Source: Patescibacteria group bacterium (lineage in GTDB: Bacteria > Patescibacteriota > UBA1384 > XYA2-FULL-43-10). From it: a stretch of 32,000 bases of DNA. The notes under the pieces were generated by a model. That model worked only from the letters and a program-made list of their open reading frames with translations, did no database searches and was not told the DNA's origin. The stretch spans positions 150,001 to 182,000 of the forward strand of contig JBAYVT010000001.1 in the NCBI GenBank assembly GCA_041674405.1. The letters run 5' to 3'. This document shows, piece after piece, positions 1 to 32,000 of this stretch (position 1 is its first letter; each line of letters opens with the position of its first letter). The position numbers were made by a program, and so were the translations under genes.

Positions 1-2529
1 AACAGACAAAACTTCTTTTTCTGAAAAAAGCTTCGGCTCACCGGGCTGATTCACAGAATAAAGGAAGAAGCGGACGACATCGGCGCCAACTTTCTCAAAT
101 TCAGCCATCGGCTCGACAATGTTTCCCTTCGACTTCGACATTTTTTGCCCTTTTTCGTCTAGAATATGTCCTGTCGAGATAACATTTTTAAAACAAGAAT
201 TATTTTTTACAATCGTCGAGATCGCGAGAAGCGTGTAAAACCAGCCTCGGGTTTGATCGATCGCTTCGCAAATGAAATCAGCCGGGTACTGCTCAGCAAA
301 GAGTTCGCTGTTTTCGAATGGATAGTGATATTGGGCGTATGGCATGGAGCCGGAATCGAACCAGACATCCATCACTTCTGGAGTTCGTTTCATCGTTCCG
401 CCGCATTTGCAGGTGAATTCAACCTCATCAACAAATGGTTTGTGAGGATCGAAGGCAGTACCGTCAGAATTTAGATAAAATTTATGAGATAATTCATGAT
501 CAGGGCGTTCGTGTTGGAAGTATCCAGAATAATCCAAGTTCCCTAAAATCATGTTCAATGCACCATTAATGGCCCCGTGTGCAACAATAACGATTGTCTT
601 ACCAGGATATTCTTTTCCAATCTTGGCTAAAAATTCTTTGACCCTTTCTACAACATCAGCTCTCGTTTCCCCCGTGGTGCCAAGCTTAAAATTAAATCTT
701 TGTTCAGGAATTTTCTCAGTCACCAAATAATCTTGAAAATCTTTCCTGTCAAGTCTTTGTTCGGGTGTAAGCTCATTCCATTCGCCGGAGTCCAGCTCAA
801 TGATTCTGTCGTCGAATATCAATTCCGCATCTACATGTTTCTTAACGATTTCTGCGGATTGCTTTGCTCTCAACACCGGAGAAGATATTATTATGTCAAC
901 TTTGTCCTTTATTTTTTTTGCGGTTGTTTCCACCTGAGTCACACCCTTCTCTGTAAGAGGCCATTTATCAAGCGCTTTTGAATCAATATCAAGAATGTTT
1001 CTCTCCGTTTCACCGTGTCGGACAAAGATCAATTTCGTTACCTTAGTATTGCTCTCGTTGAAATCCATAAAATTGCCAACGACTTTTTTCTCGTCACACT
1101 TGTCGCAAGTCCAGACCGGGAGCGGCGTCCCCCAATATCTGTCACGGGAAATTGCCCAGTCATTGATATTTTCGAGCCAATTGCCAAAACGGCCGTGCTT
1201 TAAGTAGGCTGGGTTCCAGTTGATTGTCTCATTATTTTCAAGAAGCTCATCTCGAAGTTTCGACATCGCGATATACCAAGAATCCTTGGCAAAGTAGAGA
1301 AGCGGTGAGTCACAACGCCAGCAGAACGGATAATCATGGGCGAACATCTCTTTTTTAAATAATATTCCACGTTTTTCAAGATCGAGTTTCACTTCTTTGT
1401 CGGCGTCTTTGACAAAGCTTCCTTTGCCAGCGCCGGCAAGCTCCGTCCCCTTTTCATCAACGGTCTTTAAAACCTTGATGCCGTTCTTGCGAAAACCAAA
1501 TTCGTAATCATCCTCACCAAATGCCGGGGCAATGTGGACGATGCCGGTGCCGTCTGAATCGGTGACAAAATCGGCGACAATCAGCTTGTAAACTTTCTCT
1601 CCACCTTCAGAAAATTTATCTCCGTCCGGATAAATCGCTTCGTAATCCGGTTTGTCGGTGAAAGATGGGGCAGCAATTTCCGAACCGGTCAGCTCTTTAA
1701 TGACATTTGCACCAGGCAAAACGGCATCGAGACGGCTTTGCGCAAGTATATACTTCTCTCCGTCTTTTTCTGCCAAAACGTATTTGATATTCGGGCCAAA
1801 TGCTAGAGCGGCGTTGCCTGCGAGCGTCCAAGGCGTTGTCGTCCAGACAAGAAAATACGCATCTTCATGATTTGATTTAACCTTGATATAGACTGATTCC
1901 TCTTCAACATTCTTGTATCCCTGGGCAACCTCATGAGAAGATAACGCCGTACCGCAGCGCGGGCAATATGGCACGACTTTGTGGCCCCTGTAAAGCAAAC
2001 CTCGTTTTTCAGCTTCGGATATCACCCACCAGATCGATTCGATATATTTGGAATCGTAGGTGACATATGGATCTTTCATATCGAGCCAGTAGGCCATGCG
2101 CTCGGTCATCTTTTCCCACTCGGATTTGTAAACAAAAACCGACTCTTTGCAAAGTTTATTGAATTTGGCAACCGAAGCATTTTTGTCGCCCGGAACGATA
2201 TTCTCGATATCGCCCTTGCCAGAAATACCGAGCTCCTTCTCCACCTGAAGCTCTACCGGAAGCCCTTGCGTGTCCCAGCCTGCTTTGCGTCGGACATTGT
2301 AGCCTTGCATAGTTTTATATCGGTTGAAAAGATCTTTGAATGCGCGGTTTAGAACATGATGAATACCAGGCTTGCCGTTGGCTGTCGGCGGTCCTTCATA
2401 GAATACAAAATTGCCTTTCGGGCTATCCTTCCCAAGGCTCTTCTCAAATGTTTTATCCTCTCGCCAAAATTCGAGAATTTTCTTCTCTTCTTCCGGTAAA
2501 TTAAGTTTTGGATCAACCTTTTTGAACAT
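1..2529 (-). CDS. ileS: Isoleucyl-tRNA synthetase, N-terminal ~843 aa (C-terminus lies beyond window start)
   Basis: Manual minus-strand translation from ATG (complement at 2527-2529) reads MFKKVDPKLNLPEEEKKILEFWREDKTFEKS...PPTANGKPGIHHVLNR (HIGH-type motif), WTTTPWTL, GTGIVHIAPAFGEDD, WAISRDRYWGTPLPVW and KMSKSKGN (KMSKS). The frame stays open to position 1. It is missing from the ORF track because it has no stop inside the window. Confidence 0.95.
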   Translation of the reverse strand, partial: MFKKVDPKLNLPEEEKKILEFWREDKTFEKSLGKDSPKGNFVFYEGPPTANGKPGIHHVLNRAFKDLFNRYKTMQGYNVRRKAGWDTQGLPVELQVEKELGISGKGDIENIVPGDKNASVAKFNKLCKESVFVYKSEWEKMTERMAYWLDMKDPYVTYDSKYIESIWWVISEAEKRGLLYRGHKVVPYCPRCGTALSSHEVAQGYKNVEEESVYIKVKSNHEDAYFLVWTTTPWTLAGNAALAFGPNIKYVLAEKDGEKYILAQSRLDAVLPGANVIKELTGSEIAAPSFTDKPDYEAIYPDGDKFSEGGEKVYKLIVADFVTDSDGTGIVHIAPAFGEDDYEFGFRKNGIKVLKTVDEKGTELAGAGKGSFVKDADKEVKLDLEKRGILFKKEMFAHDYPFCWRCDSPLLYFAKDSWYIAMSKLRDELLENNETINWNPAYLKHGRFGNWLENINDWAISRDRYWGTPLPVWTCDKCDEKKVVGNFMDFNESNTKVTKLIFVRHGETERNILDIDSKALDKWPLTEKGVTQVETTAKKIKDKVDIIISSPVLRAKQSAEIVKKHVDAELIFDDRIIELDSGEWNELTPEQRLDRKDFQDYLVTEKIPEQRFNFKLGTTGETRADVVERVKEFLAKIGKEYPGKTIVIVAHGAINGALNMILGNLDYSGYFQHERPDHELSHKFYLNSDGTAFDPHKPFVDEVEFTCKCGGTMKRTPEVMDVWFDSGSMPYAQYHYPFENSELFAEQYPADFICEAIDQTRGWFYTLLAISTIVKNNSCFKNVISTGHILDEKGQKMSKSKGNIVEPMAEFEKVGADVVRFFLYSVNQPGEPKLFSEKEVLSV
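540..1035 (-). other. Histidine-phosphatase (PGAM/CobC-like) domain inserted inside IleRS
   Basis: Between CDKCDEKKVVG and DPHKPFVDEVEFTCKCGGTMKR the protein reads KLIFVRHGETERN (RHG at 1012-1020), SSPVLRAKQSAE, ELDSGEWNELT and IVIVAHGAINGAL (His codon 577-579). These are the hallmark motifs of branch-1 histidine phosphatases. Confidence 0.75.
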
Positions 2530-2554
2530 AAAATGTCCTTAATTTGAAATTTTA

Positions 2555-2585
2555 ACACTGATCTATCACACTGATTAACACTGAT
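2555..2585. repeat. Three direct copies of ACACTGAT (2555-2562, 2568-2575, 2578-2585), between the leader terminator and the ileS start
   Basis: Read directly. On the ileS strand the motif is AUCAGUGU x3, with a weaker fourth copy (UAGUGUUA) just upstream. Confidence 0.9.
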
Positions 2586-2588
2586 ATT

Positions 2589-2621
2589 AAAAAAGACCTA
2601 ACACTATTATAGCGAAAGGCC
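2589..2621 (-). terminator. Intrinsic terminator of the ileS leader (T-box terminator arm)
   Basis: The minus-strand RNA folds as GGCCU-UU-CGCUA-UAA-UAGUG-UU-AGGUC followed by UUUUUU (plus-strand A-run 2589-2594). Confidence 0.55.
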
Positions 2622-2808
2622 AATCTTTTTAGTATGTGTTGAACTTTTCACTTTATGCTTTCAACTTTATACTGAACCGATTGAGGTACCAACCTAATCA
2701 TTCTTAATTTTGGCAATTACGCTTGCCATACGGGAAGTTCTATTCACCCTTAGGGTTTTCTTCTCCCAGCTCGTCCGTTGATTGCGGACTTATGCGCTTT
2801 TTTCTTAT
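2589..2808 (-). promoter_or_regulatory. Candidate T-box riboswitch leader, Ile specifier, controlling ileS
   Basis: The minus strand has GAUUAGGUUGGUACCUCA (core at 2682-2698), against the remembered T-box consensus AAUUAGGGUGGUACCGCG. Hairpin GUCCG-CAAUCAA-CGGAC (2773-2789) has AUC then A in the loop (AUC at 2780-2782), with a 3' flanking GA resembling a K-turn. UGGU (2688-2691) would match an A73-CCA acceptor end. The antiterminator 3' strand (GAUUGG CCU, 2617-2625) overlaps the terminator 5' arm. Confidence 0.6.
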
Positions 2809-2814
2809 AAATTA

Positions 2815-2843
2815 TATATAGCACATCGCTCAGATATATTCAA
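2815..2843 (-). promoter_or_regulatory. Sigma70-like promoter for the ileS leader
   Basis: The minus strand reads TTGAAT (2838-2843), a 17-nt spacer ending in TGC (extended -10 TGn), then TATATA (2815-2820). This lies just upstream of the Stem I hairpin. Confidence 0.5.
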
Positions 2844-2914
2844 TGAGCTATTGACATAACCAATTATTTATGTTACCCTAAGATAAAGAAAATCGACTGC
2901 TAGGGGGTCTTACC

Positions 2915-3163
2915 ATGTCCAAAGCTAGTCGTATCGTTTGCGGGATCATCGCATGTCTGCTCCTCTACCCGACTTATCGGGTCGGAGCGGTTGCCCTGGA
3001 TTCAATGTACCGTTACTCGCTACTGAGCGAGCTCGACCTGATGAAGATGCCGCAGGTCGACAGATTCATCCTGGAGATGCAGTACGGGTGGCCTTTCCTC
3101 GTGGCCCTGGCCCTTTTCGTAGGAGTCCTGACCTTGGCGTACAAGGCTCTCTCACGTTATTAG
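2915..3163 (+). CDS. Small (82 aa) predicted two-helix membrane protein, G+C-rich
   Basis: ORF-track product has two hydrophobic stretches (IVCGIIACLLLY and WPFLVALALFVGVLTLAY). A strong RBS, AGGGGG, sits 7 nt before the ATG, and a terminator follows. I recognise no family. Confidence 0.6.
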   Translation: MSKASRIVCGIIACLLLYPTYRVGAVALDSMYRYSLLSELDLMKMPQVDRFILEMQYGWPFLVALALFVGVLTLAYKALSRY

Positions 3164-3198
3164 GGGTTTGAGTCAGATGAATTGGCCACAAGAGCTCG

Positions 3199-3232
3199 GG
3201 CGCCCCACTAGTTGGGGCGTTCTTGCTTTATT
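3199..3232 (+). terminator. Rho-independent terminator after the small membrane ORF
   Basis: CGCCCCA (3201-3207), loop CTAGT, TGGGGCG (3213-3219), then a T-rich tail TTCTTGCTTTATT. Confidence 0.6.
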
Positions 3233-3284
3233 ATAATCATTTGGGTCCATTGTGATATTATTATTGAAGAGTTAATAGGAAGAT

Positions 3285-3770
3285 GTGGAAATGAATCAAG
3301 AAATCTATTTGAAAATCGGAGTTGTGGTTCTAAACGAAAATGACGAAATTCTTTTGATCAAGGAGAAAGTTGATGAAGAATCAGAACCGGCGCTCAACAT
3401 CATAAAAGGGACTTTTGATAAACCTCACGAAAGTATTATCGATTGCGCCAAGCGAGAATGCTTGGAGGAAGCGGGGCTTGAGGTAGAGTTTCTAGGAGTC
3501 TTGAATATATTGACCATGCAGTCTCGCGGAAAACTCAAAATCCAGTTTAATTTTGTTGCCAGAGCAAACACCGACAAGGTTTCCCTGCCAAAAGAAAGAG
3601 GCCTCCACATTGAAGGAGAAAATATCATTGGAGAATCTTGGTTTACCAACGATCAGATTGCAGATCTAGAACCCAAAGATTTTGTTGCAGATTACACGCT
3701 ACGCATTATCCGAGAATGGATAGAAAATGGTAAAGTATATTCCCTAAATATTTTGGAAGACCAATTTTAA
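3285..3770 (+). CDS. Nudix-family hydrolase
   Basis: Contains GTFDKPHESIIDCAKRECLEEAGLE, a near-canonical Nudix box (REx2EExG). Start could be GTG 3285 or ATG 3291. Confidence 0.8.
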   Translation: MEMNQEIYLKIGVVVLNENDEILLIKEKVDEESEPALNIIKGTFDKPHESIIDCAKRECLEEAGLEVEFLGVLNILTMQSRGKLKIQFNFVARANTDKVSLPKERGLHIEGENIIGESWFTNDQIADLEPKDFVADYTLRIIREWIENGKVYSLNILEDQF

Positions 3771-3771
3771 A

Positions 3772-4425
3772 TTATTGCAAATACTTAATTGCAATTTCCG
3801 CGACTTTGTTTGCTTTCATACCATGTTTATATTTTGACTCAAGGAATTCGATCAACTTTTTTTGCTTCTCGTAACCTTCTTCGCGATGACTTGGTAAAAA
3901 TTCGCTAAATTCATAGTTCATCACAAATGTCAGCGCCTCTTTAAAATCGTTAAAACTCTCGTAAGGCAATCCGGCTTTTTTGAACTCCGGAGCAATCAGC
4001 TTATGTGTATAAAAATGTAATATTTCGTGAATAATATTCGAATTTGGATCCGGGCGGCCGAAACATACAAAAAAGTAACCTTGGCCGGTATTATATCCGC
4101 AACAAACATTGAATGTTAAAAAAGCGGTCAAATTGTCCTGCGTTTCATTGGTTTCGAAGAATTCATCAGCTTTTTTAAAAAAAGGTTTTTCAATTTTTCG
4201 CCAATTATTTTCAATCGACTTAGTTTTTTCTGCAATATAGTCTCGTTGGTTCTCAGCATTTTGAGCAAAATATTTTGTCACATCTCTCTCATTATCAGGA
4301 TCAAAACCAGACTCTTTAATTATGTAATAATTCTTCGGCTTTTCATTCGAGAGGTGATTTATCGATCCAAGCGTAGAAAAATAATTTCCGATTTCTCTCT
4401 TTGTTGAATATTTGAAAATTATCAT
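3772..4425 (-). CDS. Hypothetical protein with an HExxH motif (possible metallopeptidase-like)
   Basis: Track ORF 3772-4491. The internal ATG at 4425 leaves a 1-nt gap to the upstream stop (4427), which is the more likely start. The motif is IIHEILHFYTH. No family recognised. Confidence 0.55.
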   Translation of the reverse strand: MIIFKYSTKREIGNYFSTLGSINHLSNEKPKNYYIIKESGFDPDNERDVTKYFAQNAENQRDYIAEKTKSIENNWRKIEKPFFKKADEFFETNETQDNLTAFLTFNVCCGYNTGQGYFFVCFGRPDPNSNIIHEILHFYTHKLIAPEFKKAGLPYESFNDFKEALTFVMNYEFSEFLPSHREEGYEKQKKLIEFLESKYKHGMKANKVAEIAIKYLQ

Positions 4426-4426
4426 T

Positions 4427-5071
4427 CTATACCTCGATGTACTCTTTAAATTTTTCGAGGATGTCTGACAATTTATCTTTTTCAAGATCAATTCGATAAC
4501 CAGGGCGACTGTTTAATTCATCCAGAAGGTCATAGAACTCTTCCTCACCCAAAACTTTCAGCCCCAAGGCATCAATTTCTTTGTCTAGTATTTTATTAGC
4601 GTCAGCAACATTCTCTTCATCAGTCAAGATTTCGGCCTCAAAATAATGTCCCCAATCAGGGACTTCAACAACTGCAAATTCGACTCCACGATACTCGTAG
4701 TCATATTTTGTGTTCGCCATAAGGACATATTTTGTAAATCCGAGGATTTTTAGAAATTCGATAAAATCAGTGAATTTTTTGGTCTCAAATTCAAAATTAT
4801 ATTCTTTTCTGGCATCTTTGCCACTCCATTTGCCATATTTGCATGCTAACTCTGCTTGGCCATTTGTGATACGGATTTTAAGATCGACCGGATCATCTTT
4901 CACTTCGCGAATACTTTTTATGCTTGCGCTTTTTATCATCGAAAAGCGTTTTTTCTTGCCTAAAAAAGTGCCTTCCTTGGAGAGAAAAGAATTTAAATGC
5001 TCAAACTTTTCCGCGGTCAGTAGCCCGCGATGCTCGACTTCCATCTGCGACATATTATTCCTTATGGCCAA
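4427..5071 (-). CDS. CYTH-like (CyaB / triphosphate tunnel metalloenzyme-like) protein
   Basis: N-terminal MEVEHRG resembles the ExExK signature. DLKIRITNGQAELACKYG and VEFAVVEVPDWGHYFEAEI resemble CYTH core strands. The assignment is from motif memory only. Confidence 0.5.
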   Translation of the reverse strand: MAIRNNMSQMEVEHRGLLTAEKFEHLNSFLSKEGTFLGKKKRFSMIKSASIKSIREVKDDPVDLKIRITNGQAELACKYGKWSGKDARKEYNFEFETKKFTDFIEFLKILGFTKYVLMANTKYDYEYRGVEFAVVEVPDWGHYFEAEILTDEENVADANKILDKEIDALGLKVLGEEEFYDLLDELNSRPGYRIDLEKDKLSDILEKFKEYIEV

Positions 5072-5099
5072 ATTTAAAAAGTAGTATTATTATTTTACT

Positions 5100-6101
5100 A
5101 TGGAAAACAAACTAATTACCAGTCTAAATAAATTTTACAGTTTAGATATTACTCGGATTGTTGCCAAAGCTAAGGGCGGATTTTTGAGTGATAATATGAT
5201 TGTGGCAAACAAAGACCAAAAATTCTTTCTACGCAAATACCGTGACAAATATTCCAGTGATGATATTGCAAGTATACACAAAAGTAAGCAATTTTTCTTC
5301 GAACATGGCATTCCCATAATCATGCCGATTAAAACCGTAAATGGAGACACATTCGTTGAAATTACTGGTAAATTTTATGGATTATTTCCATTTATCGAAG
5401 AAAAAGATATTAACCGAAACAAGCTAAACGACGACGTTTTAATATCAATCGCTCAGATGCAAGCGAAAATGCATCTTTTGAGTAAAGATGGAACGCCAAA
5501 AGTTACTGTAGAATCGAAAAATGTTTGGGATAAAAAAAAATCTTTACAAATGGCAAAGGAATTTGGAAAAATCATTTCACAGAAAAAATTATTAAATGGA
5601 TTTGATCGCTTAGCAAGGAAATTTATTAGGCTAAAGAAGAAAATAATTGAAGAAAATAAATTAAAGTTTGAAGATTTGAACATCAGGTCAGATCACCTGG
5701 TTCATGGTGATTTCCATGCCGGTAATCTGTTTTATGACGATAACGATACGGTAAAATATGTATTCGATCTCGAAAAAACGATTTTCGCGCCACGGGCATT
5801 TGAGCTTGTTAGGTCAATCATATTTATATGTTTCAGTAAGGGCTTTGAAAAGGGCATGGAAAAAGCCGGTTTGTATTTGAAAGCTTATCACAAAATATAT
5901 CCGATCTCGGATTCAGAATTTCGGGCAGGATTTCTCATGAGATATCTTGATATGGCTCATTCTTTCTGGATCGAAGAGCATCATTATCTAAAGAAGTACT
6001 ACAAAACAGATGTTTTATACCGAGACGATTTTATAAAACTAGAATATTTTTCCCGTGATATCAAGGGCGTGATTCGGAGAATATTAAAAAACGCGAAATA
6101 G
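5100..6101 (+). CDS. Phosphotransferase of the APH / choline-kinase / homoserine-kinase-II family
   Basis: LVHGDFHAGNLFYDDNDTVKYVFDLEKT contains the HxDxxxxN catalytic loop and a downstream D-x-E metal-binding motif. Confidence 0.75.
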   Translation: MENKLITSLNKFYSLDITRIVAKAKGGFLSDNMIVANKDQKFFLRKYRDKYSSDDIASIHKSKQFFFEHGIPIIMPIKTVNGDTFVEITGKFYGLFPFIEEKDINRNKLNDDVLISIAQMQAKMHLLSKDGTPKVTVESKNVWDKKKSLQMAKEFGKIISQKKLLNGFDRLARKFIRLKKKIIEENKLKFEDLNIRSDHLVHGDFHAGNLFYDDNDTVKYVFDLEKTIFAPRAFELVRSIIFICFSKGFEKGMEKAGLYLKAYHKIYPISDSEFRAGFLMRYLDMAHSFWIEEHHYLKKYYKTDVLYRDDFIKLEYFSRDIKGVIRRILKNAK

Positions 6102-6109
6102 CGAAATAG

Positions 6110-9100
6110 CTAAATCACGATATTTACAATTTTTCCAGGTACGACGATTACTTTTTTAATCTCTTTGCCAGTAATAAATGCGCTGACTTTTTCACTATTT
6201 TTAGCAGCTTCCTCGAGGGCAGTTTTTTCAATATCTTTATCTACTTCGATGACATCGCGAAGTTTGCCATTGACCTGAATGGCAATTTTGATCTTATCGT
6301 CGCCTTTCAAGCTTTCATCAAATTTCGGCCAAGCTGAATTTGAAACCAAACCCTCGTTGCCGAGCTTTTCCCATAATTCTTCGGCCAAATGAGGAGCAGC
6401 CGGTGCTAGAAGCTGGCAGAATACACCAAATGATTTTTTACTAATTTCTTTCTCGGCCGACATAAGATTGTTGAAAGTCATAAGTTTGGCAACATAAGTA
6501 TTCAAGTTGAATCGCTCAAGATCGTTCTCAACAGCAAAGACTAATTTATTTACAGCAACTGCAAGATTATCACTATCAACTTTACCAGAGACTTTGTCCG
6601 AGTTTTCCCAAACTTTATTAAGAAATCTTGAAACGCCAGATAAGCCGTCCATGTTCCAGGCGGATTCTTTATCATACGGCCCGATGAACATAATGTAGGT
6701 GCGAAGCGCATCGGCACCATAGCGCTTCACAACATCATCCGGATTGACCACATTCCCCCGCGATTTGCTCATTTTTTGGTTGTCCGCGCCAAGTATGATC
6801 CCGTGAGCGATTCGTTTGTTATATGGCTCAAGCGTTGGCACTTTGCCAAGATCATATAGAAATTTGTGCCAAAAACGCGAATACAAAAGGTGCAAAGTTG
6901 TATGTTCGTTGCCGCCATTGTAAAGATCAACCGGCATCCAATATTTCAATTCTTTGACTGATGCTGAGAAAATGTCTTCGCTTGATTCATAATTCTTGAT
7001 TCTTGATTCTTGATTCATTGCGTAAGCGATGAAGTACCACGATGATCCCGCCCAGTTTGGCATCGTATCGGTCTCGCGCTTGGCGGGGCCGCCGCACTTC
7101 GGGCAGGTTGTATTTACCCAGTCGGTAATTGCGGCAAGCGGGGACTCACCGGTATCGGTCGGCTCATACTTTTCAACCTCCGGTAAAGTAAGTGGTAAAT
7201 CTTTCTCATCCATCGGCACAGTCCCGCACTTCTCGCAGTGGATGATAGGGATCGGCTCGCCCCAGTAGTGCTGGCGGGAAAATATCCAGTCACGAAGCTT
7301 GAAATTGACTGCGAAATCCCCGGCACCCATTTCCTTGAGCTTCTCGGTTATTTTCTTTTTACCTTCTTCTGATGTTAACCCATCAAACTCTTTGGAATTG
7401 GCAAGAACGCCATATTCCTCAAATGAATGTGCTGGATTATGAAAGCGGTCACGGACAATTTCATGCTCTATCGGCAGGACATATCCTTTGATATTCTCAA
7501 TTTCATCCCAATCCGCCCAGAACGGTTCGCTTTCCTCTGCCTCTTCTTTGGATAACGGCTCCTGCTCCTCATCAAGCAACTCGAAAGCCAAAGGATAATA
7601 TGTAGCTTTTCTATTCACATTTTTGTGAGTTGCATGGAAATGGACTTCCATCGGGCCGCCTAAGTTTCGAACGAATTTGACGTTCTTGTAACCGGTTTCT
7701 TCTAAAATCTCGCGCTTGGCGGTATCAACGATTGATTCACCTGGCTCAATGCCGCCGATAACCAACCCGATCCAAGGAAACTTCTTCCACTTAAGGGCTA
7801 GAACTTTGTTATTTTTGGGATTTATTACCACGGCATAAACCTGCTTTCGCTCGACTGTCTCTACGCCATCGATTGGCGGATCATTTTTATCAATTAGTTT
7901 AGGAATGATAACTTCCTTGATTGGAATATTGTATTTTTCGGCAAATTCAAAATCCCTCTGGTCGTGCGCAGGCACCGCCATCACGGCACCGGTTCCATAG
8001 GTTGCGAGAACATAATCAGCAATCCACACAGAAACTTCCTCGCCGTTTATCGGATTTATAGCTTTAATTCCTTTTAATTCCACTCCAGTCTTGTCTTTGG
8101 CAAGCTCAGTCCTGTCCATATCTGACTTTTTCTTCGCATTTTCAATATAGTTTTCCACATCTTTGACATTTGATATTTGATCTTTGATTTTGTCAACGAG
8201 TTCGTGTTCCGGCGCTAATACTATATATGTCACGCCGAAAAGCGTATCCGCGCGAGTAGTGTAGACCTTGATAATATTATCATTTAAGGATTCCAGAAAC
8301 TTGGCTCTTTCAAGATCATTTTTTCCGGCTCTGCGTTCTTTTTGGGCGGTAATCTTATAACAATTTGCCAGCCATTTTGCATCGGGAACTAAAAATTCAT
8401 GCCCGTCCAGTTCTTTTATAGTATCTCCCAGATCATGATCAAGTGTCCCAATCTCAATGTTGAAATCATCAGTACGAAAGACGCAAACCTGAAATTTTCC
8501 GTTGTCCTTATCTTCAATTTTACTGTAACCAAGTTCAGAAAAGATTTTTTTGCTTTCATCAAAATCTTTGGCCAAAACTCCCAAATCAACATCTGCAGGA
8601 TTTTCAAAAATATTTCCGCAATATCCAGCAACTGCAAAAGTACCATTAACCCAGAGTTTGATATTGCGCTTTTTAAATTCTGAATTGATCCTATCAATCG
8701 CTTCAAGCATTTTATTTGTTTTGTCAGAAATATTGGCATTCCCAAGATCAACTTTTTCTGAAGTTTGCTCCGCTTCGGTTGAAATGACAATTTTAAAATC
8801 AATTTCCGTTCCCTCGGATCGGCCAATCCAGTTTATCTGCTGGGTTTTGATATTCTCAAGATAATCAACGGTATCGAGATCCTTGATCAATCTATCTGCA
8901 TAGGCTGTGATACGGAGCATCCATTGCTTCTGTTTGCGTTTTTCTGTCTGCGCGCCGCAGCGTTCACAATTTCCGCCGATCACCTCTTCGTTGGCGAGGA
9001 TGATTTTGCATGATGGGCACCAGTTAACTGGCATCTCGGCCTGAAATGCCAAGCGTGGAGTTTCTTTGTCGTCATCGGCAACTTCGACAAGCTTGCCGTT

Positions 9101-9553
9101 GACAATCGCGTGCTTATAGAACTGCATGAATATCCACTGCGTCCATTTATAATAATTGGGATCAGTAGTATTGACCTCGCGACCCCAATCGAAGGAATAG
9201 CCAAGCGATTTCATCTGCTTTTTGAAGGTCGCAATACTTAGTGTGGTAACGTCTCTTGGTTTTGTCTTGGTTTTAATTGCGTAATTCTCTGTCGGCAGAC
9301 CAAATGCGTCCCAACCCATTGGAAAAAGAACATTGTAGCCTTGCATCCTTTTCATACGCGTAAACGCATCCGAGGCGGTGTAACCCATGCAGTGTCCAAC
9401 GTGCAATCCTGATCCGGAAGGATAAGGGAACTCCATGAGGGAGTAGAACTTCGGCTTATCGGAAAAATCAATGGACTGGCCGTATTTCGCCTCTTCCCAG
9501 GCCTTCTGCCATTTAGATTCAATTTTTTCAAAATCGTATTTTGCCATAATCAA
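6110..9553 (-). CDS. leuS: Leucyl-tRNA synthetase, 1147 aa, enlarged by two inserted domains
   Basis: Motifs present: PYPSGSGLHVGHCMGY (HIGH), WIGRSEG, TTRADTLFGVTYIVLAPEH (editing domain), AHDQRDFEFAEKY, RDWIFSRQHYWGEPIP and KMSKSRGN. Confidence 0.97.
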   Translation of the reverse strand: MIMAKYDFEKIESKWQKAWEEAKYGQSIDFSDKPKFYSLMEFPYPSGSGLHVGHCMGYTASDAFTRMKRMQGYNVLFPMGWDAFGLPTENYAIKTKTKPRDVTTLSIATFKKQMKSLGYSFDWGREVNTTDPNYYKWTQWIFMQFYKHAIVNGKLVEVADDDKETPRLAFQAEMPVNWCPSCKIILANEEVIGGNCERCGAQTEKRKQKQWMLRITAYADRLIKDLDTVDYLENIKTQQINWIGRSEGTEIDFKIVISTEAEQTSEKVDLGNANISDKTNKMLEAIDRINSEFKKRNIKLWVNGTFAVAGYCGNIFENPADVDLGVLAKDFDESKKIFSELGYSKIEDKDNGKFQVCVFRTDDFNIEIGTLDHDLGDTIKELDGHEFLVPDAKWLANCYKITAQKERRAGKNDLERAKFLESLNDNIIKVYTTRADTLFGVTYIVLAPEHELVDKIKDQISNVKDVENYIENAKKKSDMDRTELAKDKTGVELKGIKAINPINGEEVSVWIADYVLATYGTGAVMAVPAHDQRDFEFAEKYNIPIKEVIIPKLIDKNDPPIDGVETVERKQVYAVVINPKNNKVLALKWKKFPWIGLVIGGIEPGESIVDTAKREILEETGYKNVKFVRNLGGPMEVHFHATHKNVNRKATYYPLAFELLDEEQEPLSKEEAEESEPFWADWDEIENIKGYVLPIEHEIVRDRFHNPAHSFEEYGVLANSKEFDGLTSEEGKKKITEKLKEMGAGDFAVNFKLRDWIFSRQHYWGEPIPIIHCEKCGTVPMDEKDLPLTLPEVEKYEPTDTGESPLAAITDWVNTTCPKCGGPAKRETDTMPNWAGSSWYFIAYAMNQESRIKNYESSEDIFSASVKELKYWMPVDLYNGGNEHTTLHLLYSRFWHKFLYDLGKVPTLEPYNKRIAHGIILGADNQKMSKSRGNVVNPDDVVKRYGADALRTYIMFIGPYDKESAWNMDGLSGVSRFLNKVWENSDKVSGKVDSDNLAVAVNKLVFAVENDLERFNLNTYVAKLMTFNNLMSAEKEISKKSFGVFCQLLAPAAPHLAEELWEKLGNEGLVSNSAWPKFDESLKGDDKIKIAIQVNGKLRDVIEVDKDIEKTALEEAAKNSEKVSAFITGKEIKKVIVVPGKIVNIVI
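7415..7905 (-). other. Nudix hydrolase domain inserted in LeuRS
   Basis: Between ...EKYNIPIKEV and GVLANSKEFDGL the protein contains GGIEPGESIVDTAKREILEETGY (7688-7756), a canonical Nudix box GX5EX7REUXEEXGU. Confidence 0.8.
8270..8790 (-). other. ~170-aa insertion in LeuRS with a nucleotidyltransferase-fold-like signature
   Basis: It lies between EGTEIDFK and VYTTRADTLFG, which are only a few residues apart in the LeuRS sequences I recall. LWVNGTFAVAGYCGNIFENPADVDLGV resembles the G-x(n)-DxD pattern of ANT(2'')/Lnu-type nucleotidyltransferases. Confidence 0.45.
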
Positions 9554-9596
9554 AATTTAGCACGATCAATCTAATTAATCAACGCTGATAGTATAT

Positions 9597-10337
9597 CTAT
9601 GGTAGGCGACAAAAAAGTACTTCTTGTTGGTAATCTTTCGTTTCTGCAATTATTTTTCCCTCCGTTGAAAATAAGTAACCACCTCCCGGAAAATCATCAT
9701 CCATATTTCGTCCAGACTGAGTCGCGACAGCAATATTGATTTTATTTTCTCTGGCATAATTTCCAATTTTTGTAATGCAATTATTTTTCCACCACAAATA
9801 GCCCTTCTCCCAGTTACGATTTTCTCGATCGCCATACAAATCAGGAGATGCGCACTCAAACACTACTTTGCAACCCTTGGTTGCATATTCTTTATATAAT
9901 TCTGGCAAATCAATATCAGCACAAATTGTAATGCCGAACCTTACTCCACCCAAATCAAAAATTGGTGATTCAACTCCAGAAGAAAAAATCTTCTCCTCTC
10001 CGCTTTGGACATTATGCTTACGGTAAACACCTACGATTTTCCCATTTTGAGCAAAAATTTGGGTAATGTGATATCCGGAATTGTCTTTTTCTCCTATTCC
10101 AAACAAAATTGCAATATCCTTGCTTGCTCCAACAACTTTCTTTACAGGTTTGCTCTCTAATTCCAGACATGTATCGATATAATTATTTTCTGTAAAATAA
10201 CCCGTTAGACTCATTTCCGGGAACACGGCTACATCCGCCTTTGCTTTTGCTGCAAAAGAAATATAATCGGACATTCTCTCCGAATTAATTTTGATTTCAC
10301 CCTTTGCTGAGGGCATTTGAACCAAAGCTATTTTCAT
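9597..10337 (-). CDS. Carbon-nitrogen hydrolase (nitrilase superfamily)
   Basis: MKIALVQM..., FPEMSLTGY (Glu), YRKHN (Lys) and ITICADI (Cys) give the E-K-C triad context. An ATGA start/stop overlap joins it to the upstream Nudix gene. Confidence 0.85.
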   Translation of the reverse strand: MKIALVQMPSAKGEIKINSERMSDYISFAAKAKADVAVFPEMSLTGYFTENNYIDTCLELESKPVKKVVGASKDIAILFGIGEKDNSGYHITQIFAQNGKIVGVYRKHNVQSGEEKIFSSGVESPIFDLGGVRFGITICADIDLPELYKEYATKGCKVVFECASPDLYGDRENRNWEKGYLWWKNNCITKIGNYARENKINIAVATQSGRNMDDDFPGGGYLFSTEGKIIAETKDYQQEVLFCRLP

Positions 10338-10768
10338 TGTTTATTCGTTAAATATTTAACAAGTTTTTCTTTTGCAAATGTTGGATAAAGATTTGGGGTT
10401 TTTGAAATGTCGTCGAAATCCATCCAGTGAATATAGTATTGATTATTTGAATCAGTCAACATTTTTCGCGGTTCGTTGAGTTTCGGTTTTCCGCTGAATT
10501 TATCAATCAAGAAAAAGTAGCTGGTTCTACCAATATCATTTCCATTCTTTTCAACATATCCCTCAAACAAAAGTTTTCCAGTTTCAGCATCAATACCGAG
10601 TTCTTCTTTCAATTCGCGCTTCGCTGTTTGCTCGAGACTTTCTCCTTCCTCGACTCCACCGCCGGGAAAGCTAAAATATTCTTCTCCATCCTTGATCCTA
10701 CGAAACAGGAGAATTTTATTATCTTTCAATATAATCCCGCACGCTCTTTGGGTTATCCTAAAATTCAT
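10334..10768 (-). CDS. Nudix hydrolase
   Basis: GGGVEEGESLEQTAKRELKEELGI is a perfect Nudix box. Confidence 0.9.
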   Translation of the reverse strand: MNFRITQRACGIILKDNKILLFRRIKDGEEYFSFPGGGVEEGESLEQTAKRELKEELGIDAETGKLLFEGYVEKNGNDIGRTSYFFLIDKFSGKPKLNEPRKMLTDSNNQYYIHWMDFDDISKTPNLYPTFAKEKLVKYLTNKQ

Positions 10769-10865
10769 AAACGTCTGTTTAATATTTAGTTGAACAATGA
10801 TATTTTATCATGCACATTAGCTGCATGACTAATAATTTTCTAGTTAATTCTTGATATTAGAAATC

Positions 10866-10924
10866 TTATCGAAATCCATCCAATGGATATAGTGCTAGTT
10901 GTTAGAATCACTCAGCATTTTCCC
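10866..10924 (-). pseudogene. Relic of the C-terminal end of a second Nudix gene
   Basis: 10866-10924 aligns to 10410-10468 inside the intact Nudix gene at about 43 of 59 nt by hand. It translates as MLSDSNN*HYIHWMDFDKIS, against MLTDSNNQYYIHWMDFDDIS, so it carries an in-frame stop. It overlaps the 3' end of the methyltransferase gene in another frame. Confidence 0.7.
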
Positions 10925-11643
10925 AGAATTACAAAATATTGAGGAGAATTATTTTCGAAAATTTTAAGTATTTTCCAACCCGTCGGGCGAATTAGTTGCT
11001 CTAATTCACTCGGTGACAGATAGAGATATTCAAACCAGGGACCCGTGATGTCATCATATCGTACTCTCAATTTTACCTCTCCGGAAAGTTTGCCCTTTTT
11101 TAGGTTACAATTAAAATATGATCGATAGGCTGGATCATAAATCTTGTCCGGATTTGAACTCTCGGCAATAATAATAGCATTGTCACTTCCAGCACCATGG
11201 AGTCGTCTAAGAATTTCAGGGGCTTTTATTTGATTTTGCAATAGGCCCAAGTTATTACCCATTAACAAAAAGGTGTCATACTTCAAATCTAACGAATCAT
11301 TTATGTTCTCAATTTGACCGATTAATGATTTCTTTATACCTTGCATCTTGCACACCCTGATAGCGAGCGGAGAAGGGTCCATAGCTGTGACGTCTAATCC
11401 TTTTTCTTGTAAGTACAGGGCGTGTCTACCTGGTCCACACCCAATATCTAAAATCTTACCTTTGGCAAAGCCAACTGCAATAATCTCATTTTTGCTCCAT
11501 TGTTCTGATTTTATAAAATAAAAATTTCCCGCAGATACTTCCGTTAAGCCATCATCTCTTTCGATTAGGAGAACATTGTCTTTGCCATTAAAACAATCCC
11601 AAATCTGTCTCCCAAAGGCATCATTATTTCTTTTTGCCTTCAT
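10912..11643 (-). CDS. Class I SAM-dependent methyltransferase
   Basis: ILDIGCGPGRHALYLQEKGLDVTAMDPSP is motif I plus the acidic loop. The track ORF extends to 11682; ATG 11643 (MKAKRNN...) is an equally plausible start. Confidence 0.8.
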   Translation of the reverse strand: MKAKRNNDAFGRQIWDCFNGKDNVLLIERDDGLTEVSAGNFYFIKSEQWSKNEIIAVGFAKGKILDIGCGPGRHALYLQEKGLDVTAMDPSPLAIRVCKMQGIKKSLIGQIENINDSLDLKYDTFLLMGNNLGLLQNQIKAPEILRRLHGAGSDNAIIIAESSNPDKIYDPAYRSYFNCNLKKGKLSGEVKLRVRYDDITGPWFEYLYLSPSELEQLIRPTGWKILKIFENNSPQYFVILGKC

Positions 11644-11828
11644 GTTTAAAAACCAGTAATATATTTGTAGCATACACTTCAATATTAACTATAATTTGAG
11701 CAAAAACACAATTGATGATTCTCTAAATCATGAAGGAATCCTGATGGCTCAGCATATTAGTTGCATAACTATCCTTAAATAAAAACAGTTTGCAAGAGTA
11801 TCAACTCATCAAATTGTGGAAGGAAATA

Positions 11829-12848
11829 ATGGTAGAAGGAAAATTTTATTTTTCACATGAACATGAGCAGCATACAGGCTTTACAGACAGTGAAGGAAAT
11901 GATTGGGATGTACCTGGGCGGCTGGAGAAAATTGTCTCATGGATTGCCAGAAGGTATGGAGAAAATTATTTAAATGTTCTGCAAGAAATAAACGAGTCTG
12001 ATTTTATTGATATAATTCGGCGGGTTCACGAAGCCGAAATGATAGAGGAACTGAAACAAACTAGCCTAAGAGCAAAGGATGGCGAAGCCCTAATTACGTC
12101 ATTTGACTCAGATAAGGAAACGAGCGTTACTCCTGTTTCGAGACATACATATAAAAGCGCACTTGCTGCGGTAAAATGCTCTCTTTCAGCAGCCGAAATG
12201 TTGAAAAGCTCTCGGTCAAACCTTGCTGTCGCCTTATCACGCCCTCCAGGACATCACGCTGGGAAAAATTATTATCATGGTTTTTGTTACATGAACAATA
12301 TTGCTGTCGCAGCCGAATCTTTAAAAGAGGATGGAGAAAGAGTAGCAATTCTGGATATTGACGCTCATCATGGCGACGGAACTCAACAAATCTTCCAAGA
12401 TGACTCAAGCGTATTTTACTCTTCGCTTCACGCTGATCCAAATCTGGTGCTTCCGCATACCGGAAAGTCTGACGAGATCGGTAATGACGGAAGTATTTTG
12501 AATCTCCCTTATTCAATTGGTATCTCGACAGAAGAATATTTGACCTTGCTGAATTTTTCGCTTAAACATATCCAAATGTTTGACCCGCAATATCTGTTAA
12601 TATCGGCTGGATTTGATACCCACAAACGCGAATTTGAATCGATGGGCTTGCCACCAGTTACGCAGCTTGATTCACCCGACTACGAGGAGATAGGGCGGAT
12701 GATTGGATCATTGTCTTTGCCAACTGGGGTGGTTCTTGAAGGGGGTTACAACCAAACTGCGTTGAGCGAAGCTTTGATGAATTTTACTATTGGCCTGGAG
12801 AACAGCTTAAAAACCAAGCCATGCTTTGACTTTTTTGCTCTAAAGTGA
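11829..12848 (+). CDS. Histone-deacetylase-family amidohydrolase (AcuC / acetylpolyamine amidohydrolase-like)
   Basis: Motifs RPPGHHAG, DIDAHHGDGTQ, SAGFDTH and EGGYN. ATG 11829 is preceded by GGAAGGAAAT; the track start TTG 11790 is an alternative. The gene ends 13 nt before NRPS-1. Confidence 0.85.
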   Translation: MVEGKFYFSHEHEQHTGFTDSEGNDWDVPGRLEKIVSWIARRYGENYLNVLQEINESDFIDIIRRVHEAEMIEELKQTSLRAKDGEALITSFDSDKETSVTPVSRHTYKSALAAVKCSLSAAEMLKSSRSNLAVALSRPPGHHAGKNYYHGFCYMNNIAVAAESLKEDGERVAILDIDAHHGDGTQQIFQDDSSVFYSSLHADPNLVLPHTGKSDEIGNDGSILNLPYSIGISTEEYLTLLNFSLKHIQMFDPQYLLISAGFDTHKREFESMGLPPVTQLDSPDYEEIGRMIGSLSLPTGVVLEGGYNQTALSEALMNFTIGLENSLKTKPCFDFFALK

Positions 12849-12861
12849 GTATTATTTTGCT

Positions 12862-15800
12862 ATGTATAATGTTAAGCTACTACATGATTTTTTTGTGTTT
12901 CAGTCTCAAAAAAATCCCAATCAAATTGCCGTCGTTGATTTCAAAAAATCCTATACCTATAAAGAAATCGAAACAAGCGCTAATCGCCTTGCTTTTGAAT
13001 TGACCAGTCACTCCCCTGCGCTTCAACAGGATAAAATCGGATTTTTTACAGATCGTTCGGTTGATTCGATAATTATTATGCTTGGCATATTAAAATCAGG
13101 CCATGCTTTTGTTCCTATCGATCCCAACCTACCAGCAAAGCGCATCGAATATATTTGCGATAAAGCCACGATTAAAACTATCGTTTCAGGAAACACAGAA
13201 TATTATTCAAGCAAAAAACAAACAATTATTCACCTTCGGTCGATCATAACCGTCAAAGATTTCAAGTATAAAGAAATAAAAATTCCAGACGATAGAATTG
13301 CATATTGTCTATTTACATCAGGATCAACGGGGAGACCTAAGGGGGCGCTGATCAAACACTCCGGTATTGTACAATCTATTAAAAACTTTAAAAAGGCATA
13401 TCATTTTGATAAAAACAGCAAGGTACTTCAATTTGCTAGCCTATCGTATGATGCGTCCCTATCAGAGATTTTCCCAACTTTTGCTGCCGGTGGAACTATT
13501 TATATTCCGCCCAGAGAAGTGATTTTAGATATTGATAAGTTATCATCATACATTATCGAGTCAGGTATAACAGCAGCAATATTTCCGCCTACTGTTATCG
13601 GGCACCTTAACAAAGATTCTCTTTCTTCACTCTCAACTTTAGTGTCCGCAGGCGAAGAATGCCCTGCTGATTTAGCAAATAGAATGTATGAATTGGTTCC
13701 ACATTTTATTAACGCATACGGACCCACAGAAGCTTCAGTAGGAGTTACCACCTTTGAACTAGACCGGAAAATAAAAAATGCAGTTCCTATTGGCAAAGCT
13801 TTACCTGGATACAAGATTTATATATTAAACAAGGTTGGTCAAAGAGTCTCTATTGGCCAAATTGGCGAACTCTGTATAGGCGGCGTTGGAGTTTTTGCCG
13901 GTTATATCGGGGATAGCGCAAAAACTCACGAAGTTTTAATCCCTAATCCTTTTGGCGTCGGTTATCTGTATAAGACCGGCGATCTTGTAAAACAAGATGC
14001 GAATGGGCAAATTTATTATGTTGGAAGGAATGACTTTCAAATAAAATTACATAGCATTAGGATGAGCCCGGAAGAAATCGAAAGAGAAATTAAGAAGCTG
14101 CCAAAAATCAATGAATGCGTGGTTGTTGATGGATGTCTTGAAAGTAACAAGGAACACAAATTGGTCTGTTATTTTACTGCCTCAGAAGATTTAAATTTAA
14201 CAGTAACACGAGATATCCTTCGTTCCAAGTTGCAACCACATATGATTCCCCAGGTTTTCATCCATATTCCTTCAATGCCTCTGACCCCAAGCGGAAAAAT
14301 CGACCGACATGCACTTCAAATAAAACCCGTCAGAATAAAAACTGAGACAGATACTCTTAACGACAGCGTAATTTCTGACTCTCCAATAGCACGCATATGG
14401 AAAGATATTTTGGGCACGAACTCCGTGTCTCTTGAAGACAACTTTTTTGAATTAGGCGGATCATCTATCTCCGCCATGCGGATCGTCTCGAAGATTAATA
14501 AAAATACAGACTTTCATGCAAACATAAATTTAATTTTTGAATATCCTGTTTTTAATGATTTCGTTCGCGCCCTAGAAAAAGAAGCTTCAGAGACAGAAAA
14601 AGAACATGATAAGACATTTGCAGACCAAAAGTTAACAGACCCAGAAAAGTTATTTTGGGCCGCCAACTATACTTCCAAGAAACCGGAAGCATATACACTA
14701 ACTGAAGTGTTTGAACTTAATGGACAAATAAATACAAACAGACTTCAAAGAAGTTTCGAGTTTCTAATTAGTCAATTTCCTAAATTACGCACCAATTTCA
14801 GATTTAGGTTCGATAAAATTGAAAAAGTGATTAAAAATGAAAAATCATATCCGTTCTGTCTCCGTGATTATTCAAATCTGGATATCTCCAGAGCAAGAAA
14901 AAAGGCCAGGCAAACCCAGGAACATATTGCCAACATTCCCATGGATCTGGAAAAAGACTGGCTCTTTGTAGCCTATTATTTGAAATTGTCTGAAGTAGAA
15001 GGACTGCTGATCTTCCATGCCCATCACATTGTTATGGACGCCAGAGCAATGGAAATTATATCTAAAAAATTTTGGGATTATTATGAACACCATCAAGATT
15101 ACAAGTTGGTGGAAAATATTAATTCTATGCATTCACAACCTACAGATGATGAAAAAACCTTTTGGAAAGAATATTTGTCCCGAGCAGATGATAATTTGAC
15201 TTCATTGCCATATGACAATCCCAAGAATGAAACAACAGAAAACAATGGAAAGACTATTATACATCCATTACCTTTGCGATTGGCCCGAGAAGGATCCAAA
15301 ACTGCTACGGCTCTAGGCATTACCCCTTTCTCTCTTTTTCGAAATATTTTTTCCTTACTCCTTCATCGTCTTTCAAATCAGGTTAATTTAACTGTTGGCA
15401 CGGCTGTCAGCCTGCGAGATGACAACAGTGAAAATGATATTGGTGTTTTCTTAAATACATTACCTATCCGGTCAACTTTGCGGAGCGGAGAACCAATAGA
15501 AAAATATCTAGTAAGACAAAATAAGGAATTTATACATTGCTTTAAACACAGGAACCTTTCACTACCTCATATTCTCAAACTAATTCAGAATGACTGCAAA
15601 AAAGACTCTCAGCCCCTATTTAATGTAATGTTTGATTATATTGCTGAAGAAGGCACTTCTAAGGTAATCGGTTTGCAAGTAAAACGTCAAAGGGCCTTTC
15701 CGGCAACTGCACTTTTTGATCTTACCCTCACGGTCAAAGAATTAAATTGCGGTTTTGAATTGCTGTGGGAATATAACACCAATCTATTTAACGAGAAAAC

Positions 15801-18800
15801 TCTTCGAAAATTTATGAATTGGTATGAAAATATCTTTCATAACTCAATCAATGATCTAAAACAAAATGCTTCTAAGATCGATTTTTTAACACAAAAAGAA
15901 AAACAGTTACTAGAAGATTTCAATTCTACTGATATAACGATTCCCAATTCTTGTTTTATCCAAGAATTTGAAAAGAATATCAGTAAATTTTCTGATAAGA
16001 TTGCGGCTACCAGTGGTGACAAAACCATAGATTACAAAACTCTCAATCAAAAAGCAAATATTTTAGCAAGGAAGCTCCTGGAACATAAAATCGGCATTAA
16101 TGATAAAATTGGCGTTTTAATGCCCAGAGGCATTGATCTGATCATCTCAATTCTTGCGATATGGAAAGTACGAGCCGTTTATGTTCCTCTTGAACCGGAT
16201 TTTCCAGATGATAGGATCCGGCAAATGTCAATGCAAGCAAATCTTTCATGTATAATTTCCAAAAATGAATATAGCAGAGAGAGGGTGATCACTGAGGTGC
16301 CTTTTTTGCATTTTGATAGCGTGCAAAAAAAGAAGGAAGCAGATATGGAAAATTTAAATATCCGCGGATCGATGAATGATCTTGTATATGTTATTTTTAC
16401 CTCTGGATCGACAGGCAAACCCAAGGGGGTGATGATAGAACAGTTGGGGATGGTTAATCATTGCAATGAAATGATTAAATTTTTTCACCTTAAAGAAAAT
16501 ACCATTATGGCACAAACAGCCTCTCATTGTTTTGATATCTCTATATGGCAATTAGTTGCCCCTTTGCTAATTGGAGGCAAAATTATAATCTACTCGAAAG
16601 ATCATCAGCTGAATCTAAAGGCACTCTTTGAGTCAATTATTGAAGATAAAATCACGATCGCTGAACTTGTTCCTTCGTATCTATTTGCTCTACTTGAACA
16701 TATCAATCATCATGTCAATAACAATAGGCTTAATGATCTTTGCCACATGCTGACAACCGGCGAGGCTGCTTCTAATAAACTTGTTGAGAGTTGGTACGCT
16801 ATTTATCCTGAAATCCCCCTTACCAATGCCTATGGGCCAGCGGAAGCATCTGATGACACCAATCTGTACACTTTGACAAAACAAGAAGCCATTCCCAATA
16901 CGCCTATTCCCGTTGGTAAACCAATAGGAAATGTCAAGATTTACATTCTTGACTCATTTTTAAATAGGTGCCCTATCGGCATAAAAGGTGAAATTTATAT
17001 CTCTGGAATTGCAGTCGGAAAAGGGTATATAAATGATCATGAAAAGACTAAGGCAGCATTTCTCACCAACCCTTTCTCTGGCAACAAAGAACGGATGTAT
17101 AAAACAGGAGACATTGGAAGCTGGAATAGCGATGGAACTATCAACTTTTATGGTCGCACTGATTTTCAAGTAAAAATCAGAGGATATAGAATAGAGCTTG
17201 AAGAGATCGAGAACCAAATTGAAGATATCCCTTATGTCAGTCAGGCTGTAATTATTGTAAAAAACTTTGGTAACTCGAAGCAGTTATATGCATTCATTAC
17301 TGGTCAGGGGCAGATCGAAGAGAATCCCATACGAAGTTCGCTTCAAGCCAAACTTCCGGCCTACATGATTCCCCAAAGAATAATTCAGTTGAATGAAATA
17401 CCGCTAAATCATAATGGCAAGGCAGACCGAAAGTTATTATCTAAAATTGATATTGCTAATCACCAAGAGAAGCTTGATAAAGTTTTGTCTGAGAAACAAC
17501 AAATTTTGCTTGAGACCTGGAAATCAATATTTAAAGATAACGAAATTACCATAAATGACAATTTTTTTGACCTCGGAGGAGACTCAATTTCCAGCATACA
17601 GATAATCTCAAGATTGTTATCTCAGGGCTACGAGCTAGATATTGAAAATTTTTTTGCACACCCGACAATATGCCAACTCGCCTCTTTTGTGATTAAAAAA
17701 CAATACATTGGATCGATCCCCATTTCGGAAAAACCATTCTTTCTCACTCCAATTCAAAAATCTTTTCTAGAAAAGTCGCTCGGTAATCCAAATTGGTATA
17801 ACCAGTGTGTAGTAATTGAAGGCAAGAAATGGAATACAGAGAAATTAAAAGAATCGCTTTTACACACACTTAAAGCGCATCCGGCATTTTCATTACGTTT
17901 TAATAATTTCGAACAGCAATATATAAAGTCTGTTGATTTTTCCAAATACATCTTTGAGTACTCGGCTGATGAACTTAACGATGAGCAGATTCTTTCAAAC
18001 ATGAATAAGATGATTAATATTAAAGAGGGTCCGATTATCGTGGCTACAATTTCAGATAAAGGAAACTCGGAATTTAAATTATTTATAGTGGCTCATCATT
18101 TGATAATAGACGCTTTTTCATGGAGCATATTCATAGACGATCTAGAAAAAAACTATCATAACGCCCTACTAGAAAATAATCATAACCAGAAAAGTCTCGG
18201 CTCAAATTTGCATGAATGGGCTACATACCTAGAAAAAAGATCTTTTAAGAAGATTGTTTCAAGCAGATTGCCATATTGGGAAAAAATTCTAAAAGACAAT
18301 AAGATACCGATTTCATCTTCAATTCCGCAAAAAAACAACGGAAATCATCGAATAATTTCCTTAGGAGCAAATGCAAATTTTTCAAAAAAAATTGCTGACT
18401 TCATAGCAAACAATAGCTCACTAAAGCTAGAACATTTAGTTATATCAATTTTAACACGAGCTCTCTGTAAATGGCTCGCATCTGACGAAATTGCCGTTAT
18501 GCTTGAACGGCATGGGCGCAGCCATGTTCCTAATAATTTCAATATTAGTCGAACAATTGGCTGGTTTACAGTCATTCATCCTTTTCTGGTTAAATTAAAT
18601 ATGGACGGAAATATAGCCCAAGCACATGCAATCGCTAAAGATCTTGAGAATTTGAAAGATGATGGAATTAGTTATGGCCTTCTGAAATATAGGGGCAGCA
18701 TGAATAATCCGCTCAAAAAAATTCCAGAACCTGATATTGCGATAAACTTTCTTGGGGAGATGTGTAGGGCGAATTCAAACGGTTATTTTTCCAATTACAA

Positions 18801-19095
18801 GCTTATTCCAGACCAAACAGTTGATCCGCGACGCCAGTTAGAATATAAATTGGAAATAAATACTTATCTGGTAGAAGGCCGATTGGTTATTGAGTGTACC
18901 TATGACCAAGAATGCTTTCCGATATCTTTGATGAATCAATTGGTGGAGGAAATTGAAATAAACATCAAAAATCTGAGTGCCGAAATTGACAGTTCTAAAA
19001 GAGATAAAAAAATTGAGATGCCAACTTCCAGTTTTAGCAATGAGAGGTTGTCAGAAATTCAAAATAGGTTAGCCGGGACGATTAGCAATGGGTAA
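12862..19095 (+). CDS. Non-ribosomal peptide synthetase 1, domain order A-T-C-A-T-E
   Basis: A1 (~12862-14320): FTSGSTGRPKG, NAYGPTE, YKTGD, PSGKIDR. T1: FFELGGSSIS (Ser codon 14464-14466). C1 (~14620-15900): HHIVMD at 15022-15039. A2 (~15950-17440): FTSGSTGKPKG, NAYGPAE, YKTGD, NGKADRK. T2: FFDLGGDSIS (Ser codon 17584-17586). E (~17730-19000): LTPIQKSF, AHHLIIDAFSW (18094-18111), ERHGR, RTIGWFT, INFLGE. Confidence 0.97.
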   Translation: MYNVKLLHDFFVFQSQKNPNQIAVVDFKKSYTYKEIETSANRLAFELTSHSPALQQDKIGFFTDRSVDSIIIMLGILKSGHAFVPIDPNLPAKRIEYICDKATIKTIVSGNTEYYSSKKQTIIHLRSIITVKDFKYKEIKIPDDRIAYCLFTSGSTGRPKGALIKHSGIVQSIKNFKKAYHFDKNSKVLQFASLSYDASLSEIFPTFAAGGTIYIPPREVILDIDKLSSYIIESGITAAIFPPTVIGHLNKDSLSSLSTLVSAGEECPADLANRMYELVPHFINAYGPTEASVGVTTFELDRKIKNAVPIGKALPGYKIYILNKVGQRVSIGQIGELCIGGVGVFAGYIGDSAKTHEVLIPNPFGVGYLYKTGDLVKQDANGQIYYVGRNDFQIKLHSIRMSPEEIEREIKKLPKINECVVVDGCLESNKEHKLVCYFTASEDLNLTVTRDILRSKLQPHMIPQVFIHIPSMPLTPSGKIDRHALQIKPVRIKTETDTLNDSVISDSPIARIWKDILGTNSVSLEDNFFELGGSSISAMRIVSKINKNTDFHANINLIFEYPVFNDFVRALEKEASETEKEHDKTFADQKLTDPEKLFWAANYTSKKPEAYTLTEVFELNGQINTNRLQRSFEFLISQFPKLRTNFRFRFDKIEKVIKNEKSYPFCLRDYSNLDISRARKKARQTQEHIANIPMDLEKDWLFVAYYLKLSEVEGLLIFHAHHIVMDARAMEIISKKFWDYYEHHQDYKLVENINSMHSQPTDDEKTFWKEYLSRADDNLTSLPYDNPKNETTENNGKTIIHPLPLRLAREGSKTATALGITPFSLFRNIFSLLLHRLSNQVNLTVGTAVSLRDDNSENDIGVFLNTLPIRSTLRSGEPIEKYLVRQNKEFIHCFKHRNLSLPHILKLIQNDCKKDSQPLFNVMFDYIAEEGTSKVIGLQVKRQRAFPATALFDLTLTVKELNCGFELLWEYNTNLFNEKTLRKFMNWYENIFHNSINDLKQNASKIDFLTQKEKQLLEDFNSTDITIPNSCFIQEFEKNISKFSDKIAATSGDKTIDYKTLNQKANILARKLLEHKIGINDKIGVLMPRGIDLIISILAIWKVRAVYVPLEPDFPDDRIRQMSMQANLSCIISKNEYSRERVITEVPFLHFDSVQKKKEADMENLNIRGSMNDLVYVIFTSGSTGKPKGVMIEQLGMVNHCNEMIKFFHLKENTIMAQTASHCFDISIWQLVAPLLIGGKIIIYSKDHQLNLKALFESIIEDKITIAELVPSYLFALLEHINHHVNNNRLNDLCHMLTTGEAASNKLVESWYAIYPEIPLTNAYGPAEASDDTNLYTLTKQEAIPNTPIPVGKPIGNVKIYILDSFLNRCPIGIKGEIYISGIAVGKGYINDHEKTKAAFLTNPFSGNKERMYKTGDIGSWNSDGTINFYGRTDFQVKIRGYRIELEEIENQIEDIPYVSQAVIIVKNFGNSKQLYAFITGQGQIEENPIRSSLQAKLPAYMIPQRIIQLNEIPLNHNGKADRKLLSKIDIANHQEKLDKVLSEKQQILLETWKSIFKDNEITINDNFFDLGGDSISSIQIISRLLSQGYELDIENFFAHPTICQLASFVIKKQYIGSIPISEKPFFLTPIQKSFLEKSLGNPNWYNQCVVIEGKKWNTEKLKESLLHTLKAHPAFSLRFNNFEQQYIKSVDFSKYIFEYSADELNDEQILSNMNKMINIKEGPIIVATISDKGNSEFKLFIVAHHLIIDAFSWSIFIDDLEKNYHNALLENNHNQKSLGSNLHEWATYLEKRSFKKIVSSRLPYWEKILKDNKIPISSSIPQKNNGNHRIISLGANANFSKKIADFIANNSSLKLEHLVISILTRALCKWLASDEIAVMLERHGRSHVPNNFNISRTIGWFTVIHPFLVKLNMDGNIAQAHAIAKDLENLKDDGISYGLLKYRGSMNNPLKKIPEPDIAINFLGEMCRANSNGYFSNYKLIPDQTVDPRRQLEYKLEINTYLVEGRLVIECTYDQECFPISLMNQLVEEIEINIKNLSAEIDSSKRDKKIEMPTSSFSNERLSEIQNRLAGTISNG

Positions 19096-22042
19096 AATTA
19101 ATTCTATAAAAATTGAAGCTGCCTATCCGTTATCCCCTGTTCAAAAAGGTATATTATTCCAATCAATTGCGAGCCCACAAGCACAGTTGTATGTGGAACA
19201 AATGGCAGTTAAAATCACAGGCAAACTAAATATTAGAGCATTTAAAGAGTCGTGGCGGCTATTGGTACAAAACAACCCTATTTTTCGTACCTTATTTGAT
19301 TACAGAAACGGAAACGAACCACTCCAATTTGTAATTGATAATTTAAATGTGAACTTTATCTATAAGGATTTATCTAATTTAACTTCCAGAGAATTTGAAA
19401 GTTGTTGGCTGAATTATCAGACAAAGGACCGCTCGAGAGGCTTTGAACTCGAATTAAGAGCTCCCTACCGTTTGGCGATTTTTAAGATAAACGATTCAAA
19501 CTTCCGATTTTTATTCAGTTATCATCACATATTACTTGACGGTGGCTCAATTCCAATCATCATACATGACATTGCTTACTACTACTCAGAAATTGTTGCT
19601 GGCAGGACCCCCAAAACCATCATGAATAAAACCTATAAAGAATATGTAATTTGGTTGTCAGGGCAAAATCAAAAGACCGCAAAAAAATTTTGGGAAGAAT
19701 ATTGTCAGAACTTTAGAGTGAACTTTAACAAAAAGGGAACCGAACTGAAAACAACTCTAAGTTCATCCAAATCTCTAACATTCGACCATAATATTTGTGA
19801 CAGACTAAAAGTTATTAGTCGAACTAATAGCTTAACCCTGGCAAGTATATTAACTGGAATATGGGGTATTGTATATTGCTCATTTTGTAATCGTGATGAA
19901 ACAATTCTTGGCATTCCAACTTCCGTTCAGCCACTAGATAAATCAGGGGGCGATTTTATCGGTGTATGCATAAATACCATTCCGCTAAAAGTCAGGCTTA
20001 CTAATGTATCGTATTTAAAAGTGATTAGAAGAGTTCAGGAAGATTGGTATAAAACAAATCAATATAACCATTTGCCTTTAGGTGAAATTAAAAAATTATT
20101 TTCAGGTTACGATCTTAACGATCCTTTTGACTCTATCTTTGCTTTTTCATCACACAAACAGGATAACCATATTTTTAAAGGAGTGAACTGGGAATTACTA
20201 GACCACCTGGAATCAACACCATACCCTATCTCTACCGATCTTGTTTGGTCGGATAGTTCAATGCTATTAAAAATTACCTATCGGCCCGAGTTTTATAGCA
20301 GCGAAGAGATTGAAATTTTATTAGAAGACTTCAAGAAAAAACTAAATAATTTTTTGAATAATCCGGAAGAAAGTGTTGTGATTTACAAAATAAAGCGTCA
20401 AAATCTCTTACCCCAGTCAAAAAAGTATGACGATTCTGGGGTCAAACTCAAATATAATCCGATGATCTTGAATACATTAATCGGAGTTTGGAAAAATCTT
20501 TTTCCAGGTAATATCATCGATACTGATAGTAATTTTTTTGAACTCGGAGGAGATTCAATCACCTCGTTACGGTTAGTATCAAAACTTTTAACCCTTGGTA
20601 TTAAAATAACTCCTCAAGACATTTTTGAATATCAAACTCCTGGAAAAATAGCCAGTAAAATATTCTCTGACCGCCTTAAGCCAGGCAAAAAAGCTGATAT
20701 CAAAACAAAGAATAAAAAAACAATTCCGAAAGCAGTGATGGATTTTACTACGAGTCTATATGGTAGTCAGCTAGAAAAAGTACTTCCGGTTTCAAATGTG
20801 CAGAAAGGACTTCTCGAATCAGGCCAGAAAGAAGATCTATTTCATGACCAATCAACTTTTACTTACACGGGCAATCTGGATCACATGATTTTTGAATCGG
20901 CCTGGAACAATGTCATAAAACGGAATAGTTCACTCCGTGCATTCTTCTGTAAAGTTGAAAGAAATTGGTATCAATGCACTATTAAACATTCACACATTAG
21001 ACTTGACTACATCGATATCTCTCAGAAGTCGACAAAAAATAAGGATACTTTTATCAAAAAAGCGATTCATGACGATCGCCTTAAATCTTTTTCTGTTGAA
21101 AATGGGCCATTGATTCGCATCTCTCTTTTTAAATTAGATAAAAAAGAATTTAAATTTTTTCTCCGATTTCATGTGCTTATAATGGATGGGTGGTGCTTTG
21201 CTTTTGTTTTAAAAGAGATTATGGACGAGTATGACGCACTGATGCGGAAGACTGAGTTCCATCCCGTAAAAAGGCCTTCATATGAGAAATATATCGAATG
21301 GCTAAGCACCAAAGATATATCAGAGGCAAAAAAATACTGGACAAAATACCTAAGCGGGACTAAGTCAGCCTTATCAATTCCGCGAGAAGTGACCAAAGAT
21401 AATTCATTATCATATGATGTCAAAATGAACCTGATTGATCTGCCTGATCAGCTATTGATAAGGCTCGGCACCTTGGCAGCTAAACATAAGGTAACATTAA
21501 ATACTTTATTTCAGACAGCCTGGGCTATTAATTTATGCCGCTTTAGACAGACAAAAGAGGTTGTGATAGGAATAACTGTCTCTCAGCGCCCAGCTGGTTT
21601 GAAAGGCTCGGAGGAAATTATTGGACTATTTTTTAATGATATTCCCTTAAGGTTTCAATTCAAAAATAACTATAATTTTTGGAAAGCAGCAAAAGCAATA
21701 CAAAAAGATTTTCAAAACAGTAATGATTATCAATATCTGTCAGCCTACGAGGTTAAAAGAGAATTGGGGCTGAAACAAACTGAAGACTTATTCCAGACAC
21801 TACTTGTATATGAAAATTACCCCAAACAGCAAGAAGATGCCCTAAAATCAAAACAGCAAAATTATTTTGTAAATACAGGTTATTGGCGAAGAGAGATGTC
21901 TGATATCGATCTAACAGTATATATTGAAACACGCACAAGCAACGGACACATAAAAGGGTGTTATCTCGACAAGCTAATATCTGACGATACAGCTTCGTCT
22001 GTCCTTAATGGTTTTTTAGCTGAGTTAAATAAAATTAAATAA
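19088..22042 (+). CDS. Non-ribosomal peptide synthetase 2, domain order C-T-C (no adenylation domain, no thioesterase)
   Basis: It overlaps the NRPS-1 stop by 8 nt. C2 (~19100-20400): YPLSPVQKGILF and HHILLDG (19523-19543), a DCL-like N-terminus that fits the upstream E domain. T3: FFELGGDSITS (Ser codon 20555-20557). C3 (~20770-22042): PVSNVQKGLL and the variant FHVLIMDG (21167-21190). Confidence 0.95.
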   Translation: MGKINSIKIEAAYPLSPVQKGILFQSIASPQAQLYVEQMAVKITGKLNIRAFKESWRLLVQNNPIFRTLFDYRNGNEPLQFVIDNLNVNFIYKDLSNLTSREFESCWLNYQTKDRSRGFELELRAPYRLAIFKINDSNFRFLFSYHHILLDGGSIPIIIHDIAYYYSEIVAGRTPKTIMNKTYKEYVIWLSGQNQKTAKKFWEEYCQNFRVNFNKKGTELKTTLSSSKSLTFDHNICDRLKVISRTNSLTLASILTGIWGIVYCSFCNRDETILGIPTSVQPLDKSGGDFIGVCINTIPLKVRLTNVSYLKVIRRVQEDWYKTNQYNHLPLGEIKKLFSGYDLNDPFDSIFAFSSHKQDNHIFKGVNWELLDHLESTPYPISTDLVWSDSSMLLKITYRPEFYSSEEIEILLEDFKKKLNNFLNNPEESVVIYKIKRQNLLPQSKKYDDSGVKLKYNPMILNTLIGVWKNLFPGNIIDTDSNFFELGGDSITSLRLVSKLLTLGIKITPQDIFEYQTPGKIASKIFSDRLKPGKKADIKTKNKKTIPKAVMDFTTSLYGSQLEKVLPVSNVQKGLLESGQKEDLFHDQSTFTYTGNLDHMIFESAWNNVIKRNSSLRAFFCKVERNWYQCTIKHSHIRLDYIDISQKSTKNKDTFIKKAIHDDRLKSFSVENGPLIRISLFKLDKKEFKFFLRFHVLIMDGWCFAFVLKEIMDEYDALMRKTEFHPVKRPSYEKYIEWLSTKDISEAKKYWTKYLSGTKSALSIPREVTKDNSLSYDVKMNLIDLPDQLLIRLGTLAAKHKVTLNTLFQTAWAINLCRFRQTKEVVIGITVSQRPAGLKGSEEIIGLFFNDIPLRFQFKNNYNFWKAAKAIQKDFQNSNDYQYLSAYEVKRELGLKQTEDLFQTLLVYENYPKQQEDALKSKQQNYFVNTGYWRREMSDIDLTVYIETRTSNGHIKGCYLDKLISDDTASSVLNGFLAELNKIK

Positions 22043-22043
22043 C

Positions 22044-22709
22044 ATGATTAATATCGAAGTTTTAATAATAAGCTGGTCAGAGTCATACGCCCAACAAATT
22101 GACTCTGTTCAACTTCATTGTACAGATGAAGAAAAAGAGAGAGGAAAAAAATTTAAAAAAGAAACTGACAGGGCAGCTTACTTGCTTTGGTGCTCGTATA
22201 TTAGAGAAGCCTGCTCTAAAATGATTGGGATATCACCTGCTTTGATTTCAATTTCTAGGGATAATTATGGCCGACCATTTTTAACCGACTACTCGAATAA
22301 AATTGATTTTAATATATCACATAGCGGATCAAAACTCGCAATTGGTATAAGTACCGACGGTAAAATAGGTGTTGACTTGGAAAAAATTATTCCGATAGAC
22401 ATTAGGGAAATTCAGAAATTTTTCACCCGCGAGGAAATGTCATATATTGATCATTCCAGAACCAATAAAACTCAGCGACTTTTTCAAGTCTGGACATCAA
22501 TAGAGGCCTATTCAAAATTACTGGGTATCGGCCTTGATAAACAGATTAAAAAACGTATTTTTACACTATTAAATAAAGATCAGGCATTAATACAACATGC
22601 CGGATCGCCTATCTTCGTTAACTCTTTCAAGTGCAATAAATATATACTCTCAGTTGCTAGCAAAAATAGAAATTTTAAGGTAAATCTAAACAAAATTGAC
22701 TTGGGCTGA
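22044..22709 (+). CDS. Sfp-type 4'-phosphopantetheinyl transferase
   Basis: ISHSGSKLAIGIS, GKIGVDLEKI and FTREEMSYI...VWTSIEAYSKLLG match the PPTase motifs. It starts 1 nt after the NRPS-2 stop. Confidence 0.85.
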   Translation: MINIEVLIISWSESYAQQIDSVQLHCTDEEKERGKKFKKETDRAAYLLWCSYIREACSKMIGISPALISISRDNYGRPFLTDYSNKIDFNISHSGSKLAIGISTDGKIGVDLEKIIPIDIREIQKFFTREEMSYIDHSRTNKTQRLFQVWTSIEAYSKLLGIGLDKQIKKRIFTLLNKDQALIQHAGSPIFVNSFKCNKYILSVASKNRNFKVNLNKIDLG

Positions 22710-22713
22710 TTGT

Positions 22714-23952
22714 TCAGAAAAGGTTGGCTAAAACAGAGCCCAGCAAATCAAAAGCCTGTTTAAGCTCCTGCTCAGTTATTAATAATGACGGAGCGATTTT
22801 TAGATAATCACCGTTAATCCCAGAAGTTTGGATAATCAAACACTTCTCAAAAGCTCTCTTTTTAACTAAGGCGGCAATTTTTGAACTAGGTGTCTGTATG
22901 CCGCACGCCAGGCCAACAACACTGGTCTTAAGAACAATTGTTGGATATTCCTGATGTAATTGGCTCATCAAAGTTCGAAATAGTATGGATTTCGCCTGGA
23001 CCTTCTCAAAAATTTTTTGATCACTGATCATTCGCACAACTTCACGGGCAATACTGATACCAAAAGCATTATTAGAAAAAGTTGAATCTAATCCAGATTT
23101 ATCAGGGCCGATATTGTCAAAATATTCTTTTCGGGCAATTATGGCACTCAAGGGATAGTATCCACCAGCAAGTGATTTACCAAGTAAGACAATATCTGGT
23201 TGAAAATTATAACGCTCAAAAGAATAAAATGAACCGGTACGACCTATCCCGGCTTGAATCTCGTCTGCGATAATAATGATTTGGTGGTGGTTCGCTATTT
23301 CCTGTAATTTTTCGAAAAAATAACGCTCTGTTTCTCTAAAACCCGCTGCACCTTGCACTGGTTCGAGAATTATTGCACCAATTTTCTCCCTATATTTAAA
23401 AATAAGGTCTTCTAGTTGAGTTAGGGCTACATCAATTGAGGGTCCAATATTAATATCAGGGAAAGGCAAATGAAATATTTGCATATTTTGTATTGTATCG
23501 TAACTCTCATTAAAATATCCACGATCAGTTATACCGATTAATCCATTAATATACCCGTGAAATGCACCGTCAAAACTAATAACACCGTGTCTTTTAGTAA
23601 ATATACGTGCCAACTTAATACTCACATCAACAGCTTTGGCACCTCCAACCGTATAGTATACTTGATAATCTTTGCCGGGAAACGGAAGATGATCTATTAA
23701 TTCACCACTAAGATCATCTCGTTCACTTGTATTAAAAGCTGGGAAGTTATCCAGACGCTCGGCAGCCTTTTTAACCGCTTTAACTATAGTCGGGTTACAG
23801 TGGCCAAAATTAGTAGAACTATATGCCATCACAAGGTCAAGATAGGGCTTATCTTGACCGTCAAACCATATGTAACTTCCTTGTGCTTTTTTTACTAATA
23901 AGTTTGGGTTATAAATCCCAATTTCATCGGTTATTGGCAGCAGATTGTTCAT
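22714..23952 (-). CDS. Class-III PLP aminotransferase, ornithine-aminotransferase (RocD/OAT)-like
   Basis: AYSSTNFGHCNPTIV, GGAKAVDVSIKLAR, IIADEIQAGIGRTGSFYSFE and PDIVLLGKSLAGGYYPLSA (PLP lysine). The track ORF runs to 24120, but that extension overlaps the GNAT gene. ATG 23952 (MNNLLPITDE) is the likely start. Confidence 0.85.
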   Translation of the reverse strand: MNNLLPITDEIGIYNPNLLVKKAQGSYIWFDGQDKPYLDLVMAYSSTNFGHCNPTIVKAVKKAAERLDNFPAFNTSERDDLSGELIDHLPFPGKDYQVYYTVGGAKAVDVSIKLARIFTKRHGVISFDGAFHGYINGLIGITDRGYFNESYDTIQNMQIFHLPFPDINIGPSIDVALTQLEDLIFKYREKIGAIILEPVQGAAGFRETERYFFEKLQEIANHHQIIIIADEIQAGIGRTGSFYSFERYNFQPDIVLLGKSLAGGYYPLSAIIARKEYFDNIGPDKSGLDSTFSNNAFGISIAREVVRMISDQKIFEKVQAKSILFRTLMSQLHQEYPTIVLKTSVVGLACGIQTPSSKIAALVKKRAFEKCLIIQTSGINGDYLKIAPSLLITEQELKQAFDLLGSVLANLF

Positions 23953-24505
23953 TTTTATTTTTCCAATCTTTTTTAGATAAAACCGCTTCCCAACCGTCAT
24001 ATAATTTTCCATCAATAAAAGCGGCCGCAGGTTTAATGCCATATTCCTTAAAACCAAGTTTTTCAAACACTCGGCGGCTAGCAATATTAGGTTCAAAAAT
24101 AATGGCAAATAAATATTCAAGATTAAGTTCAGAAAAGGCGTATTTAATCACACATTGTTCTACAATGGCTGCAATTCCATCGCCCCAATAATTTTTGTTC
24201 CCGATCATGATCCCAGTAAATGCGGTGGCTTCAGGAAATTGAATATCATGGAGCCAAACAGCACCCACGCAAACATCCTCTACGGTTATCTGCCACATGC
24301 ACCATTGATTTGAAGACTGAAATTCTTTTAATCGTATATTTTCTTTGTTTTCATCTGTTTTTTCTGCATGAGGATCTAGCAATCGCATAACCTCAGCATC
24401 ATTTAGCCAAGACACCAATAGAGCTGTGTTTTTTGTTTCAGGTTGAACTATAAAAATTTCCCGATTCTTTTTGTCTTTTCCGCAAAAGATTTTTTGTCCA
24501 AACAT
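23924..24505 (-). CDS. GNAT N-acetyltransferase, RimJ/RimL-like
   Basis: GNKNYWGDGIAAIVEQCVIKYAFSELNLEYLFAIIFEPNIASRRVFEKLGFKEYG. Its 3' end overlaps the aminotransferase start by 29 nt. Confidence 0.8.
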   Translation of the reverse strand: MFGQKIFCGKDKKNREIFIVQPETKNTALLVSWLNDAEVMRLLDPHAEKTDENKENIRLKEFQSSNQWCMWQITVEDVCVGAVWLHDIQFPEATAFTGIMIGNKNYWGDGIAAIVEQCVIKYAFSELNLEYLFAIIFEPNIASRRVFEKLGFKEYGIKPAAAFIDGKLYDGWEAVLSKKDWKNKNEQSAANNR

Positions 24506-24533
24506 GTTAAACCTGATTAATTATTTTAGATTC

Positions 24534-24562
24534 ATATTATCATTCAATAATTATTACTTCAA
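24534..24562 (-). promoter_or_regulatory. Sigma70-like promoter of the GNAT-aminotransferase operon
   Basis: The minus strand reads TTGAAG (24557-24562), an exact 17-nt spacer, then TAATAT (24534-24539), about 30 nt upstream of the GNAT ATG. Confidence 0.45.
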
Positions 24563-24653
24563 TCATGACCATAAATTATTATCGATTTGAGCCTTTAAAA
24601 AATATGCGTCACCAGACAAAGAGATCTAAAATTTGTCAGATAGTTGTACTACC

Positions 24654-24680
24654 AAAAACAGGCAAGACCAGGCCTGCCTG
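24654..24680 (-). terminator. Second, tandem intrinsic terminator on the minus strand
   Basis: The minus strand reads CAGGCA, a 10-nt loop, TGCCTG, then TTTTT. Confidence 0.5.
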
Positions 24681-24732
24681 CATGGTTTATAAGACGTGTT
24701 GTGCGAGTGAAAATAAAAAATTATATTCAGAT

Positions 24733-24772
24733 ACCAAAAAATCACTCTTCAAATTCTTCAGAGTGATTTTTT
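24733..24772. terminator. Palindromic bidirectional terminator element, copy 1
   Basis: ACCAAAAAATCACTCT, an 11-nt loop, then AGAGTGATTTTTTGG. It lies immediately downstream of the GNAT gene ending at 24790. The arms and 3' flank match 26533-26580. Confidence 0.7.
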
Positions 24773-24789
24773 GGGTGAGTTTGCAATCC

Positions 24790-25278
24790 TTAAAGTTTCT
24801 TGTTCATCTTGATACTGTAGGGCACATATCCATTTTTGCTGTAGAAATTTATTGCGTTTTTATTGAAGTCGTAAACCAGAACCGTTAAGTCAGAGATTTT
24901 TTTTATTTTTGCCCATTTTTCTACCTCTTGTAATAGTTGTGAGCCGACACCCCGTCTAGCATGGTTTGGCAGGACCGATACTTCATCTACGGAAATTCTG
25001 TTGTAGCCCCGCGCTACCTCGTTGTCATCCTCTCGTTCAATTGTTGCGTAAAGAAAACCAACAATCTTGTTGTCAACTTCAGCTACCACGACAAGTGCAT
25101 TTTGTTCATCCTCGATCATATTTAGAAAGGTACCCTTAGGAAGTACTCTTTTGGGGGTTTTTCTATAAGAATCTGGAATATTTCTGAAGTAGAGGTTGTA
25201 AGTTTCAAAATACAGAGAATTTACGGCCCCATAGTCCGCTTCGATCGCTTTTCTGATTTTTGTTCTGTTGTTCGTCAT
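24790..25278 (-). CDS. GNAT family N-acetyltransferase
   Basis: VGFLYATIE...VSVLPNHARRGVGSQLLQEVEKWAK...NKNAINFYSKNGY is the acetyl-CoA binding motif A (R-x-x-G-x-G). Confidence 0.85.
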   Translation of the reverse strand: MTNNRTKIRKAIEADYGAVNSLYFETYNLYFRNIPDSYRKTPKRVLPKGTFLNMIEDEQNALVVVAEVDNKIVGFLYATIEREDDNEVARGYNRISVDEVSVLPNHARRGVGSQLLQEVEKWAKIKKISDLTVLVYDFNKNAINFYSKNGYVPYSIKMNKKL

Positions 25279-25320
25279 GTTTTTAATATTACACCATTTT
25301 CAACTTTTTAGGTGAAATAG

Positions 25321-25355
25321 CTGGGATGCTTGCTCTTCTTGAGCAAGCATCCCAG
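25321..25355 (-). terminator. Perfect 15-bp hairpin downstream of the small basic ORF
   Basis: CTGGGATGCTTGCTC (25321-25335), loop TTCTT, GAGCAAGCATCCCAG (25341-25355). The following T tract on the minus strand is weak. Confidence 0.5.
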
Positions 25356-25377
25356 AGTTCGGACTGTGACACCGCGT

Positions 25378-25518
25378 TCAGCGATACTTCGGCGCCTTAT
25401 AGCTATTGCCCTGGCCATGGCCCTTCGGCGCGCGCGGACCCTTGGGTGCCTTGGTCTGGTGCTGGTCGCGGTTACCCTTGAAACTGCCAGTTGACTGCTT
25501 CTTCGGCTTGTGTGCCAA
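25378..25518 (-). CDS. Small (46 aa) highly basic Lys/Pro/Gly-rich protein, G+C-rich, TTG start
   Basis: Manual translation gives (M)AHKPKKQSTGSFKGNRDQHQTKAPKGPRAPKGHGQGNSYKAPKYR*. The RBS AAAGGGGGT ends about 8 nt before the TTG, and the hairpin at 25321-25355 follows. It is too short for the ORF track. The listed plus-strand ORF 25406-25609 is its antisense shadow. Confidence 0.45.
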   Translation of the reverse strand: MAHKPKKQSTGSFKGNRDQHQTKAPKGPRAPKGHGQGNSYKAPKYR

Positions 25519-25532
25519 TTACTACACCCCCT

Positions 25533-25829
25533 TTAAGGAATCAAAATTTTATTCACGAACTCGTCAATGTCTCTCGGATTGGATTTTAGAGAATCATAAC
25601 CAACCTTAAATGTTTTGTTCTGTTCTATCGTTTCCATATATATAACCGAGGATGGCTTTCTATTGTCGCCCGACCTCATAAAGCTATCGATGCAGTCAGA
25701 CAAATTATCAAAATCTCCAAAATCGTCTACCCCATCAAGCAAATAGTATAGTTCTTTGACAATACTTTTTGGCGATTGATGGCTTTTTGCCCGCCTATCA
25801 ATTTTTTCAGTTGGAATTCTTTCTGTCAC
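25533..25829 (-). CDS. Hypothetical protein (98 aa)
   Basis: Supported only as an ORF, in an operon-like arrangement with the small basic ORF 14 nt downstream. No motif recognised. Confidence 0.45.
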   Translation of the reverse strand: MTERIPTEKIDRRAKSHQSPKSIVKELYYLLDGVDDFGDFDNLSDCIDSFMRSGDNRKPSSVIYMETIEQNKTFKVGYDSLKSNPRDIDEFVNKILIP

Positions 25830-25933
25830 GGCTTCTCCTTAGTGCATATTTGCGTCAGATCTTTTCGAGCAATTTTTGGAAATTGTCTTCGAGTAATGTT
25901 TTATCGCTTTCTGGTTGATATAATCATTTATAT

Positions 25934-26527
25934 ATGGACGCAGGTTTAATTAACAAATATGTCAATTTTAAAAATCCGGCAAAGATTCTGGACATTGGTT
26001 TTGGCTCCGGCAAAGATTCTGTTTATTTTGCACAAAACGGTTTTGACGTTGATGCTATTGATTTTGATGATGAAAAGATTTCTGTATTTAAGAAACGAAT
26101 TGGACATTTGAAAAATATAAATATCATCTATGAAAACTTATTGGATTTTGAGTTTCCTCAAAACCATTATGACGTAATCCTTGCAAACCATGTTTTGGAT
26201 TTTATTAGATATGCTGATTTTCAAAGGATTATTAGAAAAATTCATAATGCATTAAAGCTGGATGGCATTTTCTTTTTAGCAATTTTTAATATCTCTGATC
26301 CGTTTTTCAACAAATTGTCAGAAAAAAACTTACGAAGACCCGAAAATAATTCTTTTCTGATCAACGATCATGATGTCAGACACTTTTATACAAAATCGGA
26401 TATTGAATTTATGAAAAAATTTTTTGAGATCGAATTTTTCGAAGAAGAAAGCGTCGATGATAATCATGGCCCGACTGGCAAACACCACCACAATTTTTTT
26501 CGAATTGTAGCAAAGAAAGTTGTCTAG
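25934..26527 (+). CDS. Class I SAM-dependent methyltransferase (TehB-like size)
   Basis: ILDIGFGSGKDSVYFAQNGFDVDAIDFD is motif I plus an acidic residue. Confidence 0.8.
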   Translation: MDAGLINKYVNFKNPAKILDIGFGSGKDSVYFAQNGFDVDAIDFDDEKISVFKKRIGHLKNINIIYENLLDFEFPQNHYDVILANHVLDFIRYADFQRIIRKIHNALKLDGIFFLAIFNISDPFFNKLSEKNLRRPENNSFLINDHDVRHFYTKSDIEFMKKFFEIEFFEEESVDDNHGPTGKHHHNFFRIVAKKVV

Positions 26528-26532
26528 TTTCC

Positions 26533-26572
26533 ACCAAAAAATCACTCTGAAATTGTCGAAGAGTGATTTTTT
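26533..26572. terminator. Palindromic bidirectional terminator element, copy 2
   Basis: ACCAAAAAATCACTCT, an 11-nt loop, then AGAGTGATTTTTTGG, directly after the methyltransferase stop (26527). Confidence 0.7.
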
Positions 26573-26775
26573 GGGTGAGCCTTCAAGAAAAAGATACATT
26601 GGTGCGTCAAGTAACACTACTTGAAGGCCCGGATAATAAATCCCGGGACTTGTGTAGGGGAACATCATCAGGGAGCGCACATACTGAAATTCCCAAGGCC
26701 GTCAGGGCTAGCATTTGACGAGCCACTTGGATATTTTAGCAACACACAGGAAATATGTCAAAGGTCGAAGAGATC

Positions 26776-27285
26776 TTAAAATGGTTTAATTATCCCCATC
26801 TTGATGATTTTCTTGAACCAAAATGTATAATTTTGCGGGTTTCTTAAGATATCGTCTTTTAGAGCGCTTAATGAAATCCACTTCGTGGTCTCAATTTCAG
26901 CCGGATCCGGATGAATCGGCCCATTATACTTGCCAATAAATACAACATCGTATTCGTTTTCAATAAGCCCATCATCAAAATCAGCGCGGTAAATGAACGG
27001 CTTTATTTTCTTGACTGGGCAATCGAATCCCACCTCTTCATGTAATCTACGATGAACAGCTGAAATGTAACGCTCCCCTGGTCGTGGATGACTACAGACG
27101 GTATTCGACCACAGACCACCAGAGTGATATTTGCTTGAGTGCCTTTTTTGCAAGAGAAGCTCACCCTTATTGTTAAACACAAAAACCGAAAATGCGCGGT
27201 GGAGAAGGCCTTTTTTGTGAGCCTCAAGTTTCTCTTCCGTTCCTAGTTTTCGGTTTGATTTATTAACTAGAACAACTTGTTCCAT
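26776..27285 (-). CDS. idi: Isopentenyl-diphosphate delta-isomerase, type 1
   Basis: LLHRAFSVFVFNNKGELLLQKRHSSKYHSGGLWSNTVCSHPRPGE and ENEYDVVF match the type-1 IDI (Nudix-fold) active-site regions. Confidence 0.9.
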   Translation of the reverse strand: MEQVVLVNKSNRKLGTEEKLEAHKKGLLHRAFSVFVFNNKGELLLQKRHSSKYHSGGLWSNTVCSHPRPGERYISAVHRRLHEEVGFDCPVKKIKPFIYRADFDDGLIENEYDVVFIGKYNGPIHPDPAEIETTKWISLSALKDDILRNPQNYTFWFKKIIKMGIIKPF

Positions 27286-27317
27286 AAATTTTGTAGTTAG
27301 AGATGAAAAATGAAAAT

Positions 27318-28388
27318 TTAATAGTCTCGCTTGACCATGTAATCAGCAAGCTTGAGCATGAAATCTTTGCCTTCTTTTTCGAGTTTCATTGAGTTAAGAG
27401 CGTTTGTAGCTTTTTTGACTAAATCCGAAGCTAATTTTTTGGAGTAATCAAGTGAACCTGTTTGCTCAATTATTTTGCGGACAGATTCAAGACCGCGGAT
27501 ATTTACCCGTTTGTTGCCAAGGTTCAGAAGAATTTTGTCTCTCTGGCTTGGCGTTGCTTTCTCAAGTGCGTCAAGAATAAGTAAGGTTTTTTTGCCTTCT
27601 TTAAGATCTGAAGTAACCGGTTTACCGACTTTCTCTTCTGAGCCGAACATGCCCAAGATGTCATCCTGAATCTGAAAAGCAGTACCTAATGGATATGAAT
27701 ATCTTTCAAGTCTCTTTATTTCGCGGTCATTTGCACCAGCTAACATTGCCCCAAGCTTGATTGGCCCATCAAAGGTATAGGGTACGGTTTTTAGCTCATG
27801 GATCTGGATTGTATCTCCCTTTTTTACGTCATCACGAATTTCAGAAAAAATATCGAGCGCCTGACCCATACCTTCAACTGCATAAATTTTGTTAAGCTCT
27901 GCTAAAGCTCGAGATTTGAAATTGGCTGCAAATTTACAGTTCGAGATAATCTCATTACTCATCGCACAAGAAATATCACCGGCTAAAATTCCAAGAGCGC
28001 TGCCAAAATCTTTAGAATTGGTCTTTCCATTGAACTTATCTTCCGCGATCAAGCGATAGCTTTCATGAATAGTCATCCCGCCACGGCGCAACACATCATC
28101 ATCCATTATGTCGTCATGGATAAGAAGATATGTTTCCGAAAGTTCCATCGACATCGCTGCTTTTATCGCCTCACGTTTGTTTTTTCCGCCATGGGCAATG
28201 TAGCTATAATACAAAAGAGCGGCTCGAATTCTCTTTCCGCCTCGGAGGGTCAGATCATAAATGTGATCCATCAGCTCTTTGGCGTAAGGAGAAATTTTTG
28301 CCGCCTCACTTACTTTTCCCTTTAGATATTTCTCAAGCTCTTTATCTAAAATTTTCTTGAATTTTGCTAGTTGTTCCTTGGCACCCAT
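27318..28388 (-). CDS. Polyprenyl diphosphate synthase (FPP/GGPP synthase family)
   Basis: First Asp-rich motif LIHDDIMDDD and second FQIQDDILG. ATG 28388 has a GAGGA RBS and lies 1 nt after the upstream stop. The track start TTG 28400 is less likely. Confidence 0.9.
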   Translation of the reverse strand: MGAKEQLAKFKKILDKELEKYLKGKVSEAAKISPYAKELMDHIYDLTLRGGKRIRAALLYYSYIAHGGKNKREAIKAAMSMELSETYLLIHDDIMDDDVLRRGGMTIHESYRLIAEDKFNGKTNSKDFGSALGILAGDISCAMSNEIISNCKFAANFKSRALAELNKIYAVEGMGQALDIFSEIRDDVKKGDTIQIHELKTVPYTFDGPIKLGAMLAGANDREIKRLERYSYPLGTAFQIQDDILGMFGSEEKVGKPVTSDLKEGKKTLLILDALEKATPSQRDKILLNLGNKRVNIRGLESVRKIIEQTGSLDYSKKLASDLVKKATNALNSMKLEKEGKDFMLKLADYMVKRDY

Positions 28389-28389
28389 A

Positions 28390-28830
28390 TTAGTCCTCAA
28401 CGATTTTAACTAATACCTTGCGGTTTTCTCTGGGACCATCGAGCTCTATAAGTCCTATGTCTTGATATGTGCCGAGGTTTAGCTTTCCATTTTCTATATC
28501 GATAATGATATTTTGATTGGTGAGGACCTGACGAACATGGCTTGGACCATTGATATCATCAGTTTTGCATATTTTTTTCGGGTTATCTGTGCATCTATGT
28601 TTGTACTTGGTTCCGTCATCATCCACCATTTTAGTAAGCTGGTCGATGATATCCTCACAAAGGTGCGGCTCGCATGATTCCTGCATCATCAAACCTAAAG
28701 TAGTGTGGAGCGTATAAGCAAAAAGAGTACCATTTTTAATTCCGCTTTCTGTGACAACTTTTTCTATATCCTCCGTGACTGGAATAATTTCCGCTTTTTT
28801 GTTGGTAGTATACGAAAGAACCTTTTTCAT
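28390..28830 (-). CDS. YjbQ/UPF0047-family protein (secondary thiamine-phosphate synthase-like)
   Basis: TLHTTLGLMMQE, NGPSHVRQVL and LGTYQDIGLIELDGPRENRKVLVKI. Confidence 0.8.
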   Translation of the reverse strand: MKKVLSYTTNKKAEIIPVTEDIEKVVTESGIKNGTLFAYTLHTTLGLMMQESCEPHLCEDIIDQLTKMVDDDGTKYKHRCTDNPKKICKTDDINGPSHVRQVLTNQNIIIDIENGKLNLGTYQDIGLIELDGPRENRKVLVKIVED

Positions 28831-29004
28831 TTTTCCCTTCTCCGTTCAATTTTAAATATAAAACAATCTTACTCGCATATATCAGTTTTTTCAAACATCA
28901 AAATATACCAGAAATATCTCATTTTGTCAATCTAGGGCTACTCTACTTTTTGAATTGGAACTTTTGAGGTAAAATGGAAGAAGAAAATTGGATGGGGATT
29001 TTGA

Positions 29005-29862
29005 ATGTCAAAGGTTCTAAAAACAATTTGGAGTGAATTTATTTACGGAGGACACCTATTATCAATTGGCTCTGCAGGCATTGTATTTTCCGCTGCAAAA
29101 CTTATTGGCAGCAGTTATGACTGGGCGATATTAATAGTGGTGTATTGCTTTTCCCAAGCGATTTATCTTTTTAATAGACTAGAAGAATTCGAAACGGATA
29201 TAGAAACAAATCCCTCGAGAACAGAGCATATAAAGAATCGCCTCAAAAGCCTTAAAATCGAGATCTTGGCCTATTTAGTATTCGCATACGTCATTATGAT
29301 TTACCAAAGAACATGGGGAGCGATATTTTTCAGCTTTATCCCATTGTTTATCGGATGGACGTACACAAAATATCTGAAAGATTTGACGTCTAAAATTATC
29401 GGCCTGAAAACAATAATCGTGTCAATCACATGGGCACTTTTATTACCATTTTATTATCTTTATTTTGAGATTTCTTCAAATCTAATGACTTTTCTGCTTG
29501 TTTTTCTGTTTATTTTGTTAAGGTGGGTTCTAAACACAAGCTTCTTTGACGTTAAAGACATTGCTGGCGACCAGAAAATTGGCCTAAAAACCTACCCTGT
29601 CTACTTTGGGATAAAAAGGTATATGTTATACGCAAAAATATTAAATTTCGTTTCTGTTGTCCCAATAGTAATTGGGGTTATCAATAGTATATTTCCGAAA
29701 TGGGCACTAGTTTTTGTAATATTAATCCCTTTTATTCATGTTTGTCTAAATAATTCCCAAAAGTATCCCAAAAAAATGTCATATTATTATGTTTATGCAG
29801 ATTCTGAGTTCATAGTTTGGGCACTTTTAGTCGTAATTGGCTTGAATTTAACACGCATATGA
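29005..29862 (+). CDS. UbiA-superfamily membrane prenyltransferase
   Basis: Polytopic hydrophobic protein. The second Asp-rich motif FFDVKDIAGDQKIGLKTYPV is canonical. The first motif is atypical (NRLEEFETDIETNPSR). Confidence 0.7.
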   Translation: MSKVLKTIWSEFIYGGHLLSIGSAGIVFSAAKLIGSSYDWAILIVVYCFSQAIYLFNRLEEFETDIETNPSRTEHIKNRLKSLKIEILAYLVFAYVIMIYQRTWGAIFFSFIPLFIGWTYTKYLKDLTSKIIGLKTIIVSITWALLLPFYYLYFEISSNLMTFLLVFLFILLRWVLNTSFFDVKDIAGDQKIGLKTYPVYFGIKRYMLYAKILNFVSVVPIVIGVINSIFPKWALVFVILIPFIHVCLNNSQKYPKKMSYYYVYADSEFIVWALLVVIGLNLTRI

Positions 29863-31517
29863 GCATAGACCTAATAAAATTATTATTTCTAATATTGGGA
29901 GCTGCCCTAACTTCGATTATCGCATTTTTCGTTTATCAGTCAGATCGTAAACGGACGCAAAACCGCTTTTTCGTAGCAATGTCGTTTTTTGGCATACTTT
30001 GGCTGTTATTCGCATATTTTTCGGTTGTGGACGCAGATCTAACAAGAGCAGCAATTTGGGCAAAATTGAATTTTGCATCTGTAACAATTTTTATCATTCT
30101 TTCATATTTTTTTGTAATTAATTTCTTTAAAAAGACTAAAACCACGAGAGCTGTCGATTATGCCATCGTGGCTTTTGGAACTGTATTATTATTTACTGTC
30201 ACATTTTCTCGTCTGATAATTGACAGTACTAGCTCGGAAACATGGGGGAATCAAATCAATTATGGTCCTTTGTGGTTATGTTACGTACTTGCCATTAGCC
30301 TGATTGGCGGATATTCAGTATTTATTCTGCTCCAAAAATATAAGGATCTCGACACTGAAGGAAAAAGCAAATTAAAGTATTTTCTTGTTGGTGTATTTTT
30401 ATTTTTTCTTGGCAACCTAATTTTTAACGCTTTGATAAATTTGATAGTCGATTCAAATAAATTTGACTCTTTCGGTGACTACTCAATCCTTATATTTCTG
30501 GGATTTACGGCGTACGCAATTATTAAAGACAAACTTTTTGATATCAAGTTGATTGCAACCCAAATTATTGTTATCGCGCTTTCGGTTTCATTATTGATTG
30601 AAGTATTTATTTCCAACACGCTGAGCGAAGGAGCGATAAAGGCTATTATTTGGGGATTGGCAACTTACGGTGGATATTTATTAATCAAGTCAGTTCAGGT
30701 TGAAATCAAGCAGCGGGAAGATTTGGCGGTTTTGGCAAAGAAACTTGAAAAGGCAAACGATGATCTTAAAAAAATGGATCAGCTCAAGGATGATTTTATA
30801 TCGATGGCATCGCACGAGCTCAATACGCCTGTTTCAGCTATTAAGGGGTATATGTCCATGATCTTGGAGGAGGGGCTTGGCGGCAAAATCCCCGATCAGG
30901 TGCGAAGCTATCTCGAGAAGGTATATTCTTCTTCGCAAAGGTTGGCATCCATGATCAAGGATCTTCTCAATGTTTCACGTATTGAATCTGGCAGAATACA
31001 CTTGATCTATGAGCAAAAGCCAATAGAAGAGCTGATAGACCAAGCCATTGGCGAGATTATGTCGAAGGCAAAAGAAGCCAATCATACCCTTGTGTTTAAT
31101 AAACCAGAAAAGGCGTTGCCGCTTACCTGGTTTGATGTGACAAGAATTATGGAAATCCTCATCAATATTATTGGCAATTCAATCAAATATACTGATCCGG
31201 GTGGCAAGATCGAAGTTTCGGCATCAGCCGAGGACAAGCTTATCACTGTTGCGATCAAAGACAATGGCCGCGGTATCCCGAAAGAAAAGCAGGACCAGGT
31301 ATTCTCCAAATTTACTCAGGTTGACGTACTTAAAGATGAGGTCAAAGGCACAGGCCTTGGCATGTACATTTCAAAAGAATTTATTAATCTCCACAAAGGC
31401 AAAATTTGGTTTGAGTCTGATGGCGAAAATAAAGGCACGACGTTTTACTTTTCACTGCCAATTTTGAAGGAGAAACCTCTCGACCCTCACGAAGGAGAAG
31501 GAGCCGTTTTGCACTAG
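29859..31517 (+). CDS. Sensor histidine kinase with a large polytopic N-terminal domain
   Basis: H-box FISMASHELNTPVSAIKGY, N-box GNSIKYT, G1 DNGRGIP and G2 GTGLGMYIS. ATG 29859 forms an ATGA overlap with the UbiA stop; the track start is 29817. Confidence 0.9.
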   Translation: MSIDLIKLLFLILGAALTSIIAFFVYQSDRKRTQNRFFVAMSFFGILWLLFAYFSVVDADLTRAAIWAKLNFASVTIFIILSYFFVINFFKKTKTTRAVDYAIVAFGTVLLFTVTFSRLIIDSTSSETWGNQINYGPLWLCYVLAISLIGGYSVFILLQKYKDLDTEGKSKLKYFLVGVFLFFLGNLIFNALINLIVDSNKFDSFGDYSILIFLGFTAYAIIKDKLFDIKLIATQIIVIALSVSLLIEVFISNTLSEGAIKAIIWGLATYGGYLLIKSVQVEIKQREDLAVLAKKLEKANDDLKKMDQLKDDFISMASHELNTPVSAIKGYMSMILEEGLGGKIPDQVRSYLEKVYSSSQRLASMIKDLLNVSRIESGRIHLIYEQKPIEELIDQAIGEIMSKAKEANHTLVFNKPEKALPLTWFDVTRIMEILINIIGNSIKYTDPGGKIEVSASAEDKLITVAIKDNGRGIPKEKQDQVFSKFTQVDVLKDEVKGTGLGMYISKEFINLHKGKIWFESDGENKGTTFYFSLPILKEKPLDPHEGEGAVLH

Positions 31518-31525
31518 CAAAACGG
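31504..31525 (+). terminator. 9-bp hairpin spanning the kinase stop codon
   Basis: CCGTTTTGC, loop ACTA, GCAAAACGG. No T tract follows, so terminator function is uncertain. Confidence 0.35.
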
Positions 31526-31729
31526 AATGACAAATTCCTAATATCAAATGTCTAATAAATTGGATATATTTCCGTATTAGTCCTAGGTAAATTGAACTAA
31601 GCTAGAACTTAGATGTCTTTCGATTGCACTCGGGATCAATGCCCCTGTCATTTAATGAAGTATTTGGGAATTATTAGCTTCTGTAAAAGATAATTCTGCC
31701 AAGTACTTGTGCCGAGCGAAGTCGAGGCA

Positions 31730-31758
31730 TTGACATTATGTAAAGTATACTTTACATT
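31730..31758 (+). promoter_or_regulatory. Sigma70-like promoter overlapped by a perfect 20-bp palindromic operator
   Basis: TTGACA (31730-31735), a 17-nt spacer, then TACATT (31753-31758). The palindrome ATGTAAAGTA|TACTTTACAT occupies 31738-31757. Confidence 0.5.
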
Positions 31759-31781
31759 TATAAAGAAGGTCAATTTGCCGG

Positions 31782-31842
31782 CCTGGCTCCTTACCAAGGA
31801 GTTGCCTACCCCCTCCGGGCGGCTCCTTGGTAAGGGGTCGGG
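31782..31842 (+). ncRNA. G+C-rich long hairpin in the ~215-nt leader upstream of dnaK (function unknown)
   Basis: CCTTACCAAGGAG (31789-31801) pairs perfectly with CTCCTTGGTAAGG (31823-31835). CCTGGCT/GGTCGGG extends the stem with G-U pairs. GTCGGGT can alternatively pair with ACCCGAC, beginning about 31883. Confidence 0.4.
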
Positions 31843-31981
31843 TCACCATAATCCAAAGCAGATTGGCCTTCAGCCAAACACAACCCGACTAAAGAACCAA
31901 AGAACGCAAGAACAAGTATTCAACAAAGTGGTTCTTGGGTTCATTAGTCCATAAGTTCTTAAGTTTCTACGAAGGAGAAAA

Positions 31982-32000
31982 ATGGGTAAAATTATCGGAA
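31982..32000 (+). CDS. dnaK: Start of a probable DnaK (Hsp70) gene, first 6 codons only
   Basis: GAAGGAG RBS, then ATGGGTAAAATTATCGGA = MGKIIG, the usual DnaK N-terminus. The evidence is very short. Confidence 0.45.

Follow-up and report, generated by a model that had tools for sequence, protein, structure and literature searches.

A Nudix hydrolase domain nested in the editing domain of a Patescibacteria leucyl-tRNA synthetase, and its subfamily within and beside other aminoacyl-tRNA synthetases

Dinucleoside polyphosphates (NpnN) were discovered as products of aminoacyl-tRNA synthetases (aaRSs), and both Np4 compounds and Np4 caps are substrates of RppH-type Nudix enzymes (PMC9283932, PMC4734340). 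Nudix hydrolases of the Ap4A/ApnA type clear the dinucleoside polyphosphates made by aaRSs, as in the axis formed by LysRS, Ap4A and NUDT2 (PMC4734340, PMC9283932). These enzymes (Aquifex aq_158, 3i7u; Thermus thermophilus Ndx1, 1vc8; human NUDT2) are small single-domain proteins, and in the known ApnA systems synthetase and hydrolase are separate and their genes unlinked, whereas in the cases described here the two are found in one polypeptide or in adjacent genes. Escherichia coli RppH (NudH/YgdP), an RNA pyrophosphohydrolase and Np4A/Ap5A hydrolase, is also free-standing and is stimulated by DapF, unlike the module of our study, which is either embedded in an aaRS or located next to one. 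That a class Ia synthetase can carry an extra enzyme domain has a precedent in the NCBIfam model NF040702 (ileS_w_GNAT), which is among the models matched by the core of our query; compared by its title alone, it differs in host, guest fold and chemistry. In the solved leucyl-tRNA synthetases (LeuRSs) of T. thermophilus (1h3n) and E. coli (4aq7), the CP1 domain is itself an insertion into the Rossmann core and has a loop of 12-20 residues at the point where our query carries a Nudix module, which therefore adds a second level of nesting. The query further differs from both in an extra insert at T. thermophilus positions 237-242 and in its lack of the leucine-specific domain.

The leuS gene is located on the minus strand at positions 6110..9553 of the window (the whole stretch of 32,000 nucleotides that was analysed). 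Translated from a TTG start to a stop codon at 6110-6112, it gives a protein of 1147 aa. This product is identical to MFA7243841.1 from a Patescibacteria metagenome-assembled genome (MAG), which NCBI calls at 1145 aa from an ATG two codons downstream of the TTG (at 9547). The TIGR00396 model (leuS_bact) identifies the protein as a bacterial LeuRS with 935.8 bits against a cut-off of 548.4, its match being split into three stretches by two inserts, and the alignment to T. thermophilus LeuRS (1h3n) reaches E=3.7e-196. All segments are encoded on the minus strand. The N-terminal half of the catalytic (Rossmann) core (aa 1-255; 8789..9553) aligns to T. thermophilus residues 1-236 and contains the first zinc-finger-like CxxC pairs, together with the class I signature HVGH (the HIGH motif, aa 51-54; 9392-9403). 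The main body of the CP1 editing domain (aa 428-549; 7907..8272) was delimited by PF13603, whose best stretch covers aa 424-554 (profile positions 19-145 of 185), by the T. thermophilus alignment and by its motifs, the T-rich TTRADT (aa 432-437; 8243-8260) and AHDQRD (aa 529-534; 7952-7969). The C-terminal remainder of this domain, from about aa 709 to 740 (7334..7429; GVLANSKEFDGL...), was placed by mapping to P0072, an insert-less relative. Positions 6113..7333 cover what remains of the catalytic core, its second half (RDWIFSRQHYWGEPIP), along with the anticodon-binding and C-terminal domains, as assigned by Pfam, NCBIfam and the T. thermophilus alignment; this segment holds CxxC zinc motifs and KMSKS (aa 927-931; 6761-6775). 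Among 120 LeuRS relatives, T432, T433, R434, D436, T437, H530, D531, R533 and D534 are invariant. The initial annotation, which had described a continuous reading frame with all LeuRS motifs intact, is borne out by these results, and as judged from its sequence the host is an otherwise normal bacterial-type enzyme, predicted to be editing-proficient. Neither the minus strand of leuS nor a second insert of 172 aa had been stated there.

The Nudix hydrolase module comprises aa 550-708 (7430..7906, minus strand), as delimited by Pfam, the T. thermophilus alignment, AlphaFold, Foldseek and a profile search. It stands in place of the 12-residue loop formed by residues 363-374 of the T. thermophilus enzyme in the alignment to 1h3n, so that 159 residues are inserted in frame, with a net gain of about 147; this agrees with the insert of some 160 residues claimed earlier, and both flanking peptides quoted for it, AHDQRDFEFAEKYNIPIKEV (aa 529-548) and GVLANSKEFDGLTSEEGKK (aa 715-733), were found. 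Its placement between the editing domain and the catalytic core needs correction. In P0072, the Pfam editing-domain model spans aa 239-422 uninterrupted; the insertion point corresponds to its residues 381/392, inside this match, and its end at aa 422 corresponds to about aa 739 of the query. On this mapping, the Nudix module lies inside the CP1 editing domain, nested in one of its surface loops. The Nudix box, GGIEPGESIVDTAKREILEETGY (aa 600-622), is found exactly at the previously given 7688..7756 on the minus strand and, as had been claimed, is perfect, matching the 23-residue definition GX5EX7REUXEEXGU (PMC9283932) at every position.

That the segment has a Nudix fold is supported by both profile and structural searches. 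Pfam NUDIX (PF00293) matches aa 570-687 with 53.3 bits (E=3.6e-14; gathering score 21.1). AlphaFold2 models the region with a pLDDT of 94-98 in the full-length protein and, for the module alone, with a pLDDT of 95.4 and a pTM of 0.88. In a Foldseek search, 536 Nudix chains of the PDB are matched at E<=1e-3 (probability 1.00, best target-normalised TM-score 0.77), and the predicted structure has the alpha/beta/alpha sandwich of the Nudix superfamily. The box residues G600, E606, R614, E615, I616, E618, E619, G621 and Y622 are present in the query, as is the whole set of catalytic and subfamily-invariant residues (R569, E606, R614, E615, E618, E619, K644, R648 and W679). Across 324 module instances, the catalytic glutamates are retained almost throughout (E615 in 322, E618 in 319 and E619 in 324), and so are K644 (321), W679 (316) and R569 (313); the complete E-R-E-E-E set occurs in 274 of the 324. 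About 15% of the instances, often extra copies, show covarying E606Q and R614A/M/T/Q replacements, and in these the activity could be altered or lost. In these alignments the Nudix box is under strong purifying selection; the median pairwise identity of the module is about 35%, versus about 67% for the host. The module appears to be a complete and active Nudix pyrophosphohydrolase domain.

By sequence and fold, the module falls in no characterised Nudix subfamily but lies among generic MutT, RppH, Ap4A and decapping enzymes. The closest solved structures are uncharacterised MutT/Nudix proteins, 2azw (Enterococcus faecalis; Foldseek E=2e-9, TM-score 0.77), 3smd (Bacillus thuringiensis) and 2pqv (Streptococcus pneumoniae), recovered in the profile search of PDB sequences at E=1e-8 to 6e-8; they are free-standing Firmicutes proteins, and their identity to the module is only 18-22%. 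The profile search gave the same neighbours as Foldseek, whose matches include E. coli RppH with Ap4A bound (7sp3), the Ap4A hydrolase 3i7u and the Ap6A hydrolase Ndx1 (1vc8), the ApnA hydrolases having target-normalised TM-scores of 0.76-0.77. Reading a substrate from the nearest solved structures was rejected, since the neighbours are mixed (uncharacterised MutT-like proteins, RppH, Ap4A/Ap6A hydrolases, NUDT12/NudC, Dcp2 and DIPP) and none is close. E. coli RppH, which is among the best neighbours in both searches, has the fold and a complete Nudix box in common with the module, yet the sequence identity is 16-18%. RppH is the only family that NCBIfam names for the module and its free-standing relatives, but with 22-35 bits against cut-offs of 116-118: the query scores 22.3 bits against 116 on the PRK00714 models for RppH equivalogs, and the free-standing L043 relative 34.5 against 118, both far too low for membership. 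The subfamily-specific R569, W589/W594, K644, R648 and W679 are, as far as verified, no RppH signatures.

Some Nudix subgroups are marked by residues downstream of the box. ADP-ribose pyrophosphatases are marked by a Pro 16 residues downstream, where the query has His638, and NADH pyrophosphatases (NudC) by SQPWPFPxS, which was found nowhere in the query protein. The marker of ApnA hydrolases, reportedly noted by Dunn et al. in 1999, is a Tyr 16-18 residues downstream of the box. The query has H638/F639/H640 at +16/+17/+18, and an aromatic residue is conserved at +17 across the 324 modules (F in 253, Y in 62), at the position of the ApnA-hydrolase Tyr, where the subfamily mostly has Phe.

The architecture is not restricted to our query. 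Within LeuRS, the Nudix module is present in 78 of the 80 independently assembled GTDB species loci that we examined, in 76 of the 120 top relatives of the query LeuRS, in 110 of 148 distant protein clusters (50%-identity representatives) and in 57 of the 60 long ORFs taken from metagenomes. Nearly all of the Nudix-bearing LeuRSs come from Patescibacteria (CPR). The source is a MAG, in which a chimeric contig or a frameshifted gene fusion might have produced such a protein. We give this artefact a practically negligible probability and found no evidence for it: the reading frame is unbroken through both Nudix junctions, the GC content by codon position of the insert matches that of the host segments, and hundreds of independent assemblies share the architecture, a recurrence that refutes the artefact. 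The initial annotation was therefore right in calling this a fusion by insertion and not a misassembly. The literature that we searched for LeuRSs or other aaRSs with Nudix domains and for CPR aaRS insertions yielded no relevant paper; the initial annotation, too, knew of no description of the architecture.

Three or more sites in LeuRS harbour the module, the commonest of them within the editing domain, and a single protein has one to three copies. The identity of two modules is uncorrelated with that of their hosts (r=0.03, 2850 pairs), host pairs 80-88% identical having modules that share only 30-36%. This rules out a single ancient insertion followed by vertical descent and requires cassette replacement or repeated insertion; as read from these sequences, the module is swapped between closely related LeuRS hosts, with divergent cassettes in near-identical proteins. 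A Fitch count gives 30 changes, a number that should not be over-read because the host tree is nearly star-like. A mobile or intein-like insert was considered and rejected: no direct or inverted repeats flank 7430 or 7906, the insert contains no endonuclease, its whole length being accounted for by the Nudix fold, and its GC content is like that of the host. The window contains three other Nudix genes, at 3285-3770, 10334-10768 and 26776-27285, which score 15, 31 and 10 bits on the subfamily profile, on which members score 100 bits or more. By this measure they belong to other subfamilies, and they were rejected as donors of the module, since their BLAST similarity to it is confined to the box region. 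An Rfam scan of the window gave no matches.

The length of the query LeuRS, 1147 aa, is due to an additional insert of 172 aa (insert 1; aa 256-427; 8273..8788, minus strand) at the entry of the editing domain, where it replaces T. thermophilus residues 237-242. Its Pfam matches are all sub-threshold and nucleotidyltransferase-like, its pLDDT in the full-length model is 30-66, and it has free-standing homologues of 161-162 aa that are 56-61% identical. With a GC3 of 0.285, versus 0.44-0.53 in the host segments, insert 1 looks like a recently acquired module unrelated to the Nudix domain. The inserts of other CPR LeuRSs include an alpha/beta hydrolase, located near aa 256 or 777, and modules of 161-167 aa, one of which has 167 aa and is located near aa 859; one IleRS has a histidine-phosphatase insert. 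Kinship of insert 1 with the 167-aa module at about aa 859 was rejected, as the two have no similarity. Among the named entries of our homologue list, Nudix-bearing LeuRSs are called 'class I tRNA ligase family protein' by NCBI and most insert-less relatives 'leucine--tRNA ligase', the one exception seen being P0005, which bears the module and is called 'Leucine--tRNA ligase'; the Nudix insert may thus skew the annotation of CPR genomes.

The subfamily also has members outside LeuRS. A profile derived from the LeuRS modules finds the same subfamily (E=1.6e-33) inside an archaeal-type class II ProRS, between the anticodon-binding and C-terminal domains, in five clusters whose nearest named relatives are DPANN archaea. 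The subfamily also has free-standing members, encoded by genes of about 165 aa. Of the 12 informative neighbourhoods sampled (the profile search having returned 538 representatives at E<=1e-10), eight have the free-standing gene adjoining an aaRS gene, with seven specificities represented (binomial P ~7e-8 against an assumed background of 6%). It lies 2-3 bp upstream of leuS in P0144 and P0177, the leuS of the latter being without an insert, and 35 bp downstream of an archaeal-type leuS in P0163. In the remaining cases it is found 300 bp upstream of valS (L043), between argS and ileS (P0216) or 15 bp after proS (P0229), or it precedes a thrS-like gene by 49 bp (P0259) or a metS-like fragment by 40 bp (P0241). 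Four of the 12 have no aaRS neighbour, and one free-standing member is beside fpg. A metagenome scan for more such genes returned almost only LeuRS-embedded copies. The occurrence inside a class II ProRS and the free-standing genes beside aaRS genes strengthen the case for a putative functional tie of the subfamily to aaRS chemistry. Taken as a whole, these modules appear to form a distinct and apparently undescribed Nudix subfamily, embedded in or adjacent to aaRSs of ultra-small bacteria and archaea; by our sequence comparisons, its hosts are Patescibacteria and at least some DPANN-like archaeal lineages, and it resides usually within LeuRS, occasionally within ProRS and otherwise in a gene of about 165 aa beside an aaRS gene.

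We consider the best explanation, with a probability of about 0.5, to be a predicted-active, aaRS-dedicated Nudix enzyme fused to LeuRS and acting on nucleotide pyrophosphates made by aaRSs, likeliest of the Ap4A type. From the fold, the intact metal-binding box, the purifying selection, the recurrence and the aaRS linkage, we infer that a whole Nudix domain, spliced in frame into a surface loop of CP1, would act in cis or beside the synthetase and would hydrolyse a nucleotide pyrophosphate arising from aaRS chemistry. The likeliest substrates would be the dinucleoside polyphosphates Ap4A, Ap3A and NpnN, which would arise when the enzyme-bound aminoacyl-adenylate meets ATP or another nucleotide, and Np4-type RNA caps may be a further one. 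Hydrolysis would give ATP and AMP back to a cell unable to make nucleotides de novo and would prevent the accumulation of alarmones or caps at the source. Exact geometric coupling of the Nudix domain to the editing site is probably not needed, given that the module is accepted at three or more positions and also exists as a gene of its own beside that of the synthetase; the likelier advantage would be that hydrolase and synthetase are co-localised and co-expressed 1:1. The editing site is invariant in Nudix-bearing and Nudix-less LeuRSs alike, which suggests that the module adds a function and replaces none. Several points count against this explanation. ArgRS, one of the neighbours, is not known to form an adenylate without tRNA or to make Ap4A. 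The best PDB neighbours (2azw, 3smd, 2pqv) are uncharacterised, and RppH scores 22 bits versus 116. In addition, the many other modules inserted in CPR LeuRSs indicate that this enzyme tolerates passengers. It seems rather unlikely that the subfamily has gone further and become a dedicated part of translation quality control or nucleotide economy in CPR and DPANN, with a step new to aaRS systems, which might be the destruction of mis-activated aminoacyl-adenylates, the removal of adenylate-derived caps or polyphosphates from bound tRNA, or an obligatory recycling of Ap4A to ATP on site. Such a role would explain why selection has rebuilt the fusion time and again, at various sites, in more than one copy and in synthetases unrelated to each other.

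The module could instead be directed at tRNA, as an RppH- or NudC-like enzyme that trims or decaps the 5' end (5'-ppp, Np4 or NAD caps) of the tRNA held by the synthetase. E. coli RppH, NudC/NUDT12, Dcp2 and decapping effectors are among its closest structural and profile neighbours, the weak NCBIfam matches point to an RNA pyrophosphohydrolase, the invariant basic R569, K644 and R648 would match a polyphosphate or the 5' end of an RNA, and all linked proteins, ArgRS included, bind tRNA. The DPANN archaeon Nanoarchaeum equitans lacks RNase P (PMC8172020), but circularised CPR genomes keep an RNase P RNA, though diverged (PMC8172020), so that the main host group should have no leaderless 5'-ppp tRNAs. 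We judge this role unlikely: several LeuRS sites and a different place in ProRS are hard to fit to a tRNA 5' end at a fixed location, the module shows no evident RNA-binding extension, and the RppH family scores are far under the cut-off. A new proofreading step, in which mis-activated aminoacyl-adenylates would be hydrolysed by pre-transfer editing in cis or in trans, would suit the linked synthetases, which are mostly classical editing or error-prone enzymes (LeuRS, ValRS, IleRS, ThrRS, ProRS, MetRS), and the commonest LeuRS sites inside the editing domain. The archaeal-type ProRS that carries the module is not known to have the INS editing domain. The chemistry fits poorly, an aminoacyl-AMP being a mixed anhydride on a nucleoside monophosphate and containing no nucleoside diphosphate-X. 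HIT/Hint enzymes cleave aminoacyl-AMP, and no Nudix enzyme is known to do so. With the LeuRS editing site fully conserved, no proofreading gap is evident, and ArgRS adjacency is again a misfit, all of which makes a proofreading step very unlikely.

The many inserts of CPR LeuRSs in the same and other loops (the alpha/beta hydrolase, the 167-aa module and insert 1) and the histidine-phosphatase insert of one IleRS raise the question of whether the module is a housekeeping Nudix enzyme for nucleotide sanitising or salvage, lodged in permissive loops of an essential, well-expressed protein and uncoupled from aminoacylation. The free-standing member next to fpg hints at MutT-like sanitising, and the four free-standing members without an aaRS neighbour would also be expected. 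Such a passenger would hardly account for the other eight, adjoining aaRS genes of seven specificities, or for the same subfamily within an unrelated class II synthetase, or for its recurrence in LeuRS, where it has three or more sites and one to three copies and where near-identical hosts carry divergent cassettes; moreover, the other three Nudix genes of the window lie outside the subfamily (10-31 versus 100 bits or more). We find this explanation improbable too. Finally, the module might have no catalytic role and serve as a nucleotide sensor (of Ap4A, ppGpp or ADP-ribose) that regulates LeuRS, or as a structural brace of CP1. The E606Q and R614 replacements in about 15% of the instances are compatible with this, in the model the pLDDT stays high through both junctions, which suggests that the module packs rigidly against the editing domain, and ADP-ribose has recently been reported to bridge an aaRS to a partner (PMC13478228). 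Against it stand the metal-binding glutamates, each present in 319-324 of the 324 instances, and the complete box of the query, while the free-standing versions, being separate genes, argue against a purely structural role; we regard a non-catalytic module as highly improbable. The aaRS-dedicated hydrolase of nucleotide pyrophosphates is the explanation that we favour.

aaRSs are among the best-studied enzymes, and their accessory domains have repeatedly led to new biology (editing, signalling, Ap4A). Our results indicate that, in a large part of one of the major bacterial radiations, the proofreading domain of an essential synthetase contains a pyrophosphatase that is apparently active. By fusion or adjacency the subfamily tracks at least seven synthetases, which may be read as a Rosetta-stone signal of an undescribed shared pathway. 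If the substrate is Ap4A or another NpnN, this would be the first case of an alarmone's producer and destroyer in one polypeptide and a clean system to gauge how much Ap4A a synthetase makes in vivo; if it is the adenylate or the tRNA end, the module would represent a new proofreading or maturation step.

The open reading frame at 6110-9553 (minus strand) encodes a leucyl-tRNA synthetase (LeuRS) of 1147 aa that differs only by two additional N-terminal residues from MFA7243841.1, a protein of a Patescibacteria-group MAG (395,669-bp contig) that NCBI names 'class I tRNA ligase family protein'. It is of the bacterial type, with 935.8 bits against TIGR00396 (cut-off 548) and E=3.7e-196 against T. 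thermophilus LeuRS (1h3n), and its motifs are intact, as the initial annotation had stated: HVGH (aa 51-54), KMSKS (927-931) and the editing motifs TTRADT (432-437) and AHDQRD (529-534). The 1h3n alignment contains two gaps, where aa 256-427 replace T. thermophilus residues 237-242 and aa 550-708 replace residues 363-374; the latter segment (7430-7906) is the one flagged in that annotation as a Nudix domain. By profile and predicted fold, aa 550-708 is indeed a Nudix domain: Pfam NUDIX matches aa 570-687 with 53.3 bits (gathering score 21.1, E=3.6e-14), AlphaFold2 gives the region a pLDDT of 94-98 in the full-length protein (whole model pLDDT 85.1, pTM 0.75) and of 95.4 for the isolated module, and Foldseek retrieves 536 PDB chains at E<=1e-3, every one of them Nudix. 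The Nudix box, GGIEPGESIVDTAKREILEETGY, lies exactly where it had been placed (7688-7756) and agrees at all positions with the consensus GX5EX7REX2EEXGU as defined in PMC9283932.

The proposed location, after the editing domain and before the catalytic core, did not hold. In P0072, a LeuRS relative without the insert, the editing-domain model PF13603 spans aa 239-422 in a single stretch, and the insertion points map to residues 381/392 for the Nudix module and 253/260 for the other insert (insert 1). Since the model runs unbroken across both points, both inserts fall within the CP1 editing domain, itself inserted in the Rossmann fold. None of the editing-site residues varies among 120 relatives, module-bearing and module-less alike, so the Nudix module is an addition to the editing function, not a substitute for it.

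The immediate neighbors of leuS, a CYTH-domain protein (4427-5071, minus strand), an APH-type phosphotransferase (5100-6101, plus), a carbon-nitrogen hydrolase (9597-10337, minus) and a histone-deacetylase-family enzyme (11790-12848, plus), have no evident tie to the Nudix insert. Three free-standing Nudix genes in the window, at 3285-3770 (plus), 10334-10768 (minus) and 26776-27285 (minus), were rejected as members of the subfamily linked to aminoacyl-tRNA synthetases (aaRS), whose profile gives them 15, 31 and 10 bits; because the third stands beside genes for a polyprenyl synthase and for a UbiA prenyltransferase, it may be of the IPP-isomerase type. The window also carries a nonribosomal peptide synthetase (NRPS) cluster at 12862-24120. 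One of its proteins (2077 aa) has AMP-binding, condensation and carrier (PP-binding) domains, and a second (984 aa) has condensation and carrier domains; the cluster further encodes a 4'-phosphopantetheinyl transferase (22044-22709) and a class-III aminotransferase (22714-24120). For genomes so reduced, clusters for secondary metabolites are unusual.

Our survey of LeuRS orthologues, a check that the initial annotation had proposed, found the module (147-167 residues) at the identical point in 76 of the 120 best clusters, with the box kept in 74 of these 76. A GTDB scan with one genome per species yielded at least 248 relatives, and in 78 of the best 80 loci the module lies within the LeuRS reading frame. 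Going by the labels on the deposited bins, these records include Berkelbacteria, Paceibacteria, Zambryski-, Taylor-, Buchanan-, Falkow-, Vogel-, Nomura-, Morani-, Kaiser- and Adlerbacteria and many 'Saccharibacteria', together with a few bins labelled Woesearchaeota or Gammaproteobacteria. Of 1.84 billion representative proteins searched with a profile built from 38 modules, 145 matched at E<=1e-30 and 538 when the threshold was E<=1e-10, with LeuRS making up 110 of the 148 new representatives among the matches listed. In metagenomes, 57 of the 60 long module-carrying reading frames were LeuRS. Together with a composition of the module equal to that of the host segments (GC 0.442, GC3 0.459), these counts bear out the earlier view that the fusion is not an assembly artefact. 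Bacterial-type LeuRS with the module was observed in bins labelled Woesearchaeota (L023, L024, L045, L049, L076), Gammaproteobacteria (L017, L029, L053, L072) and Bdellovibrionales (L058), reflecting either mis-binning or mislabelling of Patescibacteria (CPR) contigs or lateral transfer; the converse case is a free-standing module adjoining an archaeal-type leuS (L081). Among named NCBI entries, Nudix-bearing LeuRS are mostly called 'class I tRNA ligase family protein' and insert-less relatives 'leucine--tRNA ligase', so the inserts may push the former outside the equivalog naming rule; P0005 carries the module yet is called 'Leucine--tRNA ligase'.

The module behaves like a cassette. Within LeuRS it is found at three or more kinds of site, namely site 2, the one used by the window gene (n=71), site 1 at the editing-domain entry (n=17) and the C-terminal half (n=3), and 12 representatives hold two or three copies (for example L005, arranged A-N-B-N-C, and L032, with three copies in 1385 aa). 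Its divergence is uncoupled from that of the host (r=0.03 over 2850 pairs): P0036 and P0038 share 88% identity in the host and only 35% in the module, and P0076 and P0009 share 82% and 30%. This implies that the module was replaced, or repeatedly inserted, at one and the same loop. Flanking repeats were not found at the module borders.

Insert 1 (8273-8788, minus strand; aa 256-427, 172 aa), at the editing-domain entry, is unrelated to Nudix. Its nucleotidyltransferase-like Pfam matches are all sub-threshold, its AlphaFold confidence is low, and its composition is clearly lower (GC 0.360; GC3 0.285, against 0.44-0.53 in the host). P0002 and P0120 are the only others to have it within the top 120 relatives; genes for its free-standing homologues (161-162 aa, 56-61% identity) do not adjoin aaRS genes. 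CPR LeuRS is a general host of inserted modules, whether or not Nudix is present, including alpha/beta-hydrolase domains at about aa 256 or 777, a 167-aa module with no fold assigned at about aa 859, and inserts of ~185-200 aa located either at site 1 or in the C-terminal half. The carriers of these other inserts are clusters P0006, P0024, P0049, P0111, P0014, P0030, P0048, P0101 and P0112 and loci L008, L017, L023, L027, L028, L047, L054, L065, L079, L009, L014, L036, L046, L048, L052, L056, L072 and L080. Two small reading frames (L120 3728-4555 and L143 609-1211) look like an editing-domain fragment (…INPITNE…) joined to the Nudix module and then to '…INS.EY…', with the rest of LeuRS absent; they may be relics, pseudogenes or independent proteins that unite editing and Nudix parts.

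Our main new result is that this Nudix subfamily appears to be linked to synthetases in general. The LeuRS-derived profile matches P0243 (E=1.6e-33), an archaeal-type prolyl-tRNA synthetase (ProRS) with the module between its anticodon-binding and C-terminal domains; five ProRS clusters have it (P0243, P0269-P0272; 641-674 aa), and the closest relatives lacking the insert carry the names Nanoarchaeota or Woesearchaeota. Some 26 representatives are module-only proteins of roughly 160-200 aa. Such genes end 2 bp before a leuS that is itself Nudix-bearing (P0144) or 3 bp before a bacterial leuS without the insert (P0177), start 35 bp after an archaeal-type leuS (P0163) or 15 bp after proS (P0229), or lie 300 bp upstream of valS (L043), 13 bp after argS and about 600 bp before ileS (P0216), 49 bp before a thrS-like gene (P0259) and 40 bp before a metS-like C-terminal fragment (P0241); L059, P0181, P0207 and P0218 have no aaRS neighbor. 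Adjacency in 8 of 12 neighborhoods, a small and non-random sample, corresponds to P of about 7e-8 at an assumed 6% background. When some genomes fuse a domain to a synthetase and others place it next door, this is the classical signature of shared function. At L090 (5094-8498), an IleRS gene has an inserted histidine-phosphatase (His_Phos_1) domain, and just upstream are a free-standing aaRS-type Nudix, argS, a second Nudix, dUTPase and thymidylate kinase; at L096 (40-1218), on a short contig, 40 bp separate a free-standing Nudix gene from a downstream reading frame of 208 aa that covers only the C-terminal part of a MetRS-like enzyme (KMSK plus anticodon-binding domain), so the synthetase gene may be split or disrupted.

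The three glutamates that bind metal are conserved in 322, 319 and 324 of 324 instances, which is difficult to reconcile with a purely non-catalytic role. The full E-R-E-E-E set occurs in 274 of the 324, and R569, K644, R648 and W679, outside the box, are nearly invariant and all present in the query; about 25 instances, often supernumerary copies, show a covarying E606Q with R614A/M/T/Q. The nearest solved structures (2azw, 3smd, 2pqv) are uncharacterised MutT-like proteins, followed by RppH (including its Ap4A complex), Ap4A/Ap6A hydrolases, NUDT12/NudC, Dcp2-type decapping enzymes and DIPPs. The module could not be assigned to any characterised Nudix subfamily: RppH models give the module and its relatives 22-35 bits against cut-offs of 116-118, and the ADP-ribose and NADH subgroup markers are absent from the query. 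The 17th position after the box, where Tyr marks ApnA hydrolases, is aromatic; 62 members have Tyr there and most have Phe.

Reactions of aaRS yield dinucleoside polyphosphates as by-products, and Nudix enzymes of the RppH type cleave both these compounds and caps that derive from them (PMC9283932, PMC4734340). On this basis we rank first, as a predicted role, that the module would clean up ApnA/NpnN and recover ATP at the synthetase. The Nudix fold is not known to hydrolyse adenylates. Circularised CPR genomes still have RNase P RNA (PMC8172020), which weakens action on the tRNA 5' end as an explanation. A pure passenger domain is hard to square with the insertion in ProRS and the frequent aaRS adjacency of free-standing members.

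In 8 million full texts, searched for Nudix together with LeuRS, aminoacyl-tRNA synthetases more generally or CPR, this architecture was not found; the combination is present in precomputed Pfam annotations and is thus in databases but apparently undescribed. It combines two known kinds, a synthetase bearing an additional enzyme domain and a hydrolase of the Nudix type, and what is unexpected is the apparent family-wide linkage of the latter to synthetases.

What the first reader, a model, noticed from the sequence alone, without database searches (positions are those of the whole stretch)
11790..24505. Compact NRPS locus (A-T-C-A-T-E plus C-T-C, own PPTase, no thioesterase) set among minimal housekeeping genes
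Seen in sequence: four plus-strand genes are tightly coupled, with a 13-nt gap, an 8-nt overlap and a 1-nt gap. They encode an HDAC-family amidohydrolase, a 2077-aa NRPS, a 984-aa NRPS and an Sfp-type PPTase. An overlapping GNAT plus OAT-like aminotransferase pair converges on them. All three carrier domains keep the GGxS serine, and the C and E domains keep the catalytic His. Base composition looks the same as in the flanking aaRS genes, which argues the locus is native rather than recently imported. Inference: short overlapping genes, AT-richness, aaRS oddities and absence of biosynthetic genes give a reduced-genome (Patescibacteria-like) impression. NRPS chemistry is rarely reported in such lineages. 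The predicted product would be a short peptide (about 3 residues, D-configured at position 2) with a non-standard release step.
Basis: partly seen in the sequence, partly recalled or inferred. Interest (0 to 1): 0.85.

Follow-up and report, generated by a model that had tools for sequence, protein, structure and literature searches.

The report
Conserved peptide synthetase in CPR bacteria
A complete non-ribosomal peptide assembly line, kept intact by natural selection and carrying its own activating enzyme, sits in the small genome of a Patescibacteria (CPR) bacterium and recurs in about 15 related CPR sequences, a group thought to make almost no such compounds.

Summary
The locus is real and sits at the stated coordinates: HDAC-like deacetylase, NRPS1 (A-T-C-A-T-E), NRPS2 (C-T-C) and an Sfp-type PPTase, with a convergent GNAT + class-III aminotransferase pair and no TE or R domain. 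The last C domain (C3*) lacks the catalytic His (HHxxxDG becomes F-H-V-xxx-DGW). The third module also has no A domain.

The host is Patescibacteria. The proteins are identical to NCBI MAG entries MFA7243845-48 on a 395-kb contig. The flanking LeuRS groups with Patescibacteria/Berkelbacteria. Composition shows no break at the cluster borders.

The cluster is not an orphan. I found about 15 distinct homologues and 9 loci with gene context, and every informative label is Patescibacteria or Saccharibacteria. All share the architecture, an invariant A2 code (DIWE[L/I]TADDK, acidic pocket, so a basic residue), the His-less but conserved C3* (dN/dS 0.145), and a catalytically intact HDAC.

The accessory enzymes all act on amines: SpeG-like GNATs, an APAH/HDAC-like deacetylase, an omega-transaminase, and in Saccharibacteria an Orf1-like N-formimidoyl synthase. 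The likely product is a small cationic peptide containing a D-residue, released without a thioesterase. No publication describing it was found. I rate it a new variant of a known kind.

The parts
10912..11682 (-). SAM-dependent methyltransferase (TehB-like), divergent from the HDAC gene. Possible accessory gene of the window-type cluster.
   Evidence: Pfam TehB/Methyltransf_25. A 58%-identical orthologue sits in the same position in L003. Absent from Saccharibacteria-type clusters, so membership is uncertain.
11790..12848 (+). HDAC/acetylpolyamine-amidohydrolase-type Zn deacetylase. It is the best-conserved accessory gene of the family.
   Evidence: Pfam Hist_deacetyl 1.3e-64. Closest solved relatives are HDAC6, several acetylpolyamine amidohydrolases and HDAC10. 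The catalytic HH dyad, D-x-H and D Zn ligands and GGY Tyr are conserved in all 6 aligned clusters. Identity to Saccharibacteria-type and L014 copies is 41-46%. dN/dS is 0.034.
12862..19095 (+). NRPS1, 2077 aa, domain order A1-T1-C1-A2-T2-E.
   Evidence: Pfam and motif positions. Orthologues are present in L003 and L005-L008, and as a fusion with NRPS2 in P0278.
12862..14331 (+). A1 adenylation domain (initiation, no preceding C domain). Specificity code DASIVAAVGK, aromatic/Tyr-like.
   Evidence: Code extracted by MAFFT alignment against GrsA-PheA, with the reference self-checking as DAWTIAAICK. D235 and K517 are present. Saccharibacteria-type copies read DGS(I/V)VAAICK.
14374..14586 (+). T1 carrier domain (LGGSSIS).
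14629..15921 (+). C1 condensation domain (HHIVMDA), LCL-like and divergent.
   Evidence: Best solved matches are Txo2, LgrA and TycC at E about 1e-17 to 1e-18.
15949..17451 (+). A2 adenylation domain. Code DIWELTADDK, with three acidic pocket residues (E278, D330, D331), which predicts a basic substrate.
   Evidence: The code is invariant (L/I at one position) in all six clusters aligned, and the same signature is present in L014 and P0278. A2 is the most conserved domain (43% between cluster types; dN/dS 0.067).
17494..17697 (+). T2 carrier domain (LGGDSIS, the type that precedes E domains).
17719..19092 (+). E epimerisation domain (HHLIIDAFSW, ERHGR, RTIGWFT, INFLGE).
   Evidence: The second His is retained in all family members.
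19088..22042 (+). NRPS2, 984 aa, C2-T3-C3*, with no A domain. Overlaps the end of NRPS1 by 8 nt.
   Evidence: AlphaFold model has mean pLDDT 80, with both C-fold halves at 80-94.
19088..20407 (+). C2 condensation domain, DCL type, with intact HHILLDG.
   Evidence: Best solved matches are C domains that accept D-configured donors: McyB 2e-54, BacC, SrfA-C and TycB.
20450..20677 (+). T3 carrier domain (FFELGGDSITS) that has no cognate A domain.
   Evidence: The Ser is invariant in 13 members. T3 is the most conserved non-A domain (42-46% between types). It is more similar to T2 than to T1 in 4 of 5 clusters.
20753..22039 (+). C3*, a terminal condensation-like domain that lacks the catalytic His.
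   Evidence: The alignment register is fixed against solved C domains. The motif is F[H/N/S][V/I/L]xxxDGW in 15 members. The family-specific motifs GLFFND[ILVM]P, L[FY]HDQS and WRR are conserved. It is more conserved than C1, C2 and E. dN/dS is 0.145.
21167..21193 (+). Degenerate active-site motif F694-H695-V696-L-I-M-D700-G701-W702 of C3*.
22044..22709 (+). Sfp-type 4'-phosphopantetheinyl transferase.
   Evidence: Pfam AASDHPPT_N + ACPS. Nearest NCBIfam models are HetI and AusB, both below cutoff. Contains the KIGVDLE motif. Present next to NRPS2 in 8 of the 9 loci; absent in L014.
22714..23952 (-). Class-III (omega) aminotransferase, convergent on the PPTase with a 4-nt gap.
   Evidence: Pfam Aminotran_3. 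Closest solved relatives are GABA-AT/PuuE, AcOrn-AT, DABA-AT, OAT and putrescine-AT. No NCBIfam equivalog reaches its cutoff. Orthologues are present in L003 (70%) and L004 (55%), with a candidate in L015 (28%).
23924..24505 (-). GNAT1 N-acetyltransferase (Acetyltransf_3), translationally coupled to the aminotransferase.
   Evidence: Pfam. Weak similarity to SpeG spermidine/diamine N-acetyltransferases. 66-70% identical in L003 and L004; about 27% to the GNATs of L005 and L015.
24790..25278 (-). GNAT2 (Acetyltransf_1/7/10, FR47). A possible further member of the cluster.
   Evidence: Same Pfam profile as the GNAT that sits directly upstream of NRPS1 in all Saccharibacteria-type clusters and in L014, with 25-30% identity to them. 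A terminator-like hairpin at 24681-24658 separates it from GNAT1, so membership is uncertain.

Best explanation
This is a functional accessory biosynthetic locus of a Patescibacteria (CPR) bacterium. It belongs to a small NRPS family that so far appears restricted to CPR.

SHOWN BY SEQUENCE
- One assembly line runs A1-T1-C1-A2-T2-E | C2-T3-C3*.
- It has its own Sfp-type PPTase, which is needed because it must convert three carrier domains to the holo form.
- There is no thioesterase or reductase domain.
- The accessory genes all belong to amine-handling enzyme families.

INFERRED MECHANISM
1. A1 loads an aromatic, Tyr/Phe-like amino acid with a free N-terminus.
2. A2 has a pocket with three acidic residues and loads a basic residue, most likely a short diamino acid of the Dab/Orn type. 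The adjacent omega-aminotransferase could supply it.
3. C1 joins the two residues, and E epimerises residue 2.
4. The DCL-type C2 accepts the resulting L,D-dipeptidyl chain.
5. The chain leaves through the A-less C2-T3-C3* unit rather than a thioesterase. T3 and C3* are the best-conserved non-adenylation parts, yet C3* has no catalytic His. It must therefore act by substrate positioning or as a scaffold, not by canonical base-assisted condensation.

THREE DOCUMENTED PRECEDENTS FIT THE RELEASE STEP (I cannot yet choose between them)
(a) A2 also loads T3, giving a tripeptide that is released by C3*. This resembles the A-less T-C units of ferrichrome-type synthetases.
(b) A GliP-like C-T couplet forms a diketopiperazine.
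(c) A glidonin/VibH-like C domain captures a free di- or polyamine.

TAILORING
The GNAT(s) and the catalytically intact HDAC/APAH-type deacetylase put an acetyl group on a free amine of the precursor or product and take it off again. This would serve as self-protection or as a protecting group. Saccharibacteria versions also carry an Orf1-like enzyme that converts an amine to an N-formimidoyl amidine.

PRODUCT
The product is therefore a small cationic peptide containing a D-residue. It is probably exported (ABC exporters flank some copies) and acts on the host bacterium or on competitors.
For: - Architecture and motifs.
- A natural fusion protein, P0278, has the order A-T-C-A-T-E-C-T-C* and proves a single assembly line in this order.
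- Family: about 15 distinct C-T-C* proteins and 9 loci with the same core of NRPS1, NRPS2, HDAC and GNAT, plus a PPTase in 8 of the 9.
- Purifying selection acts on every gene and domain: dN/dS 0.03-0.31, with C3* at 0.145 against C2 at 0.155.
- T3 (42-46%) and C3* (33-37%) are more conserved than C1, C2, E, T1 and T2 (22-31%) between the two cluster types.
- A2 code DIWE(L/I)TADDK is invariant at about 32% overall identity. A1 code DASIVAAVGK matches the Tyr code DASTVAAVCK (recalled from the Stachelhaus table) at 8 of 10 positions.
- The E domain is intact and C2 groups with DCL domains.
- HDAC catalytic residues are intact in all copies, and its closest relatives are acetylpolyamine amidohydrolases and HDAC6/10.
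- GNAT1 is nearest to SpeG. The AT is nearest to GABA, putrescine, DABA and ornithine omega-transaminases.
- The DAO-like gene of Saccharibacteria-type clusters matches N-formimidoyl-transferring Orf1 at E = 6e-67 (PMC10156733).
- Release precedents: glidonin C13-A*-T13 and 'C-T di-domain' putrescine units (PMC10587159); the GliP CT-T3 couplet (PMC11610984 and PMC11942691).
- Exporters lie next to L006 and L015.
- CPR host.
Against: - There are no expression, chemical or biochemical data.
- Neither A-domain code matches any published code that could be searched, so substrate calls rest on pocket chemistry and on codes recalled from memory.
- Nothing in any of the 9 loci can obviously load T3.
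- C3* lacks the residue usually considered catalytic, so a purely structural role cannot be excluded.
- GNAT assignments are weak (E 1e-6 to 1e-8).
- The aminotransferase reaches no equivalog cutoff and is missing from several Saccharibacteria-type loci.
- The window carries no transporter.
- In Saccharibacteria-type copies C1 reads HHxxxS and E reads NHxxxD, so some steps may differ between types.
- Several contigs are unlabelled, and one is labelled Dongiaceae.
Confidence: 0.62

Rival explanations
1. Release sub-model B (nested within the best explanation). A2 loads both T2 and T3. C2 forms an aromatic-D-Xaa-Xaa tripeptide on T3. C3* releases it without a general base, for example by positioning the side-chain amine of the last basic residue to form a lactam, or by hydrolysis.
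For: T3 keeps its Ser in all 13 aligned members and is the most conserved non-A domain. T3 resembles T2 more than T1 in 4 of 5 clusters. A2 is the most conserved domain and has an invariant code. C3* is under the same constraint as the catalytic C domains. A-less T-C units loaded by an upstream A domain are known from fungal ferrichrome-type synthetases (from memory, not checked here).
Against: There is no direct evidence of in-trans or iterative loading. C3* belongs to the DCL clade, but module 3 has no E domain. A His-less C domain acting as a cyclase has no characterised precedent that I could verify.
Confidence: 0.25
2. Release sub-model C (nested). The product is a two-residue diketopiperazine, cyclo(L-aromatic, D-basic). 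It is formed on the A-less C2-T3 couplet as in fungal GliP, with C3* as an extra cyclisation or release helper. The side-chain amine is then acetylated, deacetylated or formimidoylated.
For: There are only two A domains in every member, including the fused P0278. The order A-T-C-A-T followed by an A-less C-T matches GliP, where CT and T3 are both required for cyclisation. L,D-dipeptidyl thioesters cyclise readily (general chemistry). The tailoring enzymes all target amines.
Against: C2 is a bacterial DCL-type domain, not a fungal CT. GliP has no third C domain. The strong conservation of C3* is left unexplained.
Confidence: 0.18
3. Release sub-model A (nested). C2 acts as an amide synthase that releases the L,D-dipeptidyl chain onto a free diamine or polyamine, as with glidonin C13 or VibH. 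T3-C3* are structural. GNAT and HDAC mono-protect and then deprotect the polyamine.
For: Putrescine-adding NRPSs end in 'C-T di-domains', 'C-A*-T-TE' or 'C' alone, with the downstream domains needed only for stability (PMC10587159). C2 has an intact HHxxxDG. The accessory enzymes resemble SpeG, acetylpolyamine amidohydrolase and putrescine/GABA transaminases.
Against: T3 and C3* are more conserved than C2 itself, which is not expected for purely structural padding. The Ser of T3 is invariant. No polyamine-biosynthesis gene lies in the clusters.
Confidence: 0.17
4. The HDAC-family gene is not a tailoring enzyme but a resistant copy of the product's target. On this reading the NRPS product would be an inhibitor of HDAC/APAH-type deacetylases, following resistance-gene-in-cluster logic.
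For: The HDAC gene is the most conserved accessory gene and is present in all 8 loci that cover its expected position. Many NRPS products inhibit HDACs (general knowledge). dN/dS is very low at 0.034.
Against: No zinc-binding warhead chemistry (thiol, hydroxamate, epoxyketone) is encoded. Co-occurrence with one or two GNATs fits an acetylation/deacetylation cycle better. It is unknown whether the genomes hold a second, housekeeping HDAC.
Confidence: 0.07
5. The cluster makes a siderophore or metallophore.
For: Small NRPSs without a TE, with ornithine-type residues and acetyltransferases, are typical of hydroxamate siderophores. GNAT1 of L005 and L015 also hits Acetyltransf_8, the IucB-type family.
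Against: None of the 9 loci contains an N-hydroxylating monooxygenase, catechol or salicylate genes, a TonB-type receptor or a siderophore-uptake gene. The A2 pocket is acidic, which favours a free cationic side chain rather than an N-acyl-N-hydroxy one.
Confidence: 0.06
6. Artefact: the NRPS belongs to another organism (mis-binning or an assembly chimera), or it is a decaying, non-functional relic of a transfer.
For: MAG-derived sequence. One homologous contig is labelled Dongiaceae. Some copies sit next to a recombinase or R-M genes.
Against: The NRPS lies between CPR-type IleRS/LeuRS and other genes on a single 395-kb contig. Tetranucleotide composition is uniform. The junctions are identical in independent assemblies. 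All reading frames are intact in 9 loci, with dN/dS 0.03-0.31. The 'Dongiaceae' contig is 84-94% identical to an unclassified 'bacterium' contig (L006) whose nearest labelled relatives are Saccharibacteria, and it has 48% GC.
Confidence: 0.04

Closest known systems
Dimodular bacterial NRPS with its own PPTase, e.g. aureusimine AusA (A-T-C-A-T-R) + AusB
   Same: Two A domains, the A-T-C-A-T core and a dedicated Sfp-type PPTase next door. AusA and AusB are among the best NCBIfam hits.
   Different: Scores are far below the equivalog cutoffs (878 vs 2500 bits; 63 vs 225 bits). This locus has no reductase release. It adds E, C2, T3 and C3*, and it comes with amine-tailoring genes.
Glidonin-type / VibH-type amine-capturing condensation domains (PMC10587159)
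   Same: TE-independent release by a C domain placed after the last loaded carrier. Downstream A-less or inactive A*/T domains are retained. 'C-T di-domain' termination units are described for putrescine-capped peptides.
   Different: In glidonin the acting C13 needs the second His for substrate positioning. Here C2 has it and the terminal C3* does not. T3 and C3* are more conserved than C2. No amine substrate is known.
Fungal GliP CT-T3 couplet for diketopiperazine formation (Baccile et al. 2019, cited in PMC11610984 and PMC11942691)
   Same: A-T-C-A-T followed by an A-less C-T pair that is required for release. Only two A domains.
   Different: This system is bacterial. C2 is DCL-type, preceded by an E domain and followed by a further C-like domain. 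No sequence relationship to fungal CT domains was detected.
Glycopeptide X domain and other C-like domains with degenerate His motifs
   Same: A conserved C-fold domain near the end of the assembly line whose HHxxxDG motif has lost the catalytic His, which implies a non-condensing role.
   Different: The X domain reads HRxxxDD and recruits P450s (from memory). C3* keeps D-G-W and has its own motifs (GLFFNDxP, YHDQST, WRR). No P450 or other obvious partner is found in any of the 9 loci. C3* derives from the DCL clade.
Acetylpolyamine amidohydrolase / HDAC6 / HDAC10 with SpeG-type acetyltransferases
   Same: The HDAC protein has every catalytic and Zn-binding residue, and its closest solved relatives are these enzymes. 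GNAT1's closest solved relatives are SpeG and diamine acetyltransferases.
   Different: Identity is low and the GNAT hits are weak. The genes are embedded in an NRPS cluster rather than in polyamine catabolism. The substrate is unknown.
Orf1, the FAD-dependent N-formimidoyl synthase of BD-12/fortimicin-type antibiotics (PMC10156733)
   Same: The 472-515 aa DAO-family gene of the Saccharibacteria-type clusters matches it at E = 6e-67 over about 417 residues. It modifies a primary amine of a cationic antibiotic.
   Different: It is not present in the window's cluster. The context is an NRPS rather than an aminoglycoside or streptothricin pathway.

Membership tests
Modular (type I) non-ribosomal peptide synthetase | Adenylation domains with core motifs A3, A5, A7, A8 and A10, including the alpha-amino-binding Asp235 and Lys517 | tested here: met
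   Two AMP-binding domains. Motifs are listed. D235 and K517 are present in both A domains.
Modular (type I) non-ribosomal peptide synthetase | Carrier domains with the phosphopantetheine-accepting Ser (GGxS) | tested here: met
   GGSS (T1), GGDS (T2), GGDS (T3). The T3 Ser is invariant in 13 members.
Modular (type I) non-ribosomal peptide synthetase | Condensation domains with an HHxxxDG active-site motif | tested here: inconclusive
   Met for C1 (HHIVMDA) and C2 (HHILLDG). NOT met for C3* (FHVLIMDG, Val at the catalytic position).
Modular (type I) non-ribosomal peptide synthetase | One A domain per carrier-containing elongation module (collinearity) | tested here: not met
   Module 3 (C2-T3) has no A domain in any of 15 members, including the fused P0278. 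No stand-alone A domain is present in any of the 9 loci.
Modular (type I) non-ribosomal peptide synthetase | Canonical terminal release domain (thioesterase or reductase) | tested here: not met
   No Thioesterase, Abhydrolase or NAD_binding_4 hit in NRPS1, NRPS2 or any flanking ORF, nor in the homologous loci.
Epimerisation domain followed by a DCL condensation domain | E domain with HHxxxD and E-specific motifs, followed by a C domain of the DCL clade | tested here: met
   E has HHLIIDAFSW, ERHGR, RTIGWFT and INFLGE. C2's best solved matches are McyB, BacC, SrfA-C and TycB at E 1e-43 to 2e-54, against 1.8e-12 for the LCL domain TycC.
Sfp-type 4'-phosphopantetheinyl transferase | Two-lobed AASDHPPT_N + ACPS architecture of about 220-240 aa with the (V/I)G(I/V)D and WxxxE(A/S)xxK motifs | tested here: met
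   Pfam PF22624 + PF01648. KIGVDLE and WTSIEAYSK are present. HetI and AusB models hit below cutoff.
Amide-synthase-type releasing C domain (VibH / glidonin C13) | C domain after the last loaded carrier with an intact second His, using a free amine as acceptor | tested here: inconclusive
   C2 meets the sequence criterion and C3* does not. Acceptor identity cannot be tested with these tools.
Glycopeptide-type X domain | C-like domain with HRxxxDD that recruits P450 (Oxy) enzymes encoded in the cluster | tested here: not met
   C3* reads F[H/N/S][V/I/L]xxxDGW. No P450 gene is present in any of the 9 loci.
Heterocyclisation (Cy) domain | DxxxxD in place of HHxxxDG | tested here: not met
   The first position of C3* is H, N or S, never D.
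Class II HDAC / acetylpolyamine amidohydrolase Zn deacetylases | Catalytic His-His dyad, Asp-His-Asp zinc ligands, catalytic Tyr | tested here: met
   PPGHHA, DIDAHHGDG, AGFD and GGYN are conserved in all 6 aligned copies. Pfam 1.3e-64. PDB neighbours. The substrate is not testable here.
EctA/EctB (DABA acetyltransferase + DABA transaminase) pair | Equivalog-level match to EctB (TIGR02407) and to EctA | tested here: not met
   EctB model scores 208.5 bits against a cutoff of 552. The GNAT has no EctA hit. Only the gene order (GNAT then AT) is similar.
Candidate phyla radiation (Patescibacteria) genome | Housekeeping genes on the same contig that group with Patescibacteria | tested here: met
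   The proteins carry the NCBI label. All named close LeuRS relatives are Patescibacteria or Berkelbacteria and share the NUDIX insertion.

The most novel reading that the evidence does not exclude
CPR bacteria maintain their own anciently diverged NRPS pathway. It is present in at least two classes, a Berkelbacteria-like lineage and Saccharibacteria. Its termination unit (A-less T3 plus the His-less C3*) would be a new class of thioesterase-independent release or cyclisation catalyst. Its cationic, D-residue-containing product, switchable by acetylation, would mediate the episymbiont's interaction with its host bacterium (attack, attachment or signalling).
Probability: 0.33. Interest if true: 0.85.

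Novelty: new variant of a known kind. Interest (0 to 1): 0.7.

Why it matters
CPR/Patescibacteria are ultra-small, mostly episymbiotic bacteria. The median soil MAG is 0.78 Mb (PMC10640626). Surveys report only a few RiPP or terpene clusters in them, or none at all (PMC7298704, PMC11613949, PMC8694215).

A 12.7-kb NRPS locus would take up more than 1% of such a genome. Here it is kept under purifying selection in two distant CPR lineages. That implies the product matters for their lifestyle, and it gives a concrete, clonable handle on the chemistry between a CPR bacterium and its host.

For NRPS enzymology, the family offers a naturally conserved C-like domain that has lost both His residues of HHxxxDG yet is more constrained than its catalytic neighbours. 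It is coupled to a carrier domain with no A domain. This is a compact system (about 3,060 aa) for studying non-canonical chain release.

The invariant, unpublished A-domain code DIWE(L/I)TADDK is a testable specificity prediction.

Tried and rejected
- Rfam and tRNA scans of the window found nothing.
- PADLOC found no defence-system relationship for the accessory genes.
- Literature search for the two Stachelhaus strings gave zero hits. My initial feeling that DIWELTADDK was a known code is unsupported.
- Synteny test for an insertion site failed. Relatives' LeuRS neighbourhoods (L011-L013) are ordinary CPR housekeeping blocks and are not syntenic with the window, so no insertion boundaries could be defined.
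- The metagenome-contig scan with the C3 alignment returned no relative, even though JGI 3300037067 carries the locus.
- The exhaustive profile search was dominated by giant multi-C-domain NRPSs. Only single-stretch hits were informative.
- I first thought the aminotransferase (window type) and the DAO-like enzyme (Saccharibacteria type) were functional substitutes. I rejected this because L015 has both and the DAO-like enzyme is an Orf1-type formimidoyl synthase.
- The cyanobacterial C-TauD-T-x proteins, the next-best full-length hits, do not end in a C3*-like domain.
- The promoter/terminator scan showed no enrichment over shuffles.
- AlphaFold plus Foldseek only confirmed two C folds. Domain arrangement is unreliable at pTM 0.48.
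- Plasmid and phage searches gave only generic C-domain similarity (at most 29% identity) or nothing.

Full report
OBSERVATION
They belong to the stated families:
- HDAC-family amidohydrolase, 11790-12848
- NRPS1, 12862-19095, 2077 aa
- NRPS2, 19088-22042, 984 aa
- Sfp-type PPTase, 22044-22709
- a convergent class-III aminotransferase and a GNAT

The 13-nt gap, 8-nt overlap and 1-nt gap are exact. Domain order is A1-T1-C1-A2-T2-E and C2-T3-C3. All three carrier serines are present. No thioesterase or reductase domain occurs anywhere in the 32 kb.

Two corrections are needed. First, the aminotransferase almost certainly starts at 23952 (412 aa, as in its homologues and in other gene calls). Second, and more important, the last C domain does not keep the catalytic histidine. 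It reads RFHVLIMDGW, and alignment to solved C domains (BacC, McyB, TycB: HHilLDGW) places Val at the second His position. Module 3 also has no adenylation domain.

LINEAGE AND AUTHENTICITY
NRPS1, NRPS2 and the PPTase are identical in sequence to NCBI proteins MFA7243846-48, labelled 'MAG: Patescibacteria group bacterium', on a 395,669-bp contig. The HDAC protein falls in the same 90%-identity cluster as MFA7243845, which uses a shorter start call.

As an independent test, I searched the flanking LeuRS (bacterial leuS equivalog, 936 bits). Every named close relative is Patescibacteria or Candidatus Berkelbacteria, and dozens share its NUDIX insertion.

The cluster-vs-flank tetranucleotide correlation is 0.96, the same as left-vs-right flank at 0.962. 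The same gene order and junctions are present in a Logan assembly (identical over 22,268 nt) and in a JGI assembly (2 mismatches in 8,709 nt).

THE CLUSTER IS A FAMILY, NOT AN ORPHAN
Homologue searches gave about 15 distinct full-length C-T-C proteins of 947-988 aa, plus one natural fusion. I used a 5.8-billion-protein search, a GTDB genome scan with the C3 alignment, and an exhaustive profile search. The fusion, P0278, is 3017 aa with the order A-T-C-A-T-E-C-T-C. It shows that NRPS1 and NRPS2 are one assembly line in that order.

Gene context is available for nine loci:
- Window type (window, L003, L004): HDAC, NRPS1, NRPS2, PPTase, then convergent AT and GNAT1.
- Saccharibacteria type (L005-L008, L015): DAO-like oxidoreductase, (DUF2087), GNAT2, NRPS1, NRPS2, PPTase, then convergent HDAC. 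L015 also carries the AT-GNAT1 pair and an ABC/FtsX exporter.
- L014 is a third arrangement.

All informative labels are Patescibacteria, Candidatus Saccharibacteria or Candidatus Microsaccharimonas. The one 'Dongiaceae' contig (L007) is 84-94% identical to L006, an unclassified 'bacterium' contig whose nearest labelled relatives are Saccharibacteria. It has 48% GC and is probably mis-binned.

The nearest non-family proteins share only 24-30% identity over single C domains. Nothing similar is on plasmids or phages. The family is rare: only three hits among the GTDB species representatives. Some copies lie next to a serine recombinase or restriction-modification genes. I therefore read it as a long-resident accessory trait exchanged within CPR rather than a core trait.

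IS IT FUNCTIONAL?
All reading frames are intact in every locus. Between the two closest clusters with DNA (L006 and L007), dN/dS is:
- NRPS1 0.144; NRPS2 0.166
- A2 0.067; C1 0.138; C2 0.155; C3 0.145
- HDAC 0.034; Orf1-like gene 0.031

Between the two cluster types (about 32% overall identity), the ranking by conservation is:
- A2: 43%
- T3: 42-46%
- A1: 35-38%
- C3: 33-37%
- C1, C2, E, T1 and T2: 22-31%

The A-less carrier and the His-less C domain are thus the most constrained non-adenylation parts, which argues against their being vestigial.

ANATOMY AND INFERRED CHEMISTRY
Specificity codes were read from a MAFFT alignment to the GrsA-PheA core.
- A1 is DASIVAAVGK (DGS(I/V)VAAICK in the Saccharibacteria type). 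This matches the Tyr code DASTVAAVCK, as I recall it, at 8 of 10 positions, so the substrate is aromatic.
- A2 is DIWE(L/I)TADDK in every member examined, including L014 and P0278. Glu278, Asp330 and Asp331 make an acidic pocket, and Trp239 makes it short.
- From memory, the nearest known pattern is the Dab/Orn type (DVGEISAIDK / DVGEIGSIDK). I therefore infer a basic, probably short diamino acid.
- Neither string occurs in the searchable literature.

E has all its motifs, and C2 groups with DCL domains, so residue 2 should be D-configured.

C3 also derives from the DCL clade. Across 15 members its motif reads F[H/N/S][V/I/L]xxxDGW, so neither histidine is required. D-G-W, GLFFND[ILVM]P (canonical GLFxNTxP), L[FY]HDQS and WRR are conserved. 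Of about 120 nearest C-domain relatives, essentially all keep HH.

An AlphaFold model gives confident C folds for both halves (pLDDT 80-94) but no reliable domain arrangement.

ACCESSORY ENZYMES
All of them handle amines.
- The HDAC protein keeps the His-His dyad, the Asp-His-Asp zinc ligands and the catalytic Tyr in every copy. Its closest solved relatives are HDAC6, acetylpolyamine amidohydrolases and the polyamine deacetylase HDAC10.
- GNAT1 is weakly nearest to SpeG and diamine acetyltransferases.
- The aminotransferase is nearest to GABA/PuuE, acetylornithine, DABA, ornithine and putrescine transaminases, with no equivalog-level assignment.
- The DAO-like gene of the Saccharibacteria-type clusters matches Orf1, the N-formimidoyl fortimicin A synthase, at E = 6e-67. 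Orf1 is an FAD enzyme that transfers a glycine-derived formimidoyl group to a primary amine of a cationic antibiotic (PMC10156733).

Together with the acidic A2 pocket, this points to a product that carries a free amine which can be acetylated, deacetylated or amidinated. I interpret the conserved GNAT/HDAC pairing as an acetyl on/off cycle (self-protection or a protecting group). This is an inference.

RELEASE
With no TE or R domain, the chain must leave through C2-T3-C3*. Three documented precedents fit:
(a) A-less T-C units loaded iteratively by an upstream A domain, as in ferrichrome-type synthetases (from memory). This would give a tripeptide.
(b) The GliP CT-T3 couplet, required for diketopiperazine formation after an A-T-C-A-T core.
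(c) Amine capture by a C domain in termination units described as 'C-T di-domains', 'C-A*-T-TE' or 'C' (glidonin, PMC10587159).

The strong conservation of T3 and C3*, and the greater similarity of T3 to T2, slightly favour (a). The sequence cannot decide. In all three cases C3* would act without the canonical His. I could not find a characterised equivalent of that. The X domain of glycopeptide synthetases is the nearest concept, but its defining features are not met.

COMPARISON AND NOVELTY
The parts are all known kinds: NRPS domains, an Sfp-type PPTase, an HDAC-fold deacetylase, GNATs and a class-III aminotransferase. Four things are new:
- the host range (CPR);
- a conserved cluster family shared by a Berkelbacteria-like lineage and Saccharibacteria;
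- an unpublished, invariant A-domain code;
- a termination unit that combines an A-less carrier with a conserved His-less C domain.

In the searchable literature, CPR genomes are reported to have only RiPP or terpene clusters (PMC7298704, PMC12153355), no NRPS/PKS in cultivated Saccharibacteria (PMC8694215), or no BGCs at all (PMC11613949). No paper describing this family was found. Automated antiSMASH surveys may nonetheless have counted such clusters without comment.

I classify it as a new variant of a known kind, with interest 0.70.

LIMITS
No chemistry or expression data exist. Substrate calls rest on pocket residues and on remembered reference codes. The GNAT assignments are weak. The window contains no transporter. 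The lineage rests on database labels and one marker protein rather than a full phylogeny.

Noticed in passing
window 6110-9553 (-): The LeuRS (1147 aa) carries two insertions. One is a NUDIX domain (aa 570-687) that dozens of Patescibacteria/Berkelbacteria LeuRS clusters share. The other is an extra ~180-aa segment (aa ~245-425) with a Pol-beta nucleotidyltransferase-like signature (GYCGN...DVDLG) and a weak Pfam hit to ANT(2'') Aminoglyc_resit (22.9 bits, E 1e-4). Among the homologues listed, at least P0127 (59% identity, 1151 aa, 100% query coverage) clearly has the long form.
   Followed up: partly
window 3285-3770, 7492-7843, 10334-10768, 26776-27285: Four NUDIX domains lie within 32 kb: three stand-alone hydrolases plus the LeuRS insertion. 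Around the NRPS cluster there are also several small GNATs, methyltransferases, an APH-type phosphotransferase and a CN-hydrolase. The neighbourhood looks like a detoxification or accessory region rather than a purely housekeeping one.
   Followed up: no
window 1-2538 (-): An IleRS gene runs off the start of the window (at least 846 aa visible), so the ORF tool does not list it. GC is locally higher in the two aaRS genes (GC3 0.45-0.46) than in most neighbours (0.28-0.42).
   Followed up: partly
L007 (DATMTU010000124.1): This 18-kb contig is deposited as 'Dongiaceae bacterium' (SMAG_U13021). It carries a Saccharibacteria-type cluster 84-94% identical in protein sequence to L006 and has 48% GC. 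It is most likely a mis-binned CPR contig.
   Followed up: partly
L005 1876-3300; L006 249-1700; L007 156-1703; L008 250-1668; L015 1863-3293: Saccharibacteria-type clusters carry a close homologue (E 6e-67) of Orf1, the N-formimidoyl fortimicin A synthase. That enzyme makes amidines on cationic antibiotics. It is absent from the window's cluster.
   Followed up: partly
P0278 (3017 aa, representative library): A natural single-polypeptide fusion of NRPS1 and NRPS2 (A-T-C-A-T-E-C-T-C*), with C3 motif SFNVIIMDGW and the same A2 signature. Its genomic context could not be looked up.
   Followed up: partly
L006 13156-14133 (-); L015 14863-17555 and 18733-21852; L005 1-881: Several family members sit next to mobility or defence genes: a large serine recombinase, a type I R-M helicase subunit and a DNA methylase. 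Some also sit next to ABC exporters (a DrrA-like ATPase, and an ABC + FtsX permease). This hints at horizontal exchange and at export of the product.
   Followed up: no
window 24565-24888 (+) and 24658-24681 (-): A 107-aa ORF with no family hit overlaps the 3' end of GNAT2 by 99 nt and may be spurious. A terminator-like hairpin (9-bp stem, T-run) lies between GNAT2 and GNAT1 on the minus strand.
   Followed up: no
L003 913-1251; L005 3297-3557; L014 8216-8521; L015 3290-3559; L008 1665-2441 (fused to GNAT2): A small DUF2087 protein accompanies the cluster in five loci and is fused to GNAT2 in L008. It is missing from the window. It may be a regulator or a GNAT partner.
   Followed up: no
P0015 (Xenococcus sp. 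PCC 7305, aa 1068-1495) and P0067: Two unrelated NRPS proteins also have a last C domain in which the second His is replaced (RHFIVADGW, AHLMILDGW). They keep the canonical GxxxNTLP motif. His-less terminal C domains may be more widespread than is usually assumed.
   Followed up: no
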